A stretch of DNA of 58,691 bases, taken from positions 3,227,744 to 3,286,434 of the forward strand of contig BFEA01000012.1 of assembly GCA_003427395.1 (NCBI GenBank). Direction: 5' to 3'. Of this stretch, positions 1 through 58,691 are shown piece by piece (positions within the stretch are counted from its first letter, which is position 1; each line of letters starts with the position of its first letter). Made by a program: the position numbers and the translations under genes. This DNA is from Chara braunii (lineage: Eukaryota > Plantae > Charophyceae). The notes below the pieces were generated by a model. It worked only from the letters and a program-made list of their open reading frames with translations. It did not search any database and was not told where the DNA came from.

Positions 1-74
1 AGACCTTTATTTGTTTCGTGGGTGTTTTGCTGGCTTGTGATGGGGTGTGAACCGACAGTCTGTAGAGTTTATCT

Positions 75-400
75 AGTGTGTGTGAGTGATAGTCTGCTTT
101 GATTTTCGTCACGGGTACCTTGAGGGCAGTGGTTGGTGGTCCCCACCTCCTCAAGAGGGGTATCAGTTGCCGGGCAGTCGTTTATGCTTAACAACAAGGG
201 GTTAAATTAAGGTAGATTATCACTTACAGTGTAATCAGCTAGGGGATTATGCAGACTGTTGAGGGTTCAGCCTCCTCACGAGTCGGTAGGTGTAACTCCG
301 ACGAAACATTTTGTCACAGCCCCTCGTTTGTTGTCCTCTTCTCCCTTCCCTCCCTCTCTGCCTATGCTTTACCGGGAAGCTCTGTTTGACGATATATATA
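75..400 (+). mobile_element. Hammerhead-bearing repeat, subfamily 1
   Basis: Homologous to 24597-24806 (-); hammerhead followed by an ~85-nt module ending GACGATATATATA. Confidence 0.7.
252..313 (+). ncRNA. Hammerhead ribozyme copy, mutated core (CUCACGA)
   Basis: Stems I and II as in the 24678 copy; G5>C in the core and a stem III mismatch, so probably inactive. Confidence 0.75.
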
Positions 401-1284
401 AGAAGTTAAGAACTGAAAGCGGTCAATTACTGTACTTTGCTATGATCTATTGAAGTACAATGATTTGGCAATAGTCCAAAACCGCAAAACGGTTTCAGGA
501 AGTTGGGCGCCGCCCGAGGGTAATTGTTGAACCGCCGGATAACGTATCACGCTACTGCCACAGCTGTTGTCCACAGTGTCATTCTTTCAGAAAGAAAAAG
601 GAAAAATGATTTCTTTCACAAGACATTTGAAGAAAAAGTTGGAAAAAAAAAAAATGGAATTATGTGTGGGGTCCTTGATCGAGGGCCACACTGCTTGTCT
701 CTGCATTTTTCCATTTTCTTGGATGTCCTTTTGCATTATTATGAAGTAATATGAACTTATCATCATAGTATTTATTTAATTTTAAATTTTGTTGTTGCAT
801 GTAACCATATTCTTCATTAAAATCCAACTGTTATTCATATACTTGTATGTGGGGTGGGAATGTACTCGGATGGGATGATGCTTCACTGTGTCATTTCCTC
901 ATCTGGTGCAGCCCTGGTCAGCGTCAGACACAGCCCATCTTCAAATTGCTCCTTAGGGTGTTGCTGGTCTTGATCGAACTTGTCTTTTTGGCAATGTCTT
1001 TTTTGTTCCTCTTTTAATTTATCTCAAATTATGTTTTTTTTTTTTTTTTTTTTAATTTAAAAATTTTAAATGCTCCAATCTATTGTCTGTTGATTGTGCA
1101 CTGTCTCAAGTTTTGAGTACTTTGGGGGCTTCTTTGATCTTCCCTTTCAAGACTTTTATCGATTTTGTAAGCCTTTTTTAGGAAAGGCCTGCATTTCTTG
1201 TTGCCAGCCACTCGCCCTGGCTCAGGGGTAGGGTCTACCGAACCGCGAATCAGGAGTCATAACTGTCCAGAAGTCCTCTCATAA

Positions 1285-1455
1285 ACCACCAGTACCTCTA
1301 CCAGTGTACGGCCGCGGGGCGTTCACGTTAACGCCCCACGATTTTCGGGAGCTTCGCGGCCGTTCAGACTTCACATCTGCGGTCAACGTCGCAGCGCAGG
1401 CCTCCAAAAGTCGCGGGAGGAAGTTGCGGCCATACAACCGGTAGGTACTGGTGGT
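1285..1455. mobile_element. MITE family B (TTAA-flanked)
   Basis: ATAA|ACCACCAGTACC..GGTACTGGTGGT|TTAA, ~30-bp imperfect TIR. Confidence 0.7.
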
Positions 1456-1487
1456 TTAAACTTCCGTCACATTCAATATTCTCTTAA

Positions 1488-1631
1488 ACCACCAGTACAT
1501 CCGGAAAAGGAGATCGACCCTCTCCTAAAAAACAGGAGGCGGCCATGAACCGCCGATTCATTTTATGGGCGGTCCATGGCCTCTGATTTTTTAGGCGAGG
1601 CTCGATCTTTTTTTTCGGATGTACTGGTGGT
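1488..1631. mobile_element. MITE family B (TTAA-flanked)
   Basis: TTAA|ACCACCAGTACATCCG..CGGATGTACTGGTGGT|TTAA. Confidence 0.75.
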
Positions 1632-2452
1632 TTAAGGACCGGATGGTATGCATAGAGGCGGCTGATCAGGTAGCCGAATAAAGGGCTTATTAAGTACACC
1701 ACTAAAGGGCTTATTAAGTACACCACTGCGAGGACAGGGATTTTTTAAACGAGACTTTACACCCACGGCAAGGTGTGGAAATAGTCCCCATGGATCATGC
1801 TGACATATTCTTCAGATTCTACAATCACTCAGAGAATACTCGGTATCCTGAATTACTAGTCTTTCGTGGACAAAAGATCGTCATGATGGTCAATATTTCA
1901 CTCACCTCCTGAAGTAATCTTGTGCTTAAAGTTTGAACTTAGCTTGCTTGAAGGAGTCGGCGAGTTCTGCAGTGTAAACCTGGATGAATGGGCATCTCAA
2001 GAATTGGCTGCAGCTTGACATAGATGTTGCTGGCTCTCTTTGCATCGTGAAGGACGATGGAGTAAGAAGGTGATGATGGCAGATTATGGTTCTGTACTTT
2101 TCTTTTCTTGGTACTTTTATAAGCTTCGTGGTATATATGCTGGTGCATGATATATTGTTTATGCCTACATTAGGTGATAGGTTTGATATGTTCCCAAAGT
2201 AAATCCCCCTTGTCAACAACCCCCCTTATCAACAACCCCCCTTATTAACAACCCCCCTCATCAACGACCCGATACTTAGGCGAAGAGAATGTTTATCTCT
2301 GCTGATTCTTGATTGTATATTTGCAGGTACTAACTTGTATGATATGATTACTTCGCTTTTTCTGTTGTTATCGCCGTCCTATGGCTGTGTGCATATGGGG
2401 GCGGGTGTGTGTGTCTGTGGTGTGAGTGGATGCATACTCACTCGCCTAACAG

Positions 2453-2829
2453 GGAAGTGGGAGCGTGGTAGGTTCGTGGGAGTGACACTGGTAGATAAGG
2501 TTTTGGCGGTGATGGGCTTTGGCAAGGTAGGCTCGGAGGTTGCTAGGCGAGCAAAGGGCCTGGGGATGCATGTCATAGCTCATGACCCCTACGCGGCCCA
2601 TGATCGGGCCAGGGCAATGGGCGTGGAACTGGTGTCGCTGGAGGAGGCGCTGGGTACTGCCGACTTCTTCTCCCTGCACATGCCTCTCACTTCGTCCACA
2701 GAAAGGATGTTCAATGATGCCGTCTTCAACAAGATGAAGGATGGTGCACGGATCATTAACGTCGCCAGAGGAGCGGTCATCGACACGCCTTCTCTTATAC
2801 GTGCTCTCGACTCTGGAAAGGTTGCACAG
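2453..2829 (+). CDS. PGDH: D-3-phosphoglycerate dehydrogenase, internal exon (NAD-binding domain)
   Basis: cag|GGAAGTGG acceptor and CAG|gtgcgt donor. Translates GKWERGRFVGVTL..LAVMGFGKVGSEVARRAKGLGMHVIAHDPY..FSLHMPLT..IINVARG..ALDSGKVAQ, typical of plant PGDH/SerA. Upstream exons lie outside the window. Confidence 0.96.
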
Positions 2830-3230
2830 GTGCGTCAACACTTATTGCTCCTTCTGCTGCTGACTCTGATATCTGATTTTTGGGGGGCTGATCAGTCTAG
2901 CCTGCCTCCCCTTTTTTTTTGGTCGATTGCAAGAATGGAAAAGGGTGAAAACGATCTCCTATTCCCGCTAAACTACCCATGAACCCACAAATTCTTTCAG
3001 CCAGTGTAGCTGGGGCAAGCCGGCAATTAGAGGGGGGCTGTGGAGGTCTCCTCGGAATATTCAACTGTCAATTCCTGACAATAATGTAAATACTAAATCG
3101 AGACAGGAACGATGAAGAAAGAAACAAGAACAGATTACAATCATGGAAACTCTTGATATCCCCGACATGCATTTATTGAAAAAAAAAAACTCATGCCGGC
3201 ACACGAAACACACCGCCGGGCCGGGCCTGT

Positions 3231-3322
3231 ATTCGGTATGTCTGTTAAAACTTAAAAGTTGAACCAAACAGACAGAAGATTAGCAAGGCCTTGTGAAGAA
3301 TGAATGACACACAAATCGGAAA
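3231..3322 (+). pseudogene. U6: Highly decayed U6 snRNA pseudocopy with A-rich tail
   Basis: ttcgg..tctgttaaaa..acagacagaagattagcaaggcc..atgacacacaaatcg, followed by an A-rich run. Confidence 0.65.
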
Positions 3323-4809
3323 AAAAACAAACAAACATCAGGGCCTATATGAACTCGTTTTTGAAAACGTATGTGGACCCTAGTCCAGGATATTCTCACA
3401 CACNNNNNNNNNNNNNNNNNNNNNNNNNNNNNNNNNNNNNNNNNNNNNNNNNNNNNNNNNNNNNNNNNNNNNNNNNNNNNNNNNNNNNNNNNNNNNNNNN
3501 NNNNNNNNNNNNNNNNNNNNNNNNNNNNNNNNNNNNNNNNNNNNNNNNNNNNNNNNNNNNNNNNNNNNNNNNNNNNNNNNNNNNNNNNNNNNNNNNNNNN
3601 NNNNNNNNNNNNNNNNNNNNNNNNNNNNNNNNNNNNNNNNNNNNNNNNNNNNNNNNNNNNNNNNNNNNNNNNNNNNNNNNNNNNNNNNNNNNNNNNNNNN
3701 NNNNNNNNNNNNNNNNNNNNNNNNNNNNNNNNNNNNNNNNNNNNNNNNNNNNNNNNNNNNNNNNNNNNNNNNNNNNNNNNNNNNNNNNNNNNNNNNNNNN
3801 NNNNNNNNNNNNNNNNNNNNNNNNNNNNNNNNNNNNNNNNNNNNNNNNNNNNNNNNNNNNNNNNNNNNNNNNNNNNNNNNNNNCCCCCTCCTCTTTTTTT
3901 CTACCCCGCCCTCTCCATGCACGCCCCGCTCCACTTGCGCCCATCCCTCTCTCTTCACCCCCTCCACACATCTCCCCTCTCTCTTCTCTCTCTCCTTCCT
4001 CTCCACGCTCCCCCCTTATCTGCCTGTATGTCATTCTCTCTGTTTCTCGAACAGACACATGATGCCCAGTCGCAAATGTGAAGTGACATCCTCCTCCCCC
4101 TTGCACTCTCCCTGACACCCATCAACACGTTCTGGTGGTGGGTTGCAGCACATGTACGCGTGCATTTGATGCAGTGGTCCTTTCTCACACCCACAATTTT
4201 CTGGCCTGTGCTATGCTGTTGGTGCTTTGATTTTTGCATGGCGTGCTTCACATTTCCGTATTTGTTGGCCAGAGAAATACAGGGCCACTCTTCCATTTTG
4301 GAAGGATTGGTTCAGATCATGAATAGAACAAATTGGAATCGTGGAAGTATTGTTGCCAATTTTGCAATATCATTCATGCAACTGAGGATGATAGTTCGTT
4401 GGACTGAAGCCCTAGATAGTCTTTAATGTTAGCACCGAACGGGGTGATTAAAAAAAGAAAAGAAAAAGAAAAAGAAAAAAGAAGAAGAAGAAGAAGAAGA
4501 AGAAGAAAGATAGTCTTTAGTACTCTTTGCTATGGGGATATTCCCTTTGTGCCAGAACCAGGGTGCTTTAGGCAGTGGGGCTCCTGCTGACATATGTGGG
4601 CTTCAGGTCATGGCTTTCATAAAGTTTCATTTGAGTCGCTGAGTGTGGCTTTGTGGAGCAGTTGGGATTCAGGCCATGGCTTTCATTTGAGTCGCTGGGT
4701 GTGGCTTTGTGGAGCAGTTGGAACGTCTAGAGTGTCGTCTGTATTTGACTGGGACCACCATCAAAAATGTTGTGGAAAGGGGTCAGAGAGTGCCAGATAA
4801 GGGGAATGC

Positions 4810-4921
4810 TACCGTCTTCACCCGAATAGAACGCCCGGTCATTAGTGCTGAACCTGTACTGAAAAAAAGTGCCCCAAATACAGCTATAATGACAGGGCGT
4901 TCGATTCGGTTGAAGACTGTA
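4810..4921. mobile_element. MITE family A (TA-ended hairpin, Tc1/mariner/pogo-like)
   Basis: TACCGTCTTCACCCGAATAGAACGCCCGGTCATTA..TAATGACAGGGCGTTCGATTCGGTTGAAGACTGTA, ~35-bp TIRs. Confidence 0.8.
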
Positions 4922-6788
4922 GTAGTGAGGGAGAGGGGTTAACGAATAGGGAAACGAGTCAAATGACAGATTGTTGTGTGAAAGGAAATGGGTTGTTTAT
5001 TTGGTGGTGGTGTTGTGGCCTGAAATCTTAATGAAGGCAGTTCAAGGCACTCAAAAGTAAAAAAAAAAAAAAAAAAAAAAGGCGCGCAAAAGTACATTCT
5101 GTGATGTGTGTTCCATGAGTGACCGTCTTATGGAAATGACTTAGGGAGGGATCTTTGCTGGACCACACACTGAAGCATGGCTTGGTCTGGACTCCATTGG
5201 CAGACTCAGGGCATACTCAGACTACCGGTAGCAGTTTTTTTTTTACTTATTTATGGACGTGATTGCGGTCAGATGCATCCCGGTCTGGCCGTAATTGCAG
5301 TCAGAGGCATTCTGGAAAGTGCTAATGTGAGTAGGCTCTCAGAGGGCTTAAGCTCTGGGCAAGACTCCCATGGACAGTGCATTTTGGACTGCATGGCTTG
5401 GTCACACTAGGGTGCTTTGGTCCCCGGCCTCGATTTTTAATTTTGATTCTTTTTGAATAAATTGGATCGCCTTTGTTTCAAAAAAAAGAAAAAAGGAAAA
5501 AAGAGGGTTCGTGCTGCCACCCCNNNNNNNNNNNNNNNNNNNNNNNNNNNNNNNNNNNNNNNNNNNNNNNNNNNNNNNNNNNNNNNNNNNNNNNNNNNNN
5601 NNNNNNNNNNNNNNNNNNNNNNNNNNNNNNNNNNNNNNNNNNNNNNNNNNNNNNNNNNNNNNNNNNNNNNNNNNNNNNNNNNNNNNNNNNNNNNNNNNNN
5701 NNNNNNNNNNNNNNNNNNNNNNNNNNNNNNNNNNNNNNNNNNNNNNNNNNNNNNNNNNNNNNNNNNNNNNNNNNNNNNNNNNNNNNNNNNNNNNNNNNNN
5801 NNNNNNNNNNNNNNNNNNNNNNNNNNNNNNNNNGGGCTTCTGGTGTCCCTGAAGATTCATACTCTTGGGTGGGTCTTGGACCTGTTTCTTGCCCAACTTG
5901 TTTTTTTTCGTAGGTTGAGGCTAATGATTTGTGAGTTAGTGCAAATTGGGATTAAGAGGATGTGGATATGTGGACACCTCCCGCTCAACCACCCACAGGT
6001 AGGGAAGCTTGCATGTCTTGATGATCTCATTCTTGTGATTGGCAGCAAAAGAGCTTTTGGTAGGTGATTTTGTGACCACACATGCACAGAGGGGAGGGAG
6101 GGAGAGCGGCTCGACAGTCTCTCTCTCTCTCTCACACACACACACTTAGAAACAATGGTCTGGTAGAGAGGGGGACCCACTGCTTGAAAAGTGACTACTA
6201 GCCTTTTTATCACTCCCCTCCCCCCCCTCCCTCACTCCCCTCTCTCTGTCTCTCTAACATACACGTATACGAATGAGAGGAAGGAGGGTGAGAGGGAGGG
6301 AGGGAGGTGCTGCTCTACTCATGGCGGCCTTTCCATTGGGAAGAAGTAGATGTGGTACTGCAAGGCTGCTGCCACGATGGCCGGGATGATGGGGCCTAAC
6401 TTTTTGAAAACAGGTTCCGCGGGCCCCACTTTCAAGTATGCTAATTTGGTAAATTGATGTTTAACACCGAATAATACCGCGAATATCTGGATAGTCTGAT
6501 TGCAAAATCAGGAGAAAAAAAAAGAGTCTTCTTACTCTTCTGAGTCTTCTGAACCTTTCACAATTTCAGGAGGTTCGCGAATGAATGTTCGCGATCTGCA
6601 GCTTCTTGCGCGATCTTCACAATTTCAGGCGCAAGAAGCTGCAGAAGTAGCTTCGAGAATGAATGTTCGCGATCTTCACTCAAAGAGAAAAGACTTGAAA
6701 GTTGAAACGCAAGAAATCAACAGGAAAGGAAAACAGTAAAAGCACTAGTGCTTGGATGCCGCACCTTGCCGAAGCAATAAATTACTGC

Positions 6789-6950
6789 GAGTTGTGGCCT
6801 TGTTTTTATCGTCCCAGCCCCTCCCCAGCATGTGACCACGGTGGAGTTGTGACCTTGTTTTTATCGTCCCAGCCCCTCCCCAGCATGTGACCACGGTGGA
6901 AAGGAGTTGTGGCCTTGTTTTTATCGTCCCAGCCCCTCCCCAGCATGTGA
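6789..6950. repeat. Tandem repeat, 3 x ~55-60 bp
   Basis: gagttgtggccttgtttttatcgtcccagcccctccccagcatgtga. Confidence 0.9.
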
Positions 6951-8166
6951 TCATGCTGCCTCCAAGAGCCATGCTACTGTGGAAATGGCTTTGGCGAAGG
7001 TAGATAGAATGATCAATGACTCTCACTTATGAGGGCTGTAGTGCTGCAACCAATTGTGATAGACATGAAATAAACTCTATGAAAGAGGGGGGATGAAAGG
7101 GGGCCGGGGGGGNNNNNNNNNNNNNNNNNNNNNNNNNNNNNNNNNNNNNNNNNNNNNNNNNNNNNNNNNNNNNNNNNNNNNNNNNNNNNNNNNNNNNNNN
7201 NNNNNNNNNNNNNNNNNACCGGAGGGGAGAGGGACTTGAAGGCAGGGAAGAAGAAGACATGTTCAGATGTGAAACTCGTCACTTGAAACACATCTTAATC
7301 TGAAGAGGGGGGATGAAGGAGGGGGGGGGTGGGGGGCGGTGTTGGAGGGACTTAAAGTACTTTGGCCTGCTATCCCACATGCACCCACCGGTTAATCTGA
7401 GGCCACGAAAAGGTTCGGTCGACTGGAAGTGCTGTGTCCCAAGGAGTGAGGCCGGGCGTGGGGGGTTGTAGGGAGAGATTTGGGTTTCCCAACCTTGGGG
7501 AATTTTTCACTTACAATGGCTTCAATAAAGCACTCTGAAAAGATCCGTGGATGGAGGGTGCATGCTACTTCTTAGGATAAATGTTTTAAGTAGTCATGCC
7601 AACTATCAGTCAGCACTGACCCGTTGGGGGTCGACCTACAGACCGGTTGGCTGACACCAATCGCAGGTGGCAACAACCTAAAAATTTCTTCTTCTTCTTC
7701 TTCTTCTCCTTCTTCTTCTTCTTCTTCTTCCTTCTTCTTCTTCCTTCTTCTTCCTTCTTCTTCTTCCTCCTCCTCCTTCTTCCTTCTTCTTCTTCTTCCT
7801 TCTTCTTCCTTCTTCTTCTTCTTCTTGTCCAGTAAAATGTTGTCCAATCAACCGTGTATGCCTTGAAATTCCGCCTCTATAGAGGCCACCCAGTTCATCG
7901 GAGTATTGCTTGAGTTGGTGGTGATATAGCTTTTCCCCGGCCATCCATGACATAGCACAGTTTTTACGTCTTTTTTTAGTGCGAAAGCGATGAATGTGGC
8001 TTATGCTTTATTGATGTGTTCGGCTGACATTCCATGTTTTATGGACTTTTCTCCTTTTCTCCTTTTCTGACCTGTTGATGAAACTTACTGCAATCATGAC
8101 CAGATGAATTGAGCATGCCCTGGGTGCAGCACGAAACCTCAATTTGGGAAGTGTGTGCAACAGCTG

Positions 8167-8257
8167 TCCGGTCATTATAGCTCTATTTGATGCACTTTTC
8201 AGTCCAGATACGGGAGTAATTACGGTGCGGCGTGCGTTCTATTCGGGTGATTACGGT
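8167..8257. mobile_element. MITE family A, partial and degenerate
   Basis: ccggtcattatagct..cagtccagatac..cgttctattcgggtga. Confidence 0.55.
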
Positions 8258-8337
8258 CGCTTCTTTCTGCATTTAACTCTCCTGGCATCGTTAGCTTTGC
8301 TCGGAAACTGATGATGCATACGGATGTTGTCTCGCAG

Positions 8338-8448
8338 GCTGCTCTCGATGTATTTACGGAGGAACCGCCGCCAAAGGACTGCCCACTCATTGCCAGGGAG
8401 GACATAATTGTGACCCCTCACCTTGGTGCAAGCACCCAGGAAGCTCAG
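8338..8448 (+). CDS. PGDH: PGDH exon (catalytic Glu/His region)
   Basis: cag|GCT..CAG|gt, 111 nt, phase 0/0: [37 protein letters not shown]. Confidence 0.96.
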
Positions 8449-11410
8449 GTAGCGTCATCATCCTCCCGCCATCACTTCCGTTTGCTGTTGGAAATGATCG
8501 TCTGCCTTGAACAAGTCATTTGCTTCAGCCCTTTCTCTCTATATGTTACTTAGCAGTATGGTTCGAGCAGAAACGGTATGCTGACTCTGACAATTTGGGC
8601 CTGGACTCTTGAAGTCAAATTTCAACATGAAACTGTGCAAGGTAAGAGACGATCGAGAATGGAAGCCATGTGTTAAGAATTGAGATGCAGTTTGACTCAG
8701 CCTTTCCCCCCGTTCCAACAATCAAATGGCTTGTAGGCCCCTCTTCAACCCCTCTTGTTAACTCTGTATGTGTCTGTCGGCAAAAGCATTGATCCGTCTT
8801 GCCTGTGCCATATTTTCCAAAACAAAGCTGTGCCGCCGCGTGGGAGCCTTTTTTTTTTTTTTTTTTTTTCCTGTCGTTATGGGCGGAAGCATATCAGTAT
8901 GGCCTGTTTCTTTCCGAAAGTCTGAGCCTGCTTCCATTTGTATCTCTTTCGAGAAAAAAGATACAATGGAATTATGGAAGCCTATTTCTTGTAGGCCCCT
9001 CTTGAACCCCCTCTTTTTCTGTGAAAAGATGCCACAAGCCGGATCTATATGAGTATTGCCTGTTTCTTTCTGAAAGTCTCTGTATGTGTTCACTCTATAT
9101 GCTCATCTTCTCTTTTTCTGTGAAAAGGCGCCTCAAGCCCTGTGCATCGTCTCTTTTTCTGTGAAAAGATGCTGGGGGCTTTGCCCATATTAGGCTTGAG
9201 CTGAAAACCGCGTCCAGCGTCCCTTTATCTGCAACCTTCAGACAAAATTCAAAGCTGGTAGGTATGGGGTAGCAGAAGAGACATTCAGGAAAGTTAGGGG
9301 TTATAGTAGGGTTTAGGGTTTAGGGGGAAAAAGAAGGGCAAGGGAAAGGGAAAGGGTAATCAATGATCATCAGTCACGTTACATTCTCTTGGGCGTCGGT
9401 AGCATAGTTTTCTTTCCTTTTTTTATGTATTAATTGACCAGTTTGTTATGTTGAAGTTGCAGACACTGGGACGCTGGACCCGGTTTCCAGCACAAGCAGT
9501 GTTGCATCCCTGCCGACCGCCGACCCCGACCGCCGACCGTATTGCAGCCGGCCAGTAGGGCCGACCAGTCGGCGGTCTGCCGACCAGTCAGAAGACAGCC
9601 ATCCACTATTTGTTGTTCAGTTTTGAGTCGGAAGTTGTACTGCGGTTGTTGGGTACAGCCCAAATGTGCCAAGAATTTGTGGGGGATGGGGGGATTGTGT
9701 TTGGGTGTATAGGGGGATATAGGGGGTATAGGGGTGGTATAGTGGGTACTGGGGGGGGGGTATGAGGGTGTTGGGGGGCGGTTTGTGGGTGTTGGGGTAT
9801 GGGGGTATTTGGGGTTGGTATGGGGGTGTTCGTGGGGTTGTTAGGGGTTCTGGACCCATCGGTCAGGAAGCATCGCTTGCTGGTGCAGATCGGACGAATT
9901 CTGCCGCGTATAGTGAGGGGGGGCCCTCCAGAGGACGGTGGCTGCACCATGCCATTTTGTGGATTTGCGTCTCCACACAAGCACAGTTCGGTTAGCATGC
10001 ACATGATGCAATCCCTGCTCCGAACACTATGAAGGGATGGATGATCACTGCCAGCCTCTGCCGTACAAATTGGACCTGTTCTCTTGCAATCACTCCCCCC
10101 ACTCCCTAAGTGCTTGCCCGATATGCCGATGTGGCTTTGCCATGCTTTGCTTGAATAACTGTGAACGTTAGCCTGCTTTCCTCCTGGCATGTCAGCAACA
10201 TGCCATGTGTTGTCGATGTTTCCAGGAAGAACATTGTTTGTCCCTACTGCGAGGACTATCGCTGATGCCATCACCCACCACATCCTCTCTGTTGGAGAGA
10301 TGGTTAATGGAAGACCCAAAATTCGGGGTGGTCCAAATACGGTGAAACTGAATACAGATATAACCTAAAGCACACACATATCGGACAAAAAAAAAAAAAA
10401 AAAAGAAGCAAAAATTCAGGCAAATATGGCAGTTTTGGTGAAAAATTCGCCGAAAATGACACCACCTATTAACCACGAGTGATGCCTATACAATTTTGGG
10501 TCTCTGTGTTCCTAGCACGTGCAGGAGCCACGTCGCCTGTGACAGATCATGTCCCTCAAGCAGCATCATTGCACTCATGTACAGCACCTGACATGTCATG
10601 TCCAAGCTGTAGACCGGGGCTGGAACAACAATGCCTATACAATTGTGGCCGGCGTGCCTCTGTGTTCCTAGCGCATATATGAGTCACGTAGCCTGTGACA
10701 TACGTCTACGCCGTGCCATTTGATGGAGCAAGTGCAACTGCGAGAATTGGATGCGGTGCTTCCACAGTCCGCACCCGACCCGGTCCTGTCCAGTCTGTAG
10801 GGGTGGCCGTTTACCGTAGGCAAACGGCAGCTCCTCCTCAACTCAAAATCTTCTGCAACCCAAATAACAACTTTTGGGGTCTGTAGGGGTGGCCTCTTGT
10901 GCCATTATAGAGTAGTCTGCTCTAGTGGTGAGTATGGAGAACCCTGTGAAGTTCGTCTTTCCTCTGTTCTGTCCTTCACCCCTCCACTTCCCTCCACTTC
11001 CCTCCTCTAACCCTTCTCCCTCCCCCGCCTCTCACTTCCTACAGAACTCCACTCCCTACTCCTTTCCCTTCCTCCCTCCTTTTGTGCGCTACTAGCAAAT
11101 GCATAGAAATGAGCATCATTAAGAGAACAGACAAAACATAAGCTGAAGATCTGATGTACAAAGAACAGGAGTGTACCTCCCCCCTTTACTCCGCCTCCTT
11201 TTATAATGTGCAAAGTGGGCCGTTAAGGCACACGTGGATGTCGGCAGCTGGCACTTAGCCGAAGTCAACATGGCCAGCCTTGTACATGAGAGGCACAGTG
11301 AAAGGGAGCCGCGGCAATAACAAATAGACGGGGTACATCGAAGAAACTTCAAGAAAGTCAAAGTAAAGAAAGTCAAGGAAGGGATATAATCATATTATAA
11401 TCATATAACG

Positions 11411-11515
11411 GTGCTTCAGGACGTCTGTTAAAATGGGAATGATAAAGAGAAAATTAGCAAATGGCCCTTGCGCAAGGATGACACACATATATCGAGGAGA
11501 AAAATGGTCCTCTTT
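11411..11515 (+). pseudogene. U6: U6 snRNA pseudocopy
   Basis: GTGCTTCAGGACGTCTGTTAAAATGGGAATGATAAAGAGAAAATTAGCAAATGGCCCTTGCGCAAGGATGACACACATATATCGAGG..AAATGGTCC; ACAGAGA box mutated. Confidence 0.88.
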
Positions 11516-11878
11516 CCTTTCTGAGAAAAGAAAGGGATATAAGTTCATATAACGGATCTATTCTGCTCCATGTTGCTTGGTATAGAGTTAAAAGTTCCGT
11601 ATGTAAAACCGTTTCATCGTCGTTGGAAAGGCTCATCTCATGTGGTATCCTTCATTGTCTGCAATGGAGGGAGAGGTGCATCGATATTGGATCTACTCAT
11701 CTGGGTGGAACAGGGGCTGTGGTGTTTGAAATTTGAAAATCCATATCAATCTGTATAGAGAACGTGACAAAAGTCACAAAACAAACACAGCAAGACCTTG
11801 CGAAGCTCGCCGTTCACGCGGACCAATGTGGCTACAGGCGGGACCGTGCATACGGTCATGCCAGCGGATATCCGAGGT

Positions 11879-12170
11879 CTGAGTGGGTGTGCAGGGTGGG
11901 TCTTATGGCTGTGACAGACTAGGTAGTTTCTCCGATTTACTGCCGTTCTCGGAAGGGGTTTGGATCAACAGCCTGCGAGGATTGCAGGGTTGGTGGGAGT
12001 ACAGTCTATCTACCACTTTTCTCTCTCTCAGAGTCTCAGGGGTATCCCTAACTCTGGGTGATGTGGTTAGTCATTCCACTTATCCATCAGTCAAATGCAT
12101 CCCTGGCAGACTGTCGGGGAATTTCAATCTCCCGACGAGTTGATGAAAGTCCGATGAAACAGTCTGGCCC
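11879..12170 (+). mobile_element. Hammerhead-bearing repeat, subfamily 2 (PGDH intron)
   Basis: Collinear similarity to the reverse complement of 40730-41195 (tgagtgggtgtg.., taactctggg.., ttatccatcagtcaaatgcatcc..cagact). Confidence 0.7.
12107..12166 (+). ncRNA. Hammerhead ribozyme copy, subfamily 2, degenerate
   Basis: CAGACUGUC-GGGG-aauuucaa-UCUC-CCGACGA-GUUGA-ugaaagu-CCGAU-GAAA-CAGUCUG; perfect stem III and GUC triplet, core U4>C. Confidence 0.7.
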
Positions 12171-12332
12171 AGTCGTGCTTTTTCTGTTGCGTTGTGTATA
12201 GCGAACATGACGACNNNNNNNNNNNNNNNNNNNNNNNNNNNNNNNNNNNNNNNNNNNNNNNNNNNNNNNNNNNNNNNNNNNNNNNNNNNNNNNNNNNNNN
12301 NNNNNNNNNNNNNNNNNNNNNNNNNNNNNNNN

Positions 12333-12395
<63 letters not shown>

Positions 12396-12551
12396 AGATT
12401 GAACATGGGAATTACTGGCATGGGTCTTGTGAAAGATGGGACGAAGTGATGGTTTTGGGATTATGATTCTGAAATGAAAGAAATCCTGTGCTACTTCTCT
12501 ACTTCTTACGTAATGGGGGACTGACTGGATGATGGACCATCCTTGGTGCAG

Positions 12552-12647
12552 GAAGGCGTTGCCATCGAGATTGCTGAAGCTGTTGTTGGTGCTCTTCAAG
12601 GAGCGTTGGCCGGTACAGCAGTTAATGCTCCCATGGTACCAGCAGAG
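12552..12647 (+). CDS. PGDH: PGDH exon (not in ORF track)
   Basis: cag|GAA..GAG|gtgag, 96 nt: EGVAIEIAEAVVGALQGALAGTAVNAPMVPAE. Confidence 0.96.
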
Positions 12648-12689
12648 GTGAGTGGATCAGTGGAATTCGCTTCTTGTTCTCGATGAACT

Positions 12690-13080
12690 CCTCCCCCCCC
12701 TTTGCCCCACTTTGCCCCCTTTCCACCCCCTTCGCCCCTGCAGGGCGAGGAATGGACTGAAGTCTAAAGCTGTAGGAACTGCCCCACTTTGCCCCCGCAG
12801 GGCGGGGAATGGATTGAAGTCGAAAGCTGTAGGAAGTGCCCCACTTTGCCCCCTTTTTTCCACCCCTTTTGCCCCCACAGGGTGGGAATGGACTGAAGTC
12901 TAAAGCGGTAGGAACTGCCCCACTTTGCCCCCTTTGCACCCCCTTTGCCTCCGCAGGGCGGGGAATGGAGATTGAAGTCGAAAGCTGTATTAAGTGCTGC
13001 TGCACTTTGCCCTCTTTTTCCCACCCCCTTCGCCCCGGCAGGGCAGGAATGGACTGAAATCGAAAGCTGTAGGAACTGCA
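12690..13080. repeat. Minisatellite, ~5 units of 60-80 bp
   Basis: Repeated gcaggg..gaatggactgaagtc..aaagctgtaggaactgccccactttgcccc. Confidence 0.9.
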
Positions 13081-13451
13081 AAGAAGGGTTCTGACAGTGG
13101 GAGGAAACTCTCCGTCAGCACTGCAATGAGAAGGGCTTCTTGATGCAGGTTGTGATGTGGCATGGGTAGCTACTAGCTATTCGCCAGATGGTGCTTTGGA
13201 GGGTTAATGAAGGCTACCAAAGGTGGCAGATGAGCTGGGAAAACGGATGAGATCCACGACTAGGGGGCACTGGCTCAATCAGCGCAAAAAACTGTGCAGT
13301 GGACAGTGGAAAGTAACGACTGAAAAATAACTTGAAAGTTGATACTGCAATGTTTCTGCAAATGCGCAATCTTAATGAATAAAAAATAACTTGAAAGTTG
13401 ATACTGCAATGTTTCTGCAAATGCGCAATCTTAATGAATAATTGTCACTAC

Positions 13452-13580
13452 TACCATCTTCACCCGAATAAAACAACCCGGTCATTATTGCCCCGTATCT
13501 GGACAGAAAGTTGCACCAAATAGAGCTATATGCTGCTATAATGACTGGGTGGCGGGCGTTCTATTGGTGTGCAGACGGTA
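13452..13580. mobile_element. MITE family A
   Basis: taccatcttcacccgaata..gcagacggta. Confidence 0.75.
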
Positions 13581-14489
13581 GCTTTGTTTGCGACAGTCGA
13601 TCACTTAGGCGAGGTCCGAGTGATAATATATGACCATGCAGTGCACTGGCAAGGCTCACGCTACTCGGCCCAGGCATGGCAGTGGGGGAGCCTGGTGCTT
13701 AGCACTGTATCGTTTGTGAAGCTGCGGGCAAGCATGGGAGCGGGGGAGTCTGGTGCTTAGCACTGTATTGTTAAGTGGAGAATGCAGAGCATGAGGAGGT
13801 TTGAGGACAAGAGTAAGAGGGACTCAGTCACACCTCTGCCTTTTATTGAGGAGTTGTGGGTGTGTGCTCATATTGTAGTCAATGGCTGCCGGTGGTTTGT
13901 GGATCTGGGCGTTACTCTCCGTGCGCTGTTGTCCTTTTTTCTTCTTTTTTTTATCATTTTCACTGTGCAGCTATGGACATGGAAATCTGACAGCAATGAA
14001 CCACAGAAGTGGAAGAGGAACGACTACTCGCAGACTTACGGAAGTGCCCTCCGAACCGTGCGAAATAGTTAGTTGCCCATTACACGGCTCACTAACTCTA
14101 CTTGCTTTGAGTTCTCTTACCTATTTGGCGGGGTTTCACTGGATCAAGTGACCAGTTTCCCCCCAAAACGTAAAAATGATTTAGCTATGAAATCATTAAA
14201 AACCTTATGGCCTTACATCGCTGCTTCACATTTCCTCTCTGTTCTTCCATCTTTGCCCCAACGCCTCTATGTATGGAGCATCTGTTTGTGCCCAAAAGTG
14301 GAAGAGGAACGACTACTTGCAATGCCAGGGACAAGGCGTCGGACCAGTGGTGATGAGACTGACTGTTAACGCCCGGCATTGCGTTGTTTGACGTCAATGG
14401 AGGGGAGGGGAGGGGAGGGGAGGGCTTCCAGAGCTCTTTCTTCATGTGTTTCAAAACCCTAACGTGGTCGCGCTGTGACCATCCTGCAG

Positions 14490-14852
14490 GTCATTGAGGA
14501 GCTGACACCATATGTGGCTCTGGCGGAGCGGCTGGCAAAGGTAGCAGTTCAGCTCGTTAGTGGCACGCATGGTATACGGGGAGTGACGATCACATACAGA
14601 TCTGCAAGGAGCATGGAGGATCTCGACACTCGGCTTCTCCGCGCATACGTGGTTAAGGGACTCGTTGAGCCAGTCTCTGAGTCAGTGGTGAACCTTGTCA
14701 ACAGTGACTATATCTCAAAGCAAAGGGGACTCAGAATAACGGAGGTACGCCAGGTCTCTGACGGCGATGACGAGGAGCCACTGGAGACCATCCAACTGCA
14801 GATAACTGACTGCGAGTCCACGTTCCCGACAGCCATTGCGACGGATGGGAGC
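14490..14852 (+). CDS. PGDH: PGDH exon (ASB/intervening domain); 3' end lost in N gap
   Basis: cag|GTC; VIEELTPYVALAERLAKVAVQLV..DLDTRLLRA..VNLVN..KQRGLRI; runs into gap 14853-15242. Confidence 0.94.
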
Positions 14853-15414
14853 NNNNNNNNNNNNNNNNNNNNNNNNNNNNNNNNNNNNNNNNNNNNNNNN
14901 NNNNNNNNNNNNNNNNNNNNNNNNNNNNNNNNNNNNNNNNNNNNNNNNNNNNNNNNNNNNNNNNNNNNNNNNNNNNNNNNNNNNNNNNNNNNNNNNNNNN
15001 NNNNNNNNNNNNNNNNNNNNNNNNNNNNNNNNNNNNNNNNNNNNNNNNNNNNNNNNNNNNNNNNNNNNNNNNNNNNNNNNNNNNNNNNNNNNNNNNNNNN
15101 NNNNNNNNNNNNNNNNNNNNNNNNNNNNNNNNNNNNNNNNNNNNNNNNNNNNNNNNNNNNNNNNNNNNNNNNNNNNNNNNNNNNNNNNNNNNNNNNNNNN
15201 NNNNNNNNNNNNNNNNNNNNNNNNNNNNNNNNNNNNNNNNNNAAAAGCATGTGGCAATGAGCTTGGCAAGGCTGCACAAGGACTGCAGTGAAATGATTAA
15301 CTTGCCGTTGGAACAGGAACCGGACTGACGCTCCCCACAATGGAAATGGAGGCAGGGCCATAAGGACCTGTTTAATTAAAAAAAAAAGGAAAAAAGGAGG
15401 AGTGTGGCACCAAC

Positions 15415-15640
15415 GAGCCTAGCTCAGTTGGTGCACCCATGAGCTGTCGAAATACAGACCTAAGTTCGAATCCAGATGCAATGAATAAAGTTAATTCTGA
15501 ATTACCTGGGCCGGTCAGCTCAATGATGATACCTCGAGGCCATCACCCTTCAAAAAAAAGAAAAGAAAGTAATTTTGAATTACCTGGCCCGGTGAGCTCA
15601 ATGATGATACCTCAAGGCCGTCACCCGTTAAAAAAAAGAA
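15415..15640 (+). mobile_element. tRNA-derived SINE-like element
   Basis: Pol III A box TAGCTCAGTTGG (15420-15431), B box GTTCGAATCC (15464-15473), no cloverleaf, tandemly duplicated 3' end with A tails; a similar 3' fragment at ~56905-56966. Confidence 0.7.
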
Positions 15641-15970
15641 AGGGGAAGAGAAGGAGGAAGGGGGAGGAGGAGTAGGAGGAAGAGGAAGAGAAGAATGGGG
15701 AGGTAAAGAGATAAGGAGCATGGCACATTCAATCCTTCGCACATTGGCTGTGCAAAAAATGCCAGGTCGATGTTAGGAGATTATTCTGCAAAACTTCACT
15801 GATATGTATTCTACTATTCCTGCAATTGTTTCTTTCTTTTCTTTTTTTTGTTGTTGTGACTGTCTGTTTGCAAGTCATGCTGCAAGTGCGTGTGTGCGTG
15901 TGAGTGTGTGTTGTAATGTTCGCTATACGGCGTATACGCGACTGCACAAAAAAGCATGACCCTGGAAGAC

Positions 15971-16055
15971 ATTTTCACCGAACTCTAACTGAGCCGTCAG
16001 GCGGTTGAACCCCAACAGTCTGCCCGGAGTGCAGTTGACTGATGGACAAGGACTC
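15971..16055 (-). mobile_element. Decayed subfamily-2 hammerhead-repeat fragment
   Basis: Minus strand reads ccttgtccatcagtcaactgcactccgggCAGACTGTT-GGGG-ttcaa-CCGC-CTGACGG. Confidence 0.55.
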
Positions 16056-16222
16056 AAGGAGTAATTAAGGACGGACCATGTCGCCGGTCGCCCAAAGTTT
16101 CTGACACCCCTGCGAAAAGTGCTTGACTTTACTCACAGTGCTTGCATGCGTGTGTGCATGCTAGGTTGTGTGTGGTTGCGTCATGACATTCTCACCGTCC
16201 TTGGAAGCATTTCAGTGCTTGC

Positions 16223-16300
<78 letters not shown>

Positions 16301-16438
16301 TCGCAGTGCTTGCATGCATGCATGCATGCGTGATAATTTGGGTGTGGCTGTGACATTCTCGTCTTCGTCGGAAGCATTTTTTCAGTGTTTTACTCGTGTG
16401 TGTGTTGTCGTATTTGCTATACACTCAAAAAAAGCATG

Positions 16439-16497
<59 letters not shown>

Positions 16498-16603
16498 ATG
16501 TGTACAATTGTCCACATTTGCATGGTATTATGCTGGTGTTGTGCTTGTGCGTCTCATTTCTATGCCGTCAATGACCATTATTTTGCTCGGTGGAATGTGG
16601 CAG

Positions 16604-16894
16604 GTTAAGGATGGAAGCCCCCACCTCTCAAGGGTCGGCATGTTTTCTGTTGACGTCCTTCTGGAAGGTGGTATCCTCCTCTGCCACCAGGTTGACCAAC
16701 CAGGAATGATTGGGAGAGTGGGGTCCCTTCTAGGTGAAGCAAATGTGAACGTCTCTTTCATGAGTGTTGGTCGAACAAGTCCACGGAAGCATGCCGTTAT
16801 GGCAATAGGCGTCGATGAAGATCCATCGGAAGAGGTGCTCTCACAAATCCTCCACATTCCTGCCATTGAGGAGATGGTGTATCTCAGGGCATGA
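16604..16894 (+). CDS. PGDH: PGDH terminal exon (ACT domain)
   Basis: cag|GTT; VKDGSPHLSRVG..HQVDQPGMIGRVGSLLGEANVNVSFMSVGR..AVMAIGVDE..IEEMVYLRA*. Confidence 0.96.
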   Translation, partial: VKDGSPHLSRVGMFSVDVLLEGGILLCHQVDQPGMIGRVGSLLGEANVNVSFMSVGRTSPRKHAVMAIGVDEDPSEEVLSQILHIPAIEEMVYLRA

Positions 16895-18302
16895 AGGACC
16901 ACCAATAGTTCTACCAACTTCTGCGGCCTTTTTCCTACCGTCGCCGTTTGTACGGAGGCCGTGGACGGAACGGTGCCAAGTTTTGTCTCTAGTCCATGAT
17001 CGCTATTGATTTCTTTTGACATCAACAAGTTGCTGATGATTTTGTTCGTCTCTTGTCGCGTCGAAGGTAAGTTACGTTTTTCAACCCTTGTTGAAGGCTC
17101 TGCAGGTTGGAGGTGGAAAAGATCTGTGTCTGAAGGTAAGTTGTTTCACTGTTAAATCAGCTTAAATGTTAGTGAAAGGCTCTGAAGGTTGGGGGTGGAA
17201 AACATCTGTGTCTTAGACTCTTAGTCACTTAGTGTCTATAAAAAAAAGGGGGGTGGGATGGTGTGCTGTTGAATGGCAGGAGAACTTTGCTGCTGTAACT
17301 TTTGTGTAGTACTTTGCCGCAACGAAGCAACTTCACACGCAAGATCAATTCTTTTTTTTTTTTCCTTTTTTTTTTTTTTTGTTGTGGCCCGATGGACCAC
17401 GGGGCAGATATTAAACTGATCGGAACAGATACGTTCCCTGCTCGATCTATTTTTAGCCAAACGGCGGAGGAAGGTATGAGGGTATGACCCAAGATCAATT
17501 CTGTGTAAACGAGAGTCTTCTTCATTGGATCGGTTGGGCCCAGCGCGACCATCCATCCACCAAAAAAACTGCGCCGAGGAGGAGAGATGGTAAGAGGCAG
17601 GTGCCGAGCACGTGAGCAGTACGAATTTGCAGACACACATCTTCATTGCGTCCCTTACGCTATCGCAGGCTGGGAACGTTAGTCTGTAGGCGAGAAGTGA
17701 GTGTGCATGTGCACGCGTGCTCGGAGGTGGGTGTTGCTGTTTTTCAAGTTTGCTCGCTTGCTCGCTTGCTCGCTTGCGCTTGCGAGAACGGAAGGGAAGG
17801 GAAGGGAGTGCGTGTGTGCACGCATGCTCAGGCAGGTGAACTTCCAACGGAGCGCGTTCGTGAAATCACGCCCCCATCTGTCAACTGACTGGCAGGCAGG
17901 GTGTGGGGTTGGCAGGCGTTAAAGAAAAGGAGAATTTCAAAGGGGATATAGATTCTATTATAGAATCATCGTAGATGTTTTCAGAAAGCTCTATTCTCGT
18001 TAAAGCTAAGGAGGTGGGGGCTGAAACATCATAGATGTTTCAGTCAAAATGCTTATGTAACAATCTTGTCGTATGGCAATTGCCGCCGTAAGGAAGTAAC
18101 CAAGGAATTTGTGAGAAAGTTTGGAAAGTTGGAAACCCATCGGTGGGTGGCCAATTCTGCACCCCAGGGTCAGCAAGGTTGTCCTGTTGTAGGCTGAGAT
18201 GTTTCGCGAGAGAGTCTCACTACCGTAAGTTTCTCTACTTTATTCTTCAGATACCAATGGTATTGCTACATATGCTTTTTTTTTTTTTTTTCCCCTTTTT
18301 TG

Positions 18303-20055
18303 CTAGGCTACCAGCCGGGCCGCCCGGGTCACCCTATTTTCCTGGACGGCCCAGCCGTGCAAGGACCAGGCAAGGTCCTAGCCAAAAAAAAAACAAAAAA
18401 AAACTATGTTATCATTGTTATGCAGAAAAATAAACTGAACAACTTTTTTTTTTTTTTTTTCCCAAAAGGGACTCTAGGGAATATCATCACAAGCTGGGAA
18501 ACGGGCCCAGCGTCCCTCGCATCAATAACCACGGCCTGCAGGGATGAACCAGGCTCTCTGACCTGGAATAACCCCACCGCGACTGAGTCACACCACAAAT
18601 TAACATCACACCCTAATTAGCCTAATTAGCGCTAATTAACGGCAGTATCCCTAACACTAAAGCACAACCCATACTGAGTCTCACCATTAATTAACATCAC
18701 ACCCTAATTAACTCTAATTAACTCTAATTAACTCTAATTAACATTGGTAACCTTAACACACCCTAAAGCACAAACAAACTAGCGTCTAAACTTTAATCAC
18801 CGAAGTCTAAGCCCTCCGGCCTGGAATAACCCACAATGGCTGAGTCACACCATACTTTACAGTGTTAACAATAATTAACGTCACCCTAATTATTTCTAAT
18901 TAACGTAGGTAACCCTAACAGTGACTAACACTAAAGCACAAACCAAATAGTGTCTAATAAACTTTAACCACCCAAGTCTGAACCCTGGAGAGTAATACAT
19001 GATTATAATCAGTTCGAGCATATCAAGCGCGTCCTATGAACAAACATAACCAAAACATAATTAGTAATTAGTAATTACCGAAGCCCCAAACCACAATCAG
19101 TAATTAATAATCGTCAAACGAAAAAACCAACGAAATTCGGAAATTACCAACCAAATAAAAACAGTAATTTTGATCATAAACATCTCTCTCTCTCTCTCTC
19201 TCTTTTTTTTTTCTTTTTTTTTTTTTTCTCTCTCGCTCTCGTCAAGGGCACTTACACTGCTAAAATAAAACTGAGTACCTTAAAGAAGGAAATGCCCGGC
19301 CAACTTCGTCCATGGAAATCATGCCATTTAGCAACCCGATGCTCAAGCGATCCGGTGTAGGGACCATCGAAGAGAAAACGCAAAGCGGCAAAAGTTTCTC
19401 TGCTCCACACGGATCGAGGAGCCCACCCTTCTCCACCACTCTCCTTCCCACCACATGCAGTTCACTCCAGCTTGGACTTCTCTCTCCTGTTCGCAGCTTT
19501 GACATCGCTCTCCTGGCCGGCATGAAAGGTTAAAATGGCCAACATCCACTCCGCCCCAAGTGAAATGCACTCGGAAGCTGTACGCCGACCGAAGAATACG
19601 CACGCGTCAACTGTGGAGCACAACTGTCCATCTCGATCCAGGTCTCCATATAAAGGACCAGGGGTAAAAAGTTACCAAAAACCCTCATCGGTTTCCATAT
19701 GCTGCTGATGTGCGGCGGCGTTGAAATCCTGCCCATGCTTGTCATACGGCAAGGAGGAGGGACCAAAGGCAGCATGCGACAACCGTATCAGTAGGCACTG
19801 GAGGCATTACCCTCCCCGTGATGCAATCGGTGCCTGCCCCAATTTTTTTAGGGCAGGCACCGAGTGCATCACGGGGAGGGTAATGCCTCCAGCCTGCTCA
19901 TACGGTTGTCGCATGCTGCCTTTGGTCCCTCCTCCAGGGTCACATCGAAATTCTTTACCATATTTAAAATGAAAAATAAACTTTAATAAAGTTAAAAAAT
20001 ATAATTTTTTTTGGCCCAGCCGGGCAAGTGGCCCCGGGCCACTCTGGTAGCCTAG
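18303..20055. mobile_element. hAT-like non-autonomous element (family C) with ~1.5 kb internal cargo
   Basis: TIR CTAGGCTACCAG/CTGGTAGCCTAG; perfect 8-bp TSD CTTTTTTG at 18295-18302 and 20056-20063. Confidence 0.8.
19753..19935. repeat. Near-perfect 183-nt fold-back
   Basis: ggaggagggaccaaaggcagcatgcgacaaccgtat..ggtgcctgccc / gggcaggcacc..atacggttgtcgcatgctgcctttggtccctcctcc, with an ~11-nt loop. Confidence 0.9.
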
Positions 20056-20082
20056 CTTTTTTGAAGTTTTTTCCCTTTTTCC

Positions 20083-20494
20083 CTAGGCTACCAGAGTGGC
20101 CGGGGACCCCCGGCCGGGCCCAACAATAAAAATAATATATATATATATATATATGATGAGTCGGTGAAACTCCGACGAAACAGTTTGTCACAGCCCCTCG
20201 TTTGTTGTCCTCTTCTCCCTCTCTGCCTACGGTTTACCGGGCAGTTCTATTTGACGATATATATATATAAAAAGGGAATAAGAGAGGTTGCAATTGAAAA
20301 GTATTGCATTGTATATATATTTAATGTGGTAAAAAATTCGATGTGACCCTGAGGCAAATGTTGTTCAGTTTATTTTTCTGCATAACATAATTGTTTTCCA
20401 GTGTTTTTTTTTGGGTCGAGACCTTCTGTGGCCCTTGCACGGCTGGGCAGCCCGGGAAAACAAGGTTACCCGGGCGGTGTGGCTGGTACCCTAC
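20083..20494. mobile_element. hAT-like MITE family C with nested hammerhead repeat
   Basis: CTAGGCTACCA..TGGTACCCTAC; conserved internal gatgtgaccctgaggcaaa..ttcagtttatttttctgcataac. Confidence 0.7.
20154..20268 (+). mobile_element. 5'-truncated hammerhead-bearing repeat inserted in (TA)n inside a hAT-like MITE
   Basis: Starts at TGATGAGTCGGTGAAACTCCGACGAAAC; (TA)n on both sides. Confidence 0.75.
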
Positions 20495-22912
20495 CTTTTT
20501 TTCCTTCTTCGTCTTCTTTTTGAAGTTTTTGTTTTTATTTTTAAAGTCTCTTAAACTTTCGTTTCTGTTTTTCCTGTTTTCCTTTTTTTTCCGTTTTCTT
20601 GAAAATTTTCCTTCTTTTTTTTTTTCGTTTTTCAAATTTTCACCCTTTTTTTTTCTTTTTTAACTTGACGGAATGCCTGAGCTCTGTTTTGCAATTATGA
20701 GATATAGTCGGACAAGTGACTGGCGAAAATGAGCGAAGCAAATGACAGAAACCAAGTTGCAGCATCCCATTGAAGTCCACCAAAAAAGAGATCCACCAAA
20801 AAAGAGCCCGGCCAGCGCTCTGCGTGTGCTTGAACTGAAAGCAGAGAATGCAACAAGAGATCCACCAAAAAAGAGCAAAACAATAAGGGCAATTGGCAAT
20901 GAAAGCCCTCTCCTCGCCTCCAACATCAATCTCTTCAATGTCACTCCCGTATAAGGCGAGAACCTGCAACCTAGAGTCTTGACCGACGACAACAGGTCTT
21001 CGTGAAGATCAGCAGCCCGATGATGAACGAAGATTCCGGCTATGGCACTCTGCTGCCCTGCGTACTAGCTGTGTATGCACAGCTTCTTCCCAGCGCCCGG
21101 CCAGCGCTCTGCCGTACTGCCCGACCAGCACCGAGGGGAGCGCCGCGGCGCGTGTTACTGCAGAGCTGCCGCTGTCGAGCCAGCCGGCATAAATGAGATC
21201 GATTCTGGCTGGGCGAGGCAGCTTCTGGATGCTCTGCCTCCGAGTCTGTCCCAGCAGCTGCACCCAGGACCCTTGCAGAAAATGTGCCTCTGGGGCTCAA
21301 CTGCAAGTGTTCTTGGCCTCAGGCATCTTCTCAGGGCCGGAGCATCTTCAACCGATCGGGCCTACTGCGTGCAGCAAGCAACCCACAAGGCCCTTCCTGC
21401 CCACATTGGCCTATTTTCAGGCCCGCCTCGAATTGTTAAGGGCCCCGCCTTCACTTTCAGGGCGGGCTCAGACGGTTTCCAGCGGGCACAGGCCCTTTTC
21501 TTTCACGGGCAAAGGCCTCACGCCTTGCAGAAAAGAGCACTGCAAATTGCCCGTATGGGAAGGACTGCTCACGTGAAATGATGCGAACTTTGCGAAGCAA
21601 TCAAACCCAGGCAGTCGATGCGCCGCACAATCGTTTCAACCGGGCAGCAGTGAAAAAGGGGACGAGTCCGGACGACAAGGTTAGAGGAATTCCAAATGCA
21701 ATCTGACTATGAGAGAAACTATGACACCTTTAGCAGCAAGGAATCCACATGGAAGTGTAATCGAGCAACCGCTGGTGCTGCTCTGCAGATTAGCAGCCCT
21801 TCATCTGGTTTCCTCTCTCTGTACACCAATATTAGCAGACCATAGTTTTATCATCAACTTCTAATAGCAGCAACAAGACAAGGAGAAGGAAGGAGGAGGA
21901 GTCAGCTGACATTCTGCGTCGCCGGCTTGCATTCACACAAGGCATCTCCAGAGGGGACAGCAAAGAAAAAAGTTAGTGGACACAGCCCTATAGCATCCTT
22001 GTATGCACGGAGAGAGCTACTGAATGCGGCGACATGGAAATAAGTACTATGTATTGAATTTGTATTCTGTAGAGTCAGGCATAGAATAAGCTACAGCTAG
22101 AGAAAGTCAGTACACGTTTGCGCCCACACCGTGACAGATACTGCCGGCGAGATCGCCGTCCCACTACAGCTAGAGATGATCAGTGCACATCTGCGGCGGG
22201 TACAAAGTACTACGAACTCACACAGAGTGTTCCAGTGCAGATACCATCCAACGATTCAACTCGCTACAGGAAACCGGCCAGCGCAACAGGAGACCATCCA
22301 TCATCCTTTACATGTGGTACGTCCTCCCTTCCCTCCTCTCCTCCCCGCCATCTCCCCCATTTGATCGTCTCCTCCCACTGAAAACTGGGCCATGTGAACC
22401 CGCCATCTCCCCCATTCGATCGCCTCGCGCTGAAAACCCGGCCATGTGACGGAACTTCGCTATTCTTTTGGGCCCAGGAGGCCATTTTACTTCAAACAAA
22501 GAGAATATTTCACATTGTGTAATCTGGACTCTTTGAGCATAGAACAGCATAGCCGACGGATTGCCTGCTGCATCGACGATTGCAGCACGGAAAATAGGCT
22601 TCTGCATCCATCACTGTACCTAGTGGGTGTGGACCTCGGATCCTTGCCACAGGCCCACAACGTACACATCATACACGTGGCCACCCGCTAGGTACTGTCC
22701 AGGGTCCATTCCGGCAGGCCCGGTGCTTCAGCCGAATATCCAAGCAGTCAGCAAAAATGCAGCATCATATATCTTTGCTCTTTTTCTTTCCTTGGGGGGG
22801 GGGGGGGGGGGGGGGGTGATAACAATATTGTCATGCCTTGTGTGCACCGGTGTGATGCGTTGTGTTCCAGTGTCCTCTGTTTGATGCCGTTACCCTGAAA
22901 CACAGTGTTGCC

Positions 22913-23021
22913 TATCTCCTTCAGGTGAATAAAACGTCCGGTCATTAAAGCTGTATACAGTGCACCTTTCAGTCCAGATACAGGTATCATGCCCATGCGT
23001 TGTATCTGGGTGAAGACGGTA
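22913..23021. mobile_element. MITE family A, degenerate
   Basis: ..cggtcattaaagctgtat..gggtgaagacggta. Confidence 0.65.
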
Positions 23022-23553
23022 CTATGATACTATAATATTGCATTGCAAGCTAGAACCAGCGGGAGGTCTCCACAATACAGTTCTAGCTGACAGACACATC
23101 CAGCAAATGGCCATAGGAAATTACTAAATTAGGAATGAGGGGAGTCGCATCGTTGCTCGATGATCTATTCTGCACTGATCATCATTGCGTGATCAAATCC
23201 TGTGTGCCGTCCATTCGACTCCCACCCCCAATGCTCCTCTTCCCCATCCCAACTGTCCCAATTCTCTCTTCCTGACATTCTTACCCGACTCTGATGCAAC
23301 GTACTACATACATCAGACATGGACATCTGCTCTTCTGAGTTGTTGGCACAAGTCCCATAGTGACATAGTCAGTGGAATACATGTTGCGATGGGATTGAGG
23401 GAAATGGCAGGAAGAGATTTCAGATTTCAGATATCCCAATTCTCTCCCGGTCCTCGGATGATGGAACGACATGTTCCCAATTCTCTCCCGGCCATTCTGA
23501 CCCTAACCTGATGCAGCTACAACGGTATCCCAATTCTCCTCCTTGGAATACTG

Positions 23554-23629
<76 letters not shown>

Positions 23630-23695
23630 CTCCATAATAAATACAGGAAGGAGACCGGACGCCCACTTCTTTGCGTCTTGCTTTCGTGTCCAGCA

Positions 23696-23747
<52 letters not shown>

Positions 23748-24141
23748 GCCCTCCCGCACAGCCACACAGTGTGCCATATCTATGGCAGCTTGAGCCTTGT
23801 GGGCCGTTGTGGCCCTAAATGCTGTTGCAAACCGCATGTCTGCCTCTGGCTGCCGAGCTGGAATGAGCCAGGAAACATTACCACGGCCCCAGGGGGAGGA
23901 CGTTAGTTAGCATGATAGCCATGTGAATGCAATGTCGGGCTTGGAGAAGAAGCACACATGGGTCTCTTTTCGCTCCGAAGCGAACATACTACTGCATCAT
24001 GCAAATCTCTTTCCGAATAAACTCTCGCAGTCAATAGTCTACTCACAGTGCAGAAGTTGGACGCCTGTCTTTCAGATATCCTCATCCGGTGGCAGCTGAT
24101 CTTTGGGTGGGAATGTTGGGAGGATTGGTGACTCATATACA

Positions 24142-24892
24142 TTCAGCCTCTACTGATTGATGAGTCGGTGAAACTCCGACGAAACAGTTTGCCACAGCCC
24201 CTCGTTTGTTCTACTCCTCTCCCTTCTCCCTCCCTCTCTGCCCACGCTTTACCGGGCAGCTCTGTTTGACTATATATATATATATATATGTCCTCTTCTC
24301 TCTCTCTGCCTACGGTTTACCGGGCAGTTCTATTTGTGACGATATATATAACTCTATTTGTTATTATATTCTATTTTTTATTATATATTCTATACTGTAC
24401 ATATAATATGTTCTATACTGTATATATATATTGTATATATATAATAATATTGTATATATATAATAATATAATAATATAAATATAATAATATAATAATATA
24501 ATAGAGAATATAATAGAAATATAGAAAGAGTCAATTTTATACATTTTATATTTCTATTATATTTTCATCTATTTATATTTGTATTTTGAATTTTATATAT
24601 ATATCGTCACAAATAGAACTGCCCGGTAAACCGTAGGCAGAGAGAGAGAAGAGGACAACAAACGAGGGGCTGTGTGACAAACTGTTTCGTCGGAGTTTCA
24701 CCGACTCATCAGGAGGCTGAACCCTCAACAGTCTGCAGAATCCCCTCACTGATTACACTGTAAATGATAATCTACCTTAACCAAAATCAAAGTAGACTAT
24801 CACTCACCCACACCAGTGAGTGATAGTCTACTTTGATTTTGGTTAAGGTAGATTATCATTTACAGTGTAATCAGTGAGGGGATTCTGCAGAA
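24142..24892. mobile_element. Tail-to-tail cluster of hammerhead-bearing repeats with an inverted 5' fragment
   Basis: + copy 24142-24350 (two tandem 3' modules), AT-rich spacer, - copy 24597-24806, then inverted duplicate of its 5' part at 24815-24892. Confidence 0.75.
24678..24735 (-). ncRNA. Type III hammerhead ribozyme, intact core
   Basis: Minus-strand RNA CAGACUGUU-GAGG-guucag-CCUC-CUGAUGA-GUCGG-ugaaacu-CCGAC-GAAA-CAGUUUG. 8-bp stem III, GUU cleavage triplet, 4-bp stem I, 5-bp stem II, all core nucleotides present. Predicted cut between 24727 and 24726. Confidence 0.9.
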
Positions 24893-24897
24893 CTCCC

Positions 24898-25017
24898 TAC
24901 CATCTTCACCCGAATAGATCGCCCAGTCATTATAGCTGTATTGGGCCCAATTTCCAGACCAGATGCAGCGATAAATTGCCCATAATGACTGGTAGTTTTA
25001 CTCGCGTGAAGAAGGTA
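24898..25017. mobile_element. MITE family A
   Basis: taccatcttcacccgaatag..gtgaagaaggta. Confidence 0.75.
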
Positions 25018-25525
25018 TCATCCGTTGTATTGGCTTTCATAAACTTGTAACACTCCAGCAGATATTGGCTTCCATAAACTGCGTTCGTTCGTTCCCTCCA
25101 CTGAATCATTGCCTGTCATTGCCTGTCATATGCGCCCCTGGCCTGGCATCCACGGATTCCACGCCCCTATTCCAGACACCTCGAGGATGTGTGAAGCACT
25201 CTCATTTTGCATGTCGAGGACGTCTGAGTGCTGCTGAGAAGGACATCGCCGCTGCCTCTCCACAGCAGTGCCGTTAGTTGTTTCTTTTAAAAGTTTGAAA
25301 AAGGGGAGTGGAAAAAAGTTCAAAAAAGTTCAAAAAACACTGGCTAGCGAATTACCGACGGTCCGGCGACGGATACCCTCACAAACACGAAAGGTGAGCT
25401 GGCGCTCGAGCAAGACGAAGGAAATGGCGAAGAAGAGAGGGAACAAGGGAAAACATGGCACAAAGGTTTCACGCAGCTCACTTTACCCCTCAGCCTTCTC
25501 ATGCACAATTCCCTTCACATGGCAG

Positions 25526-25559
<34 letters not shown>

Positions 25560-26769
25560 AATGAATGAATGAATGAATGAATGAAAGAAAGAACTGGAAG
25601 AGCAACAAATTCAGGGGGCGCAAGGTCTCCAATCCAATTGCGTTGGCTGGAGCCCCTCCCCTGTAGAAGCCACCGGCCACAATTCCGAAAAGAAATGTAA
25701 GAAAATTCCCTCCGCTACAAAGCAGAATTTTCACAATTTCCTAATTAGGGTCCAAGAAACTCCTCGGCGAAGGTCCTAATTAGGGGGCCGCTAGCAGTTC
25801 GTAAGTCACACACCTCAACAAATTTCGTAGGTAGGGTTAACCGTAATTCCCAATTAACAATCCCCCAAAAGGCAAATCTTAACAAAATAAAAAAAAAACG
25901 AATTTCACAGTTACATCCACCCATTCCATCTTTTTTTTTTTCTTTTCTTTTTTTCTTTTTAAGCTGTCTTCTTACATTGGGGGACACAGTTTCAAGAACC
26001 ATGTTATTATATTTTCTAAATTATAGTACAAGTGCCTTACTCCATGCCTTGCGGCCCTTGCCACAGGTTTCTAGCACCAGAGCATGACCCAAATACACCT
26101 CAGCTCACCTCGTCTCCAACCATAACAGTTTCAGGTTTTTCTCAAGCCAAACTGCAAAGTTGTGCAAACCAGTGCACGCAATGGACACCATGCTTTTCAA
26201 CAACAACAACAACAACAACAACAAAAAAAAAAAAAAAAAAAGCGACAGCCTTGACATATTATTATGCATCTGCCCAGCCCTAGGTAATTCACGAATTTCG
26301 TTCATCTGTTTCCATCGGGATTCGGGATTCCCGTCTGCGTTTCAACAGTTTACGGGTGCTCGTCGGTCGGACGGCGACGATGCTTCTACAAGCAAATATA
26401 TTTATCTCGGGATTTTCCGGCGTTTCACGGTGCGTGCAAACAGCCATTTCCGAGACTGCAACACACGTCATTTTTTGTTTTTCACACCAAATTTGACACA
26501 CAAACCTCGGTTGTTGGGCTCGTCACAAAAAGCAAAAGCAGAAAACAACTAAGAAAAATGTCACGTGACTCACGTCATGAATTATGTGACAAATACCTGT
26601 TCATAGTATTTAGTGCTTGGAGAGTTTAAACTGTTTAAACTGTTTAACCACCAGTACACCCGAGGCTAAATGTACAAAGTTACTACAAACTTACAAAGTT
26701 AGTACAAACCTAAATTTTGAAATTCACCAGGGGGGCGGGGGCATGAGAGCAAAACAAAATCCGAAAAAA

Positions 26770-26963
26770 AAGTATTAAAAAAAAAATGATGTTATGCAGA
26801 AAAATAAACTGAACAACTTCAGCCTCAGGGTCACATCGAAATTCTTTACCAAATTTGAACTGAAGTTACTAAACAATAAAATTTTAAAAATTATATTTTT
26901 TTCTTTTCTTTTTTTTTTTTGCCCCAGCCGGGCAAGTGGTCTGGGGCCATTCTGGTAGCCTAG
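26770..26963. mobile_element. hAT-like MITE family C, partial
   Basis: Conserved internal motif plus right TIR TGGTAGCCTAG. Confidence 0.65.
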
Positions 26964-26990
26964 CTATTTGAGTGCTTGGGCTAGCTAAAT

Positions 26991-27038
<48 letters not shown>

Positions 27039-28828
27039 GAAACATTGTCTTTAGGAGAGGTGGTACCTAAATTATGAAATTCACCGGAGCATGAAAGCGA
27101 GCAGTACCACGGCTTGGAAAACTGAGGGTGATACTACTGGACCCGGCCTCAGCCCGGGACCTGCTGCCGGAAGATGGAACAAAAAGGAGGCTGGTGTTTT
27201 TACTCGTTTACACCCTGGGCCAGCCAAACATCCACAGGCGAGAGCGCGTGCATCTAGCCCATTTCAGGTGCCAGATGCAGGCACCTGATCATCATGAATG
27301 GCTGCCTGTTTTCTAGCCGAACGGGCAGTAGTATATATAGATCTTTTTCTTTGACATTGAGACATTGAAAATGAAGTAAAAAAACTAGAAATCTAGGACC
27401 TTTCTACTCGACACGAGATCCCTGCTCTCATTCGGAAAAAAAAAAAAAAAAAAAAAAAAAAAACTTCGGGACCTACCGTTGTCTTGTGTGTGCTGACCGC
27501 TGTGCCGCCACATGCTCCACCAATCCATTCATAATTTCATAGTCCGACTGCATGTGGCACACTTCCTGCACCAAATACATGCACGGATTTCCACAGCATC
27601 GCCCATTTTCCTTAATGGGCACTCACCGAGAAAAGGTTACTTTCTTTTTTTTTTCCCCATTTTTCCTTTTTTTCCTTTCTGGACCTGCCACTGCGAAACG
27701 GTAAGTCAGTTCTTTTTTTTTTCCACTTTTCCTTTTTTTCTGGCCCTGCCCCTGTTTCTGCGCATGTATGGAGACACAGAAAGGATGCAGATACACAAAA
27801 AAATTGGAGGCATGAAAAACTGAACTTTGAATCACTGCAGTGACTGCAAAGTTGCCTAGGTTGCGCGCTTCTGCCCCTTTTCTCAAATTCAAGGCCTTTT
27901 TTTTTCTACCCTCCTATGTTTTGTCACTCTGTTCGTGTGTTTCAGGTTTTTTTTTGTTTTTTTTTTTGTTTCGATAGTAGACATTGTCTCATCCGTGCAA
28001 GGGTTTTCACATCCATGGACTGAACCATCGTGCAAAGCAACAGTCCATTTGCCCTTTTCCGCTGCGCCCACTGGCTTCGCACCGTGTTCGACTATCGGGC
28101 CTTCCCCAGGCGGCGTGGATGACGACCAGGCGACGAGTTTTTTTCAGGAAGGCTGGGTGGTTCAAAGTATGGGCTGAAAAGGGAAGTCCGTATTAAACCA
28201 CCAGTCCTTCTGTGCCTCTTTTTTCCAACACACTCTGCTTCCCGATGCACCCCCCCCTCAGCTGGTATAGCGCNNNNNNNNNNNNNNNNNNNNNNNNNNN
28301 NNNNNNNNNNNNNNNNNNNNNNNNNNNNNNNNNGCTCATTTTGGCTGCACCACACCGGAAAGATAACTTGTATACATTTGTTATCAGGTTGCGTTGTGTT
28401 TGCCACCCTGATAGCTAATGCATACAAGCTATCTCTCCGGTCAGGTGCAACCAAACTGAGGTTGTATCCTGCACGGAAGCCGTGTGTGTGAGAGAGAGAG
28501 AGAGAGAGCATCAACCCCGTGCACAAGGCACCCGGAGTCCCCCTGATAACGCATGTATACAAGCTGTCATTGACGTCGGCTTTGGCCAAAATAAGGGTGC
28601 GCTGTGTCCAGGGGAGAATGGGAGTGTCGAGGGGGAAGTGGAGGGAAGGAGAGCATGGGCGTGAGAGAGAGGGAGAGGGAGATTCGAGCGGCCCCCGTAC
28701 ACAGCGCACCCTAAACCCCCCTATAACGAATGTATACAAGCTATCATTCCAGTTGGATTCGACCAAAATGAGGGTGCGTTGTGTATGGGGGAAGATCGGA
28801 GTGCGGGGGGGGGAGAAGCAGCTCGCAT

Positions 28829-28864
<36 letters not shown>

Positions 28865-29024
28865 CCCTTTTTTTTCTTTTTTTTTCTCAAAAAATACGCC
28901 CCCACTTGCTAGTGAGAGAGATCCCATGTTTTTTCCCCTGAAAACCGATTTTCGCAAAATCAATTTCTCCCAACACAATGCGCGCTTGCGAGAGAGAGAG
29001 ATCCCGTGTTTTCTCCCCGAGAAC

Positions 29025-29398
29025 CTAGGCTACCAGTTGTCCGATGGCAGGACGTCCTGGGCGGACAGTCAGGGGGGTCCCGGACGTCCCGGCCCGGACA
29101 ACTCCATTTTTAGCAATTAAAAACACGAAAAAAAAATTTAAAAAAAGGGTTTTATTTTATTTTATTTTTTATTTTAAACTTGGCAGCGAATTTGGATATG
29201 ATTCCAAGGCAAAAATTGTTCAGTTTAGTTTTCTGTATAACATACTTTTTTTTCAGATTTTTCTGAGGACTTTCTTTTTTTTTTTTTTTTTTTTTTTCGG
29301 GCTCGGACGGACTGGCCGGGGAGGACGTCCGCCCAGTTGTCCGATTGGACAACCCCGGACGGTCAGGGGGGTCCCGGACGTCCGATCAGGTAACCTAG
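29025..29398. mobile_element. hAT-like MITE family C variant
   Basis: CTAGGCTACC..GGTAACCTAG; TSD CCGAGAAC/CCGAAAAC (7/8); uninterrupted paralogous site at ~28930-28980. Confidence 0.8.
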
Positions 29399-29506
29399 CC
29401 GAAAACTGATTTTGGCAAATTCGATTTCTCCCAACACAACACCCCCTCATTTTTGCTGAATCTGACGGAAAATATGGCTTGTATACATCGTTATCCGCTT
29501 ACGTTG

Positions 29507-29566
<60 letters not shown>

Positions 29567-29692
29567 CGGCTGCAATACCCAATCTCCCCGCACTATGCAC
29601 CCTCATTTTGGCTTCACCAGACTGGAAAGATAGCTTGTATACATTCCTTATTAGGGTGGCAAACACAACACACACCTGATAACAAATTTATA

Positions 29693-29738
<46 letters not shown>

Positions 29739-29757
29739 GTGCGAATACATATACTAT

Positions 29758-30040
29758 CTAGGCTACCAGAGTGGCCCGGGGTCACTTGCCAGGCCGGGCC
29801 AAAAAAATAAAAAATAAATAAAAATAAAACAAGTATTTTTAAATTTTATTTTTTATTTTAAATTTGGTGAAGAATTCCGATGTAACCCTGAGGCAAAAGT
29901 TGTTCAGGTTATTTTTCTGCATAACATAGTTTTTTTTTGGATTTTTTGGATTTTGTTTTTTTTTTTCTTTTGCTGGGACCTTCCTCGGTCCTTGCACGGG
30001 CTGGCCACCCGGGACCCGGGCGGCCCGGTTGGTAGCCTTG
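29758..30040. mobile_element. hAT-like MITE family C
   Basis: CTAGGCTACCA..TGGTAGCCTTG; TSD TATACTAT/TACACTAT (7/8). Confidence 0.8.
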
Positions 30041-30569
30041 TACACTATGCATTAAAAAAAAAAAAAAAACACAAAAGAACTTTCAATCTCCCCCCCTCCT
30101 CTAGATACTAAACTTCAGGGCCCATTGCCCCATGTTTTTTTTTTTTTTTAGCCCCATAAATCCCGCGAACAATTCATTCGCAGGTAGAGTACAAACTAAT
30201 ACAGCGGCGGTTTTGTACTCGCATGCAAACACATTGTGCGTGAGTACAGAAGAGAAGAAAATTTTGTGCTGGCGACACACCTAGCTGTAGAGGCCTTCAT
30301 GCACGTAGGTCATTCGATGTGTTAATCCACACCTAACAAGATGGAATTTTCAATACAAGAAAGAAAAAGCTGTCATTGATGCAAAATTTCCTAGGAGTCA
30401 CAAGCCTTCGACGACCAGAAGCGCCCCACTCACAAATTTTTCCCAGCCAACTACTGCATCACAAAAACAAATCACAGGGTGACAGGCAGTACTTGGCTGG
30501 GAAAAATTTGTGACAATATGGCTGGAAAATGGACCAGTGGTTTAAACCACCTTGTGCGCGTCACAAAAA

Positions 30570-30639
<70 letters not shown>

Positions 30640-31126
30640 AAAAAGAAGAAAACAGGGCTGTGCTATTACGGACGCACAAGGTGCAGTGATGCACACCCCA
30701 GCGCACCACACGTTGTGCACGCGCATCACACATCCGGCGCACAGCGCTCCGCACACCGCACCGCACCGCACCGCACCGCACAAGTGCGCCGCAAAGATGC
30801 GTTTGACACCTTCACAGCATTCACGTCAAAAAGAAGTTCCTGGCATTCAAACCGCAACGCCCTTCTCAAACAAGATACATTCTGGCCCCAACTAACAGTG
30901 CCCCAGCAACAACCCAACCGTACACCTCACAAGAAAGACAATTGCAGACAACGGCTTGAACACTGCATAACCACACAGCACACTGCTACTGCAATGTTAT
31001 CCCATTTGCCAAATCCGAACGGTGGGTTCATGCCTTTTGGACTTACAATTGTGCACGCATCATGATATACATACTGGCACTGGAAATCACATTGACCGTG
31101 GACACATATGTCTTGTAGGTGTGAAG

Positions 31127-31221
<95 letters not shown>

Positions 31222-32211
31222 TACAGGGGGAATTAGTGTCCCACGCAACTCTCCAACTCTATGCTGTTTCAAATATCCGCTCGTGGATTTTTACGGCTTC
31301 GCCTCTGAAATAACATCTCAATATCTGTGAAATAACATCCTCAATATCTGTGAAATAACATCCTCAAGATATCTGGTGTAACATCTGGTGTATCTATCCC
31401 CTCAATAGATCCAATAGCCGCCTTCTTCACATCCGAAGCCTTCTTCATGAGATCAATTCACAAAAACACATCTAACTCCCATAACTCCCAGAAGCTCTCC
31501 TTTGCTTCACCCAAAGATATTATATCTCCTTTGCTTCACCCAAAGATATTATATCTCCTTTGCTTCACCCACTTCCACCCACTTCCATTGTAGCTTATCT
31601 ACCACCAGCTGTGATACAACCATCCCCCCTTTTCCACATGAGCTGCCCGTTCGTAATCTCAATATGCTTGGAAGCACTGACTGGCACATACACTGCCCCC
31701 CCCAAATCACTTTCACAAACGATTCAACCCCCCCAAATTCCATGCCTGTCATACCCTGCCATTCCCATAATCACCCACTTTAGACCACCTCTCCCTCACT
31801 CACCAGTCATTATATGTGCCACTACCACCATTCCCATCGCCACCACCCCTCCATTCCTTACAGTCATACATCTGCAGACCTTGGCCATCTCCCCCTTCAC
31901 CGCGTTCACGCATCTTTCTCATCTTCCTCACCGCCGAGTGGCCCACTTCTTAAAATTTACGACCATATCTCGCTTCCATCCATGAAGCCTGCAAAGCACC
32001 GAAACGATGAGACATCAGAAGAACCGGGCACACACACATCCGTTGTCAGGAACCGCCATATACCGGGGACCGACCATATCTCGCGTCCCCAAAGCCCGCC
32101 AGCCTGAAACAGGCCGCCGGCAGGCCCAGCTGGATGTAAGGCACACCAGGCCCCTTTCACGGCTAAGTGTAGCCATTTACAGTGGAACAAGTTACAACCT
32201 GTTAAAACAAA

Positions 32212-32251
<40 letters not shown>

Positions 32252-32257
32252 TACAAC

Positions 32258-32367
32258 CTGCAGTCCTTTGGGGAGGAAAAACCCAAGCAGCGAAAGGATG
32301 AGAAGTCGGAAGCAGCAGTGGCGAAATGTCAAAGGCAAGCATGGGAAGGCAGCTGTGCAGCTCCAAC
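32258..32367 (-). CDS. Possible next exon of the multi-RRM protein
   Basis: cag|G..G|gttgta, phase 2/1, open: RLELHSCLPMLAFDISPLLLPTSHPFAAWVFPPQRTA; weak donor, no clear motif. Confidence 0.4.
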
Positions 32368-32526
32368 CTGCCGCACGGAATTATACACCTCGACGACCTC
32401 GTACAGAAGATTAAAGATCGAGGGCCAATACGTTGTGCTGAACAGCAATACACGCACTTACACACAAACAACTTTTGGTTGAGTGTGCCCACTTCCGAAT
32501 CCCTTATCACATTCAAGACTTGGAAG

Positions 32527-32650
<124 letters not shown>

Positions 32651-33003
32651 CAAACCCCATTCAAAGCGCGTCCAAAATATGACTAGATTCAAACATAAGG
32701 CCGGATTCTGCTCAGGCCAAAAGCATGAATTGAATTGGGCCGGAGGTCGATCCCGTAACCCCTGAGGACAATTTCAGAGATGCTAACAAAGAGGGACGGC
32801 GGGGGAATACATCTCTCTGCAGACGCATAACTCAGACCGGAACACGGCAGCGATTCCACGATGATTGCATTCCACCCTCCATCATCCTCCCAGGTCCACA
32901 GAAAAAAGCCCATGCAGAAACACCAACATGCAGTAGCGCCAACTCGAGAGGGGACCCGCAAGTCAAGATGAGAGGGACATTCCCAGTGGAGAATTACACG
33001 TAC

Positions 33004-33116
33004 CTTGTCCCATCTCGTGCCACGCGAGCGACACATGCATTTGCAACGCTATCAAAAAAAACCACGCAAGTCCGAAACTCCTCTTCCGTCAGTGCCTTCG
33101 TCCCTAGTTTAAGATC
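33004..33116 (-). CDS. Multi-RRM protein exon (RRM3 RNP1/helix 2)
   Basis: cag|GAT..AG|gtacgt, phase 0/2: DLKLGTKALTEEEFRTCVVFFDSVANACVARVARDGT; parallels the RRM2 exon. Confidence 0.85.
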
Positions 33117-34275
33117 CTGCACCCGGCCAGCAGGATTAAGCGTGTCAATGAGATGTCAAACTCTCAAGCGATCCAACGACTGTGTATTGATTAGCAGATC
33201 GCATATATTCATCGCACAGCATAGACTCTATTAGACTGTCACATAGCACTGAAGACAGCATTCCTTAGTGAACGTACAGTTGGACCACACGAGCAGTGAA
33301 GGTACGGGGTTGGAGCACACGAGCAGTGAAGGTACAGGGATAGAACACACGAGCCGTTAGGAGCAAAGAGTGTGTGAATCCCTTCGCGGGATATAGAAAA
33401 GAGCGATTAAAACCTCCAATGATCTTATCTAACGTTGTGTGAATCCCTTTAAACAACGACATCACCAACAACGTCAACCATTCTTTTCTGTGCTGCACTG
33501 TTTACAGCTTGACATGCAGAAACACCAAAAAAATAGCCCCTCCCCCCCCCCCCCCCCCCCCCCCCACTATTTGCCGCAAATAGGATTGCTGCCTCAGTGC
33601 AAAAAAAAGCTCGCACACATCCTTCAAGATTACCTGGTTTGGTAGGTAATAGAACTTCAAAGCGAGATCTTATAGATAAATATCATTAAAATATGGATAT
33701 TGTGTATATTTATTCGAAAGATCTTTCAATTACTTCTCCTTCTCAATCTTTAGAGGGGGTAGTCCCTAACATTACTGTTTTCATCAGAACTAAAACTTCC
33801 AATATTATGTCTACTAATAAATTAGTAATAATCATATCCCTTCCAAGGATAATCATTAATCACCAATATTATTGTTTTCATCAGAACTTGACAAACTGAA
33901 ATATACATTTACCATACGGCAACAGGTGAGGTACCTCCCCTACTATTATTATTATTTTTTTAATAAAGCAGTACCTCACCTGCTCTCAAATTTACAGTCG
34001 CAAGGATACAAAAGTTGGAACGTTCGACATCATTAAGTAAACTCCTAGGAATCCATGTCCAATCCCTTGCAAGGATAATCATTAATCACCAATATTTATT
34101 TTTTTACAAAACGGCCCTGCTCTTGCAAGGATAATCACCAATATCGATCATAGTGTACCTTTCTTCCTGCAAACATTTCCTTGCCAAGCGAGTGCACCAT
34201 GCGCCATGCGCAAATTACTAAATTATTAAAATTAGTGATGCACCTTTTTTTTTTTTTTGTGTGTATGTGTATACG

Positions 34276-34327
<52 letters not shown>

Positions 34328-34328
34328 N

Positions 34329-34383
<55 letters not shown>

Positions 34384-34529
34384 AGGGAGGGAGGGAGGGA
34401 TCCCCTTAACACAGCTCAGACGGCCAATGCAGGCAATCTGAAGGGTCCTCGCGTTACGGTAGCGCAGACCCTCCACCAAAATTGAGGCAGGCAGTGAATA
34501 TGAAGTAGAGCACGAGCTGGCCGAATTTA

Positions 34530-34591
34530 TACTCAGGATTCGAATTCAGGTCTGTGTTTCAGCAGTTATGGGTTTCTCACATAGCTAGGCC
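34530..34591 (-). mobile_element. Head of the same tRNA-derived SINE family
   Basis: gcctagct..acccataactgctgaaacacagacctgaattcgaatcc aligns to 15417-15473; a further partial copy at ~35179-35225 (+). Confidence 0.6.
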
Positions 34592-35147
34592 CTGTCGGTC
34601 TCTGCACGTGATTCTCAGGGCTTGGATACACTACTCACGAGATGTGCAAAATTAGAATGAACCTTCTGCAGAATGTGGAATAATACGCCGCCATAAGTTT
34701 GGCCTTTTGAGCATGTGGTGAGTAGAGGCCCTTAGGGCCACTGCACGTATTCATAAGGAAAGAAAAACGAGAAAAGAAAAATAGTGACACTTCGGCTTCA
34801 CCAGCGGAGATATTTGGCTTCGGCCTTCTGGCTGGTTGTGGAAGTGGTGATTGGTCTTCCCAGCCCGCGCTAGGTGCTAGGAGCTTGGGTGCTGCTCCCC
34901 GCACAGAGCAGAGATTGGTAGGGTTAGACCCATAACCCTGCTGCTGTTCAGGATTGAGCAGGGTATTTAAGGCGGTTTGCTCCTGGTGATTCTAGCTTAG
35001 TTGGTTATTCGCTGCTTGTGATTCCAGGTCTTTCCATAAGATTAAGCGTAGAACGTAGACATGGGTAGTTAGTGCGAGACAAATTGAGAGAAGATAATAG
35101 GGTACGAAAAAATCCAACTGTCCCCCATATGAGGAGAAGGCAGCTGT

Positions 35148-35179
<32 letters not shown>

Positions 35180-35899
35180 TGACCCATAACCGAGATGCAC
35201 AGACCGGAATTCAAATCCAGACTATATATTCTCTGCACACGCTTACAAAGTGGAAGTTTGAAGTGTACCTCTGCTGCACGTGGGATCCTACCGTCCTAGC
35301 TTATTCGCTGTTAAGGGCCCTTCGGAAAAGAGGCTGGACACAATTAGGACATGAATATTCACCACATGCATAGACATGGTCCCCAGCTTTGAGGGTATGG
35401 CGTGGCCCCGACTTTTCTCCCTCTTGCTTTCTGATTTTGAGAAGCGAGGGGAATGTTTGGTCACCCCACCCTGTCCTTTCTTTTTTTTCTTTTTTTCTTT
35501 TTTTGCGACTCGCCGCATCACGTGCGCGCGCGTGCAAGTGTGTGCACTCTGCGCCGCATGTGCCGCATCCCCGCGCAAGGGATGCCCAGCAAGTATGTTA
35601 TTAACGCATTAGCATTCCCAGTGCGGGCAGAAAGCCCACACATATACCGCAAGAGGTCCAATAATCATCATATGGGCTACATAAATGTTCTTTATCCGAT
35701 TTAGAAGTTTTCAAAAACAGAAAACGACGAAGAAGAAGAAGAAGCACAACAATCAGTTGAACAGTTGCAAGGAATTCAGTATTCAAAACGAGGGNNNNNN
35801 NNNNNNNNNNNNNNNNNNNNNNNNNNNNNNNNNNNNNNNNNNNNNNNNNNNNNNNNNNNNNNNNNNNNNNNNNNNNNNNNNNNNNNNNNNNNNNNNNNN

Positions 35900-35939
<40 letters not shown>

Positions 35940-36071
35940 TAAGCCTATCAAGATCCAGACTCCTCCGTTTCAGGAGTCGAAAGAATACAAGCTCTCTTGC
36001 CGGCAAAACTTCATCCATTTCTAATTTTCTATGCATTCAGTGACCTCTGGGACAGAACCAAGAAGACTCAC

Positions 36072-36125
36072 CTTAAAACCTGGATGAGTAGCAAATATCC
36101 CTCTCACAGCATCCTCCGTTACATC
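36072..36125 (-). CDS. Multi-RRM protein exon (RRM3 helix 1)
   Basis: cag|GAT..AAG|gtgagt, 54 nt: DVTEDAVRGIFATHPGFK (typical xTE..L..LF...PGFK RRM segment). Confidence 0.85.
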
Positions 36126-37174
36126 CTGCTCACAACACAGGAATCACAAGCCAACACCAGGGCGCGTTAACCCCAACTTTTGGGGTCAGAAGTTCGAACC
36201 CAAATGCCACCTTCCCTTTTGGGGTCAGAAGTTCAAACAGTACCCAACTTTGGGGGCCAGAAACAAATGCCCCAAATGATTTGGGGCCAGAAACAAATGC
36301 CGCAAATGATTCATGCTCATCAGCAAACTGCAGTGACTACACAAAACACTAGAAATTCGCAGACGTCAAAAGAAATTGAAGCCTTAAAATAAAAATGAAA
36401 ACTTTGCGGCAAACCAGGGAGGCTATGGCATGGAAGGAGGGTTCGGTTGTGGCCGCCCCCCCCTTCTTGATAGGCATCTACGACGGGCAGGGTGTAAGGC
36501 TGTCCCCTTTTCTGGAGATGCTGTGTGCATTTGAATTTTGAACTCATCCTTGCCGGTGACAAGTAACCGGACTGATGGCCCCAGAATAGAAGGGGGGCTT
36601 CGTTTTAACCACCAGTACCTTTGTCGTTTCGGAAAACACCGGGCCTCCCACCTTTCAGGAGGCGGAAACGAAACGACGGCCGCCGATTAGATTTATCGAC
36701 GGCAGCCGTCATCGCGCCCTGCCTCCGAATTCTTCGGGAACCCCTCGTTTCTGAAGCAGCAAAGGTACACAGGGAGGGAGGGGGGGGCGGGGGTAAGGCG
36801 TGGAGGGAGCATCGGCAAAGTGGATGCCCATAGGACACATCATGTTTTTTAACCTTGTGGATTTCCATAACAAGGGTGGACAGAAAAAGCTCGAAGCTCA
36901 TCTCCGCACGCGATGGCTCAAAGCTCGAGCCACAACAGCCATAGCGCCAGGTAAACAGTGCATGTGCAGTTGGTTACTCACTCGGAGGTCTTCAGCACCT
37001 AGACTTTGTTGTTGGATTCTCCCAAAGAACACCCACTATAAACAGGATCAGCATGAGGTGGAGAATCCGCAAACACCGATGCAGGGAAGGAACTATACAA
37101 AAAGATTAAGCGGGAAACAAGTTGCCTAAATGCATGCAGCTGAGCTGCTGCTCAGCTCCAACACTTCTCGCGGT

Positions 37175-37211
<37 letters not shown>

Positions 37212-37885
37212 GTTCACAAAAGCCAACAAGCAAGGAAAGAACCAAGCACCGTAGTTCTCACACAAACCTCTGGAGAGAAGAAAAAAAATCCTGACACCTT
37301 CCTATAGAGTCTCTGCCTGTGTTCTAAACCGGGCCACCCAGGTCACCTTGTTCGATCGGGCCGCCCGGCTGGGCAAGGACCAGGGAAGGTTTCTGTAACC
37401 GCCCCCCCCCAAAAAAAGCGAAGAAGTCTAAAAAAGATTATGCTGTGCAGAAAAATAAACTGAACAAGTTTTGCCTCAGGATCTGACGAAAATTCTTTGC
37501 GAAACAAAAAAACAAAAATTAAAATTAATTTAATTAAACCAGGGCTGGTCCCCGGATGAAACCGGGGCCCCTCCCCCGACCGGGAGCCTGCCGGTCGGAC
37601 CGGCCGGTCGACCGGGCCGGCAGACTCCCGGTTGAGTCCAGCGCATTGCACTTTGGGTTGGGGAGGGGGGGTACGAGGAAGTCACGGGCATCCCCGCGAT
37701 TGTCCATCTCCAAGGAGGCCCCTGCCTCTGTGAAAAAAATAAAATCGGGGTATCCTGGCCCCATTTCTTAAGAAAAACGGGCGAAGGATATCCACCGCTG
37801 ATCTTTGCAGATCAACCGCCGAGAACTGCCACACATTTTTCTTAAGATGCGTGTGGGTCAGGTACGCCCCTTCTCCAATTTGTCC

Positions 37886-38209
37886 TCTTGTGGTCCAAAG
37901 GACCAGTTACCATTGGTAGCATATGATGCTCGTTCACCCTCAGCCACGACGGGAACACTATAGTCGTGATGAGGCTCCGACGAGATTATATCCTCGTGCG
38001 ACGTCCCTGCCATCTGTGGAAAAAGTTATGGGTTCGGATTTCAGAATCTTGTGGCCCAAAGGACCAGTTACCGTTGGTAGCATCCGATGCTCATTCACCC
38101 TCAGCCACGAGGTGAACACTATGCTTGTGATGAGACTCTGCCGAGATTATATCCTCGTGCGACGTCCCTGCCATCTGTGGAAAAAGTTATGGGTTCGGAT
38201 TTCAGAATC
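37886..38209. repeat. Tandem duplication, 2 x ~161 bp
   Basis: tcttgtgg.ccaaaggaccagttacc..ggttcggatttcagaatc occurs twice. Confidence 0.9.
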
Positions 38210-38357
38210 GTGATGATGTCAGAGCCGTCCGAGGTGCAATCCCAATAATGGACCTAAGCTATGTTCTTCTCTCTATCTATCTGGAATGGACTTTGCACCA
38301 CTACATGTATCTGGATAGACTGCCAGGCAAGATACTTCCATCATACTGATAACTCAC

Positions 38358-38452
38358 CTTACGTAGAAAAGAACAAACAGAAAACGCTCTGCCCCCACGA
38401 GCTGAAAGCTGGACCCATAACTCTTCTGCTGTCGAGCTACATTCTGGAAGAG
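38358..38452 (-). CDS. Multi-RRM protein exon (start of RRM3)
   Basis: cag|CT..AAG|gtgagt, phase 1/0 matches both neighbours: LPECSSTAEELWVQLSARGGRAFSVCSFLRK. Confidence 0.65.
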
Positions 38453-38879
38453 CTGTAAGTTCAGGCAAGGACCTCCTTTCATCATATGTGGTTCAGCTCG
38501 TGGGGTTGTCATTATCACATGACCTACTCCACGACATGCTCCAGCGATGGGGGGGTCAGATAAGTGAACTTGGTTATTTGACCCCTCCCCATGGAAGCCA
38601 TAGTTGCCTGAATATATCAATAACCTCTGGAAGCCCCTTGAAAAATATCGTACCTTCAAAATCTTATTGCGGATTCCGACAGCTCTCGAAGAGCGCAGTC
38701 GGAATCTGCCCCCCCCCCCCCCCCCCCTCCAAAAAAAAAAGAATATTTGCCATTATCTGGGCACTTTTTTTTTCAAAACCGGTTTCCCGGTTCACCCCCC
38801 CTGGCCTGGTCCGTCTCTGGCGGTTGGACCCAGGGTAACTCAACCGGCCGGTTGCCGGCGCACCACTGAATTAAACAAA

Positions 38880-39153
38880 TATATATCGTCGAATATCGTC
38901 TATATATATCGTCAAATATCGTCTATATATCGTCACAAACAGAACTGCCTGGTAAACCGTAGGCAGAGAGAGAGAAGAGGACAACAAACGAGGGGCTGTG
39001 ACAAACTGTTTCGTCGGAGTATATCTTGTCAAACAGAGCTTCCCGGTAAACCGTAGGGGCAGAGAGGCAGCGAGGGAGAAGAGGACAACAAAACAAACGA
39101 GGGGCTGTGACAAACTGTTTGGTCGGAGTTTCACCTACCTACTCATCAAGAGG
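38880..39153 (-). mobile_element. Partial-tandem, 5'-truncated hammerhead-bearing repeats
   Basis: Two modules containing aggggctgtgacaaactgttt; TA-rich runs at both ends. Confidence 0.7.
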
Positions 39154-39760
39154 TATATATATTTTTTATTATTTTTAATTCATTTTTGACCCGCCCGGGC
39201 AAGTGGTCCTGGGCCACTCTGGTAACACAGGTCTCCTCTCTTTGCCACCACGGATGAGGGCTAATAGCTAGCTACTGCTATTTTTCAAGCAGGTGATTTC
39301 AAAGTATTCACCTGCTTGAAAACAATATAGTAATATACACTTCTACGTTGTAACAGGTTCTAAATTGTAATGGTTTGGCCAGGAGGGAGCTGAGTGAAAT
39401 CGCTCACAAATCATGCCCTGATATGGCATCCAACCATTCCATACGTACCTGGGGAAGCCCATCAACAAAGAGTGTGGCAGATGCAGGATTGCCCTTGCTA
39501 TCCCTCACGTATAGTAAAGCGGGGTCCGGAACCCTGGCATCATACAAACGCTCTCCATGATGTAATCCAGGAAGGCGCCCTGAAAGAATACGAACAAAAG
39601 GGTGCAACAAACACAACAATACCGTATAGTCAGCGCATTGATACTGCGGCACAACACATTTGACGTGCGAACGCACCTCTCCGAGCCCACAGCCAGTTAG
39701 GCTACTGGTACGAACGAAACACAACTCCCACTGAAAAATCGCCATGAGTCTACGGCTAGC

Positions 39761-39868
39761 TACCGTCTTCCCCCGAACATGACGCACCCTAAAAATGAAT
39801 GTATACAAGCTATATTTCCGGCCAGATACAGCCAAAATGAGCGTGCGTTGCGTTCGGGGGAAGACGGT
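39761..39868. mobile_element. MITE family A variant
   Basis: taccgtcttcccccgaac..gttcgggggaagacggt; both TIRs carry matching changes relative to family A. Confidence 0.75.
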
Positions 39869-40037
39869 CGGCGCAGCAGGCCTTCAGACCCTCTGGACAG
39901 TGGATTCTGATAGCCCAGACTGGATGTATATACCTGCCGACATTAACGTCCGCATGTGCACTTCCAACCATCAAACTGGACTTTCGGACGTGCACAAGAT
40001 TCCCCTTTTTCTCACTATGTTCAGAGCCTCCTTCAGG

Positions 40038-40162
40038 TAACATGAATCGCGTTGGTGCTATAGAGCAAAATGACCTCAGCTAACACGAATCGCGTTGGTG
40101 TTATAGAGCAAAATGACCTCAGCTAACACGAATCGCGTTGGTGTTATAAAGCAAAATGACCT
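40038..40162. repeat. Tandem repeat, 3 x ~42 bp
   Basis: taacacgaatcgcgttggtgttatagagcaaaatgacctcagc. Confidence 0.9.
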
Positions 40163-40729
40163 ATAACAAAATGACCTGTAGTGGCAGAAAAATGTTTCCC
40201 TTATCTTTCAGTTCTTCGAATGGTGTCAACAAACACCCCACCCAGACACCTCCAGACCCCCATTACCTCTCCTCTGACAGCCCCGGAGCCTTTGTTTAAT
40301 TAATAGGCACCCCAGGATATCGTTAGCGAAAGGCCCAAAACCCAGGTTATCATGAGGATCCACTCCATTTTAGCATATCCCCACCAACAAGCCTTCACAT
40401 GCGAGGCACAGGCAAACAAAGAGCGCCGTGCATGGAACAAAGGCAAAGAAAGAAAGAAACATCTAGCAGAGAAGCTGGGGGATGAAAGGGAACAAAAAAA
40501 AAAAAAAAAAAAAAAAAAGAAGGTGATCTGGTGTGTGTATGTATGTGCGTCTTGAATTTTCACCACAACAGCCCCTATCTATTCCCCACCCAGAGGAGTA
40601 GGTCCAAAATCGAAGCAGCAGCTTTTTTAATCCTATAGCAGACGATGAAGGCCCTTGAGTTGAGACAATCCAACAATGAAACAGTTTACCTGGGTGCTAT
40701 AGCAAGCAAGCAACATGGAGCATGTCTGT

Positions 40730-41195
40730 TGTCAGACTGTTTCGCCGGACTCGGACTTTCACCGACTCATCAGGAGGGCGTTGAACCACGATAGTCTGCC
40801 CAGGATGCATTTGACTGATGGATAAGGACTCGTCACATCGCCCAGAGTTAGAGAGAAGCGGTTAACAAGAGCCCTAAATTTTCAGGGCAGGGTTTTTCCA
40901 GGGTCATTATAACAAACTTCCCACACCTTTCAAGCCACAGACTTGTCACCAGTCCATAGAGTGCTTGGGGGGTGTTAACCAGGGCTTAAAAGTCGGGGTC
41001 CTTCTTAACCGCTTGTGCGGAGTTAGTGATACCCACCCTTGAGAGAGAAAAGTGGTCGCCTTTTTCTCACACCAACCTTGCAATCCTACCAGACTCTGTC
41101 CAGGTTCAAACCCCCGACAAGAACAGCGGTAAGTCTGAGAAACTAATCTGACAAATAATCACAAATTCATAAAACCCATTCTACACACCCACTCA
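40730..41195 (-). mobile_element. Hammerhead-bearing repeat, subfamily 2 (RRM-gene intron)
   Basis: Homologous to 11879-12170, with an extra internal segment. Confidence 0.7.
40733..40798 (-). ncRNA. Hammerhead ribozyme copy, subfamily 2, degenerate
   Basis: CAGACUAUC..CUGAUGA-GUCGG-ugaaagu-CCGA(guccggc)-GAAA-CAGUCUG; core intact, mismatches in stems I and III. Confidence 0.7.
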
Positions 41196-41211
41196 GCTAT
41201 GTGTGTCTGTG

Positions 41212-41302
<91 letters not shown>

Positions 41303-41510
41303 CCATGGAAAGCGGCCCTCTGCACTTGCCATCAAACTGGAGCGCCGACTGTCTTATCCTCTGTGTGAAGCTGCTAAGAGAGGATGGCACGACTTCGGCG
41401 CACACAGGAGCCGGTTCGCACACAAACAAGATATCTCTTCCATTTTCCATGGGACACAAACAACTGAGAAGGGGGCATTTGAGCTCAAGAGTATTGACTA
41501 GAGGTCTCAC

Positions 41511-41628
41511 CCGCCACTGCAGTCGGGTTCTGCACTCCGGAACCACCAATGATGTCACGCCTCTGGTCCGCCGCTTGCTTGGAGTAGTTCACTTGCAGCG
41601 GTCTCTTCTGGGTCTTGTCGCAGTAGAG
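41511..41628 (-). CDS. Multi-RRM protein exon (RRM2 beta4)
   Basis: cag|CTC..G|gtgaga, phase 0/1: LYCDKTQKRPLQVNYSKQAADQRRDIIGGSGVQNPTAVA. Confidence 0.85.
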
Positions 41629-41857
41629 CTGGTACAGGACCACAGCACGCACTCAAAGAAAAAAGGTCAGTCCATCCTGTCCATTGCTGTGCATTTTTTT
41701 TCTCCACCCAAAAAAGCTAAAAAACAAACTAGATTGCAAAGAGGAAGACATTGATGAATAACACGTACCACAACCACGCCCCGTCTCAAAGGCCTCTGAG
41801 AGAAAAAAAACTCAACAGAAAAAGCACCAACTGCCCTTGACCATGGCTGCATTCCAG

Positions 41858-41929
<72 letters not shown>

Positions 41930-43365
41930 CATGAGCGGCAGTCAAGTGACCACATCAGCCAACTACTTGCACTGGCGATGGATTCGCAACAATCCTCGAG
42001 TCAAATCCTTCAAATCCTCTTCTCTCAGAGGCGCTGCTCCACTTACGCCATGTTTGTGCTACAAAGGAAACCACAAACCTTATCTTTAAAGCAATCACCG
42101 TCACGTAAGCATCATCTAAAGCTGGCACCGGTCGGATCAGACAGAAGCTTCCAAGGGCTCTCCATTTTTTTTATTTTTATTTTTTTTGGCTCTTCATTTC
42201 TTCTTATTCCAGAGACTAACTCCAAATTATGCATGCACACTGCACAGTGAAAAACAGGAAGCTGCGAGATGCATGACACGTTTCGGCGGTGCGCAAGAAT
42301 ACTCCGTTTGGTACAGATGCAAAAATAGCCTTTCGGAAGACCACCACAGCACATAGCGACACGTGCCATGCCTGTCACCTTGAGGCACGAACCTCTTCAC
42401 CGTTCTTCGTCATTTCATGCACGCTTATTTAAAAAAAAAAAAAAAAGATACATCATACATCATACATCATACAGGGAAAGAAAAAAAAAAAAAAAAAAAC
42501 AATCGGCACACATAGCACCAGCCGCTCGTCGACCCAATGCCCCACTAGATCAATCCAGTGCTGAGGTTGTCAAACTCCCGACTGACAACTGACGTCTTTC
42601 CCCTCCCTTCACGCTCTTCGAGCTATAATCCATTGTCTGGCGCACATGCACAAAGCAGACTGCAGCCTTCTGCAGAACAGAACACAAAAGTCTTTGTATC
42701 TCTAGATTCTCTACCCAACCTCGAGATTGTCCTCGATACCAACAAAACCGCGTCCCGTATCGTTTGGGAGAAAAGAGGAGGAAGATCATGCGGAATGGTA
42801 CTAAAAAGCCATATACTGTCAGCCCTTTAGTTACATATTCATACGAAAATATTAAAATAACGAAAGCAGCCCATCAGAAGTTCAACACGCGGTAACCGAA
42901 GTTCTGAAGACTGAAATATGTTTTTTATACTTTGTTTTTTTTTTTCATTCATACTAAAGAAAAAGCCCTATCAATTAGTCTTTTTTTTATCGGACTCGAG
43001 CCCGGTAGAGCCATGACTTGCTGACATGTCAGCCTTTTAGTTATATATTATTTGAATTTATTTATTTCTCCAACAAAGAGAATGAATATGCGTCTCGTAG
43101 CAAATTTGTACATCACGACTTTACGGCATCAACAAACTCAGGTAGCATCTAACATGCCCTTTTTGAGGCTTTGAGCATTAAAAAAAAGGATAAGATGACG
43201 ACAACTACGCATATGCTACAAAGTGCGGCGAATCAACAATCCATGCTCCGAGAACGACATAGACGACCATGGCAAGACCCGGAAGCCGCAAATATACCAG
43301 CAAAATTGAAAAAAAACACCATTATTCTTTTTTCCCTTCTTTTTTAAGTTGAGAAAAACGAGTCG

Positions 43366-43474
43366 AAATTTTGAACCACTTCTCGATTTATGCGTCTCCT
43401 CCTTGCTTTCAGAGGGCCATGCCAATCTTCTCTTTTTCTGTATCGTTCCAATTTTAACAGACGTCCCGAAGGAC
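43366..43474 (-). pseudogene. U6: U6 snRNA pseudocopy
   Basis: GTCCTTCGGGACGTCTGTTAAAATTGGAACGATACAGA(AAAAGA)GAAGATTGGCATGGCCC..GCAAGGAGGAGACGCATAAATCGAGAAGTGGTTCAAAATTT; insertion in the ACAGAGA box and AGC triad changed to GGC. Confidence 0.9.
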
Positions 43475-43494
43475 AAAAAGTGTCGAAAACTCAC

Positions 43495-43626
43495 CATCAT
43501 TCTATGCCGTTCTGCAACTGCGGTAGGCACGTCTCCAAATGTGACGAAGCCTGAACGCATCTCCCCAGCACCCAGCTCCTTCTTGCTGAGGCTTATCTGT
43601 TGTGCCAATGGGAACATCTTTTGCAC
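43495..43626 (-). CDS. Multi-RRM protein exon (RRM2 helix 1 to RNP1 to helix 2)
   Basis: cag|GTG..ATG|gtgagt, 132 nt: VQKMFPLAQQISLSKKELGAGEMRSGFVTFGDVPTAVAERHRMM. Confidence 0.85.
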
Positions 43627-44278
43627 CTGTACACGGAAGTCCGAAACTTTCAAGGTTCTGTCAGCTGACGAGTTCGCTATCCAACATCAAGATCAGCAGA
43701 TTCAGCACCATCCCCGCACCGATCAGCTTTTGGCACAACCAATACCAGATTTGCATCAGAGCACATACAGAATACCATGAGGAAGCGATGCCGCAAAACC
43801 ATTTCCAGCTTTGCCTTGGAATCCTAGGAGCACGTAAAGTACAAGCAAGCAAGCATATGAAAAAGAACCATCATCACCAGGAGCCCAAGTCCTAGACCAT
43901 AGTGTTCGTTTATGTAACAGACGAAACCCAAAGGTCTCAGGAAAGCTTAGGAAAGCGGAAAACACTGCAAAAAACAGGCGATACCCAAGGGCCTCAAGGG
44001 CTGAGCACTTGTCGGGGCAGCAGGGATCTGACCACAACGGGCGTCAGTGGCTAAGCACTCGTCAGGCTGTCCGGGTCCGCCTCTGAGGAAATGCACATCA
44101 ACCACACAGATCAATCATCCAGTGTTGTGAGACCAGCAGCATTCCCACTGTTCTCCGAGTCCAAACTGAAGACAGATATTCCAGAAACCATTTGGGACCA
44201 TTTTCTTAACGTAGCACAGAAAGAAAAAGCACGCAAACGAAAGACTGACGAGGTAGAAATGAGAGAGCGCGGCCTTTC

Positions 44279-44557
44279 CTGCTCGACAGTAATGCTTGGC
44301 TCGAAGTTCGACACAAACAGCGTACTGCATGGTGGGTTTCCGAGACGATCCACTTCCCCCATTGTGACAGCAACATTCCCCGCCGGTGGCAGCAAATGTC
44401 CCAGACCCTTCATCAGTTGGGGAGGGCCCATCATACCATTTGAAACAAGGTCAAGCGGCGGCCCCAACGAGGGTGCGAGCGATTGCAGACCGCCAGAGCT
44501 AGAATGACCATAGCTTGATGCCATCGATGGACCGTGCCCTAGAAGGTTTCCAAACGC
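44279..44557 (-). CDS. Multi-RRM protein exon (linker plus RRM2 RNP2, NPPCSTLFVSN)
   Basis: cag|GCG acceptor. NPPCSTLFVSNF resembles the NPPCxTLFV/IxNL motif of Whi3/Scw1-like and plant U1A-like RRM proteins. Donor inferred as non-canonical CAG|gaaagg. Confidence 0.8.
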
Positions 44558-44563
44558 CTGCAC

Positions 44564-44628
<65 letters not shown>

Positions 44629-45508
44629 TCCGACATGAAATGCAAGAACCACAACATCCAAGTACCACAGGCCCACACAAATCTCCTAGCACAACCAGAA
44701 TGACCTTCACTTTCTACATCGGGGCTATTCGTTCGTTCTACATAACAAACGTCAGCCATGTGGCAACATCTCTGAGCACTGCAGAAAAAAGAGGAAAAAA
44801 GGAAAGGCGGGGAAAGGGGCGGGAAGGGGGCGGGGGAATCCAGAGGGGAACTTGCTGCTCACGTTTGCAGTCAAGCACTTGTCCCCATCTTTAGCAATCC
44901 ACTAAACTACAGTGACCTACCATATTGGACCCGGAAGCTCTCCACACACCATGCTGTGGTCAGATTTGCACTTCATAGACGTTCAGATTGCTTTTTAAAT
45001 AGGTTGTGAGCACGCATTTCCGCTTGTGAAACCCAAAAGATTTAAGTCATTAAATAAACTTAAAGCGGGCAGGATAGATTCCAGTTCTGCTCATTTGGTG
45101 AAGTTCCTCAGTGCTAATTAGCATTTGCAGGCTTCGAATTTGAAACTGTTCGCTGGAGGATTTACAAACCATCAATTGTGTGTGTTTCGTGTCGTTCACA
45201 CGCGAATATTCATCGTTCTTTTCTTCTTTCATTTGAACTGTTTTCAACATCCGTTGTTGAGGAAAATGCGTGCTCGCTCTTCAGTCAGTTAGCATTTCAC
45301 ATACAAATTTTTCTTTTTCTTTTTTTTTCATTTGAAGTTTGAACTGTTTTGAGCATCCACTGTTGAGGAAAATGCGTGCTCGCTCTTGAGTCAGTACGCA
45401 GTTGTTCAGTACACCATCAAGCCGTCAGTATCCGTCACAATCAAGAGGATCGACCACTCTGTTAGGCTCGATAGCCTTCACCATCCGTCGCAATCAAGAG
45501 GGGAGGGG

Positions 45509-45550
<42 letters not shown>

Positions 45551-46381
45551 CTCGATCGACCACTCTGTTAGGCTCAGGGCTGGGTTCGAAGTTCGGACGC
45601 AGAACGTCAACACACTCGCAACGGACGAAGTCAGCGTAATTATCATTCCATCACACCATTTTGATGCTCCAGATCAAAGTCGACAATGGGAACGCATGCC
45701 AGGTGTTCGCCACCCAAAATAGAGAAAAAGAATCCATTTCAAAAATCGAACAAGCCAGCCATCAAGGAGAAATCAAAGACCGCAGCTAAAAACCATCCAC
45801 AGTACGCAAGGCTCTTAGACATATGCATAGACAAGGCACACAACCATTCAAATTTCAATATACCAGAAAACAGAAGAGAAAAAGAAGCACGTAGAAGCGA
45901 AAAGAATTTGGTCGCTAGACCTGTGAATTGAAAGGGATGCATATCAGAGAACTCAAATAGGGGTTCAGGTGGGAAAGAACATCGGAAAAGAAAACACACT
46001 ACACCCAGTGACTCTTCTGTACACAGGCCCTCGTCACACCTCGTAAAATACCAACATAACTACTGCTCACACTTTGAGTCGTCGGTTGTGTCATTTCATA
46101 ACTTTACAGATTACGAGAACGAAAACGGCCGCTATGGATTAGAAATACATACGCATACCATCACACATGCAAAATCTGTCAGCGGAACTTCAAAACAGGT
46201 TGTCGCAGGCACTGCCGCACAGCATGGAACATCAATCACCCATCCAACCACAATTTCGTTCTTCTGCCCAGATAGACTCTTCATCATCCCAGGCGTATAT
46301 GGACGTGTGGACAGATCCACAGATCGTCCATCATAGCCAGCGAAGTAGCGCAGGCCGCTCAAGAACACAGGAAGATAGTAC

Positions 46382-46490
46382 TACAGTCTTCACCCGAATA
46401 GAACCCCCGGTCATTATACCCATATTTGGTGCAATTTTCAGTCCAGATACAGCTATAATAACCGGGCGCTCTATTCGGGTGAAGACGGTA
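46382..46490. mobile_element. MITE family A
   Basis: tacagtcttcacccgaatag..ctattcgggtgaagacggta. Confidence 0.8.
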
Positions 46491-46621
46491 GTATCCACAT
46501 TGTCACGCAAAGATGCCATGGCACAGATGTCGAGAACACAGGGAACAAAGAAACCCATGTTTGGAATGCATTTACAGACTTAACTTTTCTTTAGACTGCC
46601 GCATACTTGCCCCCAGCGCAC

Positions 46622-46686
<65 letters not shown>

Positions 46687-47027
46687 AATTGGGCTGCAAC
46701 CAGACAGCTAACTGAAACTCGCTCGCAACCGTGACTGAACTGCCAACCCAAACTCCAACCCATGACTGAGCTGCCAACCCTAACTTCATCTGCATTTCAC
46801 CCTTCAGATGTCACTGGACTGCAGACACCATGATCCAAATGCATTTCGTGTGGGCGGGGGGGCAAGTTTCCGATACCCTAACCCTAACCGCGCCATACTT
46901 TTCTCGTTTTTTTTTTCTTATTTAAAGAAGAAAAGAAAGAAAGAAAGTCTTGGGCTCCAACAATCTTTGTTAATAAACCAAAAATAGACCTGAGATGTCT
47001 GACATTGTTGCAAACATTGGTCCTGAC

Positions 47028-47295
47028 CTCATGTCCAAGATGATCAAAATGATCAAAATGATTCGCCAGCGGGCCCGAAGATGCCTGATAGGACAGCGCA
47101 TTATCACTCAGCTGGCTTGGAGGGTAAACACCATAGGCACCACCATCATGCCCCCCCCCTCCAGGCAGTGACGAGGCAGTATCCCAGAGACCACCAACTG
47201 GCATTCGGCCTGCCATCTGCAGGAATGCTTGTTCGGCTCCAAGAACTGCACCAGCTGGCGCTGAATGCCCATTTCCAAGGGTATCAAATGTTCGC
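47028..47295 (-). CDS. Multi-RRM protein exon (G/S/P-rich linker)
   Basis: cag|G..GAG|gtcagg, phase 2/0, open frame RTFDTLGNGHSAPAG..MAGRMPVGG..DHLGHE. Confidence 0.75.
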
Positions 47296-47722
47296 CTGCA
47301 CCGATTAACACAAAAGGCAAGAGAGATGACACCGACACAGAAATCGCTCCTTCAGTGACGCAAACACCATTTCTGCTGAAAACCCTGAGATCAGGGTCTT
47401 GAAAACTTGTCAACTCGTCACCATTATCACAACAGCGAAGACCAATCCGCCTGGAAGAATAACAAGCGTACCACAACAATCACCAGCAAATGAAGAGCGG
47501 TCCCATTTGACATCTGGGAGGAGAGCATCGAATTGCAATTCCTCTGCTGCTTAAGCCATACTCCGCAGTCGCCAAATCTTCTTTATCTTATTGTCCCGAT
47601 TGAGCGCAAAGCTTATACGCGGCCATTTTTTTGTGGAAGCATGGTGTACAAGCAAGAAATCAGAGAAATGCCTAAGAGTCTAGTGAGAGATTCAAAAATA
47701 AGCTTGGAGTCGGCCCGCTTAC

Positions 47723-47768
47723 TTCTGTTTAACAAAGTTGATGATCATCTTCTCTGGCCATTCCTCCT
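47723..47768 (-). CDS. Multi-RRM protein exon (RRM1 beta4)
   Basis: cag|AG..AA|gtaagc, phase 1/2: EEEWPEKMIINFVKQK. Confidence 0.75.
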
Positions 47769-48508
47769 CTGTGCATAACAAACAAGCGAGCAGCCACAAC
47801 AACCACAGCGTCAGCAAGCTAGTTAGCGAGAACACAGCTTCGCACCCGCCACCATGACGCACACGCACAAAGAGAACCTGCAGCCCAAGGCAACCAGCAC
47901 AAGAGGGCAAAAAAGCGGCTACTGGCCGCAGGTGTGGCAGAGAGAGGGAAGACAGTGTCGATCAGCCATGAATGACAGCAGAAAACAAAATTGAAAGATT
48001 AACTTGACAACCCCATGAGACGACGCAGTCGATCGTGCAAATCGTAAGGAAATAGGCCTCGCTCCACTACGACTCTCGACATGCGCAAAAGATAAATATC
48101 ATGACGATGTATCTTCTTTCCTAGTTACAGTGGACGATTCACTCTCGTTTTGCCGCACATTTCGAGAGTAGTAGTGGAGCAAGGCCCAGAAAAAAAACCC
48201 AAGGGGGAATGAGAGCACGCAAAGAGAGGTTGCAAATGAAGAGAAATGATCGACTGAAATGAAACAAACGCCAAAATGAACGCAAATGTCAGAGGTTGAT
48301 GGGAATTTTGGTGAGACAGAACATCGGAGGTTACCAGTACTGACTGACAAGCTACGTACAAATCCGTAGCGGGAAGGCAGGTTTATAATACTTTATATGC
48401 ATCTAATAGCCAAAGACGCAAGACATCATCATAAGCATCAGCCAGCATACACTTTATAGCCTAAACCTTGGAGATGAATGACACATGCGAAACGTTAGAA
48501 GACAGCAC

Positions 48509-48574
48509 CTTTATGGTGCTGTAGTGCCTTCCGCGCAGACGCCGCATGCTCTGGCTCTGTATATTCCACAGTGC
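48509..48574 (-). CDS. Multi-RRM protein exon (RRM1 RNP1/helix 2)
   Basis: cag|GC..AAA G|gtgctg, phase 1/1: TVEYTEPEHAASARKALQHHK. Confidence 0.75.
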
Positions 48575-48672
48575 CTGGTAAGACAAATGACCACAGCATC
48601 ACCAATTGCGATCCGACCATCAGACTACAACTCCACACCATGTCTTACCCTTCCCTTAGACGCAGGACTCAC

Positions 48673-48699
48673 AATACTTTCCTCGAAACGACGGTTTGC
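48673..48699 (-). CDS. Multi-RRM RNA-binding protein, 27-nt microexon (RRM1, RNP1 start)
   Basis: tag|GC AAA CCG..TAT T|gtgagt, phase 1/1: KPSFRGKY(C); joins next exon to give RGKYCTVEY. Confidence 0.65.
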
Positions 48700-49423
48700 C
48701 TAGATAACCGAGAAATCACAGCTATTACTACGGAACCCGCACTGTTGTCCCTCAACATACAACACCCAGGGGTTACACTCGTGCAGTTAGAACAAGCATT
48801 GTTTTCCTTCAATACTGGCCATGTCATTCGTTGAGGAGAAGACCGCAAACACTTCTCTCTTAACAGAATGTGTTCTTGAGAGGCAACCTTTCTGGCTTAT
48901 CGTCAGTCAATCGTTTCGTTTGGCAAAATGAACACCTTGGCTCCTCCTCTCTCTGGCCCTCTCATCTTCTGCTTTCTCGCCAGGGGATAGCGCTGTCTTC
49001 GTTGCAGGCCATGTATCTAGTACCCAAGACAACTCTGTCATCATAGTGTCACAACTTTCCTAATCAGTGACCACCCAACTTGAGGAAACACCCGTTTAGA
49101 TAACCTATCCGGGTCACAAGCCCGAAAGCTCACGTTCCCCCGTCCTTCATTCCCCTGCACACGGCCTAACTGGACATCGAAATCACAACCCCAAACGTTC
49201 GTGCATTCCGCCTGTCCTCCTGTCCTCCAATCCTCTCCACAAACCCTCACAAACGTCCTCTCCCAGAGCTCAAACTACAAGCAGGCACTCAGACGGACAT
49301 GTGTAATGGCTACTGGACCAAAACTGCATTCCGCTCTGTGGTGAGCGTTCCTGCAAGGAGTGTGTCATCCACAACTCTCACAGAGGACTTGTGGACTGGG
49401 CAAGACATCGACCAAACTGCGTC

Positions 49424-49531
49424 TACCTTCTTCACCCGAATAGAACGCCCGGTCATTATCGCTGCATCTGGACTGAAGCTGGGCCAAATGCAGCTATAAT
49501 GACCGGGCGTTCGATTCGGGTGAAGACGGTA
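49424..49531. mobile_element. MITE family A
   Basis: taccttcttcacccgaatag..cgattcgggtgaagacggta. Confidence 0.8.
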
Positions 49532-52500
49532 GTTAAACTGAGTTTGCTACATTTCCTCTTCCTTTGCCTGTGCCTTTCCATAATCGACCCCTCAGATTCA
49601 ATCTGGGCACTGCCTCTGCCGCACAGGAGGATATGTTGTGCGTGCCCTTCGAGGGTGTTGGTATTGGCCCCAGCCATTCTTTAGGGACCAGAAGCTCCTC
49701 AGCTATGAGGCTCTGACAGTCAGAGCAGGCCGCTGGACGTGTCTTAGCGCCAGATAGTGCTCGGAACAGGGGACGGGTACGACACAGGAGGGGACAACAC
49801 AAATGGCGGGAAGTAAGAGAGAGGGTTAGCTAGTAGTTTTTCGGACGCAAGATGCATGTCATCATTGCCATGGACAATTAGTCCATGAGGTCTTTCACAC
49901 AAGGGTGCGCTTGCAAAAGACTACATGAGAAAGTGAACGTGGACGTTTCTCACGGTTTCCTTCCCTCTCCCTCTCCCTCACTACTCGATGGTAACGAAGA
50001 TAAAACAACTCAAATCTCTTCTTTCATTTTTCTGCTTTGTTCATATGAATACAATCGCCACAACTCCCGATGCCACACACACAAAGAACTCACAGACATG
50101 GGATGCCCATTGTGGCTGGTAAGTAGATCTACTACTCGATGCTAAGTATGTCCCATGGGGAACGGCTTGCCCACTATTCTTCTTTGCTTTCATCTGTGCA
50201 TCGAGAAAGAGCACCACACGACTGGATACACAAATTAGAGGCCGCAGAAGCAGGGCCTAGGCACTCGAATTACTTCCCTGAGAGAACGAGAGAACGAGAG
50301 AACGAGAGAGCCTTCGTCTCTGCATGGCTATTCTGTCCATAGTGAAGGCAGCATCAGTGTTAGTTCACTCGACACATCAACTACGCTTCGCTGCGTTGGT
50401 TGGCTAAGGGGGAGGCTATACTTCTATCACATGGTTGGAGACTTCGAATGTACTTTGCTCATATGCTTGACTGAGAGAGGCACCGCCGCTCATTGCTCCA
50501 CTTGTGTTCCCTAATAAAGACAACGGACGACTACAGTGACATCAACGTCTGTACGTGTGTGTGCCAGGGCAAACCAGTCAGACCCTAATTTTGCCCTTCT
50601 TTTCTCATAAGGGCTGTGTATGTGCAAGTACAAACCCATCAAACCCTATTCTTTCTTTCTTTCTTTTGTCATAAGGGGATCAACGTCCGTGCGTGTGTGC
50701 CAGGGCAAACCCGTCAGACCCTAATTTTCTCCTCCTTTGCTCATAATAAGGGCTGTGTCTGTGCAAGTACAAACCAATCAAACCCTATTCTTTCTTTCTT
50801 TTGTCATAAGGGGGTAGCCCCTGGCCTTTCTGTATCCAGCAGGATCCAGTCCCTTTTTATCTGTTTATCAACAGCTACGGGTGTCTACCCTATATAGCCA
50901 CCGGAAGGTACAAAAATCCTAATATAAACAAATTATACAGCTCATGTGGTTTACAATCGACCAAACTCTGAACTTCATTTTCAGCCAATCAGGCTTTTCT
51001 ACTCACCTAGCACCCTTTCCTTTCCATCTCCATCTCCACTTCATTCCCTTTCATCTCTATCCCCACTTTGTTCCTTCTTGTTGCTGTTTGCATCTATCTT
51101 CATTCCTAGTTAGCTTACTTCGAATTTCGCGACTTTCTAGTACCCATCGGCGCCGCCTTTCAGGATTTCCTTAGGGACCAATTCACTCTGCGCAGATTGA
51201 CAGACCGCAACCCTTGCACTGTCGGTGGTGCTCCTCCTCCTCCTCTTCCACCCCTTTCCACTCGCCATCAACATGTGTTATAATCTCCGTTTCCACTTGC
51301 CCGTCCACTGCATTTCCACCCCATTTCCACGCATCTCCGTATCCACTCCGTTGCCGTTCCATCTCCATCCCATCTCCGCCTCCACGGCAGGCCCTTTCAT
51401 TTCCCCCCAGTCCGTTCCCCATTTTATTATTACCTACCTATAATGAACCTTTCCAATTCCTATGCACAACAACACATAATAGAGCAAAAAATATAAAGAA
51501 ACACAAAAGTCAAAAGAGCAACCACATGACCGTGCTATTAAAAAAAAAACAACGCAATGCAACTCAAAGAACAAAGCCAACCCTTTTCAGTTCCCCCCTC
51601 GAGCCATGAAAACAACCAGAGAACCAGCACATCTCCGTCCTTTCGCTATCCTCTCTCTCTCTCCTTTCTGTCCTCCGTGTTCTTTCTCTTCCATTCCTTT
51701 CTTTGTCCTTTCAGCCCTTTCTTTGCCCGTCCACTCCGAGTTAACCTTTCTCTGTCATTTCTGTCCTTTCTGTCCTCTGTTCTTTCTCTATCATTCCTTT
51801 CTCTGTCCTCCTTTCTCCGCCCTTCCTTCCTCTGTCCTTTCTCTGCTCTTGCTTTTTCTATCATTTCTCTGCCCTTTCTCTGTCTTTCTCTTACTATCAA
51901 TCCCGCCAAAGCATGCCACCCCAACCCGCCTCCATGACCAACCACATTGGACAGAATTGAAATCCCCTTCAAACATCCCCCCACCAGAAACCAGAACCAA
52001 TTCCAGAACGGGAGACCACATCCGTCTCCCTGCGCCCCCCCCCCCCCCCCCACCCCCCCCTCCCTCTCCAATCCTCCCCCAACCCCCAGCCACAATACAC
52101 GTCATTGACAATCAACGGCCCTCCCACATTCCCATCATCACCACAAACATTACTATTTTTTGCATTTTCTTCCGTATGATAATCATCATGATCATCACAA
52201 TCAACAATCACCACATCATCATTATCAAAGGAATCATTGTCATCGCCATCATCAATTATCAGACAGCAATCACACATACATCATGGTCAAAAAACAGTTC
52301 TCCACTCTGTTGGCACAGGACAAACTGAAGAGGCATGCCTGTCCATTAGATACGCTTCCACATACGCATCGCTACAAACAAGAGATGCGCACGCAAAAAC
52401 AGGAGATTCGCACAAGGAACTTTTCCACTCGATAATGTAAATTCAGCTTTCCTTCATGGAAAACAAGGGGGGGGGAGGGGGGGGGGGGACATACAAGCCA

Positions 52501-53574
52501 GACACGCAAACAACCCACCCACCCACCCACCCACCCACCTACAATAACAATCCTTAAATTCAGTGTGCTTCACGAAAACACATCATGATAGACCCACCAC
52601 ACAGCCCTTGCGCACAAACACGAGCCAACATAAAAGGGGGTAGAAGGGTGATGACACCAGCCCTGCACACGGACACGGCCCAACATAAAAGGTGGTAAAA
52701 GGGTGACGGCACCACCCCTGCACACGAACACGACCCACATAAAAAGAGGAAAAAGGGTGACTGAGTGAGCACCACACACAAACACTACCCGCATCGAAGG
52801 GGGTAGAAGGGTGAGGGAGTAGCCCCGCACACAAACACGACCCACATAAATGAGCGAGCAGCCCTGCACACGAACACAACCCACATAAAAAGGGAACAGA
52901 AGGATGAGGGAGCCAGCACCGCACACAAACTCGACCCACATAACAGGAGGTAAAAGAGCGGAGCCAGTATGGACGGGGAACGGGAACAGAACATGGAGCG
53001 CAGCAACAAGATGAAGGGGGAAACCCAATTAAAGAGAAGCGAAAAGGGAGCAAAAAGGGAGTATCGATCGAAAGCATATCACGGGCGGGTCTCAGAAAAC
53101 GCATCATGGTTTTCCAAAAAAAAAAAAAACACAAAACATCATGGTTTTCGAAGAAGAAAAACACATCATGGGTTTTCAAGAAACACATCAACGATTCAAA
53201 AGCACATCTTCATCCTTCTCTCTGCACATTCTTCACATCATATTCCCATCCGGCGTGAATCTTATCGATCGCCATCGCCATCCATTGACATCGCCATCGC
53301 CATCCATCGCCATTTTGCTTTGCATAGTCATCATTGGCGGCATCATCATGAAGAAGGTATCGCGAGATCTGACGGCTTCTGGAGGCAGAAGGTTCATCAT
53401 CCTTACATGTTCGAAATTCCCCCTGTGATCCATACACCCGCCTGTGCGTTAGACAATCGCCCACCTCCATTCATCATCATAACTCACCAATCATCATTCA
53501 TCAATCACGACTGACCAATCATCAGTCATCACCATCATCAGCATCACCATCATTTCATGCCTCAGCAACCCGTT

Positions 53575-53622
<48 letters not shown>

Positions 53623-54745
53623 CCAAACAAGACACCACTGGCGCCAGACAACCCCCCACTGCATGTGTATATGATGGTCAGCAGAAGTTAAAACATAGTA
53701 GAATTTCGCCTAGACTACTATTTAAGGGGCCCCCTCTTTTTCACCCGAGATCTCCTGAAGGAGCTGGTAGAACGCGTTACGAGGCCTTAGGGGTGTGTGC
53801 AGGTACGAGGCGGGTGTGAGGCAGGTGTGAGGCAGGTGTGAGGAGGCTGTGAGGCAGGTGTGAGGAGGGCATGAGGAGGGTATGAGGAGGGTGGGAGGAG
53901 GGAGAGGGAAGTCCCATACAGCTCTTCCTCGTCCCACCATCCCATCCAAATGGCGGTGTATTAAATAAAATTTAAAAACTACGTCCGAGGAGGCACCAGA
54001 AGATGAAAACACAAATCCCACTTGGAAACCTGTAGTCCCCGGCCAAGCTCCGGGAACAGGCCCCCGGAAAAGGTGCGAAAAGAAACTGTTGCAGTGTCGC
54101 CAATCAGGTCTGGTTGGGATACCGGCCCAGGCTCGGGCGCCCACAACAAAAAATTGAGTGGCTTCCTTTTCTTCACAACCAATAGATTTGCCAGTAAACT
54201 TTACTATTACATAATAATAATAACAAAATAGACAATAATTTTTACTAATTAAAATTTATGAATAATTTAACATTAATAAAAACAAAGTCGCCAGTGATCT
54301 CTCTTAATTTGTAGCTACACGCAATTACGACTGATAGATGCCCTGGCTGGCGGCAATGTTCGTCGTCGGGCCATAGTCACGACTGGATTGCATGGAATGA
54401 ATGTGACCATTAAGGCGGCCAGGCGACGAGGCATACTCAGGGTTGACTGCCCACAGAACTTAGATACATAGCCATCTTTTTTATAAACGTAACTCCGACA
54501 GAGACATTTACGCAGACGCCATAAGCGACACTCAAGAAGTTACTCACACGAGGAGAGGACTTTTCCAGTTGCCCGAAGCCGATTGCACTCTATTGATGTT
54601 TTTTTCTTTCCCTAAAGCCATCGCTGTCTGTCTTTTCTTCCTGAAGCGCTTGCTCTCTGCGAGGAGAGAACATCATCAGTGATGCAAAAAATAGGGTTGA
54701 TTAATTTTTCCTGAAGCGCGCCATCCCGTTCGATTCGATCTCGAG

Positions 54746-54754
54746 TTAGGGTTT
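54746..54754 (-). promoter_or_regulatory. Telo-box (AAACCCTAA), possibly near the 5' end of the RRM gene
   Basis: Exact motif upstream of a candidate ATG exon (54621 to ~54548, donor gtgagt); link to the gene is inference. Confidence 0.25.
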
Positions 54755-54920
54755 TGGAAATAAGCAGCCTCTGCAACAGGTGAGAAAAGACGAAGAGGGG
54801 GGGAGGGCGGGGGGAGGGCAGACCACCTTTTCTTCACGTTTGCGCGAACTGTTCGGAGAACAAATCCCTGTTTTCGTTTTTTTTTCCTTCTTTTCGAGAA
54901 GAGGGTTGGAACAACAGCAG

Positions 54921-55660
54921 CCGCGGTAACACGGTTGCCTGGTCTTACCGTGGTAAGACCACGGCTCCTGTTACACCGTTGTGTGGTCTTACCACGGTAA
55001 GACACGGTTGTCTGGTCTTGCCACGGTAACCCACGCTTGTCTGGCCTTGCCTTGGTTAACACGGTTGTGTGGTCTTGCCACGGTAAAGTTAACAAGGTTG
55101 TGTGGTCTTACCGTGGTAACACGGTTGTGTGGTCTTACCGTGGTTAACACGGTTGTGTGGTCTTACCGTGGTTAACACAGTTGTGTGGTCTTACCGTGGT
55201 AACACGGTTGTNNNNNNNNNNNNNNNNNNNNNNNNNNNNNNNNNNNNNNNNNNNNNNNNNNNNNNNNNNNNNNNNNNNNNNNNNNNNNNNNNNNNNNNNN
55301 NTCTTACCGTGGTAACACGGTTGTGTGATCTTACCGTGGTTAACACGGTTGTGTGGTCTTACCGTGGTTAACACGGTTGTGTGGTCTTACCGTGGTAACA
55401 CGGTTGTCTGGCCTTGCCGTGGTTAACACGGTTGTAACACGGTTGTGTGACCTTGCCGTGGTAACACAAATGGCGTTCCACTCTTCAAGACCGTGTCCTG
55501 GCTGTGGTGATTCAGAGACTTGGCTCTTGAGGCCCGCGGGCGCCGGTTCACTTAGGAGGGCTTGGGCCCAGATTGTACGGATCCATAACTATTGTGTGGT
55601 CTTGCCGTGGTACCAGTGGTATTGCCGTGGTACCAGAGGTCTTGCCGTGGTACCACGGTT
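54921..55660. repeat. Minisatellite, ~27-28-bp unit, spans an N gap
   Basis: (ggttgtgtggtcttaccgtggt[t]aacac)n. Confidence 0.9.
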
Positions 55661-56994
55661 TGTTTCACAAGTGTCGGGATGAGATTCATCCATAAGTGTA
55701 TTGCCGTGGGGACACGGTGGTGGTGTGGTCTTGCTGTGAGTCAATTTGCTGACTTCATCTTCATCATCGTCATCATCATCATAATCATCATCATCATCAT
55801 AATCATGATGATAACAGGAGCGGAGAAACGTGTTACCACGGCAAATTCGAAAACAAAAAGATGATGATGTCGTTTTGAAGTCAGCGTAGAAGATGATTCT
55901 TCTACGCTCGACGGATTGGTCGATCTTTGAAAACCGTCTTTTTTATATTTCAACGATTTTTGATTTATTAATTTGTCTTCTTATTTTAATTAATAAATGA
56001 AATAATAACGTAGTTTGTGAACAGAGAACTGAGCTAGCCGCCAGATTCGCTGTATTTCTTCAACATCAACAGAGAAGAGATCGATCAAAGCTGTGTGCCC
56101 AGATTCGCTTTTTAGGTAGAGACAAAATAAATATTCCTGAGCTAAGCCACCAGATTCGCTGTATCCAGAATTTTCCAAAGGAAAAATCTTTTCTCTCTAA
56201 TTTAAAAAAAAGGAATATTCCTCTTCTCTCTACCTATAACACACATCCACCGAAAGCAGGGCCAAGTGTTGAATCGGCAATTTCTAGGATTTACATCACA
56301 CACGTCATCAACTCCTAAGCAACCGGGTACGTATATAAATATATAGATATACATAAAATATATATTGTCACAAGAGTATCAGAGCGCAAAAACGAAAAAA
56401 AAAAAAAAAAAGCAAGAAAACAAGGAAAAAATGAATTCGTTTTTTTAATCTTCTTCCTTACAACTCCCCCTGTTCAGAACCTCTTGCGGACAAGGCCGCC
56501 CACATGGATGTAGGTGTAGGTTGGACCGGCGGCTGCCCCCACCCCCGTGTGCCATATCTACCCACTTGCACACAGCCAAAAGGCAAAGAGGCAAAGAAAA
56601 GAGGAACGGAACAGCCAAATCAAATAAAATGTCTATGTATGTATATATGGATATAGCCAATCACGGGGAGTGAGTGTGTTGTATACATACTAGTATATAC
56701 ATACACATACACACGATAGATCTGCTGTTCTGCATCTCTGTGTAAAACACGTCCAGATTCAGGCGGTTCATCCAACAATCCTCTTTGCAAGTGGGGGACC
56801 TCGCCCCAGATGATGGAACTTCATTGACGACTAAAATCAAATATTTCTGAATATTTCTTAATATTTCTTAATATTTCTTTAATATTTCTTAATATTTCCT
56901 CTTTGGCCGGGGCCGGTCAGCGCAATGATGATAGCTCAAGGCCGTCGCCCTTCAAAAAAAAAAAAAGGGCAAAACAGATAAGTCGGTTGCAACC

Positions 56995-57325
56995 CCGACG
57001 AAAGTCTGTCGCAGGCCCTCGTTTGGGGGGGTCTTCTTCTCCCTCCCTCTCTGCCTGCCTCCGGTTTACCTACCGCGCAGTTCTCAATGAGAATGCAAAC
57101 ATACATATAGGCCCTAATTTTGGGGGTCTTCTTCTCCCTCCCTCTCTGCCTGCCTCCGGTATACCTACCGCGCAGTTCTGTTTGATGATATGTATAAATA
57201 CTGTATATAGTCAAACAGAGGAGCTGCCCGATAAACCGTAGTAGGCAGAGAGGGAGAAGGGAGAAGAGGACAAGAAACGAGGGGGGGCTGTGACAAATTG
57301 TCTTGGAAGGGGTTTCACCGAATAT
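56995..57325. mobile_element. Degenerate tail-to-tail copies of the hammerhead-repeat 3' module
   Basis: ccctcgtttg..ctctctgcct..cggtttacc on +, and its reverse complement at 57205-57320. Confidence 0.6.
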
Positions 57326-58691
57326 GAGCCTCTCGACACACCACCCTCGAAATGTGAAAACGACAAAAATGTGGAGGGTGCATCTGGCCGTGTTCTAGCG
57401 GAAAGTTCATTCTCATTTTGCAGGTTTCGAGAGTGGCGTGGCGATGCCCTATATAAGAGAAAATCAATTGCTATTGCCCACAATCGTAATTTATCATCCC
57501 AGAGGCAATGCAGAGGAAAATTAACCAAAAAAAAAAAAAAAAAAAAAAGGCCATTCGTTACCAATTCATCCGTCCATCCATTGGGCCTGATGATGAATCA
57601 CCCACACCAGGGGCGAGGTCCCGCTCGCGAAGAGCATTGAATTAAGCGCCTGAATCTGGATGTCTTTCATGCACAGATGCAGAAAAAAAATATCGAGATC
57701 GATTTTCTGCACCTATACATGACCACGTCCAGATTCAGTTTGCTAGTGGGACCTCGCCCCGCGAATCTGGGATTTAAAATGTCACCCACATCTGTGCGTC
57801 TACTTTTCGATTTAATAGTATCGTCAACGATTTGTGTAGCCATAAATTGTAATTTTTATATTTTTTCATCAATTTTATTTTTTCATCAAAATTTGTTAAT
57901 TTTCCATATTGTGTATTATAATAAATATATACATCGTTTTTGTTCAACAATCCTTCAAGCCATTTTTCGACTTTTATAACGCTGCCTCATCTGCTGCTCC
58001 TAGCACATATTTGGCGCTGGATTCTTCAATAAAGGGCCTGGACTGATGGCTTTCCAGACTATTGCTGAAAAAGGGGGCAAAAAATGCTTCCTTTTTTTTT
58101 TTTTTTTTAATTGCACATCAAACAAAAATGCGCTCGGAACCAATTGGTGACGAAACCTCCATTTTTTTGGGTATAAAAATTTGTTAAAAAGTCGTTAAAA
58201 AGTTGTTAAAAACTTATTAAAAAGTTAAAAACGACTGAATTGTTTTTTTTTCTCTTTTTTATTTCCTTGGATTGTTTCGTTGATCAGCACATAATACATA
58301 ATACATAATTTATTGTCACCTAATACATAATATATACATACATATACTAAGACCCAATCATATTGAAATATCATTACTAGGTATTATTATCATAACTTAA
58401 AAATAAATAAAATAGCTCTTAATTATTTAAACTCACATCGCTAACACGTGGCAACCCCCAACTCACATAGCACCCACTGACAATCTGGCCTTAAAAAAAA
58501 AAAAGAAAGACACAGGACCGATCGCAGACGATGTGAATTTACAAGAATTTCAAGAAAGAAATTCGGATATTCATGCTCAGCAACACATCGTCACATACAT
58601 ACATGATACATACATTATATACCGACCAGGTCCATAAACGGCAATTTATTCACAGTCACATTCAACAAAAAAAAAAAAAAAAAAAAAAAAA

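Follow-up and report, generated by a model that had tools for sequence, protein, structure and literature searches.

An intact type III hammerhead motif in an abundant non-coding retroelement family of Chara braunii

The hammerhead locus and its surroundings

The window, which is the whole stretch of 58,691 nucleotides from Chara braunii that was analysed, carries on its minus strand an intact type III hammerhead motif within a short non-coding repeat, here called the reference copy, with further members of the same family in the window (Table 1). A separate family of short palindromic, MITE-like repeats, which match themselves in both orientations, adjoins the locus at 24897-25021; it is also present at 4806-4922, 46381-46491, 49423-49532, 13451-13491 and 8168-8209, and its RNA reads have little strand bias. 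Among the 20 open reading frames of at least 150 amino acids and the 150 longest stop-free frames of the window, Pfam matches were obtained solely for host dehydrogenase exons, and no reverse transcriptase, GIY-YIG, gag or integrase domain was identified in these frames. The exons, located about 14 kb apart at 2335-2982 (plus) and 16385-16894 (plus), belong to a D-3-phosphoglycerate-dehydrogenase-like gene with the domains 2-Hacid_dh_C (6e-41) and ACT (7e-11). Two copies of the second subfamily described below are situated between them, presumably in a very long intron.

Copies of small nuclear RNAs were also identified. One U6 copy (11411-11513, 57.7 bits) stands between the two arms of an imperfect direct repeat, each about 22-32 nt long (11380-11411 and 11532-11554), and is followed by a short run rich in A. 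It resembles a retropseudogene with duplicated target site, and a truncated tail of subfamily 2 lies a little way downstream of it. We considered the possibility that U6 and this tail are a chimera formed by template switching of the reverse transcriptase, which is ruled out since U6 has its own flanking direct repeats. A second U6 with insertions (52.8 bits), a weak U6 (28.2 bits) and a weak U2 (33.5 bits), found at 43365-43474 (minus), 3232-3338 (plus) and 17357-17477 (minus), respectively, suggest that snRNA pseudogenes are dispersed in the region. Assembly gaps (runs of N) start at 12215 and at 3405; because they begin where a subfamily 2 copy and the weak U6 region end, they fit a repeat and microsatellite content that breaks the assembly.

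Table 1. Coordinates of the hammerhead motif and its parts, of the family copies and of the sequences that flank the reference copy.
Feature	Position	Strand	Description
Intact type III hammerhead	24679-24735 (helix III edge to 24678)	minus	Sequence, RF00008 alignment, fold
Helix III	24735-24728 with 24685-24678	minus	8 bp, open end
Helix I	24726-24723 with 24716-24713	minus	GAGG/CCUC, 4 bp, 6-nt loop
Core CUGAUGA	24712-24706	minus	Directly after helix I
Helix II	24705-24701 with 24693-24689	minus	GUCGG/CCGAC, 5 bp, 7-nt loop
Core GAA	24688-24686	minus	Followed by A15.1, giving GAAA
Predicted self-cleavage site	24727/24726	minus	After U17 (24727), before G1.1 (24726); hammerhead rules applied to sequence
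Subfamily 1, reference copy	24596-24807	minus	5'-truncated; 3' end enters (TA)n
Subfamily 1, copy A	1-400	plus	Longest subfamily 1 copy, clipped by window start; core mutated to CUCACGA
Subfamily 1, copy B	20154-20270	plus	Begins at U4/G5 of core, 16-17 nt below cut; (TA)n on both sides
Subfamily 1, copy C	24142-24288	plus	Older; begins in loop 1, 6-7 nt below cleavage site; 4-nt core insertion
Subfamily 1, copy C2	24289-24350	plus	Inverted twin of last 62 nt of reference copy; 100% complementary to 24596-24657
Subfamily 1, copies E and D	38924-39153	minus	Head-to-tail pair
Copy E	39020-39153	minus	Start at +11; core UUGAUGA and CCAAAC
Copy D	38924-39020	minus	Start at about +30
Subfamily 1, copy G	56977-57084	plus	Decayed
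Subfamily 1, copy H	57204-57321	minus	Decayed
Subfamily 2, element F	40555-41196	minus	GT/CA-type simple repeats on flanks
Subfamily 2, copy	11879-12214	plus	Same 5' start as F; runs into assembly gap
Subfamily 2, tail	11567-11735	plus	5'-truncated; upstream of copy at 11879
Subfamily 2, copy	15910-16055	minus	Decayed; 3' end abuts (GT)n-like tract 15888-15912
Inverted duplicate, copy-specific	24816-24891	plus	76 nt, 100% complementary to 24732-24807; at 5' end of reference copy
Target tract	24351-24595		245 nt, AT-rich, (TA)n-like, between the twins

The initial annotation had described a complete type III hammerhead at 24735-24678 (minus), and we found the sequence to be exactly as claimed. 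The two strands of helix III are CAGACUGU/ACAGUUUG, with G-U at two of the eight base pairs, and the cleavage triplet is GUU, with U17 standing after the G-U of the triplet. The invariant core is complete, with C3 U4 G5 A6 N7 G8 A9, G12 A13 A14, the pair A15.1-U16.1 (24685/24728) and U24727 at H17. The topology is that of type III, helices I and II being capped by loops and helix III being open in the covariance-model alignment (model 1-54). The predicted position of the cut agrees with the hammerhead rules and is the one that the annotation had expected.

The annotation had also proposed a check with Infernal against Rfam family RF00008. The minus strand matches the full length of the model (1-54) at 45.8 bits, corresponding to E-values of 7e-9 for a search space of 600 nt and 7e-7 for the whole window, and this score is 2.7 bits short of the gathering threshold of 48.5 bits. 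Because the hammerhead scores below the curated cut-off, a default Rfam scan showed two U6 genes only. A strict core pattern gave two matches in the window versus 0.00 expected.

In an isolated RNA of 63 nt, the three-way junction is the minimum-energy fold (-22.7 kcal/mol, z -2.25), and the hammerhead is retained in the minimum-energy fold of the 212-nt element RNA (24596-24807, minus), where it is closed by an outer clamp, GAGGGG/CCCCUC, made up of conserved upstream and downstream segments. The segment upstream of the hammerhead, at 24760-24807 (minus), forms its own 22-bp hairpin in the element RNA fold, distinct from the copy-specific palindrome of 76 bp. When the 76-bp hairpin is included in a 236-nt context, it ties up the first 4 nt of helix III, and the hammerhead is absent from the minimum-energy fold. 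Canonical as the motif is, the reference locus may therefore cleave poorly when transcribed from upstream. Rfam matches to miRNAs at 24760-24863 (mir-643 and others) were discarded as a mere reflection of the same palindrome. We are highly confident that the motif represents a true hammerhead that is carried by the family.

Two subfamilies and the anatomy of their insertions

Copies were delimited by BLAST searches of the locus against the window and by MAFFT alignments, and all counts refer to the window. About 12 relatives of the intact motif were identified in two subfamilies, which share the hammerhead module and have unrelated flanks. Related copies were present at all positions listed previously, and five more were recovered (C2, D, G, H and the subfamily 2 tail). 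The description of a high-copy, dispersed family with no coding ORF attached was likewise borne out in the window, where the family is a non-coding retroelement family. In copy A, at least 260 nt of non-coding sequence precede the motif.

Of about 13 copies, 11 are defective due to core mutations (C3, U4, G5 or G12) or to the absence of the 5' half. An intact hammerhead is found solely in the reference copy, and the only other full core is that of element F, at 40734-40797 (minus), with a score of 29.1 bits, mismatches in the helices and a minimum-energy fold that is not a hammerhead. In the subfamily 2 copy at 11879-12214, a relic at 12107-12166 has U4 changed to C (CCGACGA). The window consensus of the copies retains CUGAUGA and GAAA. 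Covariation was considered as a line of support and rejected as too weak, since the changes are one-sided G-U/G-C replacements, with a single double change from A-U to G-C in a decayed copy.

The alignment of nine copies of subfamily 1 revealed a single common 3' end, leading directly into (TA)n, and 5' starts that vary (about +6, +11, +16, +30 and +72 relative to the cut), with TA-rich 5' flanks. The copies of subfamily 2 have a defined common 5' start that begins with TG, and their ends adjoin (CA/GT)n tracts. There is an insertion bias for microsatellites in both, with (TA)n at the two junctions in subfamily 1 and GT/CA in subfamily 2. Partial head-to-tail tandems are represented by C/C2 and E/D. 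The reference copy is bracketed by inverted duplicates of 62 nt and 76 nt, both of them 100% identical, the former being placed tail-to-tail with it across the AT-rich target tract. Reads from the family diverge from the reference at 24816 and then match positions 43-70 of copy A (agreement 0.9), and the 5' palindrome is therefore private to the reference locus. The locus may have arisen by one recent event, in which two cDNAs would have been primed from both strands at a single break in (TA)n, with one cDNA folding back on itself, making the reference copy a young insertion.

This anatomy favours target-primed retroposition of the type seen in Penelope-like elements (PLEs) over an LTR retrozyme. 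In the whole window there is no tRNA-Met primer binding site within one mismatch, and no two same-sense hammerhead repeats are placed around a core as an LTR pair. ARAGORN identified no tRNA in the window, no tRNA, 7SL or 5S family of Rfam matched the element as a SINE head, Pol III boxes were not found on it, and the copies have no poly(A) tail. The search for longer copies linked to RT/GIY-YIG or to a Gypsy primer binding site, suggested at the outset, yielded none within the window, where the longest copy is clipped by the window edge. Because no RT or GIY-YIG domain is found in the 150 longest stop-free frames of the window, the link to the PLEs is drawn from anatomy and from the literature. 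Of the label that the annotation had given to the family, retrozyme/Penelope-like, the Penelope-like half is favoured by the fixed 3' end, the 5' truncation, the microsatellites and the tandem and inverted partial copies; the retrozyme half is not supported, given the lack of an LTR pair and primer binding site in the window.

Abundance, transcription and copy boundaries in public reads

The stretch with the reference copy is contained in 20 runs from seven studies of one organism. The family is very abundant and is transcribed: in two oligo-dT RNA-seq runs from 2026, the sampled reads that fell on this stretch with at least 88% likeness numbered 6,447 (out of 8.9 million) and 14,750 (out of 16.7 million), or 0.07-0.09% of the sampled reads. 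In both oligo-dT runs one strand exceeds the other by 4-7:1 over the tail (24605-24679); the ratio shrinks towards the ribozyme to about 1.0 in the bin that holds the cut (24725-39) and recovers to 1.2-2.2 upstream. The strand in excess is the ribozyme-sense strand if the library follows the usual convention. Past the 3' end, loose ends are often T-rich on the plus strand, which is a hint of polyadenylation soon after sense-oriented copies.

The summed contig depth, which is a rough proxy, drops between bins 24695-24709 and 24725-39 from 608k to 62k in X1 (10-fold) and from 198k to 9.7k in X6 (20-fold), and declines slowly further upstream. Among the contig loose ends listed near the ribozyme are 24726, 24722 and 24719/20, which are located 0-7 nt below the predicted cut. 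The flanks at these loose ends are heterogeneous and partly TA-rich (agreement 0.45-0.53), and the ends at 24719-24726 thus represent independent junctions. These patterns suggest that, of the copies extending as far as the ribozyme, the majority stop 0-16 nt below the predicted cut, as would be expected from reverse transcription of self-cleaved RNA. Alternatively, the coverage step could be caused by stalling of the reverse transcriptase at the ribozyme hairpins. The reads contain no pile-up of molecule ends at the cut, and in vivo cleavage is therefore not seen directly.

Among the listed variants, those that are common within the motif affect N7, H17, the loops and wobble-compatible helix positions and leave the invariant core untouched. 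We do not take this as a sign of selection on the core, since eight variant sites in 57 nt, among the variants listed, would miss the 11 invariant bases by chance in about 18% of cases. Some reads contain joints that go back from 24698 to 24594 and from 24725 to 24610, resembling the junction between copies D and E in the window. Such joints recur in the assembled contigs of two runs (for which RNA or DNA is not recorded as the kind), with filler letters at the copy joint. Their presence in contigs, and the filler between the 3' end and the truncated copy, make an origin as genomic tandems more probable than one as circle junctions. No circular-RNA junction absent from the assembled contigs was found in the reads, which come from oligo-dT libraries that are poor at catching circles.

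Probable origin of the family and proposed role of its ribozyme

The annotation had stated that the hammerheads of PLEs are usually of type I, in agreement with Cervera and de la Pena (2014; PMC4209133), whereas type III hammerheads are tied to the LTR retrozymes of plants, with isolated algal examples being mentioned (Cervera et al., 2016; PMC4918200). Its suggestion that the family is possibly undescribed is not supported, since hammerhead-bearing PLEs of Chara braunii were published in 2021. That study describes two Chlamys/PLE subclades with canonical 3' hammerheads in this alga, one of the types having "a canonical 3'-HHR" and another, which is EN-less, also having canonical hammerheads, and reports high copy numbers of Chlamys in Chara braunii (Craig et al., 2021; PMC8557442). 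The same study lists strong 5' truncation, partial tandems and adjacent inverted copies as general traits of PLEs, and an insertion bias for microsatellites as a trait of Naiad and Chlamys elements in general, common targets being (CA)n and (C)n for Chlamys and (TA)n for Naiads. It also states that the role of hammerheads in PLEs is still unclear.

The family studied here and the Chlamys/PLE-X elements of PMC8557442 share the host alga, a hammerhead near the 3' end, numerous and heavily 5'-truncated copies, the occurrence of partial tandems and of inverted copies, and insertion into microsatellites. They differ in that no RT ORF is linked to the family in the window, and in that (TA)n is the target of subfamily 1, the common targets of Chlamys being given there as (CA)n and (C)n. 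The pseudo-LTRs of PLEs and the animal non-LTR retrozymes (PMC4209133; PMC7229834), which according to a 2026 preprint are derived from such pseudo-LTRs (bioRxiv 10.64898/2026.07.22.740005), are likewise characterized by a ribozyme in the non-coding terminal repeat of a target-primed retroelement and by abundant non-autonomous derivatives. Their hammerheads are, however, of type I, and helix III is often minimal there, so that a dimer is required, whereas the motif in Chara braunii is a monomeric type III with an open helix III of 8 bp. In addition, we saw no tandem array of monomers here, and no circular RNA in the oligo-dT reads. The LTR retrozymes of plants (PMC4918200) resemble the family in having a type III hammerhead with a similar loop 2 and in being non-coding, non-autonomous elements of the green lineage, but here we observed no LTR pair, PBS or target duplication of 4 bp, and the anatomy is that of target-primed elements. 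The PLE frame fits every structural trait that we tested except for the type of hammerhead, and the type III topology remains the one feature that sets the family apart from the type I hammerheads of PLEs in PMC4209133.

Ribozymes at the ends of retroelements also occur outside these groups, HDV-like ribozymes being found at the 5' end of the RTE and L1Tc non-LTR elements. They are likewise present at the 5' end of R2, according to the R2 paper as cited in PMC5680766. The likeness to the HDV-like ribozymes is one of function: the RNA to be reverse transcribed gets its 5' end by self-cleavage, and new copies therefore begin at the cut. The fold is another one, and in the family of Chara braunii the cut near the 3' end would make the copied product a short dead-end tail.

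We hypothesize that the hammerhead, some 130 nt away from the 3' end in this non-coding retroelement family, trims the template of transposition. New copies would be made by target-primed reverse transcription at simple repeats, those of subfamily 1 at (TA)n and those of subfamily 2 at (CA/GT)n, and the family would most likely correspond to the non-coding tail, or to a non-autonomous derivative, of the hammerhead-bearing Chlamys-type PLEs of this alga. Transcripts with the whole motif would cut themselves after U24727, and the resulting 3' product, beginning at G24726, would retain the 3' end of the element, because of which it could still be copied by the reverse transcriptase. The outcome would be a flood of "tail" copies of roughly 110-130 bp that start at or just below the cut and that could never cleave again, because the 5' strand of helix III is missing from them. 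We consider this account, with a type III hammerhead in the tail of a PLE-type retroelement and a ribozyme that trims the template, to be somewhat more probable than all others combined. A more far-reaching version, in which a monomeric plant-type (type III) hammerhead processes a target-primed Penelope-like element in a streptophyte alga and the cleaved 3' fragment is mass-retroposed, is more tentative, and we regard it as rather unlikely to hold in full.

Yet another explanation is that the family is a SINE-like element moved by a LINE that targets microsatellites, the hammerhead merely trimming the 5' end as the HDV-like ribozymes do. A fixed 3' end, 5' truncation and a simple-repeat tail fit a LINE as well as a PLE, a LINE-type reverse transcriptase seems to be active in the genome, as judged from the U6 retropseudogene at 11411-11513 with its flanking direct repeats, and no PLE ORF is found in the window. 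On the other hand, a SINE would be expected to have a tRNA-, 7SL- or 5S-like head, Pol III boxes or a poly(A) tail, none of which was found on the element, and head-to-tail and inverted partial copies along with two microsatellite targets belong to the hallmarks of PLEs according to PMC8557442. Furthermore, hammerheads are tied to PLEs and retrozymes in PMC4209133 and PMC7229834, with no tie to LINEs there, and we therefore think it unlikely that a LINE is responsible.

Still less probable in our opinion is a retrozyme of the plant type, for which the copies would be LTRs or solo LTRs and the excised RNA would circularise and be copied by a Gypsy reverse transcriptase. It would agree with the type III topology and with a loop 2 of the UGAAA type, in both of which the motif matches the RF00008 consensus of plants, viroids and retrozymes, and the 5' start of the subfamily 2 copies, which begins with TG, could be read in the same way. 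However, variable 5' truncation combined with a fixed 3' end is not the behaviour of LTRs, the window contains neither a same-sense pair of hammerhead repeats flanking a core nor a tRNA-Met primer site within one mismatch, and the back-joints, which stand in contigs of unrecorded kind with filler, are probably genomic tandems. The least likely explanation, to which we give very little weight, is that the motif is decayed or due to chance and has no catalytic role, the family carrying a relic and the reference copy only looking intact. This would be in line with the score below the gathering threshold, with the defects in 11 of about 13 window copies, with the missing pile-up of read ends at the cut and with the weak covariation, mostly one-sided G-U/G-C changes and one double change in a decayed copy. 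Against it are the E-value of 7e-7 with every invariant base in place, the retention of the same module in two families with unrelated flanks, the CUGAUGA and GAAA of the window consensus and the clustering of copy boundaries at the predicted cut. We therefore favor the hypothesis of a PLE-type retroelement with a ribozyme that trims its template.

The single locus is ordinary, being one young copy of a very common repeat, and the motif and the family are real but largely expected, given that PLEs with hammerheads have already been reported from Chara braunii. The points of some interest are solely the type III topology and the boundaries of the copies at the cut site. As regards the origin of viroid-like circular RNAs, retroelements that carry hammerheads are the leading candidates, and a family whose copies mostly start at the ribozyme cut would demonstrate an action of the ribozyme, in vivo, on the template of transposition. 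It has been proposed that the retrozymes of plants descend from PLEs (PMC5680766), a proposal to which a type III motif is relevant when it occurs in a PLE-like element from an alga closely related to the land plants. If mass retroposition of the cleaved 3' fragment is true, the family would provide natural in vivo evidence of a ribozyme that cuts the template of transposition, and it would represent a living intermediate between the hammerheads of PLEs and the type III hammerheads in the retrozymes and viroid-like RNAs of land plants.
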